A stretch of 64,000 nt of DNA, taken from an uncultured Oscillospiraceae bacterium (GTDB lineage Bacteria > Bacillota > Clostridia > Oscillospirales > Oscillospiraceae). Shown one piece after another: positions 1 through 64,000 of the stretch (positions are counted from its first letter, which is position 1; the number at the start of each line of letters is the position of its first letter). Below the pieces are notes generated by a model. The model worked only from the letters and a program-made list of their open reading frames with translations. It ran no database searches and was not told where the DNA came from. The stretch spans positions 18 through 64,017 of the forward strand of contig CANRIW010000007.1 of the NCBI GenBank assembly GCA_947630785.1, written 5' to 3'. The translations under genes were made by a program, and so were the position numbers.

Positions 1-60
1 TCTCCGTAAATCAAAACCAAGCCTATGCAACCGCTTAGACTCGGTTTTTCGACAAGCTGA

Positions 61-99
61 AGCGTCGGATCCGGCTTTCGCCGGATCCGACGCTTTTTG
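61..99 (+). terminator. Rho-independent terminator-like hairpin
   Basis: 15-bp perfect stem AGCGTCGGATCCGGC / GCCGGATCCGACGCT with a TTTC loop, followed by TTTTT. It lies just beyond the 3' end of buk, but the U-tract is on the plus strand, so it probably ends a gene left of the window. Confidence 0.6.
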
Positions 100-142
100 T
101 CGGCGCTGTGCCCCGTGCCTTGTGAGGCATGGAGATGCTTAT

Positions 143-1243
143 TCAGCCTTTCAGATAGTCAAAGCCCTGGAATACGGGTACGCCGGTGTACTGCCTGACG
201 CTCTCCTCGCCCTTCAGGGCGCGGATGGCGCCGGCGGCCAGGGCCTCCATCTCAAATTCGCCCGCCTGGACGGAGATGGGGGCGATCCAGCCTACGTAAC
301 GGCTGAGTTCATCCACCAGATACTTATCATGGGCGATGCCGCCGGTGAAAATGATGGCGTCCACCCTGCCCTCCAGGACGGCGGCGCAGCCGCCTACCGC
401 CTTGGCCAGCTGGCGGATGAATGCGTCATACACCAGTTTGGCGTATTTGTCACCCTTGTTGATACGCTCCACGATTTCCCTGGCGTCGGCGGTGCCCAGG
501 TGGTCCACCAGACCGCCGTGCTTCATCACCCGGTCGATGAGCTCCTTCTCGGTGAATTGGCCGGAAAAGCTCATGCGGATCACGTCGGTGGCGGGGACCC
601 AGCCGGCCCGGGTGGGGGCCATGGGCCCGTCGCCGTTGAGGGCGTCGTTGCAGCAGCAGAGCTGCCCCTTCCGGTGGGCCGCCACCGACACGCCTCCGCC
701 GATATGGCAGCAGATGAGGTTCATATCCTCATACTTTTTGCCCTGAGAGGCGGCGTAGCGGATGCAGTTTTCCTTCTGGTTCAGGGGATGGCCCTTGCTC
801 TGGCGGAAGACCTCATGAAAGCCGGTGACCCGTTCCACGTCATCCAGCTCGTCCACGTCCGGGGGATTGACGCAGAACATCTCGCCCCCGTACCGCTTCT
901 GCAGCTCCAGGGCGATCTGCACGCCAAGGGTGTTGGGATGACGGGTGACGCAGGCCCGGGCGTCCCGCAGCATGATGTCGTTGATGGCGTACACACCGCT
1001 GACCAGACCCACCAGGCCGCCGCCCCGGGCGGCCCAGGCGTCCACCTGGGACAGGTCGATCCCCGCCGCCTCCACCTCCGCAAGGATGGTCTCCATGCGG
1101 AAGGGAAGCTGGTCGGCGATCTCCTTGAATTTTTTCAGCTCGTTGGCGTCGTGATCCACATTCTTCTGGAACAGCTTCTGATCGTCCTCAAACAGGGCGA
1201 TCTTGGTGGAGGTGGAGCCAGGATTGATGGCAAATATCCTCAT
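143..1243 (-). CDS. buk: Butyrate kinase (Buk/ASKHA family)
   Basis: 366-aa ORF. N-terminal INPGSTSTKIALF motif and full-length resemblance to clostridial Buk (remembered sequence). Starts 3 nt downstream of the pta-type gene. Confidence 0.9.
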   Translation of the reverse strand: MRIFAINPGSTSTKIALFEDDQKLFQKNVDHDANELKKFKEIADQLPFRMETILAEVEAAGIDLSQVDAWAARGGGLVGLVSGVYAINDIMLRDARACVTRHPNTLGVQIALELQKRYGGEMFCVNPPDVDELDDVERVTGFHEVFRQSKGHPLNQKENCIRYAASQGKKYEDMNLICCHIGGGVSVAAHRKGQLCCCNDALNGDGPMAPTRAGWVPATDVIRMSFSGQFTEKELIDRVMKHGGLVDHLGTADAREIVERINKGDKYAKLVYDAFIRQLAKAVGGCAAVLEGRVDAIIFTGGIAHDKYLVDELSRYVGWIAPISVQAGEFEMEALAAGAIRALKGEESVRQYTGVPVFQGFDYLKG

Positions 1244-1246
1244 GGG

Positions 1247-2245
1247 TCACTTGTTGTTCTGGGCGCGGACGCCGGCGATGGCCACATTGCCCACGATCTC
1301 GGACACGGGGGCGCTGCGGGAGCAGTCGCACACGATCTTCTTGAAGCCCTGGAGCACGGGGCCGTAGGCGTCGGCATGGCCGAAGATCTGCAGCAGCTTC
1401 ACGCCGATGTTGCCCACGTTCAGGTCGGGCCAGATGATGATGTTGGCCTTGCCGGCCACGGGGCTCTCCCGCTTGACCTTCTTGGCGGCCACGGCGGGGA
1501 CGATGGCGGCGTCCAGCTGGAACTCGCCGTCGATGGCGTAGGTGGGCCGCATCTGCCGGGCGATCTCCACGCCCTTGCGCACCTTGTCCACCAGCTCGCT
1601 CTCGGCGCTGCCGTCGGTGGAGTAGGACACCATGGCGCAACGGGGCTCCCAGCCCAGCAGATCCCGGGCGGTGTCGCAGGCGGACACGGCGATGGAGGCC
1701 AGGTCGGCGGGGTCGGGATTGACGCACACGGCGCTGTCGCCGATGATGAGCAGGTCGCCCTCGCTGCCGTTCCAGCCGGGGATCTGGGACACGCCGATGC
1801 TGGACACGGTGGTGACGCCCTCTTTCAGGCCCACGATGGTCTGGCCGCCCCAGATGACTTCGCCGGTGGTGTGGCTCATGCCGGCGAACATCACGTCCAC
1901 CTTGCCGATGGCCAGCATCATCAGGGCCACGTACATATCGTCCTTGGCCTTGCGGCGGATGGCCTTTGCGCTCATCTCGGTGTTGACCTCGCCGTAGGCA
2001 TTGAAGACCTCCTCGCAGGCGGCCTCATCGGTGGTGTCGAACACGGAGATGCCGGTCATATCGATGCCGAACTGGGCCACGGCGGCCTTGATCTCCTCGC
2101 CCTTGCCCACCAGCATGGGCTTGCAGATCCCCTGGGCGGCGCACTCCTGGGCCGCCTTCAGGATCTTCTCCTCGCCGATCTCGGGGAACGCCACGATCTG
2201 CGGATCGGCCTTGGCCTTCCGCAAAATCTCATCCATCATACCCAT
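1247..2245 (-). CDS. pta: Phosphate acyltransferase, Pta-type (phosphate acetyl/butyryltransferase family)
   Basis: 332 aa. The C-terminal DGEFQLDAA...AGKANIIIWPDLNVGNIGVKL...YGPVLQG region resembles short-form Pta rather than clostridial Ptb. GAGGAGG RBS upstream of the ATG. Confidence 0.8.
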   Translation of the reverse strand: MGMMDEILRKAKADPQIVAFPEIGEEKILKAAQECAAQGICKPMLVGKGEEIKAAVAQFGIDMTGISVFDTTDEAACEEVFNAYGEVNTEMSAKAIRRKAKDDMYVALMMLAIGKVDVMFAGMSHTTGEVIWGGQTIVGLKEGVTTVSSIGVSQIPGWNGSEGDLLIIGDSAVCVNPDPADLASIAVSACDTARDLLGWEPRCAMVSYSTDGSAESELVDKVRKGVEIARQMRPTYAIDGEFQLDAAIVPAVAAKKVKRESPVAGKANIIIWPDLNVGNIGVKLLQIFGHADAYGPVLQGFKKIVCDCSRSAPVSEIVGNVAIAGVRAQNNK

Positions 2246-2260
2246 GGCACATTCCTCCTC

Positions 2261-4027
2261 TCAGCGATAGGTGTAGTTGCCCGCCTTGTATTTGGGCGGG
2301 ATGACAGGGATCTGGAGATAGCTCTCGTACTGCCCGCCGGTGTGGATGATGTGCTGGCCGTGGTTGTCGGTCTCCCAGGTCAGCGGCTCGAACCAGCCCT
2401 CGCGGATGTAGCGGCCGGCCACCTCCACCCGGAGCTGCTGGCCCTTGTGCCAGATCCAGCTGGTGGGCACCAGGGCGATGTCCACGGGGACGATCTCGCC
2501 CTTCTGCAGCTTCAGCTCCCGCTTGTGGGACAGGACGGGCTCGAAATCGGTGGACAGCTTGGGATCCAGCTCCCGGTGGGACACGCGCAGCTTGCCCCAG
2601 GTGCCGGGGTGGGGCTCGCCCAGGATGCTGGTGGGCAGCCAGTTGCCGTCCTCATCCAGCTTCTTGATGGTGATGAACAGATCCATGTCGTCGTGACCGT
2701 CGGCTTCCACCCACATACGGAGCTTCATGTAGCCGGTGATCTCGGTGTCCTCCTCGAACTTGATGTCGAAGTTGACCTGCTCGGTGTTGGACTCGTAGCT
2801 GACCTTGCTCTCCACCGCGGGATTCTCCCAGTTCAGGGAGCCGTCGGCGGCGTTGAGGTACAGCTTCTTGTACTGGGTGCGGGCCAGGGGGAACTCCTTC
2901 TCGGGCCGGTCGGTCTGATAGTCGTAGTCGTAGGCGTCCATGACCTCGATGCGGTAGCGGGGGGTCATCTCGAAGCAGTTGTGGACGTCCTTCAGGAACC
3001 GGTCGTAGAAGTTCTTCAGGTCCATGGCGTGGGCGGTGTTGTACAGATCGGGCCACTCCTGCTCCCGGTGGGCGCGCATCCACTTCTTGGTGGAGCGGAT
3101 CTTGCGGAAGAAGTTGAAGGAGCCGTGGAGATGGAAGTGCTGCCAGGACGCGCAGGCGTACACGGGGATGCGGATCTTCTTGAAGTCGGGGATCTTGTCC
3201 TCCCAGTAGCCGTTCATCAGGGGATAGTGGCGGCCGTTCTCCACCTGGTCGTCGATCTTGTTGGGGCCGGTGAGGGAGGCCACGATGAACTCGTTGAAGC
3301 TCAGGGCCGGGATGCCGCCCTCGTAGATGGACTCGCGGTAGATGTCGCAGGTGGCCTCCCAGGGGGCGATGCAGGCCAGGTGGGGGGGCTGGGTGGCGGC
3401 GATGCGGACCTGGGTCATGGCCACGCAGGAGTTGCCGCCCATGCCCACCTTGCCGGAGCACCAGGGCTGCTGAGCGACCCACTCGATGAAGTCGTAGCCG
3501 TCCTGGGCGTCGATGGAGCCGAACATGTCGATGTCGCCCTCAGAATGGCCGGTGCCGCGGGGGTCGACGTTGGCGATGGCGTAGCCGTTATGGCACCAGA
3601 AGCCGGGGTCGGGGGACTCGAACTTGGCCATGGTGGAGATGGTGCCGGGGGCCACGCCCATCACCTGCCACTCGCTCATGCCGTCGCCGGGGCGCTTGCC
3701 GTAGTAGCTCCAGGAGATCAGCACGGGGACCTTCTCGGTGGTGTTGGGGCGGTAGATGTCGGTGTAGATCTTGGTGCCGTCCCGGAGGATGACGGGAACG
3801 TCCTGCTCGCAGATGAGGCCGTCCTCGGTCATATAGGTGCGCTGGTTGAACTTGGCGCAGAAGCCGTGGGCGGTGGAGGCGATGCCCTCCAGTTTGGACA
3901 GATCGAGACCTTCCTCGGGATCCACGGGGGTGCGGGCCTGGCGGTAGAAGACCTCGATCTCCTCCCCCTTCATGACCCTCTTCTCAGAGAAGATCTCGTG
4001 GCCGTTGGACATACCTTTGGATTCCAT
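2261..4027 (-). CDS. CocE/NonD family hydrolase (S15 X-Pro dipeptidyl-peptidase-like alpha/beta hydrolase)
   Basis: 588 aa. DPRGTGHSEG motif, nucleophile elbow GGNSCVA, and a long C-terminal beta-domain typical of the family. AAAGGAG RBS. Confidence 0.85.
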   Translation of the reverse strand: MESKGMSNGHEIFSEKRVMKGEEIEVFYRQARTPVDPEEGLDLSKLEGIASTAHGFCAKFNQRTYMTEDGLICEQDVPVILRDGTKIYTDIYRPNTTEKVPVLISWSYYGKRPGDGMSEWQVMGVAPGTISTMAKFESPDPGFWCHNGYAIANVDPRGTGHSEGDIDMFGSIDAQDGYDFIEWVAQQPWCSGKVGMGGNSCVAMTQVRIAATQPPHLACIAPWEATCDIYRESIYEGGIPALSFNEFIVASLTGPNKIDDQVENGRHYPLMNGYWEDKIPDFKKIRIPVYACASWQHFHLHGSFNFFRKIRSTKKWMRAHREQEWPDLYNTAHAMDLKNFYDRFLKDVHNCFEMTPRYRIEVMDAYDYDYQTDRPEKEFPLARTQYKKLYLNAADGSLNWENPAVESKVSYESNTEQVNFDIKFEEDTEITGYMKLRMWVEADGHDDMDLFITIKKLDEDGNWLPTSILGEPHPGTWGKLRVSHRELDPKLSTDFEPVLSHKRELKLQKGEIVPVDIALVPTSWIWHKGQQLRVEVAGRYIREGWFEPLTWETDNHGQHIIHTGGQYESYLQIPVIPPKYKAGNYTYR

Positions 4028-4042
4028 TCAGGTGCTCCTTTC

Positions 4043-4282
4043 TCAGCCGTCGATCAGCCCGCAGACAAAGTCGACGGCCTCGCCGATGGTGGCCTTGCGG
4101 CGGAAGTCCATGAAGGGGATCTCCACGTCGAACTCGTCCTCCAGCACGTTGATCATAGAGGAATAGTTGACGGACTTCATGCCCAGGTCGGCAAAGGCGG
4201 TGGCCTCGGTGTAGTCCTTCGCGCCCAGCATGGCGGTCAGACGCTCCACGATCTTCTCATAAACATTGGTACGCTCTTCCAT
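4043..4282 (-). CDS. Acyl/peptidyl carrier protein-like (PP-binding)
   Basis: 79 aa, acidic, four-helix-sized. Has DLGMKSVNYSSMI where the usual DLGxDSL phosphopantetheine-Ser motif sits. AGGAGG RBS. Confidence 0.65.
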   Translation of the reverse strand: MEERTNVYEKIVERLTAMLGAKDYTEATAFADLGMKSVNYSSMINVLEDEFDVEIPFMDFRRKATIGEAVDFVCGLIDG

Positions 4283-4352
4283 GATAAATGACCTCCTAAA
4301 AAATTTTTGGATTTATATCGATCTTATCAGATCACAAAAGAATGGGGCGCCA

Positions 4353-4919
4353 TCAGCGACGGCAGGGGATGGGCCTGGGCGGGCACCGGGGCTTGATGGC
4401 GCCGGCAATCACGATGGCGTCCTCCTCACAGGCCTCTTTGCACTTTCCGCACTGGGTACACTCGTTCTGGTCGATGACGTGGACGAATTTGGCGCGGCCC
4501 TGGATGGCGTCGTCCTCGCAGGCGTCCATGCAGTCGCCGCAGCCCACGCACTTGTCGGCCAGGATGTGGTAGGTGACGAACCGCTTGCACACGCCGGCCT
4601 TGCAGCTCCGCTTGGCGATGTGCTGGGCGAATTCGTCGGCGTACTTCTCCATCACCGCCAGGGCGGTATCGGCCAGCTCCACGCCGTCCTCGCACAGCGC
4701 CTGGGTCTTCATCAGGCCGCACAGCTTGCGCAGCTGGTCCATGTCGGTGCTGCGGCTCTTCTTCATGGTGATGTCGTTCAGGGTCATCTCCAGCTGGGCG
4801 GCGCCCTCATAGCCGAAGACGCACTTGCCGCAGTCCAGGCATTTGTGGCCCCGGACGTATTTCAGCAGCTCGTCCACGGGGCAGCAGGTCTCAGGCAGGT
4901 TCAGCAATTTTTCCTCCAT
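4353..4919 (-). CDS. Fe-S protein: NuoF-type 4Fe-4S binding motif plus 2x[4Fe-4S] ferredoxin domain
   Basis: Start chosen at MEEKLL (TGATG overlap with the upstream stop). Motifs CGKCVFGYEG, CVGCGDCMDAC and CTQCGKCKEAC. Confidence 0.75.
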   Translation of the reverse strand: MEEKLLNLPETCCPVDELLKYVRGHKCLDCGKCVFGYEGAAQLEMTLNDITMKKSRSTDMDQLRKLCGLMKTQALCEDGVELADTALAVMEKYADEFAQHIAKRSCKAGVCKRFVTYHILADKCVGCGDCMDACEDDAIQGRAKFVHVIDQNECTQCGKCKEACEEDAIVIAGAIKPRCPPRPIPCRR

Positions 4920-7051
4920 CACTCGCCACCTCCGTATTCGTTCCAGAGCTTTACCGTCTCCAGCTGGAGCCGGAGGTCGCACTGGAGGCAGCGCTGGGCC
5001 TCGCAGTGGGCCTGCTCGCAGGTGTAGGTCCGGTAGACGTTCTCGTCCCCGTTCTTGACACGGGTCTCCGGGTCGATGACGTCCATCTCCACCCGGGGCA
5101 GCGTCCCGAACCCCGGGAACTCCCCGATGTGGGGATCGGCCGTCCGCTCCACCAGCGTCTCCTCGATGTCTCCGTCGCCCCCCAGGTATTTGTCGATGAC
5201 GGAGGTCACCTCACGCCCCGACGCGATGGCCTTGATCACGAAGCTGATGCCCGTAATGGCGTCGCCCGCCGCGAAAATGCCCTCCACGCTGGTCTTGAAT
5301 CCGCTCTTGCCCGTCTCCGGGTCGATGGGATACCCCATCCGGTTCAGCTCGATGCCGAAGTTCTCGAAGTCCTGGAGACCGGTGTACTGGCCCGTGGCGA
5401 AGATGACGCTGTCGCAGGGAATGACAGTCTGGCTCCCCTCTACCGCCACCTCCGTCACCTTGCCGGTGGCCCGGTCATAGGTGGAGGACTTCACCGTGTG
5501 GACCCGGAGGCCGGTGACCTTCTCCTGGGTGCCCTCGATCTCCTCGAAGGAGCGGCCGGGCAGGATGTTCACGCCCTCCTCGGCCCCCTCCACCTGGTCC
5601 TCCTTGTCGGCCAGGATTTTGTCCGCCGGCTCGATGCAGGCCAGGTTCACCGTCAGGCCCTTCCGCACCAGGGACCGGGCCGCGTCGAACCCCACGGAGC
5701 CGCCGCCGATGACGCAGACGGTCTTGCCCAGGTAGGAGATATCCTTGTTCGCCCGCAGGTCGGCCAGCACGTCGATGGCGGTGTAGACCTGGTCGAAGTT
5801 GGCGCCGGGCAGGAAGCCCAGCTTCTTGCCCTTGGACACGCCCACCGCCACCAGCACGGCGTCGTAGTCCTTTTTCAGGGCGGCCACGTCGGAGACCTCG
5901 TGGTTCACCTCGTACTTCACGCCGGACTGGATGATGTAGTCGATCTCGGCGTTGACCCCCTCGATGGGCAGCCGGTAGGCCGGGATGCCGCTGGTCATGG
6001 GGCCGCCCAGCTGGGGACGCTTCTCCAGCACGGTCACGTCGTGGCCCAGCTTGTTCAGGTAGTAGGCCGCGGTGAGGCCGCAGGGGCCGGAGCCCACCAC
6101 CGCCACCCGCTTGCCGGTGCGGGGTTTCATAAAGCCCTTGCCCTTCCAGGTCTGTTCCTTGTCGTTCTCCACGGCGAACCGCTTCAAATTCCGGATGGAC
6201 AGGGGGTCGTTCACGTCGGTGCGCTTGCAGCCGGTCTCGCAGAGATGGTTGCAGATGTAGCCCAGGGTCAGGGGGAAGGTCAGCTTCTCCCGCATGATGG
6301 CCACCGCGTCGCCGGGCCTCCCCTCACGGACCGCCCGGATGTACTCCGGGATGTTGGTGTGAGCGGGACACTCGGCCCGGCAGGGCACCACGTTGTCGGC
6401 GTAGGCGGGATGCTTTTCCATCACGCCCACCGCGTCCACGATGGAGCCGGTGGGGCACACCTCGATGCAGGCCCCGCAGAAGCGGCAGCCCGCCTCCACC
6501 AGGCTCTTGCCCCCGGGCACCCCGGCGTGGACGCCCACGCCGTCCCGGATGTAGTCCAGCACCTTGACGCCCCGCAGGTCCTGGCAGGCGCGGATGCACC
6601 GGCCGCAGCGGATGCAACGGGTGAACAGGTGGGAGATCAGGGGATTGGAGTCGTTGTTGGGGACAGGGCGGGACTTCATGCGCCAGTCCTGCCCGTTGAC
6701 CCCCATGTACTGATAGAGGCTCTGCAGCTCGCACTTGCCGTATTTGGGGCAACCGGTACAGTCGGCGGGATGGGTGGCCAGCATCAGCTCCATGGAGGTG
6801 CGGCGGGTCAGCTCCGCGGCCTCGGTCCTGCTGTCCACCACCATGCCCTCGGCCACGGTGGTGGTGCAGGCGGGGACAGGCACGTCCCCGCCGTCCACCG
6901 TCACGCTGCACAGGCGGCAGCCGCCCTTGGCCTCCAGGTCAGGGTGGTCGCACAGATGGGGGATGTACACCCCCGCCGCCAGCGCCGCATGGAGGACCGA
7001 CTGCCCCTCGGCGGCCTGGATGACCTGGCCGTTGACAGTCAGCGTCACCAT
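4919..7051 (-). CDS. Fusion oxidoreductase: 2Fe-2S ferredoxin / NuoG-like 4Fe-4S N-terminus plus GltD/NfnB-like NAD(P)H-FAD module
   Basis: Start at MVTLTVNG. Motifs CDHPDLEAKGGCRLCSV, CIRCGRCIRAC and CRFCGACIEVC, then VAVVGSGPCGLTAAYYL and GGGSVGFDAA dinucleotide folds. AAGGTGGG RBS inside the upstream gene. Confidence 0.85.
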   Translation of the reverse strand: MVTLTVNGQVIQAAEGQSVLHAALAAGVYIPHLCDHPDLEAKGGCRLCSVTVDGGDVPVPACTTTVAEGMVVDSRTEAAELTRRTSMELMLATHPADCTGCPKYGKCELQSLYQYMGVNGQDWRMKSRPVPNNDSNPLISHLFTRCIRCGRCIRACQDLRGVKVLDYIRDGVGVHAGVPGGKSLVEAGCRFCGACIEVCPTGSIVDAVGVMEKHPAYADNVVPCRAECPAHTNIPEYIRAVREGRPGDAVAIMREKLTFPLTLGYICNHLCETGCKRTDVNDPLSIRNLKRFAVENDKEQTWKGKGFMKPRTGKRVAVVGSGPCGLTAAYYLNKLGHDVTVLEKRPQLGGPMTSGIPAYRLPIEGVNAEIDYIIQSGVKYEVNHEVSDVAALKKDYDAVLVAVGVSKGKKLGFLPGANFDQVYTAIDVLADLRANKDISYLGKTVCVIGGGSVGFDAARSLVRKGLTVNLACIEPADKILADKEDQVEGAEEGVNILPGRSFEEIEGTQEKVTGLRVHTVKSSTYDRATGKVTEVAVEGSQTVIPCDSVIFATGQYTGLQDFENFGIELNRMGYPIDPETGKSGFKTSVEGIFAAGDAITGISFVIKAIASGREVTSVIDKYLGGDGDIEETLVERTADPHIGEFPGFGTLPRVEMDVIDPETRVKNGDENVYRTYTCEQAHCEAQRCLQCDLRLQLETVKLWNEYGGGE

Positions 7052-7052
7052 A

Positions 7053-8531
7053 TCAGAAGCCCACCTTTGCCGCGGCGTTTTCACCGGCGATGCGGCCGGA
7101 GTTCAGGCAGAAGCCCATGGTGTTGCCGGACAGCACGAAGGGATAGGAGTCGCCGTAGATGGAGCAGGCGTCGGTGCCCACGCAGTACAGGCCGGGGATG
7201 GGACGGGCGTCCTCGTTCACGGCCTCCATCTTGTGGTTGATCTTCACGCCGCCCAGGGAGCCGTAGGCGCCCACGGTCTGGCGGCAGCAGTAGAAGGGCC
7301 CCTTCTCGACCTTCTGCATATAGGCGCGGTTCTTCTCGAACAGCTCGTCGTAGCCGGCGTCGCACATGGCGTTGTACTCCTCCACCTGAGCCACCAGGCC
7401 GTCCACGTCGATGCCGGCGTTTTTGGCCAGCTCCTCGATGGTGTCGCCCTGGGCGATGGGCTCGTAGCCGGCGGCCAGATCCCGCTCCCACTGCTCGTCG
7501 AAGTGGTCGTACAGGTCGTGGGGATGGACGTGGGAGATGATGTCAGGCCCGTGCTTCTTATAGCGCTTGAGGGCCTTGCTGTCGAAGATGGAGAAGGCCA
7601 CCTTGCCGGGGAGGTGGGAGATAGCGTTGCCGGTGAAGGTGGTGTTGCCGATCTGATCCTCGGGCATGAAGCGGTTGCCGTTGCGGTCTACCCACAGGCA
7701 GGGCTGACGGAAGGCACCCTCGATGATGAAGTGGTTCATGTTGTCAGGCAGCTGGTACATGATCTCCATGATGATAGGGGTCTTGGCGGCGCCCGCCTCC
7801 CAGCACATCTTCATGCCGTCGCCCTTCATGCCGGGCACGGCGAAGTTGAAGATGGTCTTGCCGAACTCGAAGCCGGTGTACTCCTTGATCATCTCCGGGT
7901 TGTCGCCAAAGCCGCCGGTGGCCACGATGGTGGAGGGCGCGCGGCACTCGATCTCCTCGCCGCTCTTGTCCACGGCGACCACGCCCACCACGGCGCCGTC
8001 CTCCTGGATGAGCTTCTTCACGGGGGTCTCCAGATAGAACTCCACACCCAGGCTCTGGGCGTACTCGGTCATCTTCTTCATCATGCCGGAGGCGGCGCGG
8101 GGGCCGGGAACGCCGCCGCCCTCGGGCTTGCAGACGTGCCAGGTGAACTCGCCGTCAGAGTAGGGGCGGGTGGCCTCGTCCGCGCCGAAGGCCCGCTGCA
8201 CGCCCACGAACTCCACGCCCATGTTGCACAGCCAGTCGATGGTGTCGCCGGACTTGAAGTAGTAGTCCCGCACCAGGCGGGGGTCCACATGGTAGTGGGT
8301 GAAATACATGTGCTTGCGGAAAGCCTCGATGGGGCTCAGGGGGATCATGTGCTCACGCTGGATGCGGGAGCCCACGCCCAGGGGGCCCATGCCCATGTTG
8401 GCGGCGCCGCCGGTGGTGCTGGCCTTCTCAAAGCAGACCACTCGGGCGCCCCCCTCGGCGGCGGCGCAGCAGGCGGCCAGACCACTCAGGCCCGCGGCCA
8501 CGACGATGACATCGGTTTCCAGTTGCTTCAT
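7053..8531 (-). CDS. FAD-dependent oxidoreductase, fumarate reductase / urocanate reductase / KstD-like (FAD_binding_2)
   Basis: 492 aa. N-terminal DVIVVAAGLSGLAAC GxGxxG, a central capping domain, and C-terminal GLYCVGTDA. AAGGAGG RBS. Confidence 0.85.
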   Translation of the reverse strand: MKQLETDVIVVAAGLSGLAACCAAAEGGARVVCFEKASTTGGAANMGMGPLGVGSRIQREHMIPLSPIEAFRKHMYFTHYHVDPRLVRDYYFKSGDTIDWLCNMGVEFVGVQRAFGADEATRPYSDGEFTWHVCKPEGGGVPGPRAASGMMKKMTEYAQSLGVEFYLETPVKKLIQEDGAVVGVVAVDKSGEEIECRAPSTIVATGGFGDNPEMIKEYTGFEFGKTIFNFAVPGMKGDGMKMCWEAGAAKTPIIMEIMYQLPDNMNHFIIEGAFRQPCLWVDRNGNRFMPEDQIGNTTFTGNAISHLPGKVAFSIFDSKALKRYKKHGPDIISHVHPHDLYDHFDEQWERDLAAGYEPIAQGDTIEELAKNAGIDVDGLVAQVEEYNAMCDAGYDELFEKNRAYMQKVEKGPFYCCRQTVGAYGSLGGVKINHKMEAVNEDARPIPGLYCVGTDACSIYGDSYPFVLSGNTMGFCLNSGRIAGENAAAKVGF

Positions 8532-8575
8532 AGTGTTTACCTCCTTAAAACTAACATATATGATAATTAAATCGC

Positions 8576-9523
8576 TTACACAGTTTTGTACTTCATTTCC
8601 TTATAGCGGGGCATCTTTTCCTTGACGATCTCGAAGTTGTGGGGATCGCGGTAGAAGCTGCCCTCGGTGGTGCCAATCTCGTCCAGATGGAGGCCGCGGC
8701 CCGCCACGGTGGTGCGGTCTTTCAGGTGGCCGTTCTCCGGGTCGATGACGAACTTCCACTTGCCGTCCTCTTCCTTCAGCACGCCGCCGCAGCCGCACAC
8801 CTGGCACTCCACCTTGTAGTAGGTGCCGTCCCACTGGGGTTCGCCCAGGGACAGGGAGTTGGAGTGGCAGTGGGGGCACCAGCCGAAGTCGGGGTCGCCC
8901 TCCCAGCCCCGGTCCTTGGGATCCTTGCTCAGGGAGCGCATGATGTTCTCACCCATCTTGTGGGCCCGCTCGATGAGGTCGGGCCGGGTGAGCACATGGC
9001 CCTTGGCGGGGACGCGGGTGGCCAGGATCATGTCCACCACGTTGAAGTCGCAGGTGAACATGGCGGCCTGCATATTCTCCAGGGACATGGACATCCAGGC
9101 GCGGGTGGAACCGCCGGTGGTGATCAGGCCGGCGATGCGGTGCTTGGGCTTGATGGCGCCGATCTTCTCCAGGAAGGCGGTCTCATAGGCCAGGGAGCGC
9201 TGCATGAACCGGGTGAAGTTGGCCGAAACCTGCAGATCGTAGGTGGGAGCGGCGAAGATGAACGCGTCGTTCTCGAACATGGCCTGCATCAGCTTGTCTT
9301 TGTCGTCCAGGTTCTTCAGCACGCAGCCCACGTTCTCGCCCTTCATGAACATCCCCTGAGTGCAGTGGGTGCAGCCGGTGCAGTCGATGATCTTGTAGTC
9401 GCTCAGGTTGACGTAGGTGATCTCCGCCCCCAGCTCCTGGCAGGCCAGCAGAGCCTCTTTTGTCAGGATCTCGCTGTTGCCGTCCTTGCGTCCTCCGCAG
9501 ACGCCCATCACTTTGAATGCCAT
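8576..9523 (-). CDS. Flavodoxin-fold FMN reductase / iron-sulfur flavoprotein (Isf)-like with C-terminal Cys4 zinc-ribbon-like extension
   Basis: 315 aa. Compact Cys motif CTGCTHC...C near the N-terminus. NADPH-dependent FMN reductase-like core. C-terminal CPHC...CQVCGC. AGGAGG RBS. Confidence 0.8.
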   Translation of the reverse strand: MAFKVMGVCGGRKDGNSEILTKEALLACQELGAEITYVNLSDYKIIDCTGCTHCTQGMFMKGENVGCVLKNLDDKDKLMQAMFENDAFIFAAPTYDLQVSANFTRFMQRSLAYETAFLEKIGAIKPKHRIAGLITTGGSTRAWMSMSLENMQAAMFTCDFNVVDMILATRVPAKGHVLTRPDLIERAHKMGENIMRSLSKDPKDRGWEGDPDFGWCPHCHSNSLSLGEPQWDGTYYKVECQVCGCGGVLKEEDGKWKFVIDPENGHLKDRTTVAGRGLHLDEIGTTEGSFYRDPHNFEIVKEKMPRYKEMKYKTV

Positions 9524-9628
9524 AATACTACCTCCTGTGTTTTTGTCGGAGGCCCGGCAAAAGCCGCGCTCCTATGTTTGTGGGCCGCCCCTGTGCGGCC
9601 AAATGACACGCGAACCAAACAGCCGTCC

Positions 9629-9687
9629 AAAAAGAGAACGGGCGCCGGGAACTCCGGGCGATTTTTCCACCCCGGCCTCCGGCGCCC
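9629..9687 (-). promoter_or_regulatory. Terminator-like element inside the 5' leader of the redox/ACP/buk operon (candidate attenuator or riboswitch expression platform)
   Basis: On the minus strand: GGGCGCCGG ... CCGGCGCCC (9-bp outer stem, inner CCGGG/CCCGG stem) followed by GTTCTCTTTTT. It lies between a putative -10 box and the first start codon at 9523. Confidence 0.3.
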
Positions 9688-9777
9688 TGTCCACGCTGTG
9701 GACACCGGTAAACCGTGAGTTATATCTACAAAAAACGGGATTCTGCCGTGCCCCTTTGTGCAAACTATTCAATTAAG

Positions 9778-9783
9778 ATTATA
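9778..9783 (-). promoter_or_regulatory. Putative -10 box (TATAAT) for the 9523->143 operon
   Basis: TATAAT on the minus strand within the only AT-rich stretch upstream of the operon. The -35 is weak (TGACGA-like, 17-nt spacer). Confidence 0.3.
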
Positions 9784-9870
9784 ATTCTCTTTGCCGGTTT
9801 CGTCATCCGACAGCAGTCAAATGCTTTTCAAATAATTGCCCACTATTTCCGACAAAAGTCTAATAAACGC

Positions 9871-11130
9871 TCAGACGGTCTCCTCCCGCTCCTCATAGTC
9901 CCCGGAGAAGCGCTCCAGGTAATCCAAAAGCCGGAAGGAGAACTCATAGTCGAACAGCCGCTCCCCGTCGTGCATCAGGTCGGTCCCGACCAACTCCGAT
10001 ATTTTTCCCATGCGGAAAAAAAACGTGCTCTTGTGGATAAACAGAGCGGCGGCGGCCCGGGCCGAGCTCCGGTTTTCCTGCAGGAACGCCCGGATGGTGT
10101 CCATGTAGTGGCTGTCGTGTTCTCCGTCGTACCGGCGGAGCAGTTCGATGTCCGGGTGGATCATGGTCCGCAGATGCTCTGCGTCCCCCGCCCGGGAGAA
10201 CAGGTGGAAGAGATGGGACCTGGCGTAACCTCCCAGCCGCTCACCCTTTGGCAAGGCTTCCAGCGCGGCCTTGGTCTGCTCCCAGGCATAGCGTGCCATG
10301 GTCAGAGAGGTGAAGCGGTAGCTGAACGCCGCCCGCATCTGATTGAACTCCAGGAATTTTCCCAGGGCCACCGCCTCCTGATCGCTGAGCGGCGCGATCC
10401 CGCTTCGGGGCAGCAGCATACACATCCGCCCGTGGACGATGCCCACAAGACACCCGGGAAACATGGCCTGGAGCTGGTCAAAGAAATAACTTCCGGAGGG
10501 TCGGGTGCTCACGTCGTCAAAGGTGAATTCCGCCAGAAAATAATAGCGCTGCGGCTGGATCTTGAGCTGCCGTAGCCGCTGTACGGCGAACTGGTCGCCT
10601 TTGAGCCGGCCCTCCAGCAGCTCCGAGAGGAAATACTCATATTTCACGCCGCTCTCAGTGGCAAAGAAGTCCTGCTTCTGCATCTCGATGGAGAGGACCT
10701 GAGACAGATATTCGACCAGATCCAGCTCCTCGGGGAAAAAGCCCTCCGGCCGCCCGGGGGAGAAGATGTAGGCCACCATGGCCTGATTGATGCGGATGGA
10801 CTGGAACAGGATGGGGCAGGGGAAGCGCGGATCGGTGGACACGCTGGGCCGGGTGCTTTCCAAAAGGCGCTTCACGTGCCGCTTTTCGTCCATCTCCAGG
10901 GTCACGCCGAAGCGCACGAACTGCCGTCCGCCGGAGGTGACCAGGTTTTTCTCGTCGTCAATGTCGGGACAGGTGGCCAGCACCGCGAAGCTGGAGCTGC
11001 ACAGGCTGAACTGCAGGCCGGTGGCGTCGTGGGCGATCTGCAGGAACTGCCGCAGCTGGGTCTTGGTCTGCAGGGCCCGGAACAGCTCATCCTTGGCCCG
11101 CCGCAGCCGCTCTGGGGTCATCCGTTCCAT
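9871..11130 (-). CDS. PucR/CdaR-family transcriptional regulator
   Basis: Start chosen at MERMTPE (GAGGAG RBS). C-terminal PucR-type HTH (RSSARAAAALFIHKSTFFFRMGKISELVG). Located immediately upstream of the operon on the same strand. Confidence 0.8.
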   Translation of the reverse strand: MERMTPERLRRAKDELFRALQTKTQLRQFLQIAHDATGLQFSLCSSSFAVLATCPDIDDEKNLVTSGGRQFVRFGVTLEMDEKRHVKRLLESTRPSVSTDPRFPCPILFQSIRINQAMVAYIFSPGRPEGFFPEELDLVEYLSQVLSIEMQKQDFFATESGVKYEYFLSELLEGRLKGDQFAVQRLRQLKIQPQRYYFLAEFTFDDVSTRPSGSYFFDQLQAMFPGCLVGIVHGRMCMLLPRSGIAPLSDQEAVALGKFLEFNQMRAAFSYRFTSLTMARYAWEQTKAALEALPKGERLGGYARSHLFHLFSRAGDAEHLRTMIHPDIELLRRYDGEHDSHYMDTIRAFLQENRSSARAAAALFIHKSTFFFRMGKISELVGTDLMHDGERLFDYEFSFRLLDYLERFSGDYEEREETV

Positions 11131-11268
11131 CCGACTCGCTCCTCTCTTGTTTTTCGGGAACAGTTTATCACGCTTTGCCCGCGGTTTCAAGCCCTTCCCG
11201 CTCCTTCCGCGCTTGACAGCCGACCCCGTTCTGTGCTACCATCTTCAAAAAGCCAAGGGGGAGTCGGC

Positions 11269-12096
11269 ATGGGCGGACTGAGCCACAGAGAGGTCATGGA
11301 GGGCGTGTTCCACATCGGGGATGGACGGGGAAATTTCTGCACCCTTCTGGTGGGGAGCGCTGGCGCCATCCTTTACGACACCATGATGGGCCTGGGGGAC
11401 CTGCGGGCCTATGTGGCCGGCCTGACCGGCTTTGTGCCCATGGTCATCAACAGCCACTGCCATTTCGACCATGTAGGTGGTAACTTCCAGTTCGAACGGG
11501 TCTATATGTCGGAGGCCGACTTTCCATTGATGGAGATGGGCCTTGACGAGCTGCCCATCCTGGAGGAGACCCAGGGGATGGATTTTTCCTATATGGTGCC
11601 CAATTTCGCGGACAAGGACCGGGTCCATCCCATTGCCCCCGGCACGGTCGTCGACCTGGGCGGCCTGACCGCCGAGGTCATCGCCCTGCCCGGCCACACC
11701 CCCGGCAGCCTGGGCCTGCTGATTCCGGAGAGGAGCCTCCTGCTGGCCGGGGACGCCGTCTCTCCCCAGGCGTGCCTTTTCTTCCCGGAGAGCTCTCTGG
11801 AGGACTACAAAAAGACTCTGGAAATGCTGAAAGGCGTGCCTTTTGACCACTTCCTGCTGGCCCACTTTGACTACCTTTTCCCGAAATCCAAGCTGGACCG
11901 CTTTGCCCAGTGTCTGGACCTCATCGGCAAAAAGCGCAGCCAGGAGTACGTGTTTTTCCCGATCCCGACCTTGTGCGGCCGCCTGTTTGTGCTGGATCTG
12001 GCCGACCCCGACACCGGGGAATTGGTAGGTATCTTTGTCAAGAATTCCGACGCGGGGCGGCAAGGAAACCAATCTTTTCGCCCGAAGCGCGCATAA
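11269..12096 (+). CDS. MBL-fold metallo-hydrolase
   Basis: Start at MGGLSHRE (AAGGGGGAG RBS). HCHFDH metal motif, and LPGHTPGS downstream. Confidence 0.8.
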   Translation: MGGLSHREVMEGVFHIGDGRGNFCTLLVGSAGAILYDTMMGLGDLRAYVAGLTGFVPMVINSHCHFDHVGGNFQFERVYMSEADFPLMEMGLDELPILEETQGMDFSYMVPNFADKDRVHPIAPGTVVDLGGLTAEVIALPGHTPGSLGLLIPERSLLLAGDAVSPQACLFFPESSLEDYKKTLEMLKGVPFDHFLLAHFDYLFPKSKLDRFAQCLDLIGKKRSQEYVFFPIPTLCGRLFVLDLADPDTGELVGIFVKNSDAGRQGNQSFRPKRA

Positions 12097-12127
12097 AAGC
12101 CGGCGTCCGCAAGGACGCCGGCTTTTA
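12095..12127. terminator. Bidirectional hairpin terminator between the convergent MBL gene and clpB
   Basis: AAAAGCCGGCGTCC GCAA GGACGCCGGCTTTT: 11-bp GC-rich stem, GCAA loop, A-run on one side and T-run on the other. Confidence 0.75.
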
Positions 12128-12134
12128 TGCGTAT

Positions 12135-14729
<2,595 letters not shown>

Positions 14730-14787
14730 GGTATTCACTCCTTCGGCGGCCCGGAGGTGACCGGGCCAGGCTGACGTTCTGCCCTGT

Positions 14788-14793
14788 ATTATA
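14788..14793 (-). promoter_or_regulatory. Putative -10 box (TATAAT) upstream of clpB
   Basis: TATAAT on the minus strand about 59 nt upstream of the clpB ATG. No good -35 was seen. Confidence 0.3.
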
Positions 14794-14833
14794 GCCCCCT
14801 CCGGCGGAGAAATCATGAACAAATCGTAAAGAA

Positions 14834-14860
14834 TTAGCACTCTCATTTCGAGAGTGCTAA
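14834..14860. promoter_or_regulatory. CIRCE element (HrcA operator), perfect consensus
   Basis: TTAGCACTC-TCATTTCGA-GAGTGCTAA matches the TTAGCACTC-N9-GAGTGCTAA consensus exactly. It lies between the feoB stop (14869) and the clpB start (14729). Confidence 0.85.
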
Positions 14861-14868
14861 TTCTGCGG

Positions 14869-16704
14869 TCATACCAGTCCCAGCAGATGGGCCGCCCCGT
14901 TCAGCGCCAGACACAGCCCCAGCCCCAGCACCGTGGGTAGCGCCACCGCCGCCGCCGTCCATTTCAGGCTGCCCGTCTCCTTGTAGATGGTGAGGCAGGT
15001 GGTGGAGCAGGGCCAGTGGAACAGGGAGAACAGCATGGTGCAGGCCGCCGTCAGCCAGGTCCAGCCGTGCTGGGTGAGCAGCTGCCCCAGGGCGGCCAGG
15101 TCGTCGAACTCCACCAGGGAGCCGGTGGCGAGGTACGCCATCAGCATCACCGGCAGGACGATCTCGTTGGCGGGCCAGCCCAGCAGGAAGGCCATCAGGA
15201 TAACGCCGTCCAGCCCGAACAGGCGGGCGATGGGGTCCAGGAAGCCGGTGCAGTGGGCCAAAATCGTGGCGTCCCCCACGGTGATGTTGGCGGTGAGCCA
15301 GATCACCGCGCCGGCGGGGGCGGCCACCGTCACCGCCCGGCCCAGCACGAACAGGGTCCGGTCCAGCACCGAGCGCACCAGCACCTGCCCCACCTTGGGC
15401 TTGCGGAAGGGGGGCAGCTCCAGGGCGAAGGAGGAGGGCATCCCCTTTAGCACCGTGGCGGACAGAAAACGGGAACAGGCCAGCGTCCCCGCCGCCCCCA
15501 GCACCAGCACCCCCAGCAGCAGGGCGGCCCCCTCCAGCGAGGGGAGCAATCCGCTCCGCCCGCCCACGAAGAACAGGGTGATGAGGGCGATGAGGGTGGG
15601 GAATTTCCCGTTGCAGGGCACCAGGGACGAGGTCAGAATGGCGATGAGCCGTTCCCGTGGGCTGTCGATGATGCGGCAGCCCGTCACCCCGCAGGCGTTG
15701 CAGCCCAGGGACATGCACATACACAGGGCTTGTTTGCCGCAGGTTTTGGCCTTCTGGAAGGCGTGGTCCAGCACGAAGGCCACCCTCGGTAAGTACCCCA
15801 GGTCCTCCAAAAGGGTGAACAGGGGAAAGAAAATGGCCATGGGGGGCAGCATGACGGCCACCACCCAGGCGGTCACCCGCCACACCCCATCCAGCAGCAG
15901 GCCGGACAGCCACGCCGGCGCCCCCGCCAGCAGCCCCTCCAGCCATGCGCCGACGGAGGCGAACAGCCTGGTCAGCAGCGCCGAGGGCAGGTTGGCCCCC
16001 GCCACCGTCAGCCAGACCACCGCCCCCAGCAGCAGGAGCATGATGGGGATGCCGGTGCTCTTGGAGGTCAGCAGCTTATCCAGCCGCCGCTGCCGGCGGA
16101 GGCGGCTCTCCTCCTGGCCCCGGAGGACCTGCCGGGCGTACCGCTCCGCCAGGCTCACCCGCTGCTCCGGGGCCCGCTCTGGGGCGGGAGGGGCCTCCCC
16201 CTCCCCCTTTACCAGCTTCTCGACGGCGCAGCGCAGGTCGTCCAGGCCGATCCCGTCCCCGGCGGCGGCGGCCACCACCGGCACCCTCAGCCGGTCGGAC
16301 AGGGCGGTCACGTCCACCTCCACCCCCAGCCGGGCGGCCTCGTCCATGAGGTTGACGCACACCACCACCCGCCCGGTGAGCTCCAGCACCTGGAGCACCA
16401 GGATCAGGCTCCGCTCTAGGCAGGTGGCGTCGCACACCACTACCACGCCGTCGGCCCTGCCGCTCTCGATGTAGTCTCTGGCCACCCGCTCCTCCTCCGA
16501 GTGGGCCGCCAGGGAATAGGTCCCCGGCAGGTCGATGAGCTCGTAGTCCACCCCCCGCCAGCGGTACTCCCCCCTGGCCGTGGCCACCGTCTTGCCCGCC
16601 CAGTTGCCGGTGTGCTGCCGCAGGCCGGTGAGGGCGTTGAACAGGGTGGATTTGCCCACGTTGGGATTGCCCGCCAGGGCGATCCGGGGCTTTTGGCTGC
16701 TCAT
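14869..16704 (-). CDS. feoB: Ferrous iron transporter FeoB
   Basis: 611 aa. N-terminal G-domain (GNPNVGKST, DLPG), then a polytopic membrane domain. ATGA overlap with feoA. Confidence 0.9.
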   Translation of the reverse strand: MSSQKPRIALAGNPNVGKSTLFNALTGLRQHTGNWAGKTVATARGEYRWRGVDYELIDLPGTYSLAAHSEEERVARDYIESGRADGVVVVCDATCLERSLILVLQVLELTGRVVVCVNLMDEAARLGVEVDVTALSDRLRVPVVAAAAGDGIGLDDLRCAVEKLVKGEGEAPPAPERAPEQRVSLAERYARQVLRGQEESRLRRQRRLDKLLTSKSTGIPIMLLLLGAVVWLTVAGANLPSALLTRLFASVGAWLEGLLAGAPAWLSGLLLDGVWRVTAWVVAVMLPPMAIFFPLFTLLEDLGYLPRVAFVLDHAFQKAKTCGKQALCMCMSLGCNACGVTGCRIIDSPRERLIAILTSSLVPCNGKFPTLIALITLFFVGGRSGLLPSLEGAALLLGVLVLGAAGTLACSRFLSATVLKGMPSSFALELPPFRKPKVGQVLVRSVLDRTLFVLGRAVTVAAPAGAVIWLTANITVGDATILAHCTGFLDPIARLFGLDGVILMAFLLGWPANEIVLPVMLMAYLATGSLVEFDDLAALGQLLTQHGWTWLTAACTMLFSLFHWPCSTTCLTIYKETGSLKWTAAAVALPTVLGLGLCLALNGAAHLLGLV

Positions 16705-16958
16705 AGGGCCGCTGCCCCCGCCGGGACGGCCTCCACCCGGACGCCCCCCGCGTCGCTCCCCCGCAGGGCGATGAGAGCCCCCCGGATCCAGTAGGCCCGC
16801 GGGTCGCCGGCGGGGCTTTGCAGCACGCAGGTCACCTGCGTCCCCGGCACCAGTCCCAGATCGGTCAGCCGCCGGTCCATCCCCGGCCGGGCGCTGACCT
16901 CCTTCACATAAGCGCTCTCCCCTTCCCCCAGGTCGGAGAGGCGCAGCGTCTCAAACAT
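16701..16958 (-). CDS. feoA: FeoA family iron transport protein
   Basis: 85 aa SH3-like FeoA sequence (V..V......RL.DLGL.PG). AAAGGAG RBS. Translationally coupled to feoB. Confidence 0.85.
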   Translation of the reverse strand: MFETLRLSDLGEGESAYVKEVSARPGMDRRLTDLGLVPGTQVTCVLQSPAGDPRAYWIRGALIALRGSDAGGVRVEAVPAGAAAL

Positions 16959-17038
16959 TTGGCTCGCTCCTTTCCCGCGGAGGCCGTCTTTGCGGGCCCC
17001 CGCAAGCTATCCTATGGATCGGAGTGAGCCAATGTGAC

Positions 17039-17064
17039 AAAAAAGCGCCCTGTCATAGGGCGGC
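17039..17064 (-). promoter_or_regulatory. Weak terminator-like hairpin in the feoAB leader
   Basis: Minus strand: CGCCCT ATGAC AGGGCG followed by CTTTTTT. It sits about 90 nt upstream of the feoA ATG. The divergent neighbour means no upstream gene needs terminating here. Confidence 0.3.
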
Positions 17065-17074
17065 TGCAAGCGCG

Positions 17075-17104
17075 TTCCGCGCGGAATATATTCCTGAATA
17101 TTCC
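17075..17104. promoter_or_regulatory. Nested palindromes in the feoA / hybrid-kinase divergent region (candidate operator)
   Basis: TTCCGCGCGGAA (perfect 12-mer palindrome) overlaps GGAATATATTCC (perfect 12-mer palindrome), followed by TGAATATTCC. Confidence 0.45.
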
Positions 17105-17139
17105 TTGTGTTTTCCCGGTCCGCGGAGGGCAGGTTTTTC

Positions 17140-17168
17140 TTGCGTTTGGAGGGTTTTTAAGGTATAGT
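17140..17168 (+). promoter_or_regulatory. Putative sigma-70-type promoter of the hybrid histidine kinase
   Basis: TTGCGT, 17-nt spacer, TATAGT. About 34 nt upstream of the ATG at 17202. Confidence 0.4.
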
Positions 17169-17201
17169 AAGATATCTGCTGCATATGGAGGAACCGTTAT
17201 C

Positions 17202-20200
17202 ATGAAAAGGATTCGACTGCTAAGCCTCGCGCTGGCCGCGCTGCTGCTGGCGCCGCTCTGCCGTACCGCCCGGGCGGCGGGACCGGCGGGGGAACAGCCG
17301 GACGTCCTCCGGGTGGGCTTTTTCGCCTTCTCCGGCTACCATATCATCGAGGAGGACGGCCGCCGCGACGGCTACGGCTATGAGTTCCTCCAGCGGCTGG
17401 CCATCCACGGCGGCTGGTCCTATGAGTACGTGGGCTATGAGGGCTCCTACGCCGACGCCCTGGACATGCTGCGCAGCGGCCAGGTGGATATCGTCACCTC
17501 TGTGTCCAAGACGCCCGAGCGGGAGGAGGAGTTCCTCTTCTCCGCCCAGGACATCGGCGTCAACTCCACCATCTTCACCGTGAAGGCGGGCAACCAGGAG
17601 ATCGTGGAGGGGGACTACGCCACCTATGAAGGCATCACTGTGGGGATGCTGGAGGGCAACTCCAAGAACGCCAATTTTGAGCGCTTCGCCCTGCAGCACG
17701 GCTTTACATACCACCCCGTGTATTTCGCCGGCCAGGACGAGCTCACCGCCGCCCTCCAGAGCGGAGCGGTGGATGCCGCCGTCACCGGCAGCCTGCGGCT
17801 GCTGGAAAACGAGTGGCTGCTCGACTCCTTTGACGCCAGCCCCTTCTACATCTGTACCCGGAAGGACCGGGCGGACCTGATGGCCCGGATCGACGAGGCC
17901 ATCAACGAGATGGACCTTCACGACCCCAACTGGCGGGACGTCCTCCACGAGAAGTATTACGCCACTGACCAGAGCGGTTCCATCATCATGAACGCCGGGG
18001 AACGGGCTTTTCTGGAGGAGCGCCAGGCCTCCGGCGAGCCCCTTCGGCTGCTGATCAATCCGGACCGGGCCCCCTACTGCTACTTTGAGAACGGCCAGGC
18101 CCGGGGCATCCTCCCCGCCATTTTTGACCGGCTGGCCCGGCAGCTGGGGCTGACCTATGAATTTGTCCCGGTGAAGGACCGGGACGAGTACTACGCCCTG
18201 CGCGCGGAGGGGGCGGCGGACGTGGTGCTGGACTTCGCCGGCGACTACTATATGGCCGAGGAGGAGGGCTACAAGATCACGGTGCCCTATTTCCACACCA
18301 CCTTCGCCCGGGTGACCCTGGACGGCTTCACCGGCGAGGTGGAGCGGGTGGCGGCCATGGAGCGGGCCGATGCCATCAATAACTACATCGCCAGCCGCTA
18401 CCCGGAGGAGGCGCTGGTCCGGTATTCCAACTCGGAGGACTGTGTCCGGGCGGTGCTGGACGGCGAGGTCGACGCCACCTTCCTCTACGCCTACGCCGCC
18501 GAGCAGTACGTCCAGCAGGACGCCCGCAACCGGCTGACCTCCGTGGTCTTCGGCGATACCTCCATGGCCTATGCCGTGGGCAGCGGCGTCCCCGGTGGCC
18601 GCTACCTGCTCTCCCTGCTGGACAAGGGGGCGGACAGCTTTACCGAGGCGGAGCTGGACGCCATCACGGCCCGGGAGGTGGACGCCGGGACCCGCACCGA
18701 TATGACCCTGGTCGCTTTCCTTTACCGGAATCCGATCTACAGCGTACTGGGGGTGATCCTGGTCCTCCTGCTCCTCTTCGCTCTGGCCATGCTGGCGGTG
18801 CGCTCCCGCAACCAGCGGCAGCTGAAGAAAAAGATCGCCCTGGCCACCGGCGAGCTGGAGGCCAAGACGGAGGAGCTGTCCCGGGCCCTCCAGGCGGCGG
18901 ACGCCGCCAACCGGGCCAAGACCACTTTTCTGAACAATATGTCCCATGACATCCGCACGCCGATGAACGCCATCATCGGATATACGGCGCTGACCACCAC
19001 CCATCTGGACAACCGGGAGCGGGCTCAGGATTACCTGGCCAAGATCGCCCAGGCGTCCAACCATCTGCTGAGCCTCATCAACGACGTGCTGGACATGAGC
19101 CGCATCGAGTCGGGCAAGGTCACCGTCAACGAGCGCCCCGAAAACCTGGCGGACATCCTCCAGAGCCTCAGGAACATCATCCAGTCCGATATCCATGCCA
19201 AGCGCCTGGAGCTGTTCATCGATACCGTGGATGTGGCGGACGAGGAGGTGTACTGTGACAAACTGCGGCTCAACCAGATCCTGCTGAACCTGACCTCCAA
19301 CGCCATCAAATTCACCCCGGCGGGGGGCACGGTAGCCATCCGGGTCACCCAAAAGCCCGCCCGGAACCCCAGGCGCGGCCTCTATGAGTTCCGGGTCAGC
19401 GACACCGGCATCGGCATGAGCCCGGAGTTCGCGAAGACCGTCTTTGACCCCTTTACCCGGGAGCAGACCTCCACTGTCAGCGGCATCCAGGGCACCGGCC
19501 TGGGGATGGCCATCACCAAGAACATCGTGGACATGATGGGCGGCACGATCTCTGTGGAGAGCGAGCCGGGGAAGGGCACCGCCTTCACCGTGAACCTGGA
19601 GCTGCGCTTCTCCGCCGCCCGCCAGGAGATGGGCCCCATCGCGGAGCTGAAGGGTTTCCGGGGCCTGGTGGTGGACGACGACATGGTCTGCTGCCAGAGC
19701 GTGTCCAAGATGCTCCGGGAGATCGGCATGAGGGCTGAGTGGGCCCTGTCCGGCAAGGAGGCCATTGCCCGCACCGTGGAGGCTGAGGAGCTCACCGACC
19801 CCTTTGAGGTCTATATCGTGGACTGGTCCATGCCTGAGCTCAGCGGCGTCGAGACCGTCCGGGAGATCCGCAGGATCGCGGGGCACGATTCCCCGATCAT
19901 CCTCATGTCCGCCTATGATTGGACGGATATCGAGCAGGAGGCCCGCCGGGCCGGCGTCACCGGCTTTATCAGCAAGCCCCTGTTCGCATCCGATCTCCAC
20001 CACACCCTGGAGCGGAGCCTGGGCCGGACTTCGGAGGACGTCCCCGCGGAAAAGCGGGTCCTCCCGCGGGAGTCCGGCTTTGCCGGCAGGCGTATCCTGC
20101 TGGCGGAGGACAACGAGCTCAACCGGGAGATCGCCACCGAGATCCTGGGAGAGGCCGGCTTCCTGATGGAGTGCGCCGAAAACGGCCAACAGGCCGTGGA

Positions 20201-20471
20201 CATGGTCCGCGCGTCCCAGCCGGGGTACTATGATCTGGTCCTGATGGATATTCAGATGCCTATTATGGACGGCTATGACGCCACCCGCGCCATCCGCGCC
20301 ATGGACAACCCGGCGCTGGCCTCCCTGCCCATCATCGCCATGACCGCCAACGCCTTCGAGGAGGACCGGGAGCGGGCCATGGAGGCGGGGATGAACGGCC
20401 ATTTGGCCAAACCCATCGATTTGGAGCGGATGATGGCCCTTCTGCGGGGGCTGTTCGGCGGGGAGGGCTGA
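17202..20471 (+). CDS. Hybrid sensor histidine kinase with two periplasmic solute-binding (SBP_bac_3-like) domains, HisKA/HATPase and two receiver domains
   Basis: Start at MKRIRLLSLALAALLL (signal/TM, GGAGGA RBS). Two about 230-aa Venus-flytrap-like repeats, a TM helix, H-box SHDIRTPMNAI, G-boxes, then two REC domains (DWSMP and LMDIQMP acceptor Asp contexts). Confidence 0.85.
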   Translation: MKRIRLLSLALAALLLAPLCRTARAAGPAGEQPDVLRVGFFAFSGYHIIEEDGRRDGYGYEFLQRLAIHGGWSYEYVGYEGSYADALDMLRSGQVDIVTSVSKTPEREEEFLFSAQDIGVNSTIFTVKAGNQEIVEGDYATYEGITVGMLEGNSKNANFERFALQHGFTYHPVYFAGQDELTAALQSGAVDAAVTGSLRLLENEWLLDSFDASPFYICTRKDRADLMARIDEAINEMDLHDPNWRDVLHEKYYATDQSGSIIMNAGERAFLEERQASGEPLRLLINPDRAPYCYFENGQARGILPAIFDRLARQLGLTYEFVPVKDRDEYYALRAEGAADVVLDFAGDYYMAEEEGYKITVPYFHTTFARVTLDGFTGEVERVAAMERADAINNYIASRYPEEALVRYSNSEDCVRAVLDGEVDATFLYAYAAEQYVQQDARNRLTSVVFGDTSMAYAVGSGVPGGRYLLSLLDKGADSFTEAELDAITAREVDAGTRTDMTLVAFLYRNPIYSVLGVILVLLLLFALAMLAVRSRNQRQLKKKIALATGELEAKTEELSRALQAADAANRAKTTFLNNMSHDIRTPMNAIIGYTALTTTHLDNRERAQDYLAKIAQASNHLLSLINDVLDMSRIESGKVTVNERPENLADILQSLRNIIQSDIHAKRLELFIDTVDVADEEVYCDKLRLNQILLNLTSNAIKFTPAGGTVAIRVTQKPARNPRRGLYEFRVSDTGIGMSPEFAKTVFDPFTREQTSTVSGIQGTGLGMAITKNIVDMMGGTISVESEPGKGTAFTVNLELRFSAARQEMGPIAELKGFRGLVVDDDMVCCQSVSKMLREIGMRAEWALSGKEAIARTVEAEELTDPFEVYIVDWSMPELSGVETVREIRRIAGHDSPIILMSAYDWTDIEQEARRAGVTGFISKPLFASDLHHTLERSLGRTSEDVPAEKRVLPRESGFAGRRILLAEDNELNREIATEILGEAGFLMECAENGQQAVDMVRASQPGYYDLVLMDIQMPIMDGYDATRAIRAMDNPALASLPIIAMTANAFEEDRERAMEAGMNGHLAKPIDLERMMALLRGLFGGEG

Positions 20472-20504
20472 CTCCTCCGCTGACGGCCCGCCGGCCGGGC
20501 CCGG

Positions 20505-21788
20505 TCAGGCCCGGTACGCCGTGTAGACGCCGCGGCGGGTGTAGTCGGCGGCGGGGAGGAAATATCCCTCCGGCAGAGCGGTGACCGGCGCCTCCGGCTT
20601 CGCGCCCTTTTCCAGCAGCCCCTGCTCCGCGCACCACTCCATGGCGCCGGAGTAGGGGTGGGCCCGCTTGCCGGTCCGGCGGATCGCCGCCCAGCGGCGG
20701 TCCATGGCCTCCGCCCTGGGGCACAGGAGCATGGCCAGCTCCCCCTGGGTCATGGGCGCGTCCAGCCGCAGGAGGTTGTCGGAGTAGACGACGGCCCGCT
20801 CCTTCTGCAGACCGGCCAGCTTTTCAAAGAGAGGGTCGTCCCTGCCCAGGTCGGCAAAGGGGCTCTCCTTCACCAGCTCCTGGGCCGTGACCACCTGGTA
20901 GCCGTATTCCCGCAGCAGCTCCAGCTGCTTGCGCAGCCCGAAGGCCACCGGGGTGCGTTTGGCCATATTGTAGCCGTCCTTTTGGAAGATGATCTGGCCG
21001 CGGAAGAAGTCCGGGTCCTGCTCCAGCGCCCTGCGCATGGGCTCCACCATGGCGTTGACCTCGGCCTCCAGGGCGGCGTCCGGGTCGGTGAGGACGGAGG
21101 GCAGCCAGCCCGCCCCGTCGAAAGAGGCGGCCAGATATTGGTATCCCATGCGGTCGCACACATCGTAGCTAGTGAAGCCGTCCTGCATCTGGTCCACATA
21201 GTGGGGCGGGCGGTGCATGGTCAGCTGATAGCCGTACCGCTCCCGCATGAGCCTGTCCAGCTTTTGCAGGTCCTCCACGGCCTTGTCCACCGTTCCCAGG
21301 TACACCCGTCTGCCGTAGACAAAGGGCTTTTTGCCGAAGATGATGTGGCGGTAGCCGTGGCTGGTGATCTGGTGGCCCTCGTCCAGCATCCGGCGGATGA
21401 GCCGGTCGTTGTGGACCGCGCCGCCCCTGTCGTCCCTGTGGATGTCGGGGTAGTGGTCGTACCGGACGCCGCCCCATGCGGCGCTGCCCAGCTTGCCGGC
21501 CTCGTCGGGATAATTTTCGCCGGTGTCGCCCACCACGTCGAAGGTGCCCTTGGCGCCGAACTCCGCCAGAGTATCCAGCAGCACGTCGGTCAGGGACCTG
21601 CCCCCGAACCGGTCCGGGGAGGCGGGAAGGTCCATGGGGCCGTCGTCAAAGGTCATGGCGCAGATGCGGCGGGAGGTCTTGATCTGCTCCAGCCGGCGGG
21701 TATAGCTCAGACTGGGGACCGCGGGCGGGAGGATGTACTTTTTCAAAAACTGTTTGCCCTTTTTGCCGATCTTTACAATGAGGGACAT
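20505..21788 (-). CDS. Polysaccharide deacetylase (NodB homology domain) family protein, apparently cytoplasmic
   Basis: Start at MSLIVKIG. MTFDDGP and SHGYRH motifs. No obvious signal peptide. 5-nt gap to the upstream PHP gene. Confidence 0.75.
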   Translation of the reverse strand: MSLIVKIGKKGKQFLKKYILPPAVPSLSYTRRLEQIKTSRRICAMTFDDGPMDLPASPDRFGGRSLTDVLLDTLAEFGAKGTFDVVGDTGENYPDEAGKLGSAAWGGVRYDHYPDIHRDDRGGAVHNDRLIRRMLDEGHQITSHGYRHIIFGKKPFVYGRRVYLGTVDKAVEDLQKLDRLMRERYGYQLTMHRPPHYVDQMQDGFTSYDVCDRMGYQYLAASFDGAGWLPSVLTDPDAALEAEVNAMVEPMRRALEQDPDFFRGQIIFQKDGYNMAKRTPVAFGLRKQLELLREYGYQVVTAQELVKESPFADLGRDDPLFEKLAGLQKERAVVYSDNLLRLDAPMTQGELAMLLCPRAEAMDRRWAAIRRTGKRAHPYSGAMEWCAEQGLLEKGAKPEAPVTALPEGYFLPAADYTRRGVYTAYRA

Positions 21789-21793
21789 GTTCT

Positions 21794-22510
21794 TCAACTC
21801 CTGTCTATAAGGTCCCGGGCGCAGCACTTCAGCGCGAACAGCGCCCATTTCAGATACGAGGCCGGGGAGGCCCCGTTTTTTTTGCGCTTTGTCAGCTGGC
21901 TGGCGGCCACGTACCGGGCGGGGCTACGCCGTCCGAAGGGGCGGGCGTCTCCCGTCAGCAGAGCGGCCCTGACAGCCTCCAATGTGAGGGACTCCGCCTC
22001 TACGGCCACATAGCCCGCGCCCACCTCCTGAGGGACGTGGGCGTCGCTGCCGGCAAAGGGCCGCAGCCCGTGGGCGCCGGCAAAGGCCGCCGCCATGGCG
22101 TTGGCAGACCGGTTTTTCCGCTCCGCCCGGCTGTTCCAGACCTCCACGCCGTCCAGATATGGGACCAGAGGTTCCAGCTCTCCGGCCTCCCTGCGGTGCT
22201 CAAAGGGGTGGGCCAGCACCGCCAGCCCTCCCTGGGCGTGGATGGCTACCGCCGCCGCCTGAAAATCCCTGGTCTCGATGGGCCCGGTGACGAACAGGCC
22301 CAGCAGATGCCCGCGGTCGGTGGAGACTTCGACCCCGGGGATCAGCAGGAGGCCGGGGAACGAGGGCGGGTCGGTCAGGGGCAGATCGTGGTCGCAGACG
22401 GCCACTCCCTGGAGCCCAACTTCCCTGGCTCGGGCGGCGATCTTCTCCAGGGTCATGCGCCCGTCGGGCGAGCGGCAGGAGTGGATGTGCAGATCCAGTT
22501 TCAGCTCCAT
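21794..22510 (-). CDS. PHP-domain metal-dependent phosphoesterase
   Basis: 238 aa. DLHIHSCRSPDG N-terminal His motif, plus VCDHD and GSDAH. GGAGG RBS overlapping the upstream stop. Confidence 0.8.
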   Translation of the reverse strand: MELKLDLHIHSCRSPDGRMTLEKIAARAREVGLQGVAVCDHDLPLTDPPSFPGLLLIPGVEVSTDRGHLLGLFVTGPIETRDFQAAAVAIHAQGGLAVLAHPFEHRREAGELEPLVPYLDGVEVWNSRAERKNRSANAMAAAFAGAHGLRPFAGSDAHVPQEVGAGYVAVEAESLTLEAVRAALLTGDARPFGRRSPARYVAASQLTKRKKNGASPASYLKWALFALKCCARDLIDRS

Positions 22511-22512
22511 GG

Positions 22513-23619
22513 CTACCTCCTCAGCAGGGTGTTCCGAAGATACCGGCGCAGAGGGGCCGGATCGTCCTTTGCCGCCAGAGCCTCTCTGGCCCGGAAGAGG
22601 TCGGCCGCGCCGCCCAGGAGCATCCCCGGCCTCCCGTGGCGGAGATAGTCCAGGCAGGCGGCGGCGTCGTTGAGGGTGAAGCGCATCCGGACGCCTGTCT
22701 CATAGTCCCGGGGAACATAGGTCACCGCTTCGCCCGCGGCGGCCTGGGCATAGCGGACCGCCAGAGGGCTCCCGGCGCAGTCCGTCATGGGAAAACTGCC
22801 CCAGATGCGGGGGTTGACCTCCAATACGCGGCCCCCCTTGAATTCCACCATGGCCAGACCGGTGAAACGGAAGGACTGGAGGAGCCGGGCGGCCGTGTCG
22901 ATCATGGCCTCGTCGTAAAAACTCTCGCAGCAGGTGGAGGGCCCGCCGGAGGCGGGGTACTCCCGGATGCGCCGGTGGCAGATGGCGCCGATGAGGCGGC
23001 TGTCCCGGTCCAGCAGCAGGCTGGCGCCGGCGCCGTCCCCGTCTATCTTTTCCTGGACCAGCGGGGTGGGGTCCCAGCGCTCCATGGCCGCCAGATGCCG
23101 CTCGTACTCCGCCCGGTTTCGGGCCACGGCGTAGCGGTCTTTGGCTTTCAGACCGAATTTTTCCCCGCATCGGGGCTTGATTACCACCGGGTAGGCGTCC
23201 GGCGCGCCCTGGTACTGCCGGGGCACGGGGATGCCCAGCTCCTCGCAGCGGCGGTGGACGGCCTCCTTGTCATTGAGCTGGTCCAGAACGGCGGGAGGGG
23301 CGATGAGAAAGTCGCAGACGGCGGAAAAGGCGTCCCGCCGGGCGGCGACCACATTCAGGGTGGCCGCGCCGCCGCACAGGAGGATCGGGCGGCCGAATTC
23401 CTCCAGCAGGGCCATCAGGCGCCCGGGATAGTCACCATCGGCCGCCGAACCGTCGATCCAGCGGGTCTCGGACACAAAGCGGGAGGTGAACACTGGCGGC
23501 GTCAGAGGGCTGTCCACTCTGGTCTGGACGGCCGCCACCCTGTAACCGGCGCGGCCCAGCGCCCGTGCCGCCGCTACGGTGGCGCGGTATTTTCCATCTG
23601 TGATGACAACTGTCCTCAT
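22513..23619 (-). CDS. ATP-grasp domain carboxylate-amine ligase-like protein
   Basis: 368 aa. A pre-ATP-grasp Rossmann-like N-terminus, then VVIKPR..., EKIDG and MVEFK...LEVNPR motifs typical of the ATP-grasp fold. Confidence 0.8.
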   Translation of the reverse strand: MRTVVITDGKYRATVAAARALGRAGYRVAAVQTRVDSPLTPPVFTSRFVSETRWIDGSAADGDYPGRLMALLEEFGRPILLCGGAATLNVVAARRDAFSAVCDFLIAPPAVLDQLNDKEAVHRRCEELGIPVPRQYQGAPDAYPVVIKPRCGEKFGLKAKDRYAVARNRAEYERHLAAMERWDPTPLVQEKIDGDGAGASLLLDRDSRLIGAICHRRIREYPASGGPSTCCESFYDEAMIDTAARLLQSFRFTGLAMVEFKGGRVLEVNPRIWGSFPMTDCAGSPLAVRYAQAAAGEAVTYVPRDYETGVRMRFTLNDAAACLDYLRHGRPGMLLGGAADLFRAREALAAKDDPAPLRRYLRNTLLRR

Positions 23620-23802
23620 AGCGCTCCCGGCCCTCTCAATGTGATGCTATATACAAAAATTATATCATGGATCGGATCCCGGCGCAATAGGGCAGGCCGC
23701 CGGCAGGCCGGCACGATCTCAGAAAGCGCCGATTTTTATCTTCCTATTTCTGAAAAAGTGTGCTACAATAAATTGAACTATTATGACCTGGAGGCGGTTT
23801 TC

Positions 23803-24351
23803 ATGGATCTGAACGAAAAGACCCTCACCAGCAGGCTGGTGTACGACGGCGGCCTGCTGAAGGTATACTACGACACGGTGGAGCTGGTCAACGGCAGGAC
23901 CTCCTGGCGGGAGGTCATCCGCCACCCCGGCGCGGTGGTGATGGTCCCCGTGGACGACGAGGGGAACGTCTATCTGGAGCGGCAGTTCCGCTACCCCTAC
24001 GACCGGGTCATCATCGAAGTGCCGGCCGGGAAACTGGAGTGGGGGGAGGACCCCGACGACGCCTGCAGGCGGGAACTGAAAGAGGAGATCGGCGCGGAGG
24101 CATCCCGCTGGGACAGCGCGGGGGAGATGCTGCCCACCCCCGGCTACTGCGACGAGCTCCAGCACGTATATCTGGCCCGGGGGCTCACCTTCGGGGACAG
24201 GCATCTGGACGAGGACGAGTTCCTGGACGTATTCAAGGTGCCCTTTGAGGAGGCGCTGGACATGGCCGCCGACGGGCGCATCCAGGACTGCAAGACCATC
24301 GCCGCCCTGTACCGGGCGGAGCGGATCATGAGGAGGGAACGGGATGGCTAA
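23803..24351 (+). CDS. nudF: ADP-ribose pyrophosphatase (Nudix hydrolase)
   Basis: Start at MDLNEKTL (GGAGG RBS). Nudix box GKLEWGEDPDDACRRELKEEIGA. Overall resemblance to Bacillus NudF. Confidence 0.8.
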   Translation: MDLNEKTLTSRLVYDGGLLKVYYDTVELVNGRTSWREVIRHPGAVVMVPVDDEGNVYLERQFRYPYDRVIIEVPAGKLEWGEDPDDACRRELKEEIGAEASRWDSAGEMLPTPGYCDELQHVYLARGLTFGDRHLDEDEFLDVFKVPFEEALDMAADGRIQDCKTIAALYRAERIMRRERDG

Positions 24352-25045
24352 AAAGATCCTGATCGTGGAGGACGAGCGCAACATCGTGGACATCCTGGCC
24401 TTCAATCTGGCCAGGGAGGGGTACAGCACCCTGGAGGCTCTGGACGGGGCCCTGGGGCTCCAGCTGGCCATGGAGAAGGACCCCGACCTGATCCTGCTGG
24501 ACCTGATGCTGCCCAAGATGGACGGCTTCGAGGTCTGCCGCCGCCTGCGGGAGGCGGGGAAGGCAACCCCCATCATCATGCTCACCGCCCGGGAGGAGGA
24601 GACCGACAAGGTGCTGGGCCTGGAGCTGGGCGCGGACGACTATATCACCAAGCCCTTCTCCATGCGGGAACTGCTGGCAAGAGTCAAAAGCAACATCCGC
24701 CGCACCGAGATGACCGCTCAGCCCGCCGCGAATCCCAACCAGATGGAGATCGGCCGGCTGCGGATCGACCTGGACGCCATGATGGTGTACAAGGACGGCG
24801 CGCCTGTGGATCTGACCCAGCGGGAGTACGAACTGGTGCGGCTGCTGGCCTCCAGGCCGGGGCAGGTGTTCTCCCGGGAGCTGCTGATGGAAAAGGTATG
24901 GAACTACGAGGGCTATGTGGGCGACGTCCGGGCCGTGGACGTGGCCATCCGCCGCCTCCGCGAAAAGCTGGAGGACGACCCTGCCGCGCCGGAGTTCGTC
25001 CTGACCCGCCGGGGCCTGGGCTACGCGTTCCGGCAGCCCGGATGA
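24344..25045 (+). CDS. OmpR-family response regulator, WalR/YycF-like
   Basis: 233 aa. REC (DLILLDLMLPKMDG) plus a winged-helix Trans_reg_C domain. 8-nt overlap with nudF. Confidence 0.9.
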   Translation: MAKKILIVEDERNIVDILAFNLAREGYSTLEALDGALGLQLAMEKDPDLILLDLMLPKMDGFEVCRRLREAGKATPIIMLTAREEETDKVLGLELGADDYITKPFSMRELLARVKSNIRRTEMTAQPAANPNQMEIGRLRIDLDAMMVYKDGAPVDLTQREYELVRLLASRPGQVFSRELLMEKVWNYEGYVGDVRAVDVAIRRLREKLEDDPAAPEFVLTRRGLGYAFRQPG

Positions 25046-25068
25046 TCTGAACGAAAGGGGGCGCGCCC

Positions 25069-26856
25069 ATGCGCCGCAGCCTGCACTTGAAACTGATGCT
25101 CATCATGGTGCTGCTCATCGTGTCGCTGATGGTGGTGGTGGGCGCGTTCCTGATGAACTCCGTCACAAGATATTATATCGACGATTTCTATGAGCAGATG
25201 GCCGCCGCCTTCGGACAGGACAACGTGGACTTCATTCGGGATCTCCAGAGGCCCACCAAAGACGAGACCGACGGCGCCGCCATGGTGGAGGCCGTTCTGC
25301 GGGCCTACGGGGGTACCCTGGGCGTGGACGGCCGAAACCGCAACTACTATGTGCTGGACGGGACCAACGGCAGGTATCTGGCGGGCTCCGCTCCCCAGCC
25401 GGAGGGCGGTCTGGCCATCACCCCCAACATCACCACCGCGCTGCTGGGGGAGCCGGGCTATGACAGCAGCGCCGCCGCCGACTACATGGACGCCGCTATC
25501 CCCATCACCCGTGGCGGGCAGAGGTACATCGTCTATATCCTGGACAACCGGGCCACCGCCCGCTCTCTGAACGGGGAGATGTTCTCCCTGATTCTGGAGG
25601 CGCTGGTGCTGGGCCTGGTCATCTCAGTGCTGCTGTCCTTCCTGCTGTCCAAGACCATGGTGGCCCCCCTCCAGCGGCTCACCGACGCCATCGAGGATGT
25701 GGCCGAGGGGGACTTCTCCAGGAAGCTGGAGGTCACCAGCGGCGATGAGATCGGCCAGCTCACCGAGAGCTTCAACGCCATGGCCGGCCAGCTCCAGACC
25801 ACCATCGCCGCGGTGGAGAACGAACGCAACAAGCTGGACACCCTGTTCCTTCACATGGCCGACGGCGTGGTGGCCTTCGACCGGGAGGAGCGGGTCATCC
25901 ACTCCAACCCCGCCGCCGCCCAGCTGCTGGGGCGGGAGTTCACCGATCAGGACAGCTACGGCCCCCTGTTCGGCGACCTGTTCCCCTTCCGCGAGGTGGA
26001 GGGCGCCGCCAGCCATCTGGCCGCAGAGCGCACGGTGGGTGGCCGGTATCTGGAGCTGCTCCTTGCCCCCTTCGCCCGGGCCAATCAGGGCGGCGTGCTG
26101 GTGCTCATCCACGACGTCACCGCGCAGCGCACCGCCGAGCAGACCCGGAAGGACTTTGTGGCCAACGTGTCCCACGAGCTGCGCACCCCGCTCACCAACA
26201 TCAAGAGCTATGCCGAGACCCTGTCCGACGGGGTGGGCGACCTGCCCCCGGAGATGGAGCGGCGGTTTTTGGGGGTCATCCTCAATGAGTCTGACCGGAT
26301 GATCCACATCCTCCAGGACCTGCTCACCCTGTCCCGGTTCGATTCGGGCCGGAGCGAGCTGCGGCTGACCCGGTTCCCCTTCGGCAAGGCGGTGGACGAC
26401 ACCTATCAGGCCATCCGGCTGGACGCCCAGAACCACGCCCACCAGCTGATCCTGGACTTGTCGGAGGACTTGCCTGAGATCGTGGCCGACCGGGAGCGGG
26501 TGGTCCAGGTGATGATGAACATCCTGTCCAACTCCATCAAGTACACCCCCAACGGCGGGCGCATCGTCATCTCCGCCGGCCGGGAGGGGGACCGGGTGTG
26601 GATGCAGGTGGACGACAACGGCATCGGCATCCCCGAGGCCGACCGGGGGCACATCTTTGAGCGGTTCTACCGGGTGGACAAGGCCCGTTCCCGCCAGTCC
26701 GGCGGCACGGGGCTGGGGTTGTCCATCGCCCGGGAGATCATGAACCAGCACGAGGGCGCTATTTACCTGGTGGACAAGGAGACGCCCGGCCTGACCGTAC
26801 GGATGGAGCTGCCCATCGGCGGCCCCAAAAGGGTGAGACAAAATGAGGAACGCTGA
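25069..26856 (+). CDS. Sensor histidine kinase, WalK/YycG-like (TM-extracellular-TM, HAMP, PAS, HisKA, HATPase)
   Basis: 595 aa. H-box SHELRTPLTNI. N/G boxes NSIKYTPNGG and GTGLGLSIA. Confidence 0.85.
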   Translation: MRRSLHLKLMLIMVLLIVSLMVVVGAFLMNSVTRYYIDDFYEQMAAAFGQDNVDFIRDLQRPTKDETDGAAMVEAVLRAYGGTLGVDGRNRNYYVLDGTNGRYLAGSAPQPEGGLAITPNITTALLGEPGYDSSAAADYMDAAIPITRGGQRYIVYILDNRATARSLNGEMFSLILEALVLGLVISVLLSFLLSKTMVAPLQRLTDAIEDVAEGDFSRKLEVTSGDEIGQLTESFNAMAGQLQTTIAAVENERNKLDTLFLHMADGVVAFDREERVIHSNPAAAQLLGREFTDQDSYGPLFGDLFPFREVEGAASHLAAERTVGGRYLELLLAPFARANQGGVLVLIHDVTAQRTAEQTRKDFVANVSHELRTPLTNIKSYAETLSDGVGDLPPEMERRFLGVILNESDRMIHILQDLLTLSRFDSGRSELRLTRFPFGKAVDDTYQAIRLDAQNHAHQLILDLSEDLPEIVADRERVVQVMMNILSNSIKYTPNGGRIVISAGREGDRVWMQVDDNGIGIPEADRGHIFERFYRVDKARSRQSGGTGLGLSIAREIMNQHEGAIYLVDKETPGLTVRMELPIGGPKRVRQNEER

Positions 26857-28105
26857 GCGCTGGATCGAGTGGGGCAAGGATCTGCTTATCGCCCTGCTGG
26901 CCCTTTCCGCCGCCCTGCTGCTGTCCGTGCTGCTGTTCGGGAGCGGCAGCCTGTCCGGCCTGGTGCCCAGGCAGGAGCCGGCGGCCAGCACTGGCGGGGA
27001 GGACGCCCCCATTGCGGCCACCATGCCCGCGGCGCTGGTGGTCACCAATGGAGAGGGCCGCTATGGCGTGCAGTACGATCAGACCCGGACCGATGAGCTT
27101 TTTGCCCGGATGGGGCCGCTGCTGGGAGACGCGCTGGCCTCCGCGGGCCCCTCTCAGGATATCTCACGGACAGAGTGGCAGAGGTCGCTGTCCGCGCCGG
27201 GGCTGTATTTCGACTTTGGCGGAGCCGTCCCACTGTCCGCCCTGGGCGCCTGGCTCAGCGAGGCGGGGGAGTGCGCGTTGGCCGGCTCCGCCCGGCGTGT
27301 CCTGCTGTGCGCCGGGGAGGAGGACCAGGTGTTGCTGTGCTGGCAGGACGCGGATACGGGGCTTCTTTACCGCTGCGGCACCGCCCTGAGCCGTTCCCTC
27401 CACCTGGAACCCATCATCGGAGACTGCCAGGACAATGGCGCCTATTTTGCCTATGAGGACGAGACGCTGGCTGCCTATCTTCAGCCCTATACCCTTATTA
27501 CCGAGGAGGAGCGCACTCCGCCGGAGTACAGCGCGGCCAATCCCCTCACCCAGGCCAATGTGCCCGCCCTGCTGTCCGCCCTGTCCTTCAGCGGTCAGAA
27601 CCACACCCAGGTCAGCGGCGGCGAGGCATATCTGGACGGCGGCGACCGGCTGGAGGTGGAGAGCAGCGGCGCCGTGACCTACCGGGCGTCCCAGGGGGGC
27701 AAATATCCCGCCGGACCGGGAGCGGCGGGGGCCATCGAGGCCGCCCGGGCTCTGGCGGAGAAGGCGGTGGGCCCCTTCTGCGGGGAGGCGACCCTGTATC
27801 TGATCTCCGCCCGGCAGGAGGAGGACGGCTTCGAGGTCTCCTTCGGCTACCGGCTGAACGGCAGCGCCGTCCAGCTCTATCAGGAGGGCTGGTGCGCCAG
27901 CTTCCTGATCCGGGAGGGCTGCATCACCGACTTTACCCTGCGCCTGCGCAGTTATACCGCCAACGGAGAGACCGCCATGCTGCTGCCCATTGACCGGGCG
28001 GCCGCCCTGCTGCCCGAGTTAACAGAGGAGCGGATGGAGCTGCTCATCCTGCACCTGGACGGCGGCGGGGACGCCGCTATGCCCCGGTGGGTGGCGGAAA
28101 CGTGA
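26843..28105 (+). CDS. YycH-like membrane-anchored regulator of the two-component system (tentative)
   Basis: 420 aa with a single N-terminal TM helix. Its size and position directly after the kinase (14-nt overlap) match yycH synteny. Sequence identity was not verifiable. Confidence 0.45.
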   Translation: MRNAERWIEWGKDLLIALLALSAALLLSVLLFGSGSLSGLVPRQEPAASTGGEDAPIAATMPAALVVTNGEGRYGVQYDQTRTDELFARMGPLLGDALASAGPSQDISRTEWQRSLSAPGLYFDFGGAVPLSALGAWLSEAGECALAGSARRVLLCAGEEDQVLLCWQDADTGLLYRCGTALSRSLHLEPIIGDCQDNGAYFAYEDETLAAYLQPYTLITEEERTPPEYSAANPLTQANVPALLSALSFSGQNHTQVSGGEAYLDGGDRLEVESSGAVTYRASQGGKYPAGPGAAGAIEAARALAEKAVGPFCGEATLYLISARQEEDGFEVSFGYRLNGSAVQLYQEGWCASFLIREGCITDFTLRLRSYTANGETAMLLPIDRAAALLPELTEERMELLILHLDGGGDAAMPRWVAET

Positions 28106-28129
28106 TATCGGGAGAGGAGGCCGGCCATC

Positions 28130-28963
28130 GTGGAGTGGCGAAAAGTGAAAACCATCATCATCCTGCTGCTCCTGCTGGTGAACGGCTTCCTGCTGGCCCT
28201 GGTGTGGGTCCGGAAGAGCGAGGCCGACTCCTATGACCGGACCGCCGTCACCCAGGCGGTGGAGGCGCTGGGTGCGCAGGGCATCCGGGCGGAGCACTCC
28301 GCTCTGTCCGGCGCGGAGGGCCTGAGCCCCGTCAGTGTGGAGCGGGACGCGGCGAAGGAGGCGGCTCTGGCCGCCGCCCTATTGGGGGAGACCGTCTCCG
28401 GGGACAACCGGGGAGGCGGGCTGTACCTCTATCGGACGGACGCGGGAGAGGTGTCCATCCGGCTGGGCGGGGAGCTTTCCGCAAAGCTGGATGACGACCC
28501 CCGCTGGCAGACCGACGACCCCGCCGGCCATGCCGGCCGCCTTTTGCGGGAGATGGGGGTGGAGGGAGAGCGGAGGTCGGTCACCCAGACAGAGGATGGA
28601 GACACCGCCGTCACCTTTGTCCAGACCTGGGAGGGAAGGCCCCTGTTTACCTGTACCGTGACCTTCGTCTATGAGGCGGGACGGCTCCGGACAGTGGAGG
28701 GGGCCCTGCTGGTCTCGGCCTCCTTCGCTGAAGAAAGCGGAACGGTCCTCACCCTGCCCACCGCCCTCATGCGGTTCCTGGACGGGGTCCAGGAGCGGGG
28801 GGACGTGTGCTCTGCCCTCGATTCCATGGAGGCGGGATACCGCGCCGGGCAGTCTGCCTCCGGCGCCATCCGGCTGATCCCCTGCTGGCACATCGCCACC
28901 AATACCGCCGAATACTACCTGGACGCGTCCACCGGCGTCCTGGAGCGCATCGCGGAAGGATAA
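28130..28963 (+). CDS. YycI-like membrane-anchored protein (tentative)
   Basis: 277 aa. The N-terminus MEWRKVKTIIILLLLLVNGFLL resembles the characteristic YycI start (MDW.K.K.IFI..F..LN.FL, as I recall it). Position follows the yycH-like gene. Confidence 0.5.
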   Translation: MEWRKVKTIIILLLLLVNGFLLALVWVRKSEADSYDRTAVTQAVEALGAQGIRAEHSALSGAEGLSPVSVERDAAKEAALAAALLGETVSGDNRGGGLYLYRTDAGEVSIRLGGELSAKLDDDPRWQTDDPAGHAGRLLREMGVEGERRSVTQTEDGDTAVTFVQTWEGRPLFTCTVTFVYEAGRLRTVEGALLVSASFAEESGTVLTLPTALMRFLDGVQERGDVCSALDSMEAGYRAGQSASGAIRLIPCWHIATNTAEYYLDASTGVLERIAEG

Positions 28964-28997
28964 CAGACAACCCCTCTTTCATAGGATAGCTTATCCG

Positions 28998-30557
28998 TTG
29001 AAAGGGGGGCTTGCTTTGCCGTCAATCCTCGCGGGGACGCTGCTGCTCACCGCCACGGGGCTGTTCTCCCAGGTGGTGGGGTTCCTCTACCGCATGGCCC
29101 TGTCCCGGCTCATCGGGGCGGAGACCATGGGGCTGTATCAGCTGGTGATGCCCGTCTACTCCGTGTTCATGTCGGTGACCGCCGTGGGGCTGACGGTGGC
29201 GGTGTCCACCCAGTCCGCCCGGTACCACGCCCTGGGGGACAGCGGCGCGGTAAAGACGGTCCTGAAACGGGCCCTGGGATGCTTTTTCCTGCTGGCCCTG
29301 CCCTTGGGAGGGTTGGTGCTACTGCTGTCCGACCCCGTCTCCGTGTATATTCTGGGGGACGCCCGCACCCGCCTCGGGGTGGCCCTGCTGGTGCCCTGCA
29401 TGCTCCTCACCGGGGTGGAGAATCTCCACAAGCACTGTTTCTACGGCATCGGCCTGGTGCGGCCTCCCGCCGCCGTGGAGACCGCCGAGCAGCTCATCCG
29501 GGCGGGGGCGGTGCTGCTGCTTTTGCTGCTGGTCTTTCCCCGGACGGCGGAGCAGACGGTGGGGCTTATCGTTCTGGGGATGGTGCTGTGCGAGGTGTTC
29601 TCCGCCCTGGCGCTGACGCTTCTGATGCGCCGTCAATGGCGGCGTGACCCGCCGGGGAAGACGGAAGCCGCCTTCTCCCGCCGCCAGCTGTTCGCCATCG
29701 CCCTGCCGGTGGGGGCCACCTCCCTGCTGGGGACGCTGCTGGGCTCCGCCAACGCGGTGCTGATCCCCGCGAAACTGGTGGAGGGCGGCATGGCCCTCAA
29801 CCGGGCCATGGCGGAGTTCGGGGTGCTGTCCGGCATGACGCTGCCCCTGCTGAACCTGCCCACCGGGTTCGTCGGGGCATTGTGCCTGGTGATGGTGCCC
29901 GATCTGGCCCGCCGCACCGCCCGGGGGGACCGCCGGGCCGCAGGGAGCTTCCTGGACCGGGTGATGTCGGCCACCTCCCTGCTGACCGCCCCCTGCATGG
30001 CCCTGCTGGCCGTCATCGGCCCCGCCCTGGGGAGGACCATGTTCGGAGATGCCCGGGTGGGGGAGTTCATCCTCCCTCTGGCCGCCGGGACGCTGCTGAA
30101 CTGCTACCAGTCCGTCCTGTCCGGGGCGCTGAACGGCCTGTGCCTCCAGGGGAGGGCCGCCCGCAACGCCATCCTCAGCGACGCGGTGCAGCTGGGATTC
30201 ACCTGGTTCACCGTGGCCAGATGGGGCCTGGCCGGGTTCGCCGCCGGGTTCCTCCTGTCCGGCCTGGTGGGAATGGGGCTGAATCTGATCTCCGTCCTCC
30301 GGGCGGCGGAACTGCGGCCAAAGGTGTTCCGCTGGTTTGTCCGGCCCCTGCTGGCGGCGGGGTTCATGGGGGTCTGGTGCCGGCTGTTCTTCGACATCCT
30401 GCTGGGTTCCGGCCTGGGGGAACTGACCGCCGCCACCTTCTGCGCCGTGCTGGGCGCGATCCTGTACTTCGCCGCCCTGCTGGCCCAGGGGCTGTCGGTG
30501 ACCGACCTGGCGGCCAAACTGAGACAGACATTGAAACAGGGGAGGGTGTCCGCGTGA
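28998..30557 (+). CDS. MOP-superfamily flippase (polysaccharide biosynthesis protein; SpoVB/MurJ-like)
   Basis: 519 aa polytopic membrane protein with about 14 predicted helices. TTG start, so the exact start is uncertain. Confidence 0.7.
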   Translation: MKGGLALPSILAGTLLLTATGLFSQVVGFLYRMALSRLIGAETMGLYQLVMPVYSVFMSVTAVGLTVAVSTQSARYHALGDSGAVKTVLKRALGCFFLLALPLGGLVLLLSDPVSVYILGDARTRLGVALLVPCMLLTGVENLHKHCFYGIGLVRPPAAVETAEQLIRAGAVLLLLLLVFPRTAEQTVGLIVLGMVLCEVFSALALTLLMRRQWRRDPPGKTEAAFSRRQLFAIALPVGATSLLGTLLGSANAVLIPAKLVEGGMALNRAMAEFGVLSGMTLPLLNLPTGFVGALCLVMVPDLARRTARGDRRAAGSFLDRVMSATSLLTAPCMALLAVIGPALGRTMFGDARVGEFILPLAAGTLLNCYQSVLSGALNGLCLQGRAARNAILSDAVQLGFTWFTVARWGLAGFAAGFLLSGLVGMGLNLISVLRAAELRPKVFRWFVRPLLAAGFMGVWCRLFFDILLGSGLGELTAATFCAVLGAILYFAALLAQGLSVTDLAAKLRQTLKQGRVSA

Positions 30558-31207
30558 TACCAAGAATTCTGATCTCCACCGGCGGGGGCAACCCCGCCAA
30601 CTATGTGAACGCCGTCCGGGCGGCGGGGGGCAAGCCGTTCGCCGCCTATCTGCCGGAGCCGGACCTGTCCTATGACGGCCTGCTGCTGGCCGGCGGCGGA
30701 GACGTGGAGCCCGCCCGGTTCGGCCAGGAGGACCGGGGCTCCCACGGCATCGACCCGGCCCGGGACCGGGCGGAGCTGGCCCTGCTGGACGCCTTCGCCC
30801 ACGCGGGGAAGCCCGTCCTCGCCATCTGCCGGGGGCACCAGGTGGTGAACGTGTGGGCCGGGGGCAATCTCATCCAGGACCTGGGCCGTCTGGTCCCGGA
30901 CCATCAGCGGGAGGGGGACACCGTCCACCCCGTCCGGGCGGAGGAGGGCACCCTGCTCCGCCGGCTGTACGGCCCTCTGTTCCCGGTGAACAGCAATCAC
31001 CACCAAGGCGTGGGGCGGCTGGGCCGGAGGCTGTGCGCCTCGGCCCGCTCGGGGGACGGGGTGGTCGAGGCGCTGGAGCACGAGTCCCTGCCGCTGATCT
31101 CCGTCCAGTTCCACCCGGAGCGGATGACCGGGGCACTGGCCCGGACGGACACAGTGGACGGCGGGGCGATCTTCCGGGAATTCCTCCGCCTGTGCGGAAA
31201 AGAATGA
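30554..31207 (+). CDS. Class I glutamine amidotransferase-like / peptidase C26 (gamma-glutamyl hydrolase family)
   Basis: GTG start overlapping the flippase stop (GTGA). LAICRGHQ nucleophile motif and VQFHPE His motif. GGGGAGGGTG RBS. Confidence 0.8.
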   Translation: MIPRILISTGGGNPANYVNAVRAAGGKPFAAYLPEPDLSYDGLLLAGGGDVEPARFGQEDRGSHGIDPARDRAELALLDAFAHAGKPVLAICRGHQVVNVWAGGNLIQDLGRLVPDHQREGDTVHPVRAEEGTLLRRLYGPLFPVNSNHHQGVGRLGRRLCASARSGDGVVEALEHESLPLISVQFHPERMTGALARTDTVDGGAIFREFLRLCGKE

Positions 31208-31241
31208 AAGCGCGCCGGTTTTGAAACCGGCGCGCTTTTGC
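31207..31241. terminator. Bidirectional hairpin terminator
   Basis: AAAGCGCGCCGGTT TTGA AACCGGCGCGCTTTT: 12-bp stem flanked by A- and T-runs, between convergent genes. Confidence 0.8.
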
Positions 31242-31248
31242 GCGTCTG

Positions 31249-32013
31249 TCACTTTTTGTTGCGGACGTATATCTGGGTGCCCTGATAGTTGGCGTTGCGC
31301 CGTTCGTCGGTCTCAAAGCCGTCCAGGGAGGAGATGAACTTGGACAGCTTGGAGAAGCCGTAGTTCCGGGGATCGAAGTCGGGCTGCTTCTTCATCAGCA
31401 GATTGCCCAGGTCCCCCAGGTAGGCGTAGCCGTCCTCGTCGGCCAGGTCCTCCACCGACTGGGCGATCAGCTCCTTGATGCCCAGGCTCTGAGGCTCCGG
31501 CTCGGGGGCGGGGGAGAACGCCCCGGCGGCCTTCTTTTTGGACTTGGGGGCGGCCTCCTTGACGGCGGCGGCCTCGGCGGCCTTCAGCGACTCGATGTAG
31601 ACGAACTTGTCGCAGGCTACGATGAAGGGCTTGGGGGTCTTTTTCTCCCCCATGCCGTAGACCTTCATGCCCGCCTCCCGCAGCCGGGTGGCCAGGCGGG
31701 TGAAGTCGGAGTCGCTGGACACCAGCACGAATCCGTCGCAGTTGCCGGAATAGAGGATGTCCATGGCGTCGATGATCATGGCGGAGTCGGTGGCGTTCTT
31801 GCCGGTGGTGTAGCCGTACTGCTGGAAGGGGGTGATGGCGTGCTCCAGCAGCAGGGGCTTCCAGGAGTTCATATTGGGGGCGGTCCAGTCCCCGTAGATG
31901 CGCTTGACGGTGGCGGCACCGTACACGGCCACCTCCGCCATGATCTCCCGCAGGGCGGAGCGGGGGGCGTTGTCCGCGTCGATGAGGACGGCCAGCCGGA
32001 GTTCCTGATCCAT
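31249..32013 (-). CDS. NYN-domain (LabA-like) protein with C-terminal OST-HTH/LOTUS domain
   Basis: 254 aa. N-terminal LIDADN...VSSDSDF PIN-like acidic motifs. C-terminal GYAYLGDLGNLL...FDPRNYGFSKLSKF is typical of OST-HTH. Confidence 0.8.
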   Translation of the reverse strand: MDQELRLAVLIDADNAPRSALREIMAEVAVYGAATVKRIYGDWTAPNMNSWKPLLLEHAITPFQQYGYTTGKNATDSAMIIDAMDILYSGNCDGFVLVSSDSDFTRLATRLREAGMKVYGMGEKKTPKPFIVACDKFVYIESLKAAEAAAVKEAAPKSKKKAAGAFSPAPEPEPQSLGIKELIAQSVEDLADEDGYAYLGDLGNLLMKKQPDFDPRNYGFSKLSKFISSLDGFETDERRNANYQGTQIYVRNKK

Positions 32014-32146
32014 ACGCGCTCTCCTTTCGGTTGAATGATCGTTGAAAACAGTATATCATAGAGGCACAGGATTTTCCACAAAAATTTTCTCCCCTTGCAG
32101 CAATGGGGCCCGGTTTTGCGTTTTATCAGTGAAAGGGGGCAAGGGA

Positions 32147-32614
32147 ATGGACCCGTCCAACCGGTTGGAGGAATTGGTAAGCAAATACGAGAACACGCTG
32201 TACCGGGCCGCCCTGGCCATCCTGGGGACGGCGGCGGAGGCGGAGGACGCGGTGCAGGACACCTTCCTGCGCTATCTGCAGACGCGCCCGAAATTCAAGG
32301 ACGAGGACCACGAAAAGGCGTGGCTGCTGCGGGTGACGGCAAACATCTGCAAGGACGTGCTCCGGGACCGGCAGCGCCACCCCACCGTGGAACTGCTGGA
32401 CGTATACCCCGCCCCCAACACCGAGACCGCCGATCTGGTGGAGGCCATCCTGGAACTGCCCCCGGACCAGCGGGCGGCGGTCCACCTCTTTTACTACGAG
32501 GGGTACTCCACCGAGGAGATCGGCAAAATATTGGGCCGGCGGCCGGGGACGGTGCGGTCCGACCTGAGCCGGGCCCGGGAGGCCCTGCGGCAAAAGCTGA
32601 AAGGAGAATTCTGA
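32147..32614 (+). CDS. ECF-type RNA polymerase sigma factor (sigma-70 regions 2 and 4)
   Basis: Start at MDPSNRLEEL (AAGGGGGCAAGGGA RBS region). DAVQDTFL region 2 and EGYSTEEIGKILGRRPGTVRSDLSRAR region 4 HTH. Confidence 0.85.
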   Translation: MDPSNRLEELVSKYENTLYRAALAILGTAAEAEDAVQDTFLRYLQTRPKFKDEDHEKAWLLRVTANICKDVLRDRQRHPTVELLDVYPAPNTETADLVEAILELPPDQRAAVHLFYYEGYSTEEIGKILGRRPGTVRSDLSRAREALRQKLKGEF

Positions 32615-33619
32615 ATGAAGCGATATAAACGCTATATGGACGATATCGAAGTATCCGACACCCTCCATGAGAAGCTGACCAGCTTAAAGACGCCGGAAAA
32701 GCGGCCCAATCCCTGGCTCAAATGGGGCTCTCTGGCGGCGGCGGTGGCGCTGGTCATCGGCGTGGGGGCCTGGGCGGCGGGCCGGTTCGCCGGTCTGCCC
32801 GCCGCGAACCTGTCCGCCGTGGACCCGCTGGGGCCGGGGGAGACTGCCGTCCCCGGCAGCATCCCCGATCCCGCCCGCGACCCCGAAAGCGGCGTTCTGA
32901 CCACCGGCGTCCCTGAGCCCGCACCGGAAGTGCCCGCGCCCGACCCGGACGACCCGGAGCACGTGGGCAAAGAGCCCGGCGTGGACCCGGGCTACTGGCT
33001 GGCGGAGGGGGAGACCCAGGCTTACTACTTCCTGCCCGCCCTGAACTGGCTGGACGCCTCCGGGCTGGCCCGGCAGGACTACGCGCTGGCCTTGCCCGGC
33101 TCGCTGTACCGGGACGCCTCCTACGCCGATGTGACCGCCCTGTGCGGCGGGGAGGAGGCCATGGCGATCCATCTGCTGTGGGACGGCCTGGACTGGGGCG
33201 GCGTGCTCTGGTTTTCGGAGGACGGCACACCCCAGGCGGCGTCTGTGTACGCCGACGGAGAAAACCTTCACCTGTCTCTGGAGATCATGAAGGGCGGCAA
33301 GGTGCCCTCCTGCGTCGTCTTTCCCGAGGACGACTATCAGCGCACGGAGTATCTGGGGGTGAAGATCACCGCCCTGAAGAACACGGGCTATTGCGTCCTG
33401 GACGACGGCACCGAATTGCGGGAGAGCCGGGAGGTGTCCTTTGTGGTGAACGGCGTGGGGTATAAGCTGAGCCTCGATACTGACGACGCGAAGCGGGCCG
33501 GTGAGCTGTGCGCCCGGTTCGTCCGGTATGCCATCGACGGAGGGTTTTGCCTGGATATCGATTTCTCCGGGCAGCCTATGATCCCCGACAAGGTAACGCC
33601 CCCGCGGGTGGAGCCGTAA
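32615..33619 (+). CDS. Putative membrane-anchored anti-sigma factor (single TM, Pro-rich linker, extracytoplasmic domain)
   Basis: The ATG abuts the sigma gene stop (TGAATG). A short cytoplasmic N-terminus, a TM helix (WGSLAAAVALVIGVGAWAA), then a Pro/Glu-rich stretch. The function is inferred from position only. Confidence 0.45.
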   Translation: MKRYKRYMDDIEVSDTLHEKLTSLKTPEKRPNPWLKWGSLAAAVALVIGVGAWAAGRFAGLPAANLSAVDPLGPGETAVPGSIPDPARDPESGVLTTGVPEPAPEVPAPDPDDPEHVGKEPGVDPGYWLAEGETQAYYFLPALNWLDASGLARQDYALALPGSLYRDASYADVTALCGGEEAMAIHLLWDGLDWGGVLWFSEDGTPQAASVYADGENLHLSLEIMKGGKVPSCVVFPEDDYQRTEYLGVKITALKNTGYCVLDDGTELRESREVSFVVNGVGYKLSLDTDDAKRAGELCARFVRYAIDGGFCLDIDFSGQPMIPDKVTPPRVEP

Positions 33620-33640
33620 AAACTGCCCCTTTTATGGGAC

Positions 33641-33669
33641 TTGCGCTTTTCCGCAAGACCTGCTATAAT
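33641..33669 (+). promoter_or_regulatory. Putative sigma-70 promoter of the WYL regulator gene, with an embedded inverted repeat
   Basis: TTGCGC, 17-nt spacer, TATAAT. CTTGCG-CTTTTC-CGCAAG inverted repeat covers the -35 and spacer. Confidence 0.45.
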
Positions 33670-33727
33670 ATCCCCAAATATAGGACTCCTGGTTTGATAC
33701 CATACGTCCGAAAGGAGGGGATACGCC

Positions 33728-34711
33728 ATGGCGAAGAACGCCAACTACAAGCGCAAGCTGCCCATCCTGGCCAAACTGCTGCTGGAGCGCAGCGACGAGG
33801 ACTACCCCGTCTCCCGCCAGGAGATGCAGGAGGAGCTGGAGCGCCACGGCCTGTCCGCCGAACGGAAGAGCATCTACGACGATATGGAGCAGCTCCGGGA
33901 ATTGGGCCTGGACGTCCAGTCCCGCCGGGGCAAGGGGGGCGGCTGGTTCATCGGGGAGCGGGACTTTGAGCTTGCCGAGCTGAAGCTGCTGGTGGACGCG
34001 GTCCAGTCCAGCCGCTTTCTCACCAACCGCAAGAGCGAGGCCCTGATCCGCAAGCTGGAGGGGTTGGCCTCCGTCCATCAGGCCCGGCAGCTTCAGCGGC
34101 AGGTCTATGTGGACCGCCGCATCAAGACCATGAACGAGAGCATTTTCTACAACGTGGACAAGCTCCACGCGGCCATCGCCGCGAACCGGGTGGTGACCTT
34201 CCGCTACTTCGAGTACGACCGGGCCAAGGAGAAGGTCTACCGCCGGGAGGGGGCCCGGTACAAACTCACCCCCTACGGCCTCATCTGGGACAGCGAGAAC
34301 TACTACCTGGCCGGCTGGGACGAGACCAGGAACGAGCTGCGCCACTACCGGGTGGACAAGATGAGCGACATCGCCGTCACCGGCATGGCCGGGCGGTCCA
34401 GAGAGGGCTGGGACCCGGAGGGTTACGCCTCCCGCCACTTCGGCATGTACGCCGGGACTCCCTGCCGCCTGCGGCTCCGGTGCCAGAACCGGTACGCCGG
34501 CATCGTGCTGGACCGGTTCGGCCGGGAGGTCATGCTGGTGCCCGACGGGGACGACCACTTCACCGTTACCCTGGACGTGGTGGTGAGCCCCATCCTGTGG
34601 GGCTGGATCTTCGGATTGGAGGACGGGGTGGAGGTGCTGTCCCCGGACTGGGCGGCGGAGGACTTCAAAAACCGGCTTCAAAAGGCGCTGGCGCTGTACC
34701 AAAAGGATTAA
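33728..34711 (+). CDS. WYL-domain transcriptional regulator (HTH - WYL - C-terminal extension)
   Basis: 327 aa. N-terminal wHTH (ILAKLLLERSDEDYPVSRQEM). Central WYL-like core (YRV...ENYYLAGWDE...RHYRVDKM). GGAGGGG RBS. Confidence 0.85.
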   Translation: MAKNANYKRKLPILAKLLLERSDEDYPVSRQEMQEELERHGLSAERKSIYDDMEQLRELGLDVQSRRGKGGGWFIGERDFELAELKLLVDAVQSSRFLTNRKSEALIRKLEGLASVHQARQLQRQVYVDRRIKTMNESIFYNVDKLHAAIAANRVVTFRYFEYDRAKEKVYRREGARYKLTPYGLIWDSENYYLAGWDETRNELRHYRVDKMSDIAVTGMAGRSREGWDPEGYASRHFGMYAGTPCRLRLRCQNRYAGIVLDRFGREVMLVPDGDDHFTVTLDVVVSPILWGWIFGLEDGVEVLSPDWAAEDFKNRLQKALALYQKD

Positions 34712-34761
34712 ACTATTCCAAAAGAGGGCACACTTCCCGCAAAATGAGGAGGTGTGCCCTT

Positions 34762-35403
34762 ATGCTGTGTCAGGGGAGAGAACTGTTTGAATTGGGGGCC
34801 AGGCTGGCCCGATCGGGGACGGTGGCCATCGGCTCCGCCGGGGGAGAGCGGGCCAAACTGCTGGCCCGTGCCGCCGGGTGCGGGGCAGCTCTCGCCGGCG
34901 GAGAGGTCCGGTTCCACGACGGGACCTGCGCCGCCTGCGGGGTCTGGCTGGTGGGGTATTACGGCTTCGCCGCCGCCCTGTTCGTCCGGCAGGAGGGGGA
35001 GGAGGTCCGCGTCCACCTCCACGACAGGGCGGGGCGGGCGCTGGACGCCGCCTCACTCCCTGCGGCAGGAGAGGCCGGGGCCGCGGGCTCCTGGGACCTG
35101 CTGGCCGGGGCGGACTGCGCCTGGGCGGCCAACCGGGCGGGGGATCGGCTGACCCGGGGCGGGGTGGCCTTCGTCCGGGGACCGGCGGCCCTCACCATGG
35201 CGCTGGAGCGCATGGGCTGGACGGTGACAAAGCGGCCCCTCCCTGGCGGGACGGTATTCACGTCGGACGGGGAGGGCTTCACCCTCACGGTGGAGCGGAA
35301 CGGCTCACGCCGTATCCTTCCCGGCGCGGACGCCCTGGACGCCGCCGCGGGCTATGGGGAGGAACCCCGGGCAATTCCGGCATTTGGGCCACAGAGAAAA
35401 TAA
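34762..35403 (+). CDS. Hypothetical protein (no recognisable motif)
   Basis: 213-aa ORF with a GAGGAGGTG RBS 6 nt upstream of the ATG and GC3-rich codons. 50 nt downstream of the WYL gene. Ala/Gly-rich, so coding status is not certain. Confidence 0.45.
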   Translation: MLCQGRELFELGARLARSGTVAIGSAGGERAKLLARAAGCGAALAGGEVRFHDGTCAACGVWLVGYYGFAAALFVRQEGEEVRVHLHDRAGRALDAASLPAAGEAGAAGSWDLLAGADCAWAANRAGDRLTRGGVAFVRGPAALTMALERMGWTVTKRPLPGGTVFTSDGEGFTLTVERNGSRRILPGADALDAAAGYGEEPRAIPAFGPQRK

Positions 35404-35419
35404 GGAGAAAATCCCCCGT

Positions 35420-35535
35420 CAGCCCTTCGGGCTGCCACCCCCTTTTGCGAAAGGGGGTTGGTACGAAATTCGCACCGCGGCGCAAGAAACGTACCAAGCT
35501 CCCTTCGCAAAGGGAGCTGGCACGGCGAAGCCGTG
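35420..35535. repeat. Cluster of five short GC-rich tetraloop hairpins (REP-like element or structured RNA)
   Basis: CAGCC-CTTCG-GGCTG. CCCCCTTT-TGCG-AAAGGGGG. GGTACG...CGTACC (outer stem around a GC-rich core). AGCTCCCTT-CGCA-AAGGGAGCT. CACGGC-GAA-GCCGTG. Hairpins 2 and 4 are sequence-related (CCCTT..GCxA..AAGGG). Confidence 0.55.
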
Positions 35536-35564
35536 ACTGAGGGTTTTCTTCTTGTTATTATATC

Positions 35565-35594
35565 TTTACAACCCATCCCCGTTAATGGTATAAT
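35565..35594 (+). promoter_or_regulatory. Putative sigma-70 promoter of pyrE
   Basis: TTTACA, 18-nt spacer, TATAAT. About 44 nt upstream of the pyrE ATG. Confidence 0.5.
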
Positions 35595-35637
35595 CAGACG
35601 AAAAAGACGGCTTTTCGCCGAAAAGGAGAGAGGGAAC

Positions 35638-36315
35638 ATGACCCCCTATCAGGAGGAATTTATCCACTTCATGGTGCGCTCCGGCGTGCTGACCTTCGGG
35701 GACTTCACCACCAAGTCGGGCCGCAAGACCCCCTATTTCGTCAACACCGGCAACTACAAGACCGGCGCCCAGGCCGCACGCCTGGGGGACTACTACGCTG
35801 CCTGCGTCCAGGAGCATATGCCCGACGGCATCGACGCCCTGTTCGGCCCCGCCTACAAGGGCATCCCCCTGGCGGTGACCACCGCCGCCTCCCTGTTCCG
35901 CAATTACGGACGGGACCTGCCCTACTGCTTCAACCGCAAGGAGGCCAAGGATCACGGCGAGGGGGGCTCTATGGTGGGCTACAAGCCCCAGGCGGGGGAC
36001 CGCATCGCCATCATCGAGGACGTGGTCACCGCCGGCACCGCCGTCCGGGAGACCATCGAGCTGTTCAAACACGTGGCCGATGTGGACATCAGAGCGCTGT
36101 TCGTCTCCGTGGACCGGATGGAGCGGGGCACCAGGGACTGCACCACCCTGGACGAGCTGCGGGAGGACTATGGCATCCAGGTGTTCCCCATCGTCACCAT
36201 CCGGGAGATCATAGAGGCGCTGCACGACAAACCGGTGGACGGGAAGGTGTACATCGACGACGAGATGCGGGGCCGCATGGAGGCGTACCTGGCCCAATAC
36301 GGCCCCAGAGGTTGA
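35638..36315 (+). CDS. pyrE: Orotate phosphoribosyltransferase
   Basis: 225 aa. PRPP-binding motif IAIIEDVVTAGTA. N-terminal FGDFTTKSGRKTPYFVN. GGAGAGAGGG RBS. Confidence 0.9.
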   Translation: MTPYQEEFIHFMVRSGVLTFGDFTTKSGRKTPYFVNTGNYKTGAQAARLGDYYAACVQEHMPDGIDALFGPAYKGIPLAVTTAASLFRNYGRDLPYCFNRKEAKDHGEGGSMVGYKPQAGDRIAIIEDVVTAGTAVRETIELFKHVADVDIRALFVSVDRMERGTRDCTTLDELREDYGIQVFPIVTIREIIEALHDKPVDGKVYIDDEMRGRMEAYLAQYGPRG

Positions 36316-36318
36316 ACC

Positions 36319-37032
36319 GTGGCCGGCCGGAAAGAGACAAAGGGGCCTGAGAATCCCCATCAGGATCACCGGAAACGGGTGAAAAAAGAGTTCCGGGACC
36401 GGGGATACAGCCTGACGGGGATGCCAGACCACCGGGCCCTGGAGCTGCTGCTGTTCTACGCCATCCCCCGGCGGGACGTGAACACCCTGGCCCATGAGCT
36501 GGAGCGGCACTTCGGGGGCATCGTGGGGGTGTTCCACGCCACCCCGGAGCAGCTCATGGAGGTGGAGGGCGTGGGCCCGGATACCGCCGCCCTCATCCGG
36601 CTGGTGATGGAGCTGTCCGGCCGGTACCTGGAGCGGATGTACTCCTTTGAGGGCCGGGTGGTGACCATGGGCCAGATGGAGCAGCTGCTGCGGCCCCTGT
36701 TCTTCGGGACCCGGGATGAGATCGCCTATCTGATCTGCATGGACGGGAAGAACAAAGTCATCGCCCAGAGAAAGCTGGGGGAGGGCGTGGCCGACGCGGT
36801 ACAGATCACCGCCAGAAAGGTGCTGGAGGCGGCTTTGAGCTGCAACGCCACACGGGTGGTGCTGGCCCACAACCACGTGTCCGGCGTGGCGCTGCCCTCC
36901 GAGGCGGATGTCGCCACCACCCGCCGGCTGAAAGCGGTGCTGGCGGAGGCGGGGGTCCAGCTGCTGGATCATGTCATTTTTGCCAACGACGAGGCCACCT
37001 CCATGGCGGAGAGCGGCCTCCTGAACGATTGA
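36319..37032 (+). CDS. radC: RadC-family JAB/MPN domain protein
   Basis: 237 aa, GTG start. HhH region (ATPEQLMEVEGVGPDTAA). JAMM motif VLAHNHVSG...PSEAD. Confidence 0.8.
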   Translation: MAGRKETKGPENPHQDHRKRVKKEFRDRGYSLTGMPDHRALELLLFYAIPRRDVNTLAHELERHFGGIVGVFHATPEQLMEVEGVGPDTAALIRLVMELSGRYLERMYSFEGRVVTMGQMEQLLRPLFFGTRDEIAYLICMDGKNKVIAQRKLGEGVADAVQITARKVLEAALSCNATRVVLAHNHVSGVALPSEADVATTRRLKAVLAEAGVQLLDHVIFANDEATSMAESGLLND

Positions 37033-37229
37033 ACGGGAGAGCGCCGGAGACGGCGCTCTCTTTTTGCTCGGAAAAGAAAAGTTTCCCGGCAAAAACACCT
37101 TGCGGGATGCCCCCGGATATGATACGATAACACAATGGATTTCCCGCAGGAGGGCTCCGGTCCCCCTTGACAGATTAAAACGAATGTTCTATCATAGAAG
37201 CGGCCCGTGTGCCGGAAGGGAGGCGCTCC

Positions 37230-39191
37230 ATGCCCAGGTTCGAAGTGGTATCCGAATACACCCCCAGCGGCGACCAGCCCGAGGCCATCGAGGCGCTGGT
37301 GGCCGGCATCGAGAACGGCCTGGACGAGCAGGTGCTCCTGGGCGTCACCGGCTCCGGCAAGACCTTCACCATGGCCAAGGTCATCGAGAAGGTCCAGCGG
37401 CCCACCCTGGTGCTGGCCCACAACAAGACCCTGGCCGCCCAGCTCTGCGCCGAGTTCCGGGAGTTTTTCCCCCACAACGCGGTGGAGTACTTCGTGTCCT
37501 ACTATGACTACTACCAGCCCGAGGCCTATATCCCCCACACCGACACCTTCATCGAGAAGGACATGTCCATCAACGACGAGATCGACCGGCTGCGGCTGTC
37601 GGCCACCGCGTCCCTGCTGGAGCGGCGGGACGTGATCGTGGTGTCCTCCGTGTCCTGCATCTACGGCCTGGGCGAGCCGGAGGACTTTGCCAAGATGATG
37701 GTGTCCCTCCGGGTGGGCATGGAGATCAGGATCGAGGAGCTGCTGAAAAAGCTGGTGGCCATCCGCTATGAGCGCAACGACATTGCCTGGGAGCGGAACA
37801 TGTTCCGGGTCCGGGGGGACACGGTGGAGGTGTGGCCCGCCTACTGGAAGGACACCGCCGTCCGGGTGGAGTTCTTCGGGGATGAGATCGACCGCATCAG
37901 CGAGATCAACGTGGTCACAGGGACGCCGGTCCGGCGGCTGAATAACATCCCCATCTGGCCGGCCACCCACTACGTTACCCCCAAGGATAAGATGGACGCC
38001 GCCATCCAGGAGATCTATAAAGAACTGGAGGAGCGGGTGGCCTTCTTCGAGAAAGAGGGCAAGCTCATCGAGGCCCAGCGCATCAAGCAGCGCACTATGT
38101 ACGACGTGGAGATGATGCAGGAGCTGGGCTACTGCTCCGGCATCGAGAACTACTCCCGGGTCATCGAGGGCAGGGCTCCCGGCACCCCGCCCCACACGCT
38201 GCTGGACTATTTTCCCAAGGACTTCGTGCTGTTCATCGACGAGAGCCACGCTACTCTCCCGCAAGTCCACGCCATGTACAACGGCGACCGGGCCCGGAAG
38301 ACCACCCTGGTGGACTACGGCTTCCGCCTGCCCTGTGCCTTTGACAACCGGCCCCTGAAATTCGACGAGTTCGCCCAGCGGCTCAATCAGGTGATCTATG
38401 TCTCCGCCACCCCCGGCCAGTACGAGCGGGAGCGGGCGGGGCAGATCGTGGAGCAGGTCATCCGGCCCACCGGCCTGCTGGACCCCCGGGTGGAGGTCCG
38501 CCCCGTGGAGGGGCAGATCGACGATCTCATTGCCGAGATCAATCTCCGCACCCAGCGGAGCGAGCGGGTGCTGGTGACCACCCTCACCAAGAAGATGGCG
38601 GAGGGCCTTACCGACTACCTCAAGACCTCCGGCATCCGGGTGCGGTACATGCACCACGACATCGACACCATCGAGCGCATGGAGATCATCCGGGACCTGC
38701 GCCTGGGCGAGTTCGACGTGCTGGTGGGCATCAACCTGCTCCGGGAGGGCCTGGATCTGCCCGAGGTCTCCCTGGTGGCCATCCTGGACGCGGACAAGGA
38801 GGGCTTCCTCCGCTCCGAGACCTCCCTGGTGCAGACCATCGGCCGGGCCGCCCGGAACGCCGACGGCCTGGTCATCCTCTACGCCGACGAGATCACCCCC
38901 TCTATGGCCAGCGCCATGGAGGAGACCGATCGCCGCCGGGCCAAGCAGGACGCCTATAATAAGGCCCACGGCATCGTGCCCAGGACCATCATCAAATCGG
39001 TGCGGGAGCTGATGGCCCTGAACCCGGAGGAGAAGGCCGCCTTCGACCCCAACGCCGCCCAGCTCACCAAGCAGCAGCGGGCGGAGACCATCGCCCGATT
39101 GGAGAAAGAGATGAAAGAGGCGGCCAAGATGCTGGAGTTCGAGATCGCCGCCGCCCTGCGGGACCAGATCATCAAATTGCGGGGGAAATGA
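37230..39191 (+). CDS. uvrB: Excinuclease ABC subunit B
   Basis: Start at [10 protein letters not shown] (GGAAGGGAGG RBS). GVTGSGKT Walker [11 protein letters not shown] beta-hairpin region, and a C-terminal UVR domain. Confidence 0.95.
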
Positions 39192-39955
39192 CTATGGACG
39201 AGACCAAAGGACTGGCCCGCCTGAAATGCCTGAACGCCCTGACGCTGAAGATCATCGCCATGGCGCTGATGCTGTGCGACCATGCCTGGGCCACCGTCGC
39301 GCCGGGGCAGGGCTGGGCGTGGCTCACCGCCGTGGGCCGCATCGCCTTTCCCATCTTCGCCTTCCAGATCGCGGAGGGCTTTGCCCTGACCCATGACCGG
39401 AAGAAGTACCTGCTGCGGATGTTCCTCTTCGCCCTGATCTCCGAGATTCCCTTCAATTATCTCACCGAGGGCGGGCCCATCAACCCCTTCCACCAGAACG
39501 TCATGTTCACCTTCTGCGAGGCCCTGCTGGCCCTGATTGTGCTGGACTGGGCCAAAAAGAAGGGGACGGCAGCCTTTGTCATCGCCATCCCCCTGACCCT
39601 GATCGTCACCTATCTGGTGGGCTTTGTCACCTTTGTGGACTACTTCGGCTACGGCGTCTGGACGGTGATCGTGTTCTACCTGTGCCGGGACGTGAAATTC
39701 GGCTGGATCATCGAACTGGCCGCCCTGTTCTATATCAACTGGGAGATGATCGGCGGGCTGGTCTACCCGGTCACTCTCTTTGGCCGGAGCTTCGATATCC
39801 CGGAGCAAGGGCTGGCGGTGCTGGCCCTCATCCCCATCTGGCTCTACAACGGCAAACAGGGCCCCCACAGCAGGGCCATCCAGTTCGCCTGCTACGCCTT
39901 CTATCCCGTCCATATCGCTGTGCTGGTGCTGCTGGCGCATTTGATATACGGGTAA
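39188..39955 (+). CDS. TraX-family integral membrane protein
   Basis: 255 aa polytopic. [13 protein letters not shown]...[16 protein letters not shown] is typical of TraX-like proteins. ATGA overlap with the uvrB stop. Confidence 0.7.
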
Positions 39956-39982
39956 GCTGCCGTCCTGACAGGAGGTGCTCCC

Positions 39983-40717
39983 ATGGACGATTACCCCCGC
40001 ACAACGCTGCAAAAAACGCTCCTGATCCTGCTGTTGGTGATGGCGGTGGTGTTCGGTGTCCTCACCGCCTGGTTCCAGGGACATCCCGGCGTAAGCTTCC
40101 GGGGGACGATGCTGTATCCCTCCCGGGAGGGAGATGCCGCCGTCTACACCGGCAGGATCCACGGCAAGACCGTCTCCATCGCCTGCCGCCCGGACGGGGC
40201 GGGGACGGTGGTGGACCTGACCGAGGACGGCGGCCTGGTCCACGCCTGCCGGGTGGACTACCCGGAGGGGACCGTCACCGACGGGGACGGCGACGTCTGG
40301 CCCCGGGTGGAGATCACCCGGGACGGGGAGACCCTGTTCCAGGGGGCGTATAACCCCTACGCGTCCGGTTTCCCGACGCTGTACGACGAGGGCGGGGAGT
40401 GGCACGCCCCCATCACCATTGTGGTGGGAAACGCAGAGCCCGACTTCGGCGAGTTCGACATCTTCAGGTTCGCCCGGGGGCCGGAGCTGGTTCGGCGGGG
40501 AAGCTGGATGGCCTGGGCGCTGGCGGCGCTGCTGCTGTCCGGCATCGCGGCCCTGGCTGTGGCGTTTCCCATGGCCCTGTTCCGGTTCAACCACTTCCTG
40601 TCCGTCAAGGACCCGGAACCCACGGAGTTCTACCTCTATATGCAGAAGGTGGGTTGGGTGCTCTTCACCGCATTCATCCTGGGCGTCTACATCTGGGGCC
40701 TGACCATCATCGACTAG
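39983..40717 (+). CDS. Hypothetical membrane protein (N-terminal TM, soluble domain, two C-terminal TM helices)
   Basis: 244 aa. AGGAGGTG RBS. No family recognised. Confidence 0.5.
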   Translation: MDDYPRTTLQKTLLILLLVMAVVFGVLTAWFQGHPGVSFRGTMLYPSREGDAAVYTGRIHGKTVSIACRPDGAGTVVDLTEDGGLVHACRVDYPEGTVTDGDGDVWPRVEITRDGETLFQGAYNPYASGFPTLYDEGGEWHAPITIVVGNAEPDFGEFDIFRFARGPELVRRGSWMAWALAALLLSGIAALAVAFPMALFRFNHFLSVKDPEPTEFYLYMQKVGWVLFTAFILGVYIWGLTIID

Positions 40718-40729
40718 CGGAGGCGCGCC

Positions 40730-41218
40730 ATGGCGAAAAAAGAGGACAAGACCAACGTGATGCGCCTGCTGGACCAGGCGGGGGTGGCGTACACCGCCCA
40801 CACCTATCCCCATGAGGACGGCGCGGTGGACGGCGTGACGGTAGCCCGCATGACCGGCCAGGACCCGGACAGGGTGTTCAAGACCCTGGTGACCAGAGGG
40901 GCATCCGGGGCGTACTATGTGTTCCCCATCCCGGTGGGGGCGGCGCTGGACCTGAAAAAGGCGGCGAAAGCGGCGGGGGAGAAGTCCGTGGCCATGCTGC
41001 CCCAGAAGGAGCTGCTGTCCCTCACCGGTTACGTCCACGGGGGCTGCTCCCCGGTGGGGATGAAAAAGCGGTTCCCCACCATCTTCGACGAGACATGCCT
41101 GCTGTTCGACACCATCCTGGTGTCTGCCGGGAAGATCGGGTATCAGGTGGAGGTGGGCCCGGAGGACCTGATGGTCCTGGTAGGCGGGACGGCCGCCGAC
41201 GTGACAGTGGAGGGATAA
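40730..41218 (+). CDS. ybaK: Cys-tRNA(Pro)/Cys-tRNA(Cys) deacylase YbaK
   Basis: 162 aa. KTLV...GYVHGGCSP.G motifs of the YbaK/EbsC trans-editing domain. Confidence 0.85.
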   Translation: MAKKEDKTNVMRLLDQAGVAYTAHTYPHEDGAVDGVTVARMTGQDPDRVFKTLVTRGASGAYYVFPIPVGAALDLKKAAKAAGEKSVAMLPQKELLSLTGYVHGGCSPVGMKKRFPTIFDETCLLFDTILVSAGKIGYQVEVGPEDLMVLVGGTAADVTVEG

Positions 41219-42151
41219 GTGATGACAGAGACCTCAAAAACAATTCTGGAACAATATCAGGTGCGCAAGTCCGGGCGGGAGAAGGCCGCCTTTCGGGACT
41301 GGCTGTGCGGTGAACTGAAAAAGGCGGGGTACGCCCCCACAGTGGAACAGAGCGCCTTTGCCCACAATGTCATCGTGGGCGACCCAGAGCGGGCGGAGGT
41401 ATTCTTCACCGCCCACTACGACACCCAGGCCGTGCTGCCCATCCCCAACTTCATCACCCCCCGGAACTTTGGGTGGTATCTGCTGTATCAGCTGGCCCTG
41501 GCGGTCCCCATGTTCCTCCTTGCCGCCCTGGCGGAGGTTCTGGTGATCCTCCTGTTCGACCCACCCCTCCCCGTCGCTCTGTGGGCATTCATCGCCGTCA
41601 TGCTGTTCTTCTGCTGGTGGTTGTTCTTCGGTCCCGCCAACCGGCACACCGTCAACGACAACACCAGCGGGGTCATCACCCTGGTGGAGACGGCGCTGGC
41701 CCTGCCCCCGGAGGATCGGGACAGGGTGTGCTTCGTGTTCTTCGACAACGAGGAGCGGGGGATGCTGGGTTCCTCCGCCTTCGCGGGGAAGCACAAAACG
41801 GTGAAAAACGGCGGCCTGGTCATCAACTTCGACTGTGTGTCCGACGGGGAGTCCGTCCAGTTCTTCCCCACCAAGGGGCTGAAACAGGACGGGGCCGCCC
41901 TGGCCCAAATCGAGTCCGCCTTCCTGCCCCAAGGCGGGAAATCAGTGGAGGTGGTCCGGGGCTTCGGTTTCTACCCCTCCGACAACGCCTCCTTCCGGCG
42001 GGCCGCCGGGGTGTGCGCTTTGAAAAAGAGCAAGACCTTCGGCTGGTACATGGACCGCATCCACACCGCGAAGGACACCGTGATGCAGGAGGAGAACATC
42101 GATCTGCTCCGGGACGGCTGCCTGCGGCTGGCCGCCGGGACGCAAAAATAA
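41219..42151 (+). CDS. M28-family metallopeptidase-like protein with an internal hydrophobic insertion
   Basis: 310 aa (GTG at 41219 or ATG at 41222). HYDT, NDNTSG and DNEERG metal-ligand motifs. About 75 hydrophobic residues lie between the first two motifs. Confidence 0.7.
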
Positions 42152-42163
42152 GGAGAACCATCT

Positions 42164-44989
<2,826 letters not shown>

Positions 44990-45014
44990 AACTCCCGCGA
45001 TAGGAGGAGACCCA

Positions 45015-45500
45015 TTGGACATTTTACAGTGGCTGACCGGGACCCGGTTCGGCGAGTTCGTATTCACCATATTGGTGTCCATGATCCCGGTGGTGGAGCT
45101 GCGGGGCGGCATCCCCTTCGGGGTGGCGGCGGGGCTGCCCGTGTGGGCGGCCTGGCTGGCCGCCGTCATCGGAAACCTGATCCCCGTGCCCTTCATCATC
45201 GTCTATATCCGGCGCGTTTTTCAGTGGATGCGGCAGCGTTTCCCAAAGCTCAACAGCATGGTGGACGCCCTGGAGCGGAAGGCCCACCTGAAGGGCCGGG
45301 TGGTGAGCCGGTACAAATACCTGGGTCTGGCCATCTTCGTGGCCATTCCCCTGCCGGGGACAGGGGCCTGGACGGGCGCCCTGGCGGCGGCCTTTCTGGA
45401 TATGCCCCTGCGAAAGGCCCTCCCATCCATCGTGGCGGGGGTGCTGGTGGCGGGGACGGTCATCAGTCTGCTGGCCTACGGCGTGGTCAGTCTGTTTTGA
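45015..45500 (+). CDS. Small multidrug-export-like membrane protein (COG2426 family)
   Basis: 161 aa, TTG start with an AGGAGGAG RBS. PVVELRGGIP and PLPGTGAWTG motifs. Confidence 0.65.
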   Translation: MDILQWLTGTRFGEFVFTILVSMIPVVELRGGIPFGVAAGLPVWAAWLAAVIGNLIPVPFIIVYIRRVFQWMRQRFPKLNSMVDALERKAHLKGRVVSRYKYLGLAIFVAIPLPGTGAWTGALAAAFLDMPLRKALPSIVAGVLVAGTVISLLAYGVVSLF

Positions 45501-45512
45501 GGAGGTGCGCGG

Positions 45513-46106
45513 ATGTATCTGTATCTGGTGCGCCATGGGCAGTCCGTGGGCAATGAGCGGGGAGTGTTCTACGGCCTGTCCGACCACCCCCTCACAGAAC
45601 TGGGCCGGGAGCAGGCCCGGCAGGCGGCGGAGAAGCTGAGGGAGGTGTCCTTCACCCGCTGCGTGGCCAGCGACCTGTCCCGGGCCTGGGACACCGCCCT
45701 CATCTGCGCGGAGGGAAGGGGAGTAGAGGTGGAGCCTGACCCCCGCCTCCGGGAGCAGGACATGGGGGAGATGGAGGACATGCCCTTTAAGGAGGGCTTC
45801 GCCCGCTGGGGGGACGACTTCCACCGGATGCTGCGGGATTGGGTCCACATGCCACCGCCGGGGGGCGAGGACGTGGCCCATATGAAGGAGCGGGTGGGCG
45901 CCGCGGTGGACGAGTTGGTGGCGCGGGGGGAGGACGTCCTCCTTGTGGCCCACGGCGGCACCCTGTCCCTGATCCTGAGCCATTTCGGGCTGGCCAGGGA
46001 GTGTGAGCTGATGAACCCAGACTACAACTGGTTCTTCACCCAGGGCGCCTATTCCGCCATCCGGGTGGACGAGAACGGCGCGGAACTGGTCTGCTTCAAC
46101 CGGTGA
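45513..46106 (+). CDS. Histidine phosphatase family protein (phosphoglycerate mutase / CobC-like)
   Basis: 197 aa. LVRHGQS catalytic RHG motif and a late HGG motif. GAGGAGGTG RBS. Confidence 0.8.
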   Translation: MYLYLVRHGQSVGNERGVFYGLSDHPLTELGREQARQAAEKLREVSFTRCVASDLSRAWDTALICAEGRGVEVEPDPRLREQDMGEMEDMPFKEGFARWGDDFHRMLRDWVHMPPPGGEDVAHMKERVGAAVDELVARGEDVLLVAHGGTLSLILSHFGLARECELMNPDYNWFFTQGAYSAIRVDENGAELVCFNR

Positions 46107-46286
46107 ACGAACCCCCCTCTTTGGCCATAGAATGGGCCGGAGGTGGCGGAAATGGCGCTGTTTTGGGATTGTTTGATGGCTCTGCTGGCGGCCTTCGGGC
46201 TGGTGTGTATCGCGTGGCCGCCCATCCTGTGGGAGAAGATCGAATATTATCACCGGGCAAAACACAAGAGAAACGAGGGGAAAACG

Positions 46287-47783
46287 ATGGAACTGAACGA
46301 GGCGTTGAACAAGCTGGACGCGCTGCAAAAAAAGTCCTATGCCTATGGAGCGGGACTGTCCGCCCTGTACCTGGACGGGGATACCGTGGCCCCGTCTGAT
46401 ACTGAGGAGGGCCGCTCCCTGGCGGTGAGCGTCCTGGCGGGGGAGTGGCATGAGAGATTCACCTCTCCTGAGACCGGGGAACTGCTGGACTTCCTGGCGG
46501 CCCATAAAGAGGAGCTGGACCAGGTCCGGCGGCGGCAGGTGGAGGAGCTGAAGCGGGACTACGACAAAGACCGCCGTATCCCGGCGGAGGAGTACATGGA
46601 GTTCCAGCGGCTCACCAGCGAGGCCAACGCCGTGTGGAAACGGGCCAAGGCGGGGAACGACTTCGCCCTGTTCCTGCCGTACCTGGAGAAGATCGTGGCC
46701 TTCAACCGGAAATTCGCCGGATATTACGACCCCGACAAGGCCCCCTACGACGCTTTGTTGGACGAGTACGAGCGGGGGACCTCCATGGCCTTTTACGACC
46801 CCTTTTTCGCCGCCCTGCGGGAGCGCATCGTGCCTCTGATCCGGGCTGTGGGCGAAAAGGAGCAGCCTGACGACTCCTTCCTCCGCCGGCGCTATCCCGT
46901 CGAGGCCCAGCGAAAATTTTCCGATTACCTGATGGAGGTCATGGGGCTGGACCGCCGGCATGTGGGCATCGGTGAGACGGAGCACCCCTTTACCGACAGC
47001 TTCAACAACAAGGACGTGCGTATCACCACCCACTATTACGAGAACGATGTGGCCTCCTCCATGTACTCGGTCATCCACGAGGGGGGCCACGCCAAGTACG
47101 ACCTGGGGGTGGCGGACGAGCTGCAGTATACCCGCCTGGCCGGGGGCGTGTCCATGGGCCTCCACGAGAGCCAGTCCCGGTTCTACGAGAATCTGATCGG
47201 CCGGTCCCTGCCCTTTATCCGGGCCATCTTTCCCAGGATGAGGGAGTTCTTCCCGGAGCAGCTGGCAGACGTGACCCCTGAGATGTTCTGGCGGGCGGTG
47301 AACAAAGCCCAGCCCTCCCTCATCCGCACCGAGGCAGACGAACTGACCTACCCCCTCCATGTGATGGTCCGCTACGAGATCGAAAAGCGGCTCATCGACG
47401 GCACCCTGGAGGCCAAAGACGTGCCTGAAACCTGGAACCGCCTCTATAAGGAGTATCTGGGGGTGGATGTGCCCGACGACACCCACGGCTGCCTCCAGGA
47501 CTCCCACTGGGCGGGAGGGTCCCTGGGCTACTTCCCCACCTACGCCCTGGGCAGCGCCTACGGCGCCCAGATGCTGAAAAACATGGAGCATGACATAGAC
47601 GTGTGGGGCCCGGTGGGCCGGGGGGATCTGTCCCAGGTGACCGCATGGCTTAAGGAGAAGGTCCACCGGTTCGGCGGCCTTTTAGAGCCCGCCGATGTGG
47701 TGAAAAACGCCTGCGGGACCTTCGATCCCACCATCTACACCGACTATCTGACCCGAAAATACAGCGAATTATATCATCTGTGA
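46287..47783 (+). CDS. M32 carboxypeptidase (Taq-type thermostable carboxypeptidase family)
   Basis: Start at MELNEAL (GAGGGG RBS). HEGGHA (HExxH), EHPFT and DVRITT motifs. An in-frame upstream ATG at 46152 with its own GGAGGTG RBS would add a 45-aa hydrophobic N-terminus. Confidence 0.85.
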   Translation: MELNEALNKLDALQKKSYAYGAGLSALYLDGDTVAPSDTEEGRSLAVSVLAGEWHERFTSPETGELLDFLAAHKEELDQVRRRQVEELKRDYDKDRRIPAEEYMEFQRLTSEANAVWKRAKAGNDFALFLPYLEKIVAFNRKFAGYYDPDKAPYDALLDEYERGTSMAFYDPFFAALRERIVPLIRAVGEKEQPDDSFLRRRYPVEAQRKFSDYLMEVMGLDRRHVGIGETEHPFTDSFNNKDVRITTHYYENDVASSMYSVIHEGGHAKYDLGVADELQYTRLAGGVSMGLHESQSRFYENLIGRSLPFIRAIFPRMREFFPEQLADVTPEMFWRAVNKAQPSLIRTEADELTYPLHVMVRYEIEKRLIDGTLEAKDVPETWNRLYKEYLGVDVPDDTHGCLQDSHWAGGSLGYFPTYALGSAYGAQMLKNMEHDIDVWGPVGRGDLSQVTAWLKEKVHRFGGLLEPADVVKNACGTFDPTIYTDYLTRKYSELYHL

Positions 47784-47789
47784 GTGTGA

Positions 47790-47825
47790 AAAAGCGCCCT
47801 CTCTGACACAGAGAGGGCGCTTTTG
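47790..47825. terminator. Bidirectional hairpin terminator
   Basis: AAAAAGCGCCCTCTC TGACACA GAGAGGGCGCTTTT between the convergent M32 and MFS genes. Confidence 0.8.
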
Positions 47826-47845
47826 TGTGCGCATTTTGGGGCAAA

Positions 47846-49072
47846 TCAGGGCTTGCGGATGAGCAGGTTCAGCACCAGGGCCGCCACCGACAGACACAGC
47901 AGCAGGATGAAGGGGGCGATATACCCGCCGGAGGAGGTGAGCAGGGCGCTGGAGGCGGTGGCCATGAAGGAGGCACCCATCAGGTTGAAGTTCATGATAG
48001 AGAAGTTGGTGGGGAAGTACTTGGTGCCGTAGAAGGCGGAGGTGAAGGCGGAGGTGACGGTGGGGCAGGAGCCGTAGGACAGGCCGGTGAGGCACAGGCC
48101 CACGATGCAGAGGGGCAGGGAGTGGACCAGCACGGCCACCAGGGTGATGCCGGCGGCGGCGATGGTGAGGATGTTGGCGGCCAGCATGGTCATCCGGCGG
48201 CCCAGGGAGTCGAAAAACGCGCCGGTGAGGATGCGGCCCAGGCCGTTGCACACCGACAGGACGCCCACCAGCACGGTGGCCAGCTCCAGCGTGGCGCCCA
48301 CGGACTGGGACAGCTGGCTGGCGAAGCTGATGACCGAGTTGCCCACGGCGGCCAGGAAGATGATGCACACGAAGGCCATCCAGAAGGAGGGACGGCGGAT
48401 CATTTCCACTGTGGTGTAGTCCTTTGGCTCAAAGCTCTCGCCGCCGGCCGCGGCCTTGGCCTTGGGCTGGGGGAACTGGGTGCCCTCGGGAGGCTTGCGG
48501 AGGACCAGGCCGGCGATGACCAGCACCACGCCCAGGGAGATGCCCAAAAAGCGGAAGGCGAACCGCCAGCCGATGTCGGCATTGCGGATGAAGGAGCCGG
48601 CCAGATTGCCCAGCACCAGGGCGGAGGCGCCGAAGCCCATCAGCAGCACGCCGGAGCAGAGGCCCTTCTTGTCGGGGAACCAGGCGCTGACGGTGGAGAG
48701 AATCACGTTGTAGGCAAAGCCGATGCCGGTGCCCGCCATGATGCCGTAGAACAGGTACAGCAGCACCACGCTGGAGCCGGACAGGGTGGAGGTCAGCACC
48801 AGGCCGGCGGCGGCGATGAGGCCGGCCACGATGATGGACACGGCCACGCCCAGGCGCTTGCTCAGGATACCGGCCAGAAAGGCGCCGATGCAGAAGAAGC
48901 ACATGGTCAGGGTGAAGTTCAGGGCCATGTTGTTGGCGGCCCAGCCGAACTCGGCCTCCAGGGGGGCGCGGAGGATGGACCAGGCGTAGATGATGCCGGC
49001 GAACAGCATGGCGGCCGTGCCGATGACCAGATAGAGCCAGCGAATGGACAGCTTTTGGGTGGAGTTGTTCAT
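47846..49072 (-). CDS. MFS transporter, oxalate/formate antiporter (OFA)-like
   Basis: Start at MNNSTQK (GAGGTG RBS 6 nt upstream). 12-TM pattern with a central hydrophilic loop. Confidence 0.8.
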   Translation of the reverse strand: MNNSTQKLSIRWLYLVIGTAAMLFAGIIYAWSILRAPLEAEFGWAANNMALNFTLTMCFFCIGAFLAGILSKRLGVAVSIIVAGLIAAAGLVLTSTLSGSSVVLLYLFYGIMAGTGIGFAYNVILSTVSAWFPDKKGLCSGVLLMGFGASALVLGNLAGSFIRNADIGWRFAFRFLGISLGVVLVIAGLVLRKPPEGTQFPQPKAKAAAGGESFEPKDYTTVEMIRRPSFWMAFVCIIFLAAVGNSVISFASQLSQSVGATLELATVLVGVLSVCNGLGRILTGAFFDSLGRRMTMLAANILTIAAAGITLVAVLVHSLPLCIVGLCLTGLSYGSCPTVTSAFTSAFYGTKYFPTNFSIMNFNLMGASFMATASSALLTSSGGYIAPFILLLCLSVAALVLNLLIRKP

Positions 49073-49137
49073 AAATAGCACCTCATTGTTTGATTTGTCT
49101 ATGTAAAGGAGCGAATGTCCGAGTTTTCAGAGTGAGA

Positions 49138-50094
49138 TCACGGGATCAGATGGGCCAGCGCCACCGCCCAGACGGGGATGGTCACCGCGGAGAACAGGGT
49201 GGACAGCAGCACCGTGGCCGCCGCCTGGAACTGGCTCTCCCGGTCGGGGTCGTACTGGATGGTGAAGGCCGCCAGCAGGGAGGGCACCGGCAGGGCGGCG
49301 AACATGACCGCCACATGGGCCAGCTCCGCGTCCAGCCGGGTGAGCAGGCACAGACCCAGGGTCAGGGCGGGGAGGGCCAGGTTGCGCACCAGGGGGATGA
49401 GGAAATACTTGAGCCTCAGCAGCTTTTTGAAGTCGTACCGGCTGAGGGAGATGCCGCAGAGCACCATCCCCAGCGGGGAGGCGCAGCCCCCCAGGGAGTT
49501 GATGACGCCGGATACCGGCGCGGGCAGGGGCAGCTGGGTCACGTACAGGATCAGGCCGATAAACACGGCGATGACCGGCGCGGAGAACCAGCCTTTGATC
49601 TGCTCCGCCAGGGTCTTTTTCCGGCGCTCCGTTCCCGGCGGGGAGAGGAAGGGCTCGGCGGAGCTGTAGTAGATCATCCGGTAGGGCACCAGGAACACCA
49701 CGAAGTAGAACACGCCCTGGTCGCCGTAGAGGGCCTCCATCACCGGGATGCCCACGAAGGTGAAGTTGGTGTACATGCAGCTGAACCGCATCTGCCGGGC
49801 GGAGGTGGTCTTTCCCATGGCCAGGTACAGCCCCTGGCCCACGGCGAAGGTGATGGCCCACAGGATCAGCGCTAGGATCACCAGCCGGCCGCAGTTGATG
49901 AGCTCCTCCCAGGAGAAGTCCCCCAGCATGGAGCGGACGATCATGCAGGGCAGACACAGCTTCATCAGGAAGGAGGTCAGCGGCTTGTCGAAGTCGGCGG
50001 AGACGATCTTCAGGCGGACGGCCAGGATGCCGGCCCCCACCATGAGGATCAGCTGGATGGCCAGGGAGATGGATTGCTGGGCGGCGGCGGACAT
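49138..50094 (-). CDS. AEC (auxin efflux carrier) family transporter
   Basis: 318 aa polytopic, two 5-TM halves. Family resemblance (membrane transport protein, PF03547-like). Confidence 0.75.
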   Translation of the reverse strand: MSAAAQQSISLAIQLILMVGAGILAVRLKIVSADFDKPLTSFLMKLCLPCMIVRSMLGDFSWEELINCGRLVILALILWAITFAVGQGLYLAMGKTTSARQMRFSCMYTNFTFVGIPVMEALYGDQGVFYFVVFLVPYRMIYYSSAEPFLSPPGTERRKKTLAEQIKGWFSAPVIAVFIGLILYVTQLPLPAPVSGVINSLGGCASPLGMVLCGISLSRYDFKKLLRLKYFLIPLVRNLALPALTLGLCLLTRLDAELAHVAVMFAALPVPSLLAAFTIQYDPDRESQFQAAATVLLSTLFSAVTIPVWAVALAHLIP

Positions 50095-50133
50095 GTAAAA
50101 ACCCCTTTCGGGTCAAGGTGGAACGGCAGGGAT

Positions 50134-50163
50134 GCCGGGCGGAAAGAAACCTTCCCGCCCGGC
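50134..50163 (-). other. Strong intercistronic hairpin without a U-tract
   Basis: Minus strand: GCCGGGCGGGAA GGTTTC TTTCCGCCCGGC (12 bp including one G-U). Lies between the zinc-ribbon gene and the AEC transporter gene. Confidence 0.6.
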
Positions 50164-50189
50164 AATCCCGTATTTGGTAAAACTAATTG

Positions 50190-50381
50190 TCAGTCCTCGA
50201 CTTCCTCGTACTCGAAGTCGTCCAGGGTGCGGGCGCCGTTTTTCTCAAAGACACCTTCGGCCCCGCAGGCGGGGCACCGGCCGAACTGGTCCTGGAAGTA
50301 CGCGATCAGGTCCTCCGCGTACTTGAACTTCTTGCCGCAGTCCGGACAGTGATAGTACATCAGGTTGACGCCCCAGCTCAT
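50190..50381 (-). CDS. Small zinc-ribbon protein (CxxC...CxxC) with an acidic tail
   Basis: 63 aa. CPDCGKKF...CPACGAEG, C-terminal DDFEYEEVED. The start is 3 nt after the BKACE stop (TGATCCATG). Confidence 0.6.
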   Translation of the reverse strand: MSWGVNLMYYHCPDCGKKFKYAEDLIAYFQDQFGRCPACGAEGVFEKNGARTLDDFEYEEVED

Positions 50382-50384
50382 GGA

Positions 50385-51233
50385 TCACTTCAGGCCCAGG
50401 ATCTGGCGGGCCTCGTCGGGGGTGGCGGGCTGGCGGCCATACTCCTTGATGACCCGGACGGCCCGCTCTACGAACTGGCTGTTGCTGTCGGCCAGCACGC
50501 CCTTGGAGTACATCACGTTGTCCTCCATGCCCACGCGGATGTGGCCGCCCAGGGCCACGGCGCCGTAGAGCATCTCCATGGCGGAGTGGCCCACGCCGAA
50601 GCAGCTCCAGGTGGAGCCCGGGCACAGCTGCTCCATGGTCTCCTTCATGAAGATCAGGTTCTTCATGCTGCCGGGGATGCCGTTGGCGCAGCCCATGCAG
50701 AACTGGAAGTGCAGGGGGGCCTTCAGCACGCCCTTCTTCAGATAGTAGGCGGCGTTGGCGATCATGCCGGGGTCAAAGGCCTCGATCTCAGGTTTGACGC
50801 CCCACTCCTGCATGTTCTTGCCCAGCTCCTCCAGGAACTTGGGGGGGTTAAGGAACAGGCTGGTGTGCAGCCAGTTCATGGAGCCGCAGTCATAGGAGCC
50901 CATCTCGGGGCGCAGCTCCTTCAGGTGGATCTGGCGGGTCTCCTCGGTGGCGTTCAGGTCGCCGGAGGTGGTCAGATTCAGGACGATGTCGCAGTCGGGG
51001 TGATTGGTCTTCAGCAGCTCCACCGTCTTGGCGAACTTGTTGTGGTCCATGGTGCCGTTGCCGTTGTCATCCCGCATGTGCAGATGGGCGACGGCGGCGC
51101 CGGCCTTCCAGCAGGTGTACACGTCCTCGGAGATCTCCTCGGGGGTCATGGGCACGTTGGGGTTGTTCTCCTTCTTGGGCCACGCGCCGGTGGGGGCCAC
51201 AGTGATGATGCACTTGTTCTTCAGATCAGCCAT
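50385..51233 (-). CDS. BKACE family enzyme (3-keto-5-aminohexanoate cleavage enzyme-like, DUF849)
   Basis: 282 aa. N-terminal IITVAPTG....P.TPEEI, plus AHLH.RD and HIRVGMED motifs characteristic of Kce/BKACE TIM-barrel Zn enzymes. Confidence 0.85.
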   Translation of the reverse strand: MADLKNKCIITVAPTGAWPKKENNPNVPMTPEEISEDVYTCWKAGAAVAHLHMRDDNGNGTMDHNKFAKTVELLKTNHPDCDIVLNLTTSGDLNATEETRQIHLKELRPEMGSYDCGSMNWLHTSLFLNPPKFLEELGKNMQEWGVKPEIEAFDPGMIANAAYYLKKGVLKAPLHFQFCMGCANGIPGSMKNLIFMKETMEQLCPGSTWSCFGVGHSAMEMLYGAVALGGHIRVGMEDNVMYSKGVLADSNSQFVERAVRVIKEYGRQPATPDEARQILGLK

Positions 51234-51262
51234 GGGAAACAGTCCTTTCTGTCAAATTCCAT

Positions 51263-51296
51263 GGAAGTGCGGGCGCTTTCCAGCGCCCGCACTTCC
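51263..51296 (-). other. Strong intercistronic hairpin
   Basis: GGAAGTGCGGGCGC / GCGCCCGCACTTCC, a 14-bp perfect stem with a 6-nt loop. Lies between the cyclase-family and BKACE genes. Confidence 0.6.
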
Positions 51297-51311
51297 GTGT
51301 GGTCAGAAAAC

Positions 51312-52325
51312 TTACTTGTTGCGGCTGAACAGCTTCTGGATGTACTCCAGGCAGGAGTCGCCGTTGCCGTCGGCGGTGCCGTAGCCGGTGCCGCCGTACT
51401 TGTAGGTGCGGGTGGGGACGCCGGGGACCAGCAGGTCCTCGTCGATCTCGGCGGAGCAGCGGGCCATGGAGCCGTCGCCCATGTACCAGCGCAGGGGGAA
51501 GCAGTTGAAGCGGAACCACACGCCGGCGGGGATCTTGTCCAGGTCGCCGCCCAGGTTCTCCACGCCCACGATGCCGTGGCCCAGCATCTCCTTGTGGCAG
51601 GGCTCCCAGGTGCCCCACACGCCGATGTTCTCCAGGTCGCCGTACAGCTCGTCATAGGCCTTCTGGCCGAAGATGCGGATGTACTCGAACTTGTCGAACT
51701 TGGCATAGGCCTCCTCGCCGAACAGCTCCTTGTACTCCTCGGTGATGGGCTTGCCGGTGGCGCCCAGCAGGTTCATGCGGGTCATGCCGTTGTTGCCCAT
51801 GGCGGTGTGCAGGGGGTGATCCAGCGCCTGGCTGTCCATGGCCACGCACTTGACCTTGTTCTTCACGAACCACTTGCCGGCCTCCACGCCGGTACCGGCG
51901 GCATAGTGATAGTAGGCCTTGGAGTCGTCGAACAGGCGGTGCATGCCGGTGTTCAGGCAGAGGACCTTGCCCTCCAGGTCGGCCTGGTTCACGCCGTACT
52001 TCTCGCAGGCGGCGTCCAGGTGCTTGTCGGTGATGAGGCCCCAGGGCTCGATGTCGATCTTCAGCACGATGGCGGTGCCGGTGTAGGCGTCGATGGGCAT
52101 CTCGTCGCTGTAACGGGCGCGGCGGCCGTCGAACTCATACTCCATCACGTGACGGGGGGCGTCGCAGTGGGTGCCGGTGTGCATGGTGCACTTGATGCTC
52201 TGGGTCAGCACGCCGCCCTTGGCCATGGAGTGGGCACCCACGATCTCGGGCTTGTCAAAATAGGGCCAGCGGGGGATCTCAGCGCCAAAGGGGTGGGTCA
52301 GGTCAACGAAAACAGTCTTGCCCAT
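51312..52325 (-). CDS. Putative cyclase family protein (kynurenine formamidase / isatin hydrolase-like metal amidohydrolase)
   Basis: 337 aa. HTGTHCDAPRH motif (HxGTHxDxPxH). Late FPLRW..GDGSMARC segment. AGGAGG RBS. Confidence 0.8.
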   Translation of the reverse strand: MGKTVFVDLTHPFGAEIPRWPYFDKPEIVGAHSMAKGGVLTQSIKCTMHTGTHCDAPRHVMEYEFDGRRARYSDEMPIDAYTGTAIVLKIDIEPWGLITDKHLDAACEKYGVNQADLEGKVLCLNTGMHRLFDDSKAYYHYAAGTGVEAGKWFVKNKVKCVAMDSQALDHPLHTAMGNNGMTRMNLLGATGKPITEEYKELFGEEAYAKFDKFEYIRIFGQKAYDELYGDLENIGVWGTWEPCHKEMLGHGIVGVENLGGDLDKIPAGVWFRFNCFPLRWYMGDGSMARCSAEIDEDLLVPGVPTRTYKYGGTGYGTADGNGDSCLEYIQKLFSRNK

Positions 52326-52361
52326 GGTAATCGTTCCTCCTAAAAATATTTTTTGTGTGTC

Positions 52362-53288
52362 TTACTTGCCGTAGAGCATCCTGATGAGATACTCGTTCAG
52401 GTCGGCGTTCTCCTTGGCGATCTGCTCGGGGGTCCACTTCATGAAGCCCTCGCCGGACTTGAAGCCCATCTTGCCCTCGTCCAGCATCTGCTTGAGCAGG
52501 GGGGACGGCTCGTGGGAGTCCTCCAGATCCTTCAGGATGTAGTCGTGGATGTTGTAGGTGAGCTGGGTGCCCACCATGTCGCTGTTGGTCAGCGGGCCCA
52601 GCTGGGGCAGCCGCAGGCCGAAGGCGTACCGGACGGCCTTGTCCACCGTCTCGGGATCGGCGATGCCCCGCTCCACGATGGAGATGGCCTCACGCCACAG
52701 GGCGTGCTGCATACGGTTGGCGATGAAGCCGGGGACGTCCTTCTTGCACAGCACGGGCTCCTTGCCCACGCTGGCCAGCACGTCCATGACGGTCTGGGCC
52801 ACCTCGTCGGAGGAGGCGTCGGACTTGACCACCTCCACCAGGGGGATCAGATGGCCGGGGTTCCAGAAGTGGGTGCCCACGAAGCGCTCCCGGTGCTGGA
52901 GTTCGGCGCTGATCTCGCTGGGGCTCATGACGGAGGAGTTGGTGCAGAAGATGGTGTCGGGCCGGCAGCGGGCCTCCAGCTTGGCGAAGGTCTCCCGCTT
53001 GATCTTCATGTCCTCGAACACGGCCTCGATGACGAAGTCGGCGGAGGAGACCAGGGGGGAGTCGATGTCGGTGGTGAACTGGATGCGGCTCAGGCGGTCC
53101 TCCACGTCGGCCTCGGTGAGGACGCCGTGGTCCACCAGCTGTTTGGTGTTGGTGCGGATGCCGCCGTACACGTCGGTCTGGTACAGGTCATAGACCGCGA
53201 TCTGATAGGCGGGGTTGGAGGCGAACACGAAGGCGATGTTCTTGCCCATCATGCCGCCGCCGCAGATCAATACGTTTTTGATCTCCAT
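52362..53288 (-). CDS. 3-hydroxyacyl-CoA dehydrogenase family NAD-dependent dehydrogenase
   Basis: 308 aa. ICGGGMMGKNIA Rossmann motif, THFWNP and GFIANR motifs of the HADH family. Confidence 0.85.
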   Translation of the reverse strand: MEIKNVLICGGGMMGKNIAFVFASNPAYQIAVYDLYQTDVYGGIRTNTKQLVDHGVLTEADVEDRLSRIQFTTDIDSPLVSSADFVIEAVFEDMKIKRETFAKLEARCRPDTIFCTNSSVMSPSEISAELQHRERFVGTHFWNPGHLIPLVEVVKSDASSDEVAQTVMDVLASVGKEPVLCKKDVPGFIANRMQHALWREAISIVERGIADPETVDKAVRYAFGLRLPQLGPLTNSDMVGTQLTYNIHDYILKDLEDSHEPSPLLKQMLDEGKMGFKSGEGFMKWTPEQIAKENADLNEYLIRMLYGK

Positions 53289-53303
53289 GAAGGGCCTCCC
53301 GGA

Positions 53304-54098
53304 TCACACCACCAGATAGCCGCCGGAGCAGTCGGCGTTGCTGCCGGTGATGAAGTCGGAGGCGGCGGAGGACAGGAACAGCGCGTAGCCCACGAAGTCG
53401 GCGGGCTCGCCCAGGCGGCCGATGGGCTCCCGGTTCAGGAAGTTCTTGTACACGGCGGACTCGGGGTCGAACATCCACTCGGTCAGGTCGGAGCGGAACA
53501 CGGTGGGGCAGATGGAGTTGACGTTGATGCCGTACTTGGCGGTCAGGTCGCAGGCCAGGCAGGAGACCATCAGGTCGGCGCCGCCCTTGGAGGTGCAGTA
53601 GCCGGTGTAGCCCGCCATGCCGCGCTTGGAGCGCTGGGAGGTGACGACCACCATCTTGCCGCCCTTGCCCTGGGCCACCATCTGGTGGGCCACATACTTG
53701 GTGACGATGTAGACGCTCTTGCAGTCGGCGTCCATGATGTACTGCCAGTCGGCCACGGACTGCTCCAGCACGTTCTGGGGCTTGTTGAAGCCGTGGGCCA
53801 CGGCCAGGATGTTGATCTCGCCGTACTTGGCCACGCAGGCCTTGATGAGGGCGTCCACGTCCTCTTCCTTGGCGGGGTCGGCCACATAATAGGCGCAGTC
53901 GATGCCCTCGGCCTTGAACTCGTCCTCCAGGGCCTTCAGCTTCTTGTCGTTCCGGCCGGTCATGAAGACCTTGGCGCCGGCGTAGCCGTAAGCCTTGGCC
54001 AGCACGCAGCCCAGAGCGCCGGTGGCGCCGGTGACCAGGGCGACCTTGCCCTCAACGGAGAACATATTCTGCACGAAACTCTTTTCCACGGGAACCAT
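53304..54098 (-). CDS. SDR-family oxidoreductase
   Basis: 264 aa. TGATGALG cofactor motif and a YCTSK (YxxxK) catalytic motif. AAGGAGG RBS. Confidence 0.85.
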
Positions 54099-54137
54099 GG
54101 GAAATTCCTCCTTTATAAATTCAGTTGAGCGAGTGGC

Positions 54138-54488
54138 TCACGCGTCGGGATAGTTGATGATGACCAGCATCTTGGCGGGCTTGCCGGACTCGTTCTTCAG
54201 GCCGCGGCCCTCGTTGGGGGGGAAGGAGATGGACTCGCCGGGATGGAGCACATAGACGTTGCCGTCCTTGTCGGTGACGGTCATCTCGCCCTCGAGGATG
54301 AAGTAGACCTTCTCCAGCGGGTTGTCCTCATAGGCCCAGTCGGCGCCGCCGCCCGGCTCGAACTCGGAGATGCCGATCCAGAACTTGGTGGCGCCGGTCT
54401 CGTCCTTGCCGTGATAGCGCTTGCAGGTCACGCCGAAATGTCCGGGGGGGAAGTAGGGCTGGAGCTCCTCATAGGTACGCTTGATCAT
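54138..54488 (-). CDS. Cupin-domain protein
   Basis: 116 aa. Single cupin barrel (G..W....E..YFILEGEM...G....L.PGESI). First gene of the operon. AGGAAAGGAAG RBS. Confidence 0.7.
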   Translation of the reverse strand: MIKRTYEELQPYFPPGHFGVTCKRYHGKDETGATKFWIGISEFEPGGGADWAYEDNPLEKVYFILEGEMTVTDKDGNVYVLHPGESISFPPNEGRGLKNESGKPAKMLVIINYPDA

Positions 54489-54553
54489 GATGGATCTTCC
54501 TTTCCTGATTAGTCTGGTTCACCCGCTTGAAAGGGTGCGGGGATACTGCTTAT

Positions 54554-54582
54554 ATAATAAAATCCTTTGGAGTTTTCTGCAA
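54554..54582 (-). promoter_or_regulatory. Putative sigma-70 promoter of the cupin-to-transporter operon
   Basis: Minus strand: TTGCAG, 17-nt spacer, TATTAT. About 65 nt upstream of the cupin ATG, in an AT-rich divergent region. Confidence 0.4.
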
Positions 54583-54766
54583 TACCAACCAAAATGTAAG
54601 TACCTCATCGAAAAGGGGGTGTTTGAAGGGGGAAAACGGCTGTTTTTTGGATATAATCCACAAAAATGCTGGCATAAGAATGGATGGATTGACGATTTTT
54701 ATAGAGGCTTGCACAAAATCTGCCAAGAAATTTCTGCACCTGTCCGAGCAGAGCCGCGCGGCCCTC

Positions 54767-54795
54767 TTGAAAACCGCCGGTCGATATGATAAACT
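54767..54795 (+). promoter_or_regulatory. Putative sigma-70 promoter of the HxlR-family regulator gene
   Basis: TTGAAA, 17-nt spacer, TAAACT, with a TG at the extended -10 position. Confidence 0.4.
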
Positions 54796-54834
54796 AAGAC
54801 CAAAATACGAGCTTTATGGACGAAAGGCGGAAAA

Positions 54835-55290
54835 ATGATGACGGAACAGCGGGAACAGAGGCCGGTAAATCCCTATCACTATGTGCAGCAGTGTATCGGC
54901 GGGAAGTGGAAGATGACCATTCTCCACGAGATCGATACCAACGGCTCCATTCGCTTCAACTATGCGGCGCGGGTGTTCCCCCTGTCGGAAAAGGTCCTGA
55001 GCCAGCAGCTGAAGGAATTGGTGGACGACGGTCTGGTCAAGCGCATCTCCTACGATGTGCTTCCGCCCAAGGTGTGTTATGAGCTCACTGAGGCGGGCAA
55101 AGCGCTCATGCCCGTGCTGGACGAGCTGTATATCTGGAGCGTCCGCCGGATGGACAAGCTGGGCATCCCCATTGACGCGGACGCCTTTGTGGTCCACCGG
55201 TCGGAGAAATATATGGACCCTTTGCGGGATGTGATGGAGAACTATGAGCTGCCCGAGGGGGAGACCCGGGACTACAAGCACAAGGGATAA
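54835..55290 (+). CDS. HxlR-family (MarR-like wHTH) transcriptional regulator
   Basis: 151 aa. C..C-less HxlR core GGKWKMTILHEI...LSQQLKELVDDGLV.R..Y...PPKV.YELTE.G. Divergent from the cupin operon. Confidence 0.85.
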   Translation: MMTEQREQRPVNPYHYVQQCIGGKWKMTILHEIDTNGSIRFNYAARVFPLSEKVLSQQLKELVDDGLVKRISYDVLPPKVCYELTEAGKALMPVLDELYIWSVRRMDKLGIPIDADAFVVHRSEKYMDPLRDVMENYELPEGETRDYKHKG

Positions 55291-55470
55291 CGGGTCTGCC
55301 TGACGGCCCTGCGGGCGGCTGTGAGCGGGCGCCGTGGTTCGGGAGCGCCTCTGCCCCCCGGCGTTGTGGCGCCGGGAGGTTAAAGAACCTTAAAGGAATC
55401 TTATGGCTTTCTGTCCTTCAACTTAAATCCGATCTGTTACCATGGCGTCATCTTCTCCGGGAGGTGCGCC

Positions 55471-56664
55471 ATGGCTGTTTTTCGCCTGATCTGTCTGCTT
55501 CTATTGTCCGTCCTCAAGGTGTTTGGGCTCTATTTCACCCTGGTGGCGCTGTTCACCGCGCTGCCCCGCCGGAGTTTCGTCCCGGCCCCCTATCGGACCC
55601 GGTTCGCGGTGCTGGCCGCCGCACGGAACGAGGAGAGGGTCATCGGGAATTTTGTGGAGAGCATGAGAGCTCAGAACTACCCGCCGGACCTGTTCGATGT
55701 ATTTGTGGTCCCCAACAACTGCACCGACGATACCGAGTGGGCCGCCCTGGCCGCCGGCGCGGAGATCATCCGCTGCCGGGGGCCCGTGGCCGGCAAGGGG
55801 GACGCCCTCCATCAGGCGTTTGAGCAGCTCATGGGCCGGGGGTACGACGCCTTCGTGGTGCTGGACGCCGACAACACCCTGGCCCCGGACTATCTGGCAA
55901 GGCTCAACGACGCATTTATGGCCGGGGCGCGGGCGTGCAAGAGCCGCATGAGAACGGCCAATCCCCATGCCTCCGCGACGGCGGGGTGCTACGGCCTGTT
56001 CAATGCCTCCGTGGACCTGGTGTGGAACCGGCCCAGGGCGGCGCTGGGGCTGTCCGCCAAGCTGGTGGGCACCGGCTTCGCCGTGCGTCGGGAGGTGCTG
56101 GAGGAGCTGGGGGGCTGGAACACCTCCACCATCGCCGAGGACTGCGAGTTCGCCTCCCGGCTGGCCCAGGCGGGCATCCGGGTGACCTGGGTGCCCGACG
56201 CGGTGAACTATGACGAGGCTCCGGACAACTTTCTGGTCTCCCTCCGCCAGCGGAAGCGCTGGATCAGCGGCATCATGCAGGTGGGGAAGCTGCGCCTGGG
56301 GGAGCTGCTGCGGGCGGACTGCCCCGCGCCGGGGCTCCGCTTCGACATGGTCATGTTCCTGCTGCTGCCTTTTTCCCAGGGGATCTCCGCCCTGCTGGGG
56401 GCGGCCCTGCTGCTGACGGGCGGGCCGGCCGCCTTGCCGGCGTTCCTGATCGGGCTGGCCCTGTCGTACTTAGGAGGCGTGGGGGTGGGGGCGGTCCTGG
56501 CCCTCTTGGGCGGCTATGACCTGGCCGGGATGGCACCCGCCATCCTGTTCTTCCCCGTATTCACCGCCTCCTGGGCGCCCATCCAGGTGCTCTCCCTGTT
56601 CCACGACACCCGCCGCTGGAGCCCCATCGCCCACCGGGGGGCCGTCCCCGCGGCGGTGAAATGA
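55471..56664 (+). CDS. Membrane-embedded family-2 glycosyltransferase (processive synthase-like)
   Basis: 397 aa. N-terminal TM, VVLDADN (DxD), TEDCEF-like AEDCEF, a QRKRW (QxxRW) motif, and C-terminal TM helices. GGGAGGTG RBS. Confidence 0.8.
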   Translation: MAVFRLICLLLLSVLKVFGLYFTLVALFTALPRRSFVPAPYRTRFAVLAAARNEERVIGNFVESMRAQNYPPDLFDVFVVPNNCTDDTEWAALAAGAEIIRCRGPVAGKGDALHQAFEQLMGRGYDAFVVLDADNTLAPDYLARLNDAFMAGARACKSRMRTANPHASATAGCYGLFNASVDLVWNRPRAALGLSAKLVGTGFAVRREVLEELGGWNTSTIAEDCEFASRLAQAGIRVTWVPDAVNYDEAPDNFLVSLRQRKRWISGIMQVGKLRLGELLRADCPAPGLRFDMVMFLLLPFSQGISALLGAALLLTGGPAALPAFLIGLALSYLGGVGVGAVLALLGGYDLAGMAPAILFFPVFTASWAPIQVLSLFHDTRRWSPIAHRGAVPAAVK

Positions 56665-56871
56665 CGGAAGATTTTTCCCCGCACCGCTGCACGCTTTCGT
56701 GCATATACTGACCTGTAAGAGGGGAGTGTTTATCCCAAACAAAACGCTCGGAAAGAACAGGAGCAGGCGATGAGACGGTTCAACAGGATGCCCGACCCCG
56801 CGCCCCAGGACGTGGACGATCTGATCTTCGGTCAGGACGGCCCCCGTGTGAGCGAGCGGTGAGCGGGAGAG

Positions 56872-56901
56872 AAAAAGGAGCTGCGTGAGCGGCTCCTTTT
56901 T
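56872..56901. terminator. Hairpin terminator (8-bp stem with a GUGA tetraloop, A-run and T-run flanks)
   Basis: AAAAA GGAGCTGC GTGA GCGGCTCC TTTTT. Lies between the GT2 region (plus) and the convergent MFS gene (minus). Confidence 0.65.
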
Positions 56902-56956
56902 GACTTATATTGGCCCGGCTCTCTCGAAAATGATCATAGACCAGTCCGATGGTAGC

Positions 56957-58063
56957 TTATGAGAACCACCAGCCAAAAAGCGGCGACAGCGGTATCATAA
57001 AAACCGAAAAGATCATAGACGAGACGGAGATGAGCGTTGCCCGCTGAGCGGACGGGAACCGGTCGTTCAGCTTCTTGTCGCTGATCAATTGCAGACTGTC
57101 ATCCAGAAGTCCCGCCAGCAGGCCGGAGACCATCAGCACCGGCAGGCACGTCCCCCGTGCCGCCAGGGCGCAGAGCAGAACGCCGCCTCCGGTGACGGCC
57201 GCCGCCTTCGGATAGGACAGGTGGTCCAGTCTGCCTGTCAGAAGTCCTGCCAGTCCGCCGCCCAGGTCCAGTGCGAACAGCGCCGGACCCAGCAGCGCGG
57301 GGACCGTCACCGCCGCCTCTACCTTCTCTTGCAGGTAAAACCCCGTCAGGGTCGCGCATACCCCCACCAGGGCGTTGAGCACCATGATCCGGACGGCCGT
57401 ACCGTCCGATCTGAGGAGCGTCCAGGCGCCCCGAATCGTCTCCGCCAGGGCGCCGGGTAACGTCCGTAGCGTGGGCCGGGGGGCGTCCCGCTCCGGCTCG
57501 GTGATGGCCAGCGCGGCCGCCAGACCGATGAGGGCCACGCCCGTGTCCAGCAGGTACGCCCGCCGCCAACCCAGGAGCACCGTAGCCCCCGCCAGCAGCA
57601 TCGCGGCGCCGCCGCTGAAGCGGTATACCCCGTTTTGCAGGGAGGAGAAGCTCAGATAACCCGTCTCCTGTCCCGCCTGGAGCATGGATTCATAGGTAAT
57701 GGACTCCCGCGTACCGGATTCCAGATTGTACCCGAGGGCGGAAACGGCCAGAGACAGACATACCCCGGCCATTCCCCGGGAGGCTGCCATCAGCAGGGTG
57801 GAGAGCACGAACATCACATGGCTGGCTGTCAGGGTCCGCTTCCGGCCCATCACGTCCGCCAGAAGTCCCGAAGGCAGTTCACAGCAAAAGCTCACGGTAT
57901 GGAACACCGCTTCCGCCAAGCCGATCTCCACCAGGGAGAACCCACGCAGAGCCAGCAGGAGGACCCACACGCTTCCCGCCGGGCGAAAGCCCACCGACCA
58001 TTCCAGGACCAGAAGGGCCAGCTTTTGTCTGGAAAGCGAGAATTGTTTGCTTTTTTTAGGCAT
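56957..58063 (-). CDS. MFS transporter
   Basis: Start chosen at MPKKSKQF (AAAGGA RBS). About 12 TM segments. D-R/K-x-G-R-K/R-like loop ADVMGRKR. Confidence 0.75.
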   Translation of the reverse strand: MPKKSKQFSLSRQKLALLVLEWSVGFRPAGSVWVLLLALRGFSLVEIGLAEAVFHTVSFCCELPSGLLADVMGRKRTLTASHVMFVLSTLLMAASRGMAGVCLSLAVSALGYNLESGTRESITYESMLQAGQETGYLSFSSLQNGVYRFSGGAAMLLAGATVLLGWRRAYLLDTGVALIGLAAALAITEPERDAPRPTLRTLPGALAETIRGAWTLLRSDGTAVRIMVLNALVGVCATLTGFYLQEKVEAAVTVPALLGPALFALDLGGGLAGLLTGRLDHLSYPKAAAVTGGGVLLCALAARGTCLPVLMVSGLLAGLLDDSLQLISDKKLNDRFPSAQRATLISVSSMIFSVFMIPLSPLFGWWFS

Positions 58064-58347
58064 AAAAAATGCGCCATCCTTTCTTTTTATCATAAAGAAA
58101 AGGATCGGCGCGACCAGTTATCGTGACCCGCGGTCACCGAAAAAAAGGCGCACTGATCCCATGGATGGCCAAATCATAGCCGTTAAAATGCAGGCTCAAG
58201 CCGTTCTGCATCCACCGCATCACCGCGCCCTCCTCTCATAAGATGGGAAAACTATAACATGAGCGGGCATGAAATGTCAAGAGGATCATGATCCAAGCCC
58301 ATTTTAAGCCTTTTGGCCGCCTTTTGACCGCCCCGGCAACTTTCTCC

Positions 58348-58376
58348 TTTACAACCGGCCGCCGGTTCTATATAAT
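58348..58376 (+). promoter_or_regulatory. Putative sigma-70 promoter of prfB
   Basis: TTTACA, 17-nt spacer, TATAAT. 36 nt upstream of the ATG at 58412. Confidence 0.5.
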
Positions 58377-58411
58377 ATATGGGACAAATCAAGCCAAATG
58401 AGGGAACATCT

Positions 58412-59536
58412 ATGATCGTACAATTCGACGAGTACAAGACCAGGCTGAACGCCCTGAAGCCCGAGCTGGAGCTGCTGGGCCAGTCGCTGGACCTGGAGGG
58501 GGCCGAGCGGGAGCTGGACGAGCTGCGGGCCCAGTCCGCCTCCGACGGGTTCTGGAACGACGTGGAGAAGGCCAAAAAGGTCCAGCAGCGCATCAGCCGC
58601 CTGGAGGATAAGATCGCCTCCCAGCAGAAGCGGCTGGGCCAGCTGGACGATCTGCTCACCCTGTGCGAGATGGGCCAGGAGGAGGAGGACGAGTCCCTGG
58701 TGCCCGAGGTGGAGGAGGGCTTTGCCAAGCTGGAGAACGAGATCGCCTCCGCCCGGCTGGACACCCTGCTCTCCGGCGAGTACGACGGCTCTCCCGCCAT
58801 CGTGTCCCTCCAGGCGGGGGCCGGCGGCACCGAGGCCCAGGACTGGGCCCAGATGCTCTACCGGATGTACACCCGCTGGGCGGAGCGCCACGGCTACACC
58901 TATACCATCCTGGACTACCAGGACGGGGACGAGGCGGGCATCAAGTCCGCCGCCATCCGCATCGAGGGGGACAACGCCTACGGCCACCTGAAGAGCGAGC
59001 ACGGCGTCCACCGGCTGGTGCGCATCTCCCCGTTCGACGCCAACGCCCGGCGGCAGACCTCTTTTGCCGCGGTGGAGGTCATGCCCGAGCTGGACGACAG
59101 CGTGGAGGTGGACATCCGGGAGGAGGACATCGAGATGCAGGTATACCGGTCCTCCGGCGCCGGCGGCCAGCACATCAACAAGACCTCCTCCGCCGTGCGG
59201 TTGATCCACAAGCCCACCGGGATCGTGGTGTCCTGCCAGACGGAGCGCTCCCAGTTCCAGAACCGGGAGACCTGCATGAAGATGCTCCGCTCCAAGCTGA
59301 TGCAGATCAAGGAGCAGGAGCACTTGGACAAGATCTCCGACATCAAGGGCGCTCAGCTCAAGATCGAGTGGGGCAGCCAGATCCGCTCCTACGTGTTCAT
59401 GCCCTACCAGCTGGTGAAGGACAACCGCACCGCCTATGAGACCTCCAACGTCAACGGCGTCATGGACGGGGACCTGGACGGGTTCATCAACGCCTACCTG
59501 ACGGCGGCGGCCACGGGCACCTGGGCCACCAAGTAA
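58412..59536 (+). CDS. prfB: Peptide chain release factor 2, encoded in one continuous frame
   Basis: Start at MIVQFDEY (GAGGGAAC RBS). SPF tripeptide (RISPFDA) and GGQ (SGAGGQHINK). No in-frame TGA at the usual frameshift position. Confidence 0.9.
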   Translation: MIVQFDEYKTRLNALKPELELLGQSLDLEGAERELDELRAQSASDGFWNDVEKAKKVQQRISRLEDKIASQQKRLGQLDDLLTLCEMGQEEEDESLVPEVEEGFAKLENEIASARLDTLLSGEYDGSPAIVSLQAGAGGTEAQDWAQMLYRMYTRWAERHGYTYTILDYQDGDEAGIKSAAIRIEGDNAYGHLKSEHGVHRLVRISPFDANARRQTSFAAVEVMPELDDSVEVDIREEDIEMQVYRSSGAGGQHINKTSSAVRLIHKPTGIVVSCQTERSQFQNRETCMKMLRSKLMQIKEQEHLDKISDIKGAQLKIEWGSQIRSYVFMPYQLVKDNRTAYETSNVNGVMDGDLDGFINAYLTAAATGTWATK

Positions 59537-59554
59537 ATACCTCGGAACGAAAAG

Positions 59555-59586
59555 ACGGCCCTCCCGGTTTCGGGAGGGCCGTTTTG
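59555..59586. terminator. Bidirectional hairpin terminator
   Basis: ACGGCCCTCCCG GTTT CGGGAGGGCCGT followed by TTTTG, preceded by GAAAAG. Lies between convergent prfB and the LCP gene. Confidence 0.8.
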
Positions 59587-59593
59587 CGCGTCG

Positions 59594-60634
59594 TTACGGG
59601 TGGCAGATATTCAGGACGTCGGAGGACAGCTCCTCCTCGTAGAGCCCGAGGCCGTTGATCAGTTCCAGCACGCCCTCGTCGTCCAGCTCATAGTAGGGGC
59701 TGATCCACTCTCCGGGCAACACGGCGGTGGTGAGAGCGGTATCCAGATCCATCCCCACGGCCTGGGTGGCGAACCAGACCATCCGGTTCAGCTGCATGTC
59801 GGTGGTCACATAGGAGGAGAGGATGTTGATGAGGTCAGGCACCTTGTCCACGTTGGACAGGGTGACGGTCTGCTTGGCCAGGGCGGTGAGGAACTTCCGC
59901 TGGGTCTGGGTGCGTCCGATGTCGGCGCTGGCATAGCAGCTGCGGCACCGCATAACGCCCAGAGCCTGCTTCCCGTTCAGCAGCTGATAGCCCTTTTTGA
60001 TGTGGATGTGCAGATCCTGATAGGGGTCGTCATAGTCCATGTTCACCGGCACGTCGAAGTATACCCCGCCGATCTTGTCCACGATGGCCCTGAAGGCGTA
60101 GGTGTCCACCTCTACATAGTAGTCCACCGGTACGGCCAGCATCCTGGAGACGGTGCTGACCAGCAGATCGGTGCCGCCCACAGACTGTACGCTGTTGAGC
60201 TTCCGGTTTTCTCCCTTGACCCGGACCACCGTATCACGGGGGAGAGAGATCAGGGAGGCGGTCTTGTTTCCGGTGTCGAACACGCCCAGCATCATGGTGT
60301 CGGTGCCGCCCATATCCGCTGAGCCGATGAGCAGGCAGGTGTAGATCCCGTCCCGCCGGTGGAACACGACCCCATCCGGCTCCTGGCTGGGGGCGGCGCT
60401 GGGAGCGGCGGTCGGCTCCGCGCTGGGAGCGGCGGTGTCGCCGGGTCCATCGTCGGCGACCGGGTGGAACACCACCTGATCGTCCACATCGGGGGCGGGC
60501 GCCCAGATGCGGAAGGCGATATAGCCCACCACGATGACCAGGGAAAAGGCAAATACGGTGATATATAGGCCCCGGAAGAAGCGGAACGCCCCGCTGCTGT
60601 TCTTCTTCCGGTGGACCTGCTGTCTCTTTGCCAT
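59594..60634 (-). CDS. LCP (LytR-CpsA-Psr) family cell-envelope phosphotransferase
   Basis: Start chosen at MAKRQQV (GAAAGAGG RBS 9 nt upstream). N-terminal TM, Pro/Ala-rich linker, then an LCP core (ISLPRDT...VDTYAFRAIVDKIGGV). Confidence 0.85.
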   Translation of the reverse strand: MAKRQQVHRKKNSSGAFRFFRGLYITVFAFSLVIVVGYIAFRIWAPAPDVDDQVVFHPVADDGPGDTAAPSAEPTAAPSAAPSQEPDGVVFHRRDGIYTCLLIGSADMGGTDTMMLGVFDTGNKTASLISLPRDTVVRVKGENRKLNSVQSVGGTDLLVSTVSRMLAVPVDYYVEVDTYAFRAIVDKIGGVYFDVPVNMDYDDPYQDLHIHIKKGYQLLNGKQALGVMRCRSCYASADIGRTQTQRKFLTALAKQTVTLSNVDKVPDLINILSSYVTTDMQLNRMVWFATQAVGMDLDTALTTAVLPGEWISPYYELDDEGVLELINGLGLYEEELSSDVLNICHP

Positions 60635-60768
60635 GATCGGCATCCTCTTTCTCAGACCGGGTGGAGAAGTCCCACTCGGATTATGTCAACTTTAACCTCC
60701 ACAGTATACAGGCCCCGGCGAAAAAAAACAAGTACAAAGTGTAAATTATTTTTGGGCACACTTCCATC

Positions 60769-60796
60769 TTGACAGAAAGGGAAAAGACGCTATAAT
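60769..60796 (+). promoter_or_regulatory. Putative sigma-70 promoter of the Crp/Fnr-family regulator gene
   Basis: TTGACA, 16-nt spacer, TATAAT. Confidence 0.55.
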
Positions 60797-60822
60797 AAAA
60801 CTGTATCAAATGATACAGTTTT
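60797..60822. promoter_or_regulatory. 26-bp perfect palindrome immediately downstream of the -10 box (candidate operator or 5'-UTR hairpin)
   Basis: AAAACTGTATCA-AA-TGATACAGTTTT. It abuts TATAAT on one side and the GGAGGGG RBS on the other. Confidence 0.6.
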
Positions 60823-60834
60823 GGAGGGGTGCCT

Positions 60835-61491
60835 GTGAAGTCGGCGCGAAACGCGGACCACCCCCTGTTTGCGGGAGTGGACCCAAAGCTGTTGGCCGAG
60901 GCGCTGGCCGGGGCCGAGGAGCTGTCCCCCCGAAAGGGGGAGACCATCTACACTCAGGGGCGGTTCCGCCGGTGCCTGGGGGTGCTGCTGGAGGGCAGGG
61001 TCAAGGTGGAGAAGGGGGCGCTGACTATGTCCACCCTTCGCGCCGGGGACCTGTTCGGGGCGGCGGCGCTGTTCTCCGGCGGAGCGGATTATCCCACCAC
61101 TCTCACCGCCCAGACCGAATGCCGCATCCTGCTCATCCCCCAGGAGGGCGTCCGGCGGCTCATCCGGGGGGACGGAGGCTTTGCCGAGCGGTATGTGACC
61201 TATCTGTCCGGCCGGATCCAGTTCCTCACCGGGCGGCTGGGGGCGCTGTCCGCCGTGTCCTCGGAGGGCAAGCTGGCCCAGTACCTCCTCACCAGCTGCG
61301 GGGAGGACGGGGCGCTCACCCTGTCCGCCGCCCAGCTCTGCCGGCGCATCGGCGTGGGCCGCGCCACCCTCTACCGCTCCTTTGAGGAGCTGGAGAGGGC
61401 CGGGGCCATCTCCCGGGAGGGAAAGACCATCCGCGTGACCGACCGGGAAAAGCTCAGGACCGCCTTCGGCGGCCACACATCCCATCATTGA
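60835..61491 (+). CDS. Crp/Fnr-family transcriptional regulator (cNMP-binding-like domain plus HTH)
   Basis: GTG at 60835 is preferred over GTG at 60829 because of GGAGGGG spacing. Beta-roll (GETIYTQG...GDLFG) and C-terminal HTH (AAQLCRRIGVGRATLYRSFEELE). Confidence 0.8.
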   Translation: MKSARNADHPLFAGVDPKLLAEALAGAEELSPRKGETIYTQGRFRRCLGVLLEGRVKVEKGALTMSTLRAGDLFGAAALFSGGADYPTTLTAQTECRILLIPQEGVRRLIRGDGGFAERYVTYLSGRIQFLTGRLGALSAVSSEGKLAQYLLTSCGEDGALTLSAAQLCRRIGVGRATLYRSFEELERAGAISREGKTIRVTDREKLRTAFGGHTSHH

Positions 61492-61515
61492 ACCCAAACG
61501 AAAGGAACGATCGCT

Positions 61516-62613
61516 ATGAAACTGAAGAAACTCGCCGCCCTGCTGCTGGCCCTGACCATGATCTTCGTCCTGGCCGCCTGCGGCAGGCCCGCAGCCGATT
61601 CCAGCGAGGTCCCCTCCGCGGCCCCCACCGAGCCCGCGCAGGAGACCGCAGAGCCCTCCGATGCTCCCGCTGAGACGCCCTCCGAAGAGCCCTCCGCCGC
61701 GCCCACCGAGGACGTCCACGTGGAGCGCCCCGTCCCCCGGCTGGCGGTGCTGTCCGGCCCCACCGGCATCGGCGCGGCCAAGCTGCTGTCCGTCCCGGAG
61801 GAGAACGCCCAGGGCTATGAGTACACCATCGAGGCGGACAACTCCGCCCTGGTGGCCGGCCTGTCCAACGGCACGATGGATATCGCCACCATGGCCTCCA
61901 ACGCGGCGGTGAACCTCTATAACAAGACCGACGGCGGCGTGAAGATCATCGCCCTGGGCACCCTGGGCGTGCTGCACATCCTGGAGAGCGGCGGCAATAC
62001 CGCCATCAACTCCATCGCCGATCTGGCGGGGAAGACCATCTGGTCCGCCGGCCAGGGGGCCAATCCGGAGTATATCCTCCGCCATTTGCTGGAGAAGAGC
62101 GGCGTGGCCGATCAGGTGACCGTTCAGTTCGCCGACGCCTCTGAGATCCAGGCCCGGCTGCTCTCCGGCGAGATCGAGTGCGCCATGCTGCCGGTGCCCG
62201 CCGCCACCGCCGCCATCGCCAAGAGCGAGGGCTCCGTGCGGGACGCGGTGGATGTGACCGAGGCGTGGAACGAGGCGGAGGAGGCCGGCCAGCTGGTGAT
62301 GACCGCCGTGGTGGTCCGCACCGAGTTTTTGGAGACCTATCCTGATGTTGTGAACGATTTTCTGAAGGATTATGAAGCGTCTATCAATTACGTGGTGAAC
62401 AATGTGGAAGACGCCGCCCAGATGGTGGCCGACCTGGGCATCACCCCCTCCGCCGGCATCGCCAAGGCGGCCATCCCCCAGTGCCACCTGACCTTCATCG
62501 CCGGGGCGGATATGCAGAGCGCCGTGTCCGATTACTTCCGGGTGTTGTGGAAACTGGACCCCGCCTCCATCGGCGGCTTCATCCCCGACGACGGCATCTA
62601 CTATGTGGGCTGA
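61516..62613 (+). CDS. ABC transporter substrate-binding lipoprotein (NitT/TauT, NMT1-like)
   Basis: 365 aa. Signal peptide with a lipobox LAAC, a Pro/Glu/Ala-rich linker, then an SBP fold. Followed by the permease and ATPase genes. Confidence 0.75.
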   Translation: MKLKKLAALLLALTMIFVLAACGRPAADSSEVPSAAPTEPAQETAEPSDAPAETPSEEPSAAPTEDVHVERPVPRLAVLSGPTGIGAAKLLSVPEENAQGYEYTIEADNSALVAGLSNGTMDIATMASNAAVNLYNKTDGGVKIIALGTLGVLHILESGGNTAINSIADLAGKTIWSAGQGANPEYILRHLLEKSGVADQVTVQFADASEIQARLLSGEIECAMLPVPAATAAIAKSEGSVRDAVDVTEAWNEAEEAGQLVMTAVVVRTEFLETYPDVVNDFLKDYEASINYVVNNVEDAAQMVADLGITPSAGIAKAAIPQCHLTFIAGADMQSAVSDYFRVLWKLDPASIGGFIPDDGIYYVG

Positions 62614-63352
62614 GCGCCTGAAAAACTGCATGAAGATCGCCATACCCCCGGTCTTTTGGCTGGGGGTATGGCAGCTTGCGGCCCTTTTGGTGGGGCGGGA
62701 GCTGCTGCTCCCCGGCCCGCTGGCGGTGGCAAAGGCCCTTTGCGCCCTGGCGGTGACGGGGGACTTCTGGCTGTCCGCCCTGATGACCCTGCTCCGGGTC
62801 TTCCTGGGCCTTCTCTGGGGGACGGCGGCGGGGACCGCCCTGGCCTTTCTGACCCATTTCAGCCGGTGGGCGTCGGCCCTGCTGGCCCCGGCGGTGAAAG
62901 TGGTCCGGGCCACGCCGGTGGTGTCCTTCATCCTGCTGGTGTATCTGTGGGTGACGCGGGCGGCTATCCCCGCCGTCATCTCCGGGCTGATGGTCCTGCC
63001 CGTCGTCTGGGGGAGCGTGACCGCCGGCCTCGCCGCCGTGGACCCCCAGCTTCTGGAGATGGCGGGCACCTACCGGTTCTCCCGGCTCAAGACCCTGCGG
63101 CTCATCTATCTGCCCTCCCTGCGGGGGCATTTTACCGCCGGGCTGCTCACCGCCTTCGGTCTGGCCTGGAAATCCGGGGTGGCGGCGGAGGTCATCTGTC
63201 CCCCCACGCTGGCCATTGGCTCCAGGCTCCAGGCCGCCCGACTGGTCCTGGAGACCCCCGAGCTGTTCGCCTGGACGCTGGTGATCATTGCCCTGTCCCT
63301 GGCGCTGGAGCGGCTTCTCCGCCTGCTGCTGGAGAGGGGGGAGCGGGTATGA
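62603..63352 (+). CDS. ABC transporter permease (NitT/TauT family)
   Basis: 249 aa with about 6 TM segments. 11-nt overlap with the SBP gene. Confidence 0.8.
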
Positions 63353-63930
63353 TCCAGGTGCGCAATCTGACCCTCCGCTATGGGGACAAGACGGTGCTGG
63401 ACCGGTTTTCCATCGATCTGCCGGACCGGGGGATCACCGCGCTGGCGGGACCATCGGGCTGCGGCAAGACCACCCTCCTGCGGGCGCTGGCGGGGCTGGC
63501 CGCGCCGGAGAGCGGCACGGTGTCCGGCATCGACCCCAAACGGACCGCCTTCCTGTTCCAGGAGGACCGGCTGCTGCCCTGGCGGACGGTGGGGCAGCAC
63601 ATCGCCGACGTGCTGCCCAAGGGCCGCCGGGGAGAGGTCTCCCGCTGGCTGGCTTTCGCCGAACTGGAGGGGGAGGAGGGCGCGTATCCCGCCGCTCTGT
63701 CCGGCGGCATGGCCCGGCGGCTGGCCCTAGCCCGGTGCGCCGCCCTGGGGGGAGACCTTCTCCTGCTGGACGAGCCCTTTGCCGGGGTGGACGAGGAGCG
63801 GGCCGGTCGGATGCTGGAGCGCCTGCGGGCACTGGACACGCCGGTGGTCCTTGCCTCCCATCAGGGGGCCGTGCTGGAGCGGTGTGACGCCGTCCTTTGG
63901 CTGGACGGTCCGCCTCTGCGGGTGCTGTGA
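63349..63930 (+). CDS. ABC transporter ATP-binding protein
   Basis: Start at MIQVRNLT (ATGA overlap with the permease gene). Walker [10 protein letters not shown], signature LSGGMARR, Walker B LLLLDEP. Confidence 0.85.
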
Positions 63931-63940
63931 ACGCGAAAAA

Positions 63941-63967
63941 GCGCTTCCTCCGATTCGGAGGAAGCGC
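63941..63967. terminator. Hairpin terminator-like element
   Basis: GCGCTTCCTCCG ATT CGGAGGAAGCGC, a 12-bp stem. The A-run is on the plus-strand 5' side, so the U-tract is on the minus strand. It may terminate a convergent gene right of the window and also stop the ABC operon. Confidence 0.55.
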
Positions 63968-64000
63968 TCAGTCTGTCGAAAAAGTCTGCCTAGAGGCAGA

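Follow-up and report, generated by a model that had tools for sequence, protein, structure and literature searches.

The published flavonoid route employs flavone reductase (FLR), chalcone isomerase (CHI), an enoate reductase and phloretin hydrolase (Phy) (PMC7862272, PMC10470551); the structure of FLR from Flavonifractor plautii, cited in PMC7862272, is PDB 7D38. Phloroglucinol is fermented to acetate and butyrate (PMC10470551). Here we analyse a 64,000-nucleotide stretch of a contig from an Oscillospiraceae bacterium (the window), which carries genes for flavin and Fe–S redox proteins followed by genes for a carrier protein (ACP), a CocE/NonD-family alpha/beta hydrolase (HYD), a Pta-type phosphate transacylase and a butyrate-kinase-family acyl kinase (Buk-like). 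The genomic context indicates that this is most probably an operon for the catabolism of plant flavonoids in an uncultured gut bacterium. We found no description of the ACP–HYD–Pta–Buk module in the searchable literature.

Genes were called as open reading frames with their translations, and families were assigned with Pfam and NCBIfam profiles, which reproduced all nine family assignments of the first-pass annotation. Eight genes run co-directionally on the minus strand from 9523 to 143; the ninth that had been counted in this run is the PucR-family transcriptional regulator (9871–11130, minus strand; HTH_30 46 bits, GGDEF_2 27 bits), which lies 347 nt from the first gene, as claimed earlier. 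Recomputed intergenic distances of 44, 1, −1, 70, 15, 15 and 3 nt match those reported exactly, the overlap being a TGATG in which the start of the NuoF-type Fe–S gene overlaps the stop of the GltD-like fusion gene. The whole gene order is repeated in three related Oscillospiraceae MAGs (L001, L003 and L004), with the eight structural proteins 78–99% identical and PucR 60–75% identical, and two partial contigs (L002 and L005) agree with it as far as they extend. Because modules of the locus are, in addition, found again in many other genomes, we conclude that the arrangement is not due to chance.

A perfect 14-bp hairpin seen directly in the sequence (GCGTCGGATCCGGC-GAAA-GCCGGATCCGACGC; 62–93, minus strand), 50 nt past the Buk stop, is a possible end of the transcription unit. 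Past that stop, the window diverges from L001 and L002; the contig given for HYD protein P0001 is 64,060 nt long, which puts the presumed end of the window's contig close to the Buk-side edge of the window. Divergent from PucR is a gene for a metallo-beta-lactamase-fold protein (11245–12096, start codon uncertain, plus strand; Lactamase_B 65 bits). Its homologues lie after Buk in L006 and after Pta in L018, and it is a recurrent accessory of the module.

The interval between PucR and the operon (9524–9870, minus strand) had been described as AT-rich and structured. Its GC content is 0.53, lower than the 0.6–0.69 or so of adjacent 500-nt bins, and it is more stably folded than shuffled sequences (z = −3.2). 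Consensus scanning places a sigma-70-like −35/−10 site at 9806–9778 and gives none in the 70-nt gap, where an internal promoter had been suggested. A terminator-like hairpin lies at 9641–9623 inside the structured leader, and the interval has no family match in Rfam. An AcpS gene occupies this position in L003 and L004, but not in the window, whose interval contains no AcpS remnant.

We then surveyed the neighbourhoods of 80 HYD loci. The carrier gene adjoins HYD in 72 of them, Pta-like and Buk-like genes are present in 64 and 63, respectively, always co-directional with HYD, and AcpS is present in 48. PucR lies beside this core in at least 36 loci and is divergent in 33 of those, whereas in the window it is on the same strand as the operon. 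The conserved unit is carrier, HYD, often AcpS, Pta-like and Buk-like proteins, usually with a divergent PucR, and is spread over Clostridia, Coriobacteriia, Bifidobacterium and Desulfobacterales; its commonest form, PucR | ACP-HYD-AcpS-Pta-Buk-MFS, is self-contained. The earlier view of nine genes as one conserved block does not hold, as the redox half occurs in only about 20–33 loci, in varying position and orientation; its genes are a movable accessory of the acyl core.

The first protein of the redox half (8576–9523, minus strand; FMN_red 46 bits) had been called Isf-like. Its FMN_red domain was confirmed, but it belongs to the FLR family, as a paralogue of flavone reductase. It matches 7D38 over its full length (E = 9e-29). 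Its Cys motifs, CX2CX2CX12C and, in a C-terminal subdomain, CX2C...CX2C, are both conserved, as are the equivalents of the substrate-contacting FLR residues His271 and Ile275. At 29% identity to FLR, it may reduce another substrate. True FLR orthologues (57–73% identity) directly adjoin HYD/Pta/Buk in twelve other HYD loci, and a separate, FLR-seeded search independently recovered a locus of this kind (L089).

The next protein, the soluble FAD_binding_2 reductase FADb2 (7053–8531, minus strand; PF00890 182 bits), has vinylphenol reductase VprA as its top NCBIfam match (304 bits, under the cutoff of 600) and flavocytochrome c fumarate reductase and urocanate reductase as PDB relatives. It is 88–99% identical in L001, L003 and L004, and 74–78% identical in nine HYD loci outside the window's lineage (L007–L009, L011, L012, L014, L018, L021 and L031). 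We regard it as a candidate ene-reductase of chalcone or hydroxycinnamate type. The fusion of an N-terminal 2Fe-2S/NuoG-like Fe–S part to a GltD-like FAD/NAD(P)H oxidoreductase (4919–7051, minus strand; Fer2_4, NADH-G_4Fe-4S_3, Fer4_Nqo3, Fer4_20 and Pyr_redox_2; NF009410 391 bits, below cutoff), whose gene comes after that of FADb2 in 21 loci, is presumed to be the electron-input subunit. The NuoF-type protein (4353–4919, minus strand; NADH_4Fe-4S (PF10589) 49 bits and two Fer4) joins the NuoF C-terminal 4Fe-4S domain to a 2x[4Fe-4S] ferredoxin, and longer versions (363–519 aa) occupy the same position in other loci.

The first-pass annotation had emphasized the redox half as a respiratory-like terminal reductase system serving an unnamed electron acceptor, the acyl half then being a branch that conserves energy on its own. 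The presence of fumarate and urocanate reductases among the relatives, and of a multi-Fe–S electron-input module, is consistent with this. Nevertheless, we consider it highly improbable: the locus encodes no membrane- or quinone-linked component, FADb2 has no apparent signal peptide, given an FAD-binding motif at its very N-terminus, and the reductases are always accompanied by an FLR-family pathway enzyme. Reduction of the flavone or chalcone double bond is a required pathway step, though an electron sink too, and cytoplasmic pathway ene-reductases with NAD(P)H/Fe–S input look likelier.

The window also contains a complete phloroglucinol-degradation operon (47846–54488, minus strand), identified by Pfam, NCBIfam and tblastn. 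It encodes a cupin (54141–54488), a PGR-type SDR (53304–54098), a TfD-type 3HCDH (52362–53288), a DPGC-type cyclase (51312–52325), a TAL-type BKACE (50385–51233), a Mem_trans protein (49138–50094) and an MFS transporter (47846–49081). The four-enzyme signature agrees with that characterised in Clostridium scatologenes (PMC10470551), and five of the genes are 45–72% identical (tblastn) to the same five beside HYD modules elsewhere. In eight other loci, the phloroglucinol pathway is fused to the module, and in the sister genome L003 it follows Buk directly. As the window's contig presumably ends just after Buk, a CHI for this operon is deduced from its relatives: L001, L002 and L005, with HYD 97–99% identical, have a CHI gene downstream of Buk, whose product (PF18232 184 bits) shares 68% identity with the CHI next to FLR in F. 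plautii. Other recurrent neighbours of the module are OYE/Fcr-like reductases, DUF1097, acetoacetate CoA-transferase and 2-hydroxyacyl-CoA dehydratase sets. The relatives' locus offers a candidate for each published step except phloretin hydrolase; HYD is not of the family to which known phloretin hydrolase belongs. The first-pass annotation had left the substrate unnamed; the FLR-family first gene, CHI in close relatives and the phloroglucinol operon in the window make a flavonoid the most likely one. Three loci (L040, L071 and L074) have HYD homologues without ACP, Pta or Buk yet beside FLR-like and FADb2 genes, which ties HYD itself to the pathway. No flavonoid genes lie within 10 kb of the Coriobacteriia, Oscillospiraceae and Bifidobacterium cassettes, whose substrate may differ.

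We turn to the acyl half. The 79-aa phosphopantetheine carrier (4043–4282, minus strand; PP-binding 29 bits, cutoff 21) falls below the cutoff of every NCBIfam ACP equivalog, and its Ser37, within a [K/R]-S-V motif, is invariant (39/39). HYD (2261–4027, minus strand; TIGR00976 232 bits, cutoff 66; Peptidase_S15, PepX_C) has as its nearest structure 3ib3/3iii, of unknown function; its G-N-S200 aligns with the CocE nucleophile Ser117 and is invariant (58/58), as are His297 and His299. By prediction, HYD forms an acyl-enzyme from which the carrier is loaded. The Pta-like protein (1247–2245, minus strand; PF01515 (PTA_PTB) 290 bits) is under the pta equivalog cutoffs. Catalytic Ser309 and Arg310 (Methanosarcina thermophila numbering, as below) are invariant (58/58), and the equivalents of Arg87 and Arg133, which govern CoA affinity (Km) in the M. 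thermophila enzyme (PMC6461089), are substituted in 57 of 58. It is predicted to convert acyl-S-carrier and Pi to acyl phosphate, from which the Buk-like kinase (143–1243, minus strand) would, with ADP, yield acid and ATP.

The Buk-like protein scores like an ordinary butyrate kinase (TIGR02707 409 bits, above the equivalog cutoff of 289). This would also suit a scheme in which HYD simply hydrolyses its substrate, acetyl- or butyryl-CoA from phloroglucinol breakdown feeds Pta and Buk, and the carrier serves another role; the acetate and butyrate of phloroglucinol fermentation fit such use, and FLR/CHI clusters without HYD have Ptb and Buk, with 2-oxoacid:ferredoxin oxidoreductase. We think this very improbable. 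Carrier and HYD are fused in 10 loci, in one clade and sometimes with tandem carriers (ACP-ACP-HYD in L077), and again in L089; AcpS is dedicated to the module in 48 loci; the Pta-like enzymes systematically lack the CoA-affinity arginines; and the four genes move as a cassette without a CoA-ester-producing enzyme. The proposal that a carrier-bound acyl group is converted by Pta and Buk to ATP is, by the fusions, the in-cluster AcpS and the altered Pta, the most economical reading, and the catabolic nature of the locus is supported.

Building on the observed gene content, homologies, synteny, fusions and residue patterns, we propose the following scheme. The FLR-family ene-reductase would convert flavone or flavonol to flavanone, and FADb2 would reduce chalcone to dihydrochalcone or turn hydroxycinnamate into phenylpropionate, with electrons passing from NAD(P)H through the two Fe–S proteins, one with a GltD-type FAD/NAD(P)H site, to both reductases. 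HYD Ser200 would attack phloretin or a closely related intermediate of acyl-phloroglucinol type, releasing phloroglucinol and leaving an acyl-enzyme, and the acyl group would be moved to the carrier's phosphopantetheine thiol rather than to water. Phosphorolysis by the Pta-like enzyme and the Buk-like kinase would then give ATP and a free phenylpropionic-type acid, while phloroglucinol would be consumed by the operon at 47846–54488. For this explanation as a whole, we judge the chances to be even. Context leads us to favour, with some confidence, carrier-centred transfer in this direction; our assignment of the cleaved bond and substrate is tentative.

The Pta and Buk reactions are reversible, and the relay could in principle run backwards, spending ATP to attach a free aromatic acid to the carrier, by analogy with FakAB/PlsX, for thioester reduction or for acyl transfer or condensation by HYD, then an acyltransferase or thioesterase. 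Activation ahead of ene-reduction is known, as with caffeoyl-CoA in Acetobacterium, and reductase genes adjoin in 26 loci. However, the minimal cassette lacks a reductase or acceptor-forming enzyme, fermenters do not usually spend ATP unless a CoA-transferase-type recycling loop is in place, and the neighbours (PucR/LysR regulators, phloroglucinol degradation) are catabolic. To our knowledge, FAD_binding_2 reductases characterised to date use free acids. We therefore regard reversal as quite improbable.

The tentative part, the C–C bond, has a more serious competitor, although still an unlikely one, in which the relay is unchanged and HYD is a transacylase moving the acyl group of an energy-rich ester to the carrier. 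CocE/NonD enzymes are classically esterases, some being acyl-transferases such as alpha-amino-acid ester hydrolases, and candidates would include hydroxycinnamoyl-quinate (chlorogenic acid), 1-O-acyl sugars, acylated flavonoid glycosides and tannin depsides. FADb2 would next reduce the freed hydroxycinnamate, in keeping with its match to vinylphenol reductase, of hydroxycinnamate metabolism; in 14 loci, Abh3/BD-FAE (feruloyl-esterase-like) genes are part of the module or its neighbours, a hint of ester substrates, and the minimal cassettes of Bifidobacterium and Coriobacteriia lack flavonoid genes. Ester cleavage nevertheless leaves the recurrent FLR, CHI, Fcr-like and phloroglucinol-pathway neighbours unexplained, ATP synthesis is beyond the energy of ordinary alkyl esters, and genes handling quinate, shikimate or sugars are not recurrent beside the module.

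The proposed C–C-cleaving relay has precedents: PlsX interconverts acyl-ACP and acyl phosphate, and catalysis by alpha/beta C–C hydrolases, BphD for example, passes through an acyl-serine. The thermodynamics are tight. PhlABC-type acyltransferases can make acyl-resorcinols from thioesters, so thiolysis would be uphill and would need the pull of phloroglucinol removal and acid export. In the known pathway, phloretin hydrolase uses water on the same type of C–C bond; if the scheme is correct, the relay would serve in its place and conserve energy.

The genes listed in the first-pass annotation are all present on the minus strand, and Pfam and NCBIfam searches of the open reading frames reproduced every family call. 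Downwards from a PucR regulator (9871–11130), the locus encodes an FMN_red protein originally labelled 'Isf-like' (8576–9523; FLR-like below, after flavone reductase, FLR), a FAD_binding_2 reductase (7053–8531), a fusion of 2Fe-2S/NuoG-like and GltD-like parts (4919–7051), a NuoF-type Fe-S/ferredoxin protein (4353–4919), a 79-aa carrier protein (4043–4282), a CocE/NonD-family hydrolase (HYD; 2261–4027), a Pta-like enzyme (1247–2245) and a Buk-like kinase (143–1243). Spacings of 44, 1, −1, 70, 15, 15 and 3 nt, and a 347-nt interval behind PucR, follow from these coordinates. What had been counted as nine genes plus PucR is eight genes, with PucR as the ninth. The PucR protein has the PucR/CdaR architecture, with HTH_30 (46.1 bits) and GGDEF_2 (26.8 bits) both above the Pfam cutoff. 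Purine or uric acid catabolism, considered because of PucR and YgfK-like hits of the GltD fusion, was rejected: all NCBIfam scores were under cutoff and the signature genes were absent.

The 347-nt leader (9524–9870, minus strand) had been described as AT-rich and structured, and its GC content is indeed lower than that of its surroundings; it also has a steadier fold than shuffled controls (z = −3.2). A consensus scan placed promoter-like −35/−10 elements at 9806–9778, and downstream of these a terminator-like structure at 9641–9623 consists of an extended stem rich in GC with a run of U residues behind it; the leader may act as an attenuator. No Rfam family reached the gathering threshold in the leader, the sole match being a meaningless snoRNA (E = 0.07). 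The internal promoter suggested for the 70-nt gap at 4283–4352 found no backing, as the same kind of scan, a weak test, shows no sigma-70-like site there. At the other end of the locus, the match to the closely related loci L001 and L002 (96–99% identity) ceases right after the Buk stop codon. A perfect 14-bp hairpin lies past that stop at 62–93, where the window contig apparently ends, since the HYD protein P0001 is recorded on a contig of 64,060 nt. In the two relatives (L001, 13886–14000) another hairpin of terminator-like form stands there, together with a promoter-like TTGCAT...TACAAT site, and genes for an MFS protein and chalcone isomerase (CHI) come next. Divergent from PucR is a plus-strand metallo-beta-lactamase-fold gene (11245–12096), homologues of which (39% identity) follow Buk in locus L006 and Pta in L018; its product may assist the module, perhaps by hydrolysing a thioester or a lactone.

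We then surveyed the distribution of these genes. At a threshold of E ≤ 1e-10, HYD has 3,284 relatives in the database; the 120 that rank highest share 65–91% identity with it, and their source names say only 'CocE/NonD family hydrolase' or 'predicted acyl esterase'. With one genome taken per GTDB species, 221 HYD loci were obtained and the best 80 were kept. By its 99% identity to L001, the window can be placed in an uncultured Oscillospiraceae lineage of the rabbit gut. Because a simple ORF caller chose antisense ORFs in GC-rich loci, presence was called by tblastn with the nine window proteins. Among the best 80 of the 221 loci, a carrier protein lies beside HYD in 72, a Pta-like gene in 64 and a Buk-like gene in 63, in every case in the same direction as HYD. 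The FMN_red protein was found in 33 of the 80, the FAD_binding_2 reductase in 26, the GltD fusion in 21 and the NuoF-type protein in 20, with the position and orientation of these four redox genes varying; the PucR gene is mostly divergent from the module. As the acyl genes are frequent and the redox genes variable, the nine-gene block that had been treated as one unit is, as a whole, lineage-specific, and it is the acyl half that forms the conserved core.

Hosts of the core include Lachnospiraceae, Oscillospiraceae, Coriobacteriia (Slackia, Collinsella, Olsenella), Bifidobacterium, Desulfobacterales and Dehalococcoidales. The commonest sampled variant, P0097 (loci L081–L083), is an identical 589-aa HYD that turned up in 256 sample blocks. 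Its contigs mostly measure 5–10 kb, some of them about 8 kb, and the minimal cassette reads PucR, then carrier-HYD-AcpS-Pta-Buk-MFS. Because its neighbours are a DDE transposase, or a phage-type integrase with an IS605-like gene, in differing genomic contexts, the data suggest that this cassette is mobile. No flavonoid gene lies within 10 kb of the minimal cassettes found in Coriobacteriia, in Bifidobacterium and in Oscillospiraceae from ruminants, and these may act on another substrate.

The carrier scored 29.2 bits against PF00550 (cutoff 20.8), and its Ser37 is invariant in 39 of 39 sequences. It scored at best 34.9 bits against the NCBIfam acyl_carrier equivalogs (cutoff 66), which places it outside the AcpP group of fatty acid synthesis, and its motif is [K/R]-S-V rather than the D-S-L of AcpP. 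Of the 80 loci, 48 have an AcpS gene (PF01648; 125–190 aa) within the cluster, mostly between HYD and Pta, and this dedicated AcpS marks the carrier, as far as sequence can tell, as a genuine 4'-phosphopantetheine protein. In the 64-kb window itself tblastn found no AcpS; the search was also blank for a decayed copy in the 347-nt interval, though loci L003 and L004 hold AcpS there. Ten Lachnospiraceae loci encode carrier and HYD as one protein, with the carrier at the N-terminal end and several of them in the tandem form ACP-ACP-HYD; L089 is an independent case of fusion. In L077, L075, L069, L078 and L080 some HYD proteins have two tandem carrier domains before the hydrolase domain, connected by linkers rich in Ala and Pro. 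Elsewhere, such tandem arrangements are characteristic of PKS and PUFA synthases with high flux.

HYD itself is a Peptidase_S15 plus PepX_C protein (TIGR00976, 232.5 bits, cutoff 66.3; PF02129, 144 bits; PF08530, 116 bits). Its G-N-S200 aligns with Ser117 of CocE and with the Ser of 3ib3, and Ser200, His297 and His299 are invariant in 58 of 58 proteins, the Asp of the triad being ambiguous. Even where carrier, Pta and Buk are missing (L040, L071 and L074), the HYD homologue adjoins FLR-like and FAD_binding_2 genes.

The Pta-like enzyme belongs to the PF01515 superfamily (290 bits) and lies below the Pta equivalog cutoffs, at 252 bits for TIGR00651 (cutoff 311) and 268 bits for NF007233 (cutoff 310). 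The catalytic Ser309 and Arg310 (Methanosarcina thermophila numbering) are invariant in 58 of 58 sequences, and the equivalents of Arg87 and Arg133 are replaced in 57 of 58, by Val and Trp in the window protein, each Arg being kept in a single sequence. Mutating Arg87 or Arg133 in the Methanosarcina enzyme chiefly raises the Km (PMC6461089); their loss is the pattern to be expected for a thiol substrate without the nucleotide part of CoA. The Buk-like kinase clears TIGR02707 (409 bits, cutoff 289.1) and NF002834 (414 bits, cutoff 222).

The FLR-like protein (315 aa) matched one solved structure, and did so over its full length: 7D38 (phmmer, E = 9e-29, residues 4–289 on 2–281), which is the flavone reductase of Flavonifractor plautii. 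Its architecture agrees with that described for FLR, in which a WrbA/FMN_red-like domain at the N-terminus is joined to a C-terminal 'tail' (PMC7862272), and its length with the roughly 310 aa of the family. At 29% identity it is a distant FLR paralogue. The equivalents of the FLR residues His271 and Ile275, which contact the substrate, are His279 and Ile283, and they are invariant in 32 of 32 and 29 of 32 FLR-like proteins near HYD modules, respectively. The Isf-like motif C48-x2-C51-x2-C54-x12-C67 is invariant in all FLR-family proteins examined, including FLR itself (7D38), as is a second motif, CX2C...CX2C; no Isf-specific NCBIfam model matched the window protein. Neither an Fe-S cluster nor zinc is reported in the paper on FLR, which does not discuss the Isf-like cysteines (PMC7862272). 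FLR may have a metal centre that serves physiological electron input. Because FLR in vitro needed free FMNH2 from an added flavin reductase (PMC7862272), and because the Cys motif is conserved, the adjacent GltD- and NuoF-type Fe-S proteins are plausible physiological donors for FLR-type reductases.

The idea that the locus feeds a flavin reductase and conserves an acyl unit as ATP was partly supported, and it can be made considerably sharper. True FLR orthologues (57–73% identity) lie directly beside HYD, Pta and Buk in 12 other HYD loci. In L001, L002 and L005, whose HYD is 97–99% identical to that of the window, an MFS gene and a bacterial CHI follow Buk; this CHI (PF18232, 184 bits) shares 68% identity with the one encoded beside FLR in F. 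plautii. Since the window contig apparently ends after Buk, a CHI in the window strain is predicted from these relatives. About 40 kb from the acyl/redox locus, the window contains a complete phloroglucinol-degradation operon (47846–54488, minus strand) that encodes a cupin, a PGR-type SDR, a TfD-type 3HCDH, a DPGC-type cyclase, a TAL-type BKACE, a Mem_trans protein and an MFS transporter. The four pathway enzymes occupy 50385–54098, next to the cupin, and have the PGR-DPGC-TfD-TAL signature characterized in Clostridium scatologenes (PMC10470551). In eight other loci the phloroglucinol genes and the HYD module are physically linked, and in the sister genome L003 these genes directly follow Buk. 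Because NCBIfam models for the phloroglucinol-pathway enzymes, CHI and FLR do not exist or do not pass, these assignments rest on Pfam, synteny and published work, and the specificities are predicted.

Other recurrent neighbours of the module are Fcr/EnoR-type enoate reductases (OYE/Fe-S), membrane proteins with DUF1097, which are found beside FLR in Clostridium carboxidivorans too, and an acetoacetate CoA-transferase with a thiolase. Abh3/BD-FAE esterases recur as well. These esterase-like neighbours, together with the history of the CocE/NonD family, lend some weight to an ester rather than a C–C bond as the target of HYD, a reading that we regard as unlikely; the cleaved bond is one that we infer from genomic context only. 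PHB oligomers, acyl-carnitines and simple alkyl esters were set aside as substrates on energetic grounds, and the neighbourhoods offered no evidence for them.

We tentatively favour cleavage of a C-acyl bond in a flavonoid-derived intermediate. The published route runs from flavone to flavanone (FLR), flavanone to chalcone (CHI), chalcone to dihydrochalcone (an enoate reductase or Fcr) and dihydrochalcone to phloroglucinol and 3-arylpropionate (phloretin hydrolase, Phy) (PMC7862272, PMC10470551, PMC13515148). The window lineage has a candidate for each step but the last, and the carrier-HYD-Pta-Buk genes appear to occupy that place; we therefore propose a relay. FLR-like and FAD_binding_2 proteins would perform the two double-bond reductions, with NAD(P)H as the source of electrons and the GltD-type flavoprotein and Fe-S proteins as the path to the reductases. 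Ser200 of HYD would attack the aryl-ketone (a beta-triketone tautomer) of a phloretin-type intermediate, freeing phloroglucinol, and HYD would hand the acyl group to the carrier thiol. The Pta-like enzyme would phosphorolyse the acyl-carrier, and the Buk-like kinase would yield ATP. There is precedent in PlsX, which converts acyl-ACP to acyl phosphate, and in alpha/beta C–C hydrolases such as BphD, which use an acyl-serine. By our own estimate, the thiolytic cleavage of an acyl-phloroglucinol probably has an unfavourable standard free energy, so that a pull by phloroglucinol use and acid export would be needed. The sequences would also allow the relay to run in reverse and consume ATP, which we consider improbable. 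The most far-reaching form of the proposal, to which we give rather less than even confidence, is that the module would represent a new, mobile and widespread type of substrate-level phosphorylation, in which a serine hydrolase 'thiolytically' cleaves a polyphenol-derived C-acyl or other energy-rich acyl bond onto protein-bound phosphopantetheine to yield ATP without CoA, and that it would replace Phy in flavonoid degraders.

Neighbourhoods seeded with FLR gave a further view of acyl harvesting. In these, 2-oxoacid:ferredoxin oxidoreductase, Ptb and Buk genes occur in C. carboxidivorans, in L091 and, partly, in F. plautii; Ptb-Buk alone lies beside FLR in Parasporobacterium paucivorans, and L089 has the carrier-HYD-AcpS-Pta-Buk set beside FLR. 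Kinases of the Buk family thus belong to the usual gene content of flavonoid loci. Because two ATP-yielding sets occur beside FLR/CHI, the acyl fragment looks as if it can be harvested in either of two ways, the carrier-based module being one.

Several side observations concern the same loci. The FLR/CHI loci L084–L087, L088 and L091 contain the set of 2-oxoacid:ferredoxin oxidoreductase, Ptb and Buk, which fits a branch from arylpyruvate to arylacetyl-CoA to ATP, that is, the DOPAC route from flavonols; we know of no description of such a set at FLR/CHI loci. An LVIVD-repeat protein of 449–459 aa, encoded beside FLR and CHI in L084 (3842–5221; F. plautii) and L087 (6876–8225; C. carboxidivorans), is a candidate for an as yet unassigned step in flavonoid breakdown. 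In L036, L065 and L072 the module is followed by a 2-hydroxyacyl-CoA dehydratase (two HGD-D subunits and a BcrAD-type activator) and a family-III CoA-transferase. This set resembles phenyllactate dehydratase, which by analogy suggests that aryl-lactates from flavanonols are processed further, and it agrees with a published account of aryl-lactates as products of flavanonols (PMC11170127).

The chemistry of Pta and Buk is already known, as are FLR, CHI and phloroglucinol degradation. What we believe to be new is the module of carrier, CocE/NonD hydrolase, AcpS, Pta-like and Buk-like enzymes, and the proposal that the locus is a flavonoid-catabolic operon with predicted CoA-independent substrate-level phosphorylation. 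Full-text literature searches, in one of which 'CocE/NonD' was perhaps not matched as a phrase, returned no description of this module, and a review of August 2026 still names only FLR, Fcr and phloretin hydrolase. If the proposal is correct, scission between the C-ring and the A-ring becomes an ATP-yielding step in flavonoid degraders, anaerobes gain an added route of substrate-level phosphorylation, and a large orphan clade of CocE/NonD 'hydrolases' acquires a concrete function. A CoA-independent, carrier-based harvest of ATP would explain how common such genes are, with more than 3,000 homologues of HYD, and the GltD- and NuoF-type Fe-S proteins are nominated as the physiological electron donors of FLR-type reductases. 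The conversion of dietary flavonoids to phenolic acids in the gut is linked with host health, and to our knowledge its bond-breaking step is at present ascribed to a single hydrolase family.

The closest known system is the flavonoid pathway of F. plautii and Eubacterium ramulus. An FLR-family reductase and an ene-reductase step are encoded in the window as well, near-identical relatives have an orthologue of CHI, and phloroglucinol is the predicted product, with its operon in the window. The two differ in that a carrier, CocE/NonD hydrolase, Pta and Buk stand in the logical place of Phy, no gene of the Phy type (DAPG-hydrolase family) having been noticed at the locus or among the annotated recurrent neighbours, and in that the ene-reductase is a FAD_binding_2 protein with Fe-S partners rather than an OYE/Fe-S enzyme of the EnoR/Fcr type.

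With Pta-Ack and Ptb-Buk the module shares an adjacent, co-directional phosphate transacylase and ASKHA acyl kinase and the catalytic Ser-Arg pair. Here, however, a Pta-type rather than Ptb-type transacylase accompanies a Buk-type kinase, the arginines that govern the Km for CoA are gone, and the predicted thiol substrate is protein-bound phosphopantetheine, not CoA. An acyl phosphate between a carrier-protein thioester and a kinase is known from PlsX/FakAB in Gram-positive lipid metabolism, and this chemical logic is shared; the module uses the PTA_PTB and butyrate kinase families instead of PlsX and FakA/B, has a dedicated carrier with its own AcpS, lies in a catabolic context and is predicted to run towards ATP.

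HYD shares its fold, its Peptidase_S15 and PepX_C domains and the position of its Ser nucleophile with CocE/NonD enzymes such as cocaine esterase, alpha-amino-acid ester hydrolase and SACOL2612 (3ib3/3iii), but has the motif G-N-S-x-V where these have G-x-S-Y-x-G, is obligately paired or fused with a carrier, and is predicted to use a thiol rather than water as acceptor. Enzyme- or carrier-bound thioesters also serve catabolism in citrate lyase and malonate decarboxylase, and glycine reductase leads from a thioester through an acyl phosphate to ATP. The bound thioester is common to all of these; the module differs in that its prosthetic group is ordinary 4'-phosphopantetheine added by AcpS instead of 2'-(5''-phosphoribosyl)-3'-dephospho-CoA, and in that no selenoprotein takes part. 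Finally, the sets of 2-oxoacid:ferredoxin oxidoreductase, Ptb and Buk, while CoA-dependent, oxidative and free of carrier or CocE/NonD enzyme, have in common with the module that they are a second ATP-yielding acyl module riding with FLR and CHI.

Follow-up and report, generated by a model that had tools for sequence, protein, structure and literature searches.

Phloroglucinol (1,3,5-trihydroxybenzene) is the ring fragment freed when gut bacteria degrade flavonoids and tannins. Zhou et al. described the four enzymes of its anaerobic degradation, phloroglucinol reductase (PGR), dihydrophloroglucinol cyclohydrolase (DPGC), (S)-3-hydroxy-5-oxohexanoate dehydrogenase (TfD) and triacetate acetoacetate-lyase (TAL), and the pathway was reconstituted in vitro (Zhou et al., mBio 2023, PMC10470551). 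The route leads from phloroglucinol through dihydrophloroglucinol, (S)-3-hydroxy-5-oxohexanoate and 3,5-dioxohexanoate (triacetate) to acetoacetate and acetoacetyl-CoA, the enzyme chemistry having been demonstrated on the C. scatologenes orthologues, which are encoded by CSCA_1082 (PGR), CSCA_1083 (DPGC), CSCA_1088 (TAL) and CSCA_1091 (TfD) (PMC10470551). Conservation of the cluster is reported for F. plautii, E. ramulus and E. oxidoreducens, M. tuberculosis appears among its carriers, and the supplementary tables include clusters of Oscillospiraceae, Lawsonibacter, F. plautii and the same Fusobacterium record that is compared here (PMC10470551). Also, the PGR of Clostridium sp. ATCC BAA-442 has been crystallised (5G4K/5G4L; Conradt et al. 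2016), and an aldolase-dependent phloroglucinol pathway is attributed to Collinsella sp. zg1085 (Li et al., AEM 2024, as cited in PMC13039779).

We analysed a window of 64 kb, the whole stretch of DNA from an uncultured Oscillospiraceae bacterium, and found a region that, judging by sequence comparison, is very probably an operon for the anaerobic degradation of phloroglucinol. Its features are as follows.

54835-55290, plus strand: HxlR-family regulator, 151 aa (Pfam HxlR, 82 bits)
54489-54834: divergent control region between the cupin gene and hxlR, 346 nt, AT-richer
54767-54772 (TTGAAA), 17 nt, 54790-54795 (TAAACT), plus strand: putative hxlR promoter (consensus scan; conserved in the alignment)
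54596-54603: putative single GTAAGTAC half-site, a short way upstream of the operon's -35 element
54582-54577 (TTGCAG), 17 nt, 54559-54554 (TATTAT), minus strand: putative operon promoter (conserved in the alignment)
54138-54488, minus strand: small cupin, 116 aa, first operon gene (Pfam Cupin_2)
53304-54098, minus strand: predicted PGR, an SDR (Pfam adh_short)
52362-53288, minus strand: predicted TfD (Pfam 3HCDH_N and 3HCDH)
51312-52325, minus strand: predicted DPGC (Pfam Cyclase PF04199; HTGTHCDAPRH at residue 49)
50385-51233, minus strand: predicted TAL (Pfam BKACE PF05853, 354 bits)
50190-50381, minus strand: 63-aa zinc-ribbon protein (sequence pattern CxxC...CxxC)
49138-50094, minus strand: AEC-family permease (Pfam Mem_trans, 90 bits)
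47846-49081, minus strand: MFS transporter, last operon gene (MFS_1; oxalate/formate-lactate, OFA/SfMCT-like group)
47797-47815, minus strand: putative terminator-like hairpin followed by a T-run (consensus scan)

The nine ORFs lie exactly where the preliminary description had placed them, and the Pfam search backs every domain family that it had named. The GC3 of the ORFs, leaving out the 63-aa one as too short, is 0.81-0.96, as typical for true genes in a 64% GC genome. The eight minus-strand genes are spaced by 3-95 nt, and the sole sensibly placed minus-strand terminator-like hairpin in the scan (47815-47797) comes directly after the last of them; it is predicted to be bidirectional, also serving a convergent M32 carboxypeptidase gene.

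The enzyme families of the window pair one to one with the published cluster, and their predicted activities are assigned by orthology to the C. scatologenes enzymes. The window PGR shares 226 of 263 residues (86%) with the ATCC BAA-442 structures, entitled 'Phloroglucinol reductase from Clostridium sp.', and its segment T47-G48-R49-N50 is the same as in the crystallised enzyme. On this likeness, the SDR is predicted to be the NADPH-dependent dearomatising reductase of the entry step and not a side activity. DPGC, whose homologues were found in 539 species genomes, has Trp20 and Tyr22 at exactly the published positions together with the HxGTHxDxPxH motif. In TfD the catalytic Ser119, His140 and Asn191 are retained while Val and Leu replace the CoA-contacting Lys56 and Asn221 of C. 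butyricum HBD, the same loss having been described for CsTfD (PMC10470551); the earlier proposal of a HADH-family enzyme acting on a free beta-hydroxy acid is upheld. The Asp33 that closes beta-2 points to NAD+ as the preferred cofactor. Compared with tryptic peptides of the C. scatologenes enzymes, and not with full-length proteins, identity was 72% for DPGC (90 residues), 62% for TAL (109 residues) and 62% for TfD (103 residues). The CsTAL peptide TIITVAPTGAWPK pairs with CIITVAPTGAWPK of the window TAL, so that only one of 13 residues differs around Trp18.

The BKACE deserves separate attention, as its best NCBIfam and PDB matches are to the lysine-fermentation enzyme Kce (297 bits; 2Y7D, E = 6e-60). 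Both share the TIM-barrel fold and an acetyl-CoA-dependent reaction of the retro-Claisen/Claisen type in which acetoacetate is released, and the HLH and GMEDN segments recur in the window protein when it is aligned with Kce. These segments presumably hold the Zn ligands. However, Trp18 aligns with Glu14 of Kce, the residue that binds the 5-amino group, so the binding site for that group is absent; the score is also below the equivalog cut-off of 382 bits, and kamA, kamDE, kdd and kal-type families, sought among all called ORFs of the 64-kb window, were not found there, as had been noted before. The probability that this protein is Kce is therefore close to nil, in line with the preliminary description. 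It also scores below the cut-offs of the 3-oxoadipate (251 against 350 bits) and 3,5-dioxohexanoate (206 against 430 bits) models and so below every BKACE equivalog cut-off, which is why no curated NCBIfam model names it. The match to the last model, of 310 positions, falls into two stretches, which suggests that this model describes a longer BKACE clade. The expected cleavage of a beta-keto acid with acetyl-CoA, releasing acetoacetate, agrees with the orthology to TAL.

The preliminary description had seen in the region a route for some unknown beta-hydroxy or beta-keto acid, possibly of the sugar-acid or amino-hydroxy-acid kind, acted on by amide or lactam opening, then by the HADH-family enzyme and the BKACE. 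The domain families alone permit this, and NCBIfam gives no enzyme a specific name, but all four enzymes carry residue-level phloroglucinol signatures, with a PGR so close to the crystallised reductase, and we consider that reading very improbable. The oxidation and the BKACE cleavage stand, and so does a ring opening by the cyclase-family enzyme; the amide or lactam chemistry falls, since this family member has a demonstrated C-C hydrolase activity, the retro-Claisen hydrolysis of a cyclic beta-diketone (PMC10470551). Sugar-acid or amino-hydroxy-acid substrates found no support, and neither pathway nor substrate is new: the cluster matches a characterised route, as PMC10470551 already lists F. 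plautii and Oscillospiraceae clusters. There is a slim chance that the substrate is instead a substituted phloroglucinol (methyl-, acyl- or carboxy-) or another 1,3-dihydroxybenzene, with the cupin adding a step of trimming or isomerisation. In its favour, the cupin and the zinc ribbon are conserved yet fall outside the four assigned steps, and a second, more remote cluster of DPGC/TfD/TAL-like genes in F. plautii shows that the enzyme set has diversified. Yet the cupin also adjoins PGR in C. scatologenes, which was grown on and induced by phloroglucinol, and the identity to characterised enzymes (86% for PGR, >70% for DPGC) makes a shift to another substrate unlikely. Counted against the phloroglucinol reading itself are the absence of thiolase and CoA-transferase genes from the window operon, unlike in C. 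scatologenes, the identity of only about 60% to the C. scatologenes TAL and TfD peptides, and the BKACE scores below every equivalog cut-off.

Among 80 related loci we found DPGC in 80, PGR in 71, TfD in 67, TAL in 64, the cupin in 50, HxlR in 46 and the zinc ribbon in 44. The gene order is shared with dozens of Clostridia and with Fusobacterium, a recurrence which argues that the arrangement is not due to chance. In Fusobacterium it is identical, and a phloretin hydrolase gene (DAPG_hydrolase) adjoins it. The nearest relatives are MAGs of uncultured Oscillospiraceae, two out of three bearing the name 'Lapin', with a DNA identity of 93-96% in loci L001 and L003. C. scatologenes shares with the window the four families and their diagnostic residues, a cupin beside PGR, a linked transporter and regulator, and products leading to acetate/butyrate fermentation. 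It differs in that the window order is compact (cupin-PGR-TfD-DPGC-TAL-zinc ribbon), DPGC is of the long form (337 against 312 aa), the transporters are AEC and OFA-type MFS proteins, and peptide identity is about 60-72%. F. plautii is also a member of the Oscillospiraceae and has a DPGC of 337 aa, although both this bacterium and Clostridium sp. ATCC BAA-442 belong to a species and genus other than the window host. Collinsella sp. zg1085 has HxlR, cupin, PGR and DPGC in one block (cupin 72% and HxlR 52% identical to the window), whereas an aldolase and an aldehyde dehydrogenase replace TfD and TAL in its lower pathway and a zinc ribbon gene was not called.

Alongside the pathway genes, those for the cupin and the zinc-ribbon protein are conserved as well. 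The cupin gene is directly upstream of PGR in 50 of the 80 loci, with homologues of 69-90% identity in Collinsella, Fusobacterium and Lacrimispora; in C. scatologenes CSCA_1081 adjoins CSCA_1082, and its peptides were detected in gel-band proteomics (PMC10470551). The window cupin is without the canonical His metal ligands, and its AlphaFold model (pLDDT 89.5) has TM1459 and RemF as top structural matches. A small cupin of M. tuberculosis, Rv1717, is reported as a beta-galactosidase (PMC7873859; NCBIfam NF050094). The window protein aligns over its full length to this model (E = 2e-19, residues 8-115 against positions 8-112 of 113), although its 70 bits are far below the cut-off of 175 and the cluster context gives no hint of a galactosidase role. 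We take Rv1717 to lie inside the mycobacterial cluster Rv1714-Rv1718. The 63-aa protein (MSWG...CPxCG...CPxCG...acidic tail) reaches the cut-off of no Pfam or NCBIfam model and begins 3 nt downstream of TAL; a homologous small ORF directly follows TAL in 41 of the 62 loci with downstream sequence, and also in Fusobacterium.

The divergent HxlR-type protein is likely the regulator of the cluster. A homologue lies divergently upstream in 46 of 80 loci, with 61% identity in Fusobacterium, and is missing in the three closest relatives (L001-L003). The bin 54001-55000, which holds the intergenic region, has a GC of 0.54 against about 0.63-0.65 around it, and across 12 aligned intergenic regions from orthologous loci the two promoter-like elements are conserved, as is the ACTTAC/GTAAGT motif; their promoter and motif functions are putative. 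The transporters are less constant: the AEC permease is found in only 10 of 80 loci (64-98% identity in seven, L001-L003, L007, L013, L043 and L056) and the MFS protein in 12 (64-97% in six). The latter best matches oxalate/formate and lactate transporters in NCBIfam (SfMCT, 268 bits, below the cut-off of 320) and is only 23% identical to the Fusobacterium cluster MFS.

In the proposed route, phloroglucinol would be taken up possibly via the MFS and/or the AEC permease, the latter possibly serving product export instead, and reduced by PGR with NADPH to dihydrophloroglucinol. DPGC, with Mn2+, would open the ring by retro-Claisen hydrolysis to (S)-3-hydroxy-5-oxohexanoate, TfD would oxidise this free acid to triacetate, and TAL, with Zn2+, would convert triacetate and acetyl-CoA to acetoacetate and acetoacetyl-CoA, which would enter acetate/butyrate fermentation. 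The pathway is one already known, characterised in 2023, and the cluster is ordinary save for its three conserved companions, the cupin, the 63-aa zinc ribbon and HxlR.

The eight minus-strand genes from 54488 to 47846 and the divergent HxlR gene constitute, by orthology, a putative anaerobic phloroglucinol degradation cluster. The enzyme set of this pathway in C. scatologenes consists of an SDR, a cyclase-family enzyme, a HADH-family dehydrogenase and a BKACE (Zhou, Wei, Jiang, Jiao and Zhang, mBio 2023, PMC10470551). PGR, which is NADPH-dependent, forms dihydrophloroglucinol; DPGC, a Mn2+-dependent member of the cyclase family, opens the ring by retro-Claisen hydrolysis giving (S)-3-hydroxy-5-oxohexanoate; TfD, the triacetate-forming dehydrogenase of the HADH family, oxidizes this free acid to 3,5-dioxohexanoate; and TAL, a Zn2+-dependent BKACE, converts 3,5-dioxohexanoate and acetyl-CoA into acetoacetate and acetoacetyl-CoA (PMC10470551). 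The four enzymes suffice in vitro; these activities, as well as induction by phloroglucinol, have been shown for the C. scatologenes orthologues only (PMC10470551). The nine reading frames lie exactly at the coordinates of the preliminary description, and Pfam and NCBIfam agree with it on their domains; they are the following:

54835-55290, plus strand: HxlR regulator (Pfam)
54489-54834: control region between the HxlR and cupin genes
54138-54488, minus strand: cupin (Cupin_2)
53304-54098, minus strand: SDR, candidate PGR
52362-53288, minus strand: two-domain 3-hydroxyacyl-CoA-dehydrogenase-family enzyme, candidate TfD
51312-52325, minus strand: cyclase-family enzyme (PF04199), candidate DPGC
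50385-51233, minus strand: BKACE (PF05853, 354 bits in Pfam), candidate TAL
50190-50381, minus strand: 63-aa CxxC...CxxC zinc-ribbon protein, no family above cut-off in Pfam or NCBIfam
49138-50094, minus strand: AEC/Mem_trans permease
47846-49081, minus strand: MFS transporter of the oxalate/formate-lactate group

The four pathway genes are contiguous on one strand, and 3-95 nt separate neighbouring genes among the eight. A terminator-like hairpin after the last gene (47815-47797) is the only sensibly placed one on the minus strand. The ORFs, apart from the 63-aa one, which is under the size limit of this listing, have a third-position GC of 0.81-0.96, a range that genuine genes should show when the genome has ~64% GC. 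The flanking genes are unrelated and encode UvrA, a small multidrug-export protein, a histidine phosphatase, an M32 carboxypeptidase, a glycosyltransferase, another MFS and peptide chain release factor 2 (UvrA and the release factor were identified by reading ORF translations), and an Rfam scan of the whole window gave no match. At the window start, ~45 kb from the operon, lie an acetate/butyrate-kinase-family gene (143-1243, minus strand) and a phosphate acetyl/butyryl-transferase gene (1247-2245, minus strand); these are general fermentation genes outside the cluster, that would handle acyl-CoA products.

The pathway assignment follows from the correspondence of the four window enzymes with the published set, since every published diagnostic feature that can be read from sequence is present in them. 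The SDR, which is the dearomatising entry step of the pathway, shares 226 of 263 residues (86%) with PDB 5G4K/5G4L, entitled "Phloroglucinol reductase from Clostridium sp."; this title was reached by a fold search with a single-sequence model of pLDDT 43, which served solely for that. The entry corresponds to the enzyme of Conradt et al. 2016, cited in PMC10470551. The NADPH 2'-phosphate motif, T-R-S/N in the notation of PMC10470551, reads FMTGRN (T47, R49, N50) in the window PGR, the same as in the crystallised enzyme. In the substrate pocket, Trp20 and Tyr22 separate DPGC from isatin hydrolase, which has Ile/Leu there (PMC10470551); the window DPGC carries W20 and Y22 at the same numbering, and both residues, as well as the metal-site motif HTGTHCDAPRH that begins at residue 49, are invariant across 12 homologues. 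TfD is described as keeping the catalytic Ser/His/Asn of C. butyricum (S)-3-hydroxybutyryl-CoA dehydrogenase without its Lys56 and Asn221 (PMC10470551); by alignment to 4KUE/4KUG, the window TfD has S119, H140 and N191, with Val in place of Lys56 and Leu in place of Asn221. No entry named as C. scatologenes came out of a cluster look-up with ten DPGC homologues, and the comparison with this species was made through tryptic peptides from the proteomics supplement of PMC10470551, not full-length sequences. Identity was 72% over 90 residues for DPGC, 62% over 103 residues for TfD and 62% over 109 residues for TAL, in which the CsTAL peptide TIITVAPTGAWPK corresponds to CIITVAPTGAWPK in the window.

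Two other assignments of the BKACE were considered. The first is the Kce of lysine fermentation, whose HLH and GMEDN segments are kept; at the position of Glu14 of Kce (PDB 2Y7D), the window protein has W18, and a Trp there is the TAL signature (PMC10470551). Its score against NF052387 is 297 bits, below the cut-off of 382, and none of the kamA, kamDE, kdd and kal gene families is found among the ORFs called in the 64-kb window, so we rejected Kce, in line with the preliminary description, which had already noted the absence of the partner genes. The window TAL scores under the cut-offs of all other NCBIfam BKACE equivalogs as well, even of the one with 3,5-dioxohexanoate in its name. This model, NF053538 (3,5-dioxohexanoate:acetyl-CoA acetone transferase, 310 positions), gives 206 bits in two stretches versus the 430 required. 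It seems to represent a longer type of BKACE, and the window TAL another, shorter clade; the window TAL is therefore not a member of NF053538, although the substrate name coincides. Presumably, the origin of NF053538 is the in-vitro BKACE survey by Bastard et al. 2014. For the cyclase-family enzyme, an amide or lactam hydrolase role was dropped in favour of the published C-C hydrolase, DPGC: the ring opening that had been proposed holds, and the bond broken is C-C. Likewise, the TfD and TAL steps agree with the proposal that a free beta-hydroxy acid is oxidized and the product then cleaved by the BKACE. The substrate had been considered unknown, and here the cluster matches the characterised phloroglucinol pathway, the kind of outcome that the preliminary description itself had named as speaking against its view. 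The database labels of the cluster genes (Kce, kynurenine formamidase, 3-hydroxyacyl-CoA dehydrogenase, gluconate 5-dehydrogenase) are misleading.

Conservation of the phloroglucinol cluster extends to F. plautii, E. ramulus and E. oxidoreducens, a transporter and a regulator are often found alongside it, and supplementary tables already catalogue clusters from Oscillospiraceae, Lawsonibacter, F. plautii, Collinsella sp. zg1085, M. tuberculosis and the Fusobacterium record that we examined (PMC10470551). The window cluster therefore adds one more Oscillospiraceae carrier to a known pathway whose clusters have been catalogued, which is not news. Its residual interest is in the cupin, the zinc ribbon and the HxlR regulator, conserved components of which there is no discussion in the main text of PMC10470551 (the word "cupin" is absent from it) and whose functions we infer. 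We searched for DPGC relatives in one genome per species and found them in 539 genomes; the best 80, mostly labelled as Oscillospiraceae or other Clostridia, were used for synteny counts and confirmed that the gene neighbourhood is conserved. These counts are lower bounds because contig ends cut many loci.

Homologues of the operon genes in the best 80 loci (each count to be read as at least)
DPGC: 80/80
PGR: 71/80
TfD: 67/80
TAL: 64/80
Cupin: 50/80
Divergent HxlR: 46/80
Zinc ribbon: 44/80
MFS: 12/80
AEC: 10/80

The closest loci (L001-L003) are from uncultured Oscillospiraceae MAGs, with DPGC 98-99% identical to that of the window and a DNA identity over the aligned operon of 93-96% for L001 and L003 and 92% for L002. 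The four-enzyme set recurs in Fusobacterium, Lacrimispora and a Paenibacillaceae-labelled MAG. The Fusobacterium locus keeps the same order, with HxlR divergent and then cupin-PGR-TfD-DPGC-TAL-62-aa protein, and a phloretin hydrolase gene adjoins it; Lacrimispora aerotolerans and the Paenibacillaceae-labelled MAG have cupin-PGR-DPGC-TAL with thiolase, CoA transferase and phloretin hydrolase. The window MFS has 23% identity to that of the Fusobacterium cluster and the two are not orthologous, so transporter identity is not a conserved feature; AEC and MFS homologues are cluster-linked only in a subset of Oscillospiraceae loci, and the roles of both permeases are guesses. In F. plautii there is another DPGC/TfD/TAL-like trio, more distant and only 38-48% identical to the C. 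scatologenes enzymes; its cyclases have 260 aa, and no PGR match is listed for that cluster (PMC10470551 supplement). This trio, which may act on a different cyclic dione, is absent from the window.

We also found two TfD lineages, only ~52% identical to each other, at the same position of clusters that otherwise share 85-96% identity (window 52362-53288 versus L007:8974-9915, L021, L043, L013, L020 and L035, loci from related genomes). The window type reads ...IAVYDL..., with an Asp at the end of beta-2, NAD-like, and the other type ...VTLKTR..., with basic residues, NADP-like. From these motifs, the lineages look like NAD+- and NADP+-preferring forms, and they may match the contrast, discussed for E. 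oxidoreducens and P. acidigallici, between physiologies that produce NADH and NADPH. Such a split would bear on the need of the degrader for an external electron donor. In the Fusobacterium cluster (L082:12329-14596), a gene between those of the zinc ribbon and the MFS encodes a 755-aa NfnA-like/NfnB-like fusion with NAD_binding_1, DHODB_Fe-S_bind, Fer4_20 and Pyr_redox_2 domains, which would fit the regeneration of NADPH for PGR from the NADH of an NAD-type TfD.

Elsewhere in the window, a 315-aa FMN_red/flavodoxin-like protein (8576-9523, minus strand) is a distant homologue of PDB 7D38 (E = 9e-29), a code given in the paper on the F. plautii flavone reductase FLR, and shares with it a Cys-rich CPHCHS...C..CG segment. 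Its neighbours are a FAD_binding_2 flavoprotein (7053-8531), a 2Fe-2S/4Fe-4S/Pyr_redox_2 protein (4919-7084) and a PucR-type regulator (9871-11190), all on the minus strand. A PucR and FMN_red pair flanks the phloroglucinol cluster in Lacrimispora and the Paenibacillaceae-labelled MAG. This neighbourhood may be another polyphenol ene-reductase module.

The HxlR regulator (PF01638; DUF24/MarR-type) scores 82.2 bits, with a gathering score of 20.8, and shares 61% identity with the cluster-linked HxlR of Fusobacterium and 52% with that of Collinsella, high values for regulators from different phyla. Neither of these orthologues conserves Cys20 of the window protein, which argues against a thiol-based sensing mechanism. 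Twelve orthologous control regions have two divergent promoter-like elements in common, and in most of them a set of ACTTAC/GTAAGT repeats lies immediately upstream of the -35 box of the operon. The arrangement of the relatives, ACTTAC-N6-GTAAGT-N19-ACTTAC, is reduced to one half-site in the window, so no operator can be assigned; an inverted-repeat search of the window control region yielded only a GC-rich palindrome (54750-54765). L001-L003 are collinear with the window on both sides and do not have the HxlR gene and control region (compared at 54510-55385), nor the 378-aa MFS gene at 56957-58093 (compared at 56905-58322). A spacer of ~270-330 nt in L001 and L003, and of 884 nt in L002, replaces the HxlR segment; its promoter-like element (TTGCAA, 17 nt, TATCAT) differs from that of the window. 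Lineages that are very close to one another have thus exchanged or lost the regulatory module.

The zinc-ribbon gene starts 3 nt past TAL, and a homologue (MSWG...CPxCG...CPxCG...acidic tail) directly follows TAL in 41 of 62 loci, and also in Fusobacterium. This position is kept where TAL is not immediately behind DPGC, as in locus L044, and the protein could be a TAL partner.

The cupin homologues listed, including those of Collinsella, Fusobacterium and Lacrimispora, are 69-90% identical, with H17, R24, H26, E30, Y53, E59, K60, E93, R95 and N99 invariant. The HxH...E...H metal-binding motif of TM1459-like and quercetinase-like cupins is not found, the canonical His ligands being missing; in a mapping made by eye, without structural superposition, W-A-Y-E-D...E and P-N-E-G-R stand at the motif positions. 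The predicted model is a confident cupin fold (TM-score ~0.8 to TM1459), and the fold search with it recovered generic cupins only (TM1459, RemF polyketide cyclase, DddK), from which no function follows. The cupin is not universal, and HxlR directly adjoins PGR in many loci. In C. scatologenes, CSCA_1081 (cupin) adjoins CSCA_1082 (PGR), and its peptides appear in gel-band proteomics data (PMC10470551). It accompanies PGR and DPGC in the TAL variant as well as in the aldolase variant, in Oscillospiraceae, Fusobacterium, C. scatologenes and Collinsella sp. zg1085, where HxlR is also present. The phloroglucinol pathway of the latter reportedly has an aldolase instead of TfD and TAL; the retention of the cupin there suggests that it acts in the upper steps, which both variants share. 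That the published four-enzyme pathway is incomplete, with the cupin as a fifth functional component on its upper part, is a tentative and rather doubtful idea; one possibility is a keto-enol tautomerase that would provide DPGC, which is slow (kcat ~1 s-1 in vitro), with dihydrophloroglucinol in the diketo form. The best NCBIfam match of the cupin, full length and far below cut-off, is NF050094, the Rv1717-type "beta-D-galactosidase". M. tuberculosis Rv1717 would lie inside the phloroglucinol cluster of that species, the PGR/TfD/DPGC/TAL block Rv1714-Rv1718. If so, its galactosidase annotation deserves a second look, and if the cupin were a fifth component, the "beta-galactosidase" label would probably be wrong.

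The pathway gives strict anaerobes access to the carbon of the phenolic ring of flavonoids and tannins, which is turned into acetate and butyrate, and is relevant for gut health, the hydrogen and methane balance of the rumen and carbon storage in peat.
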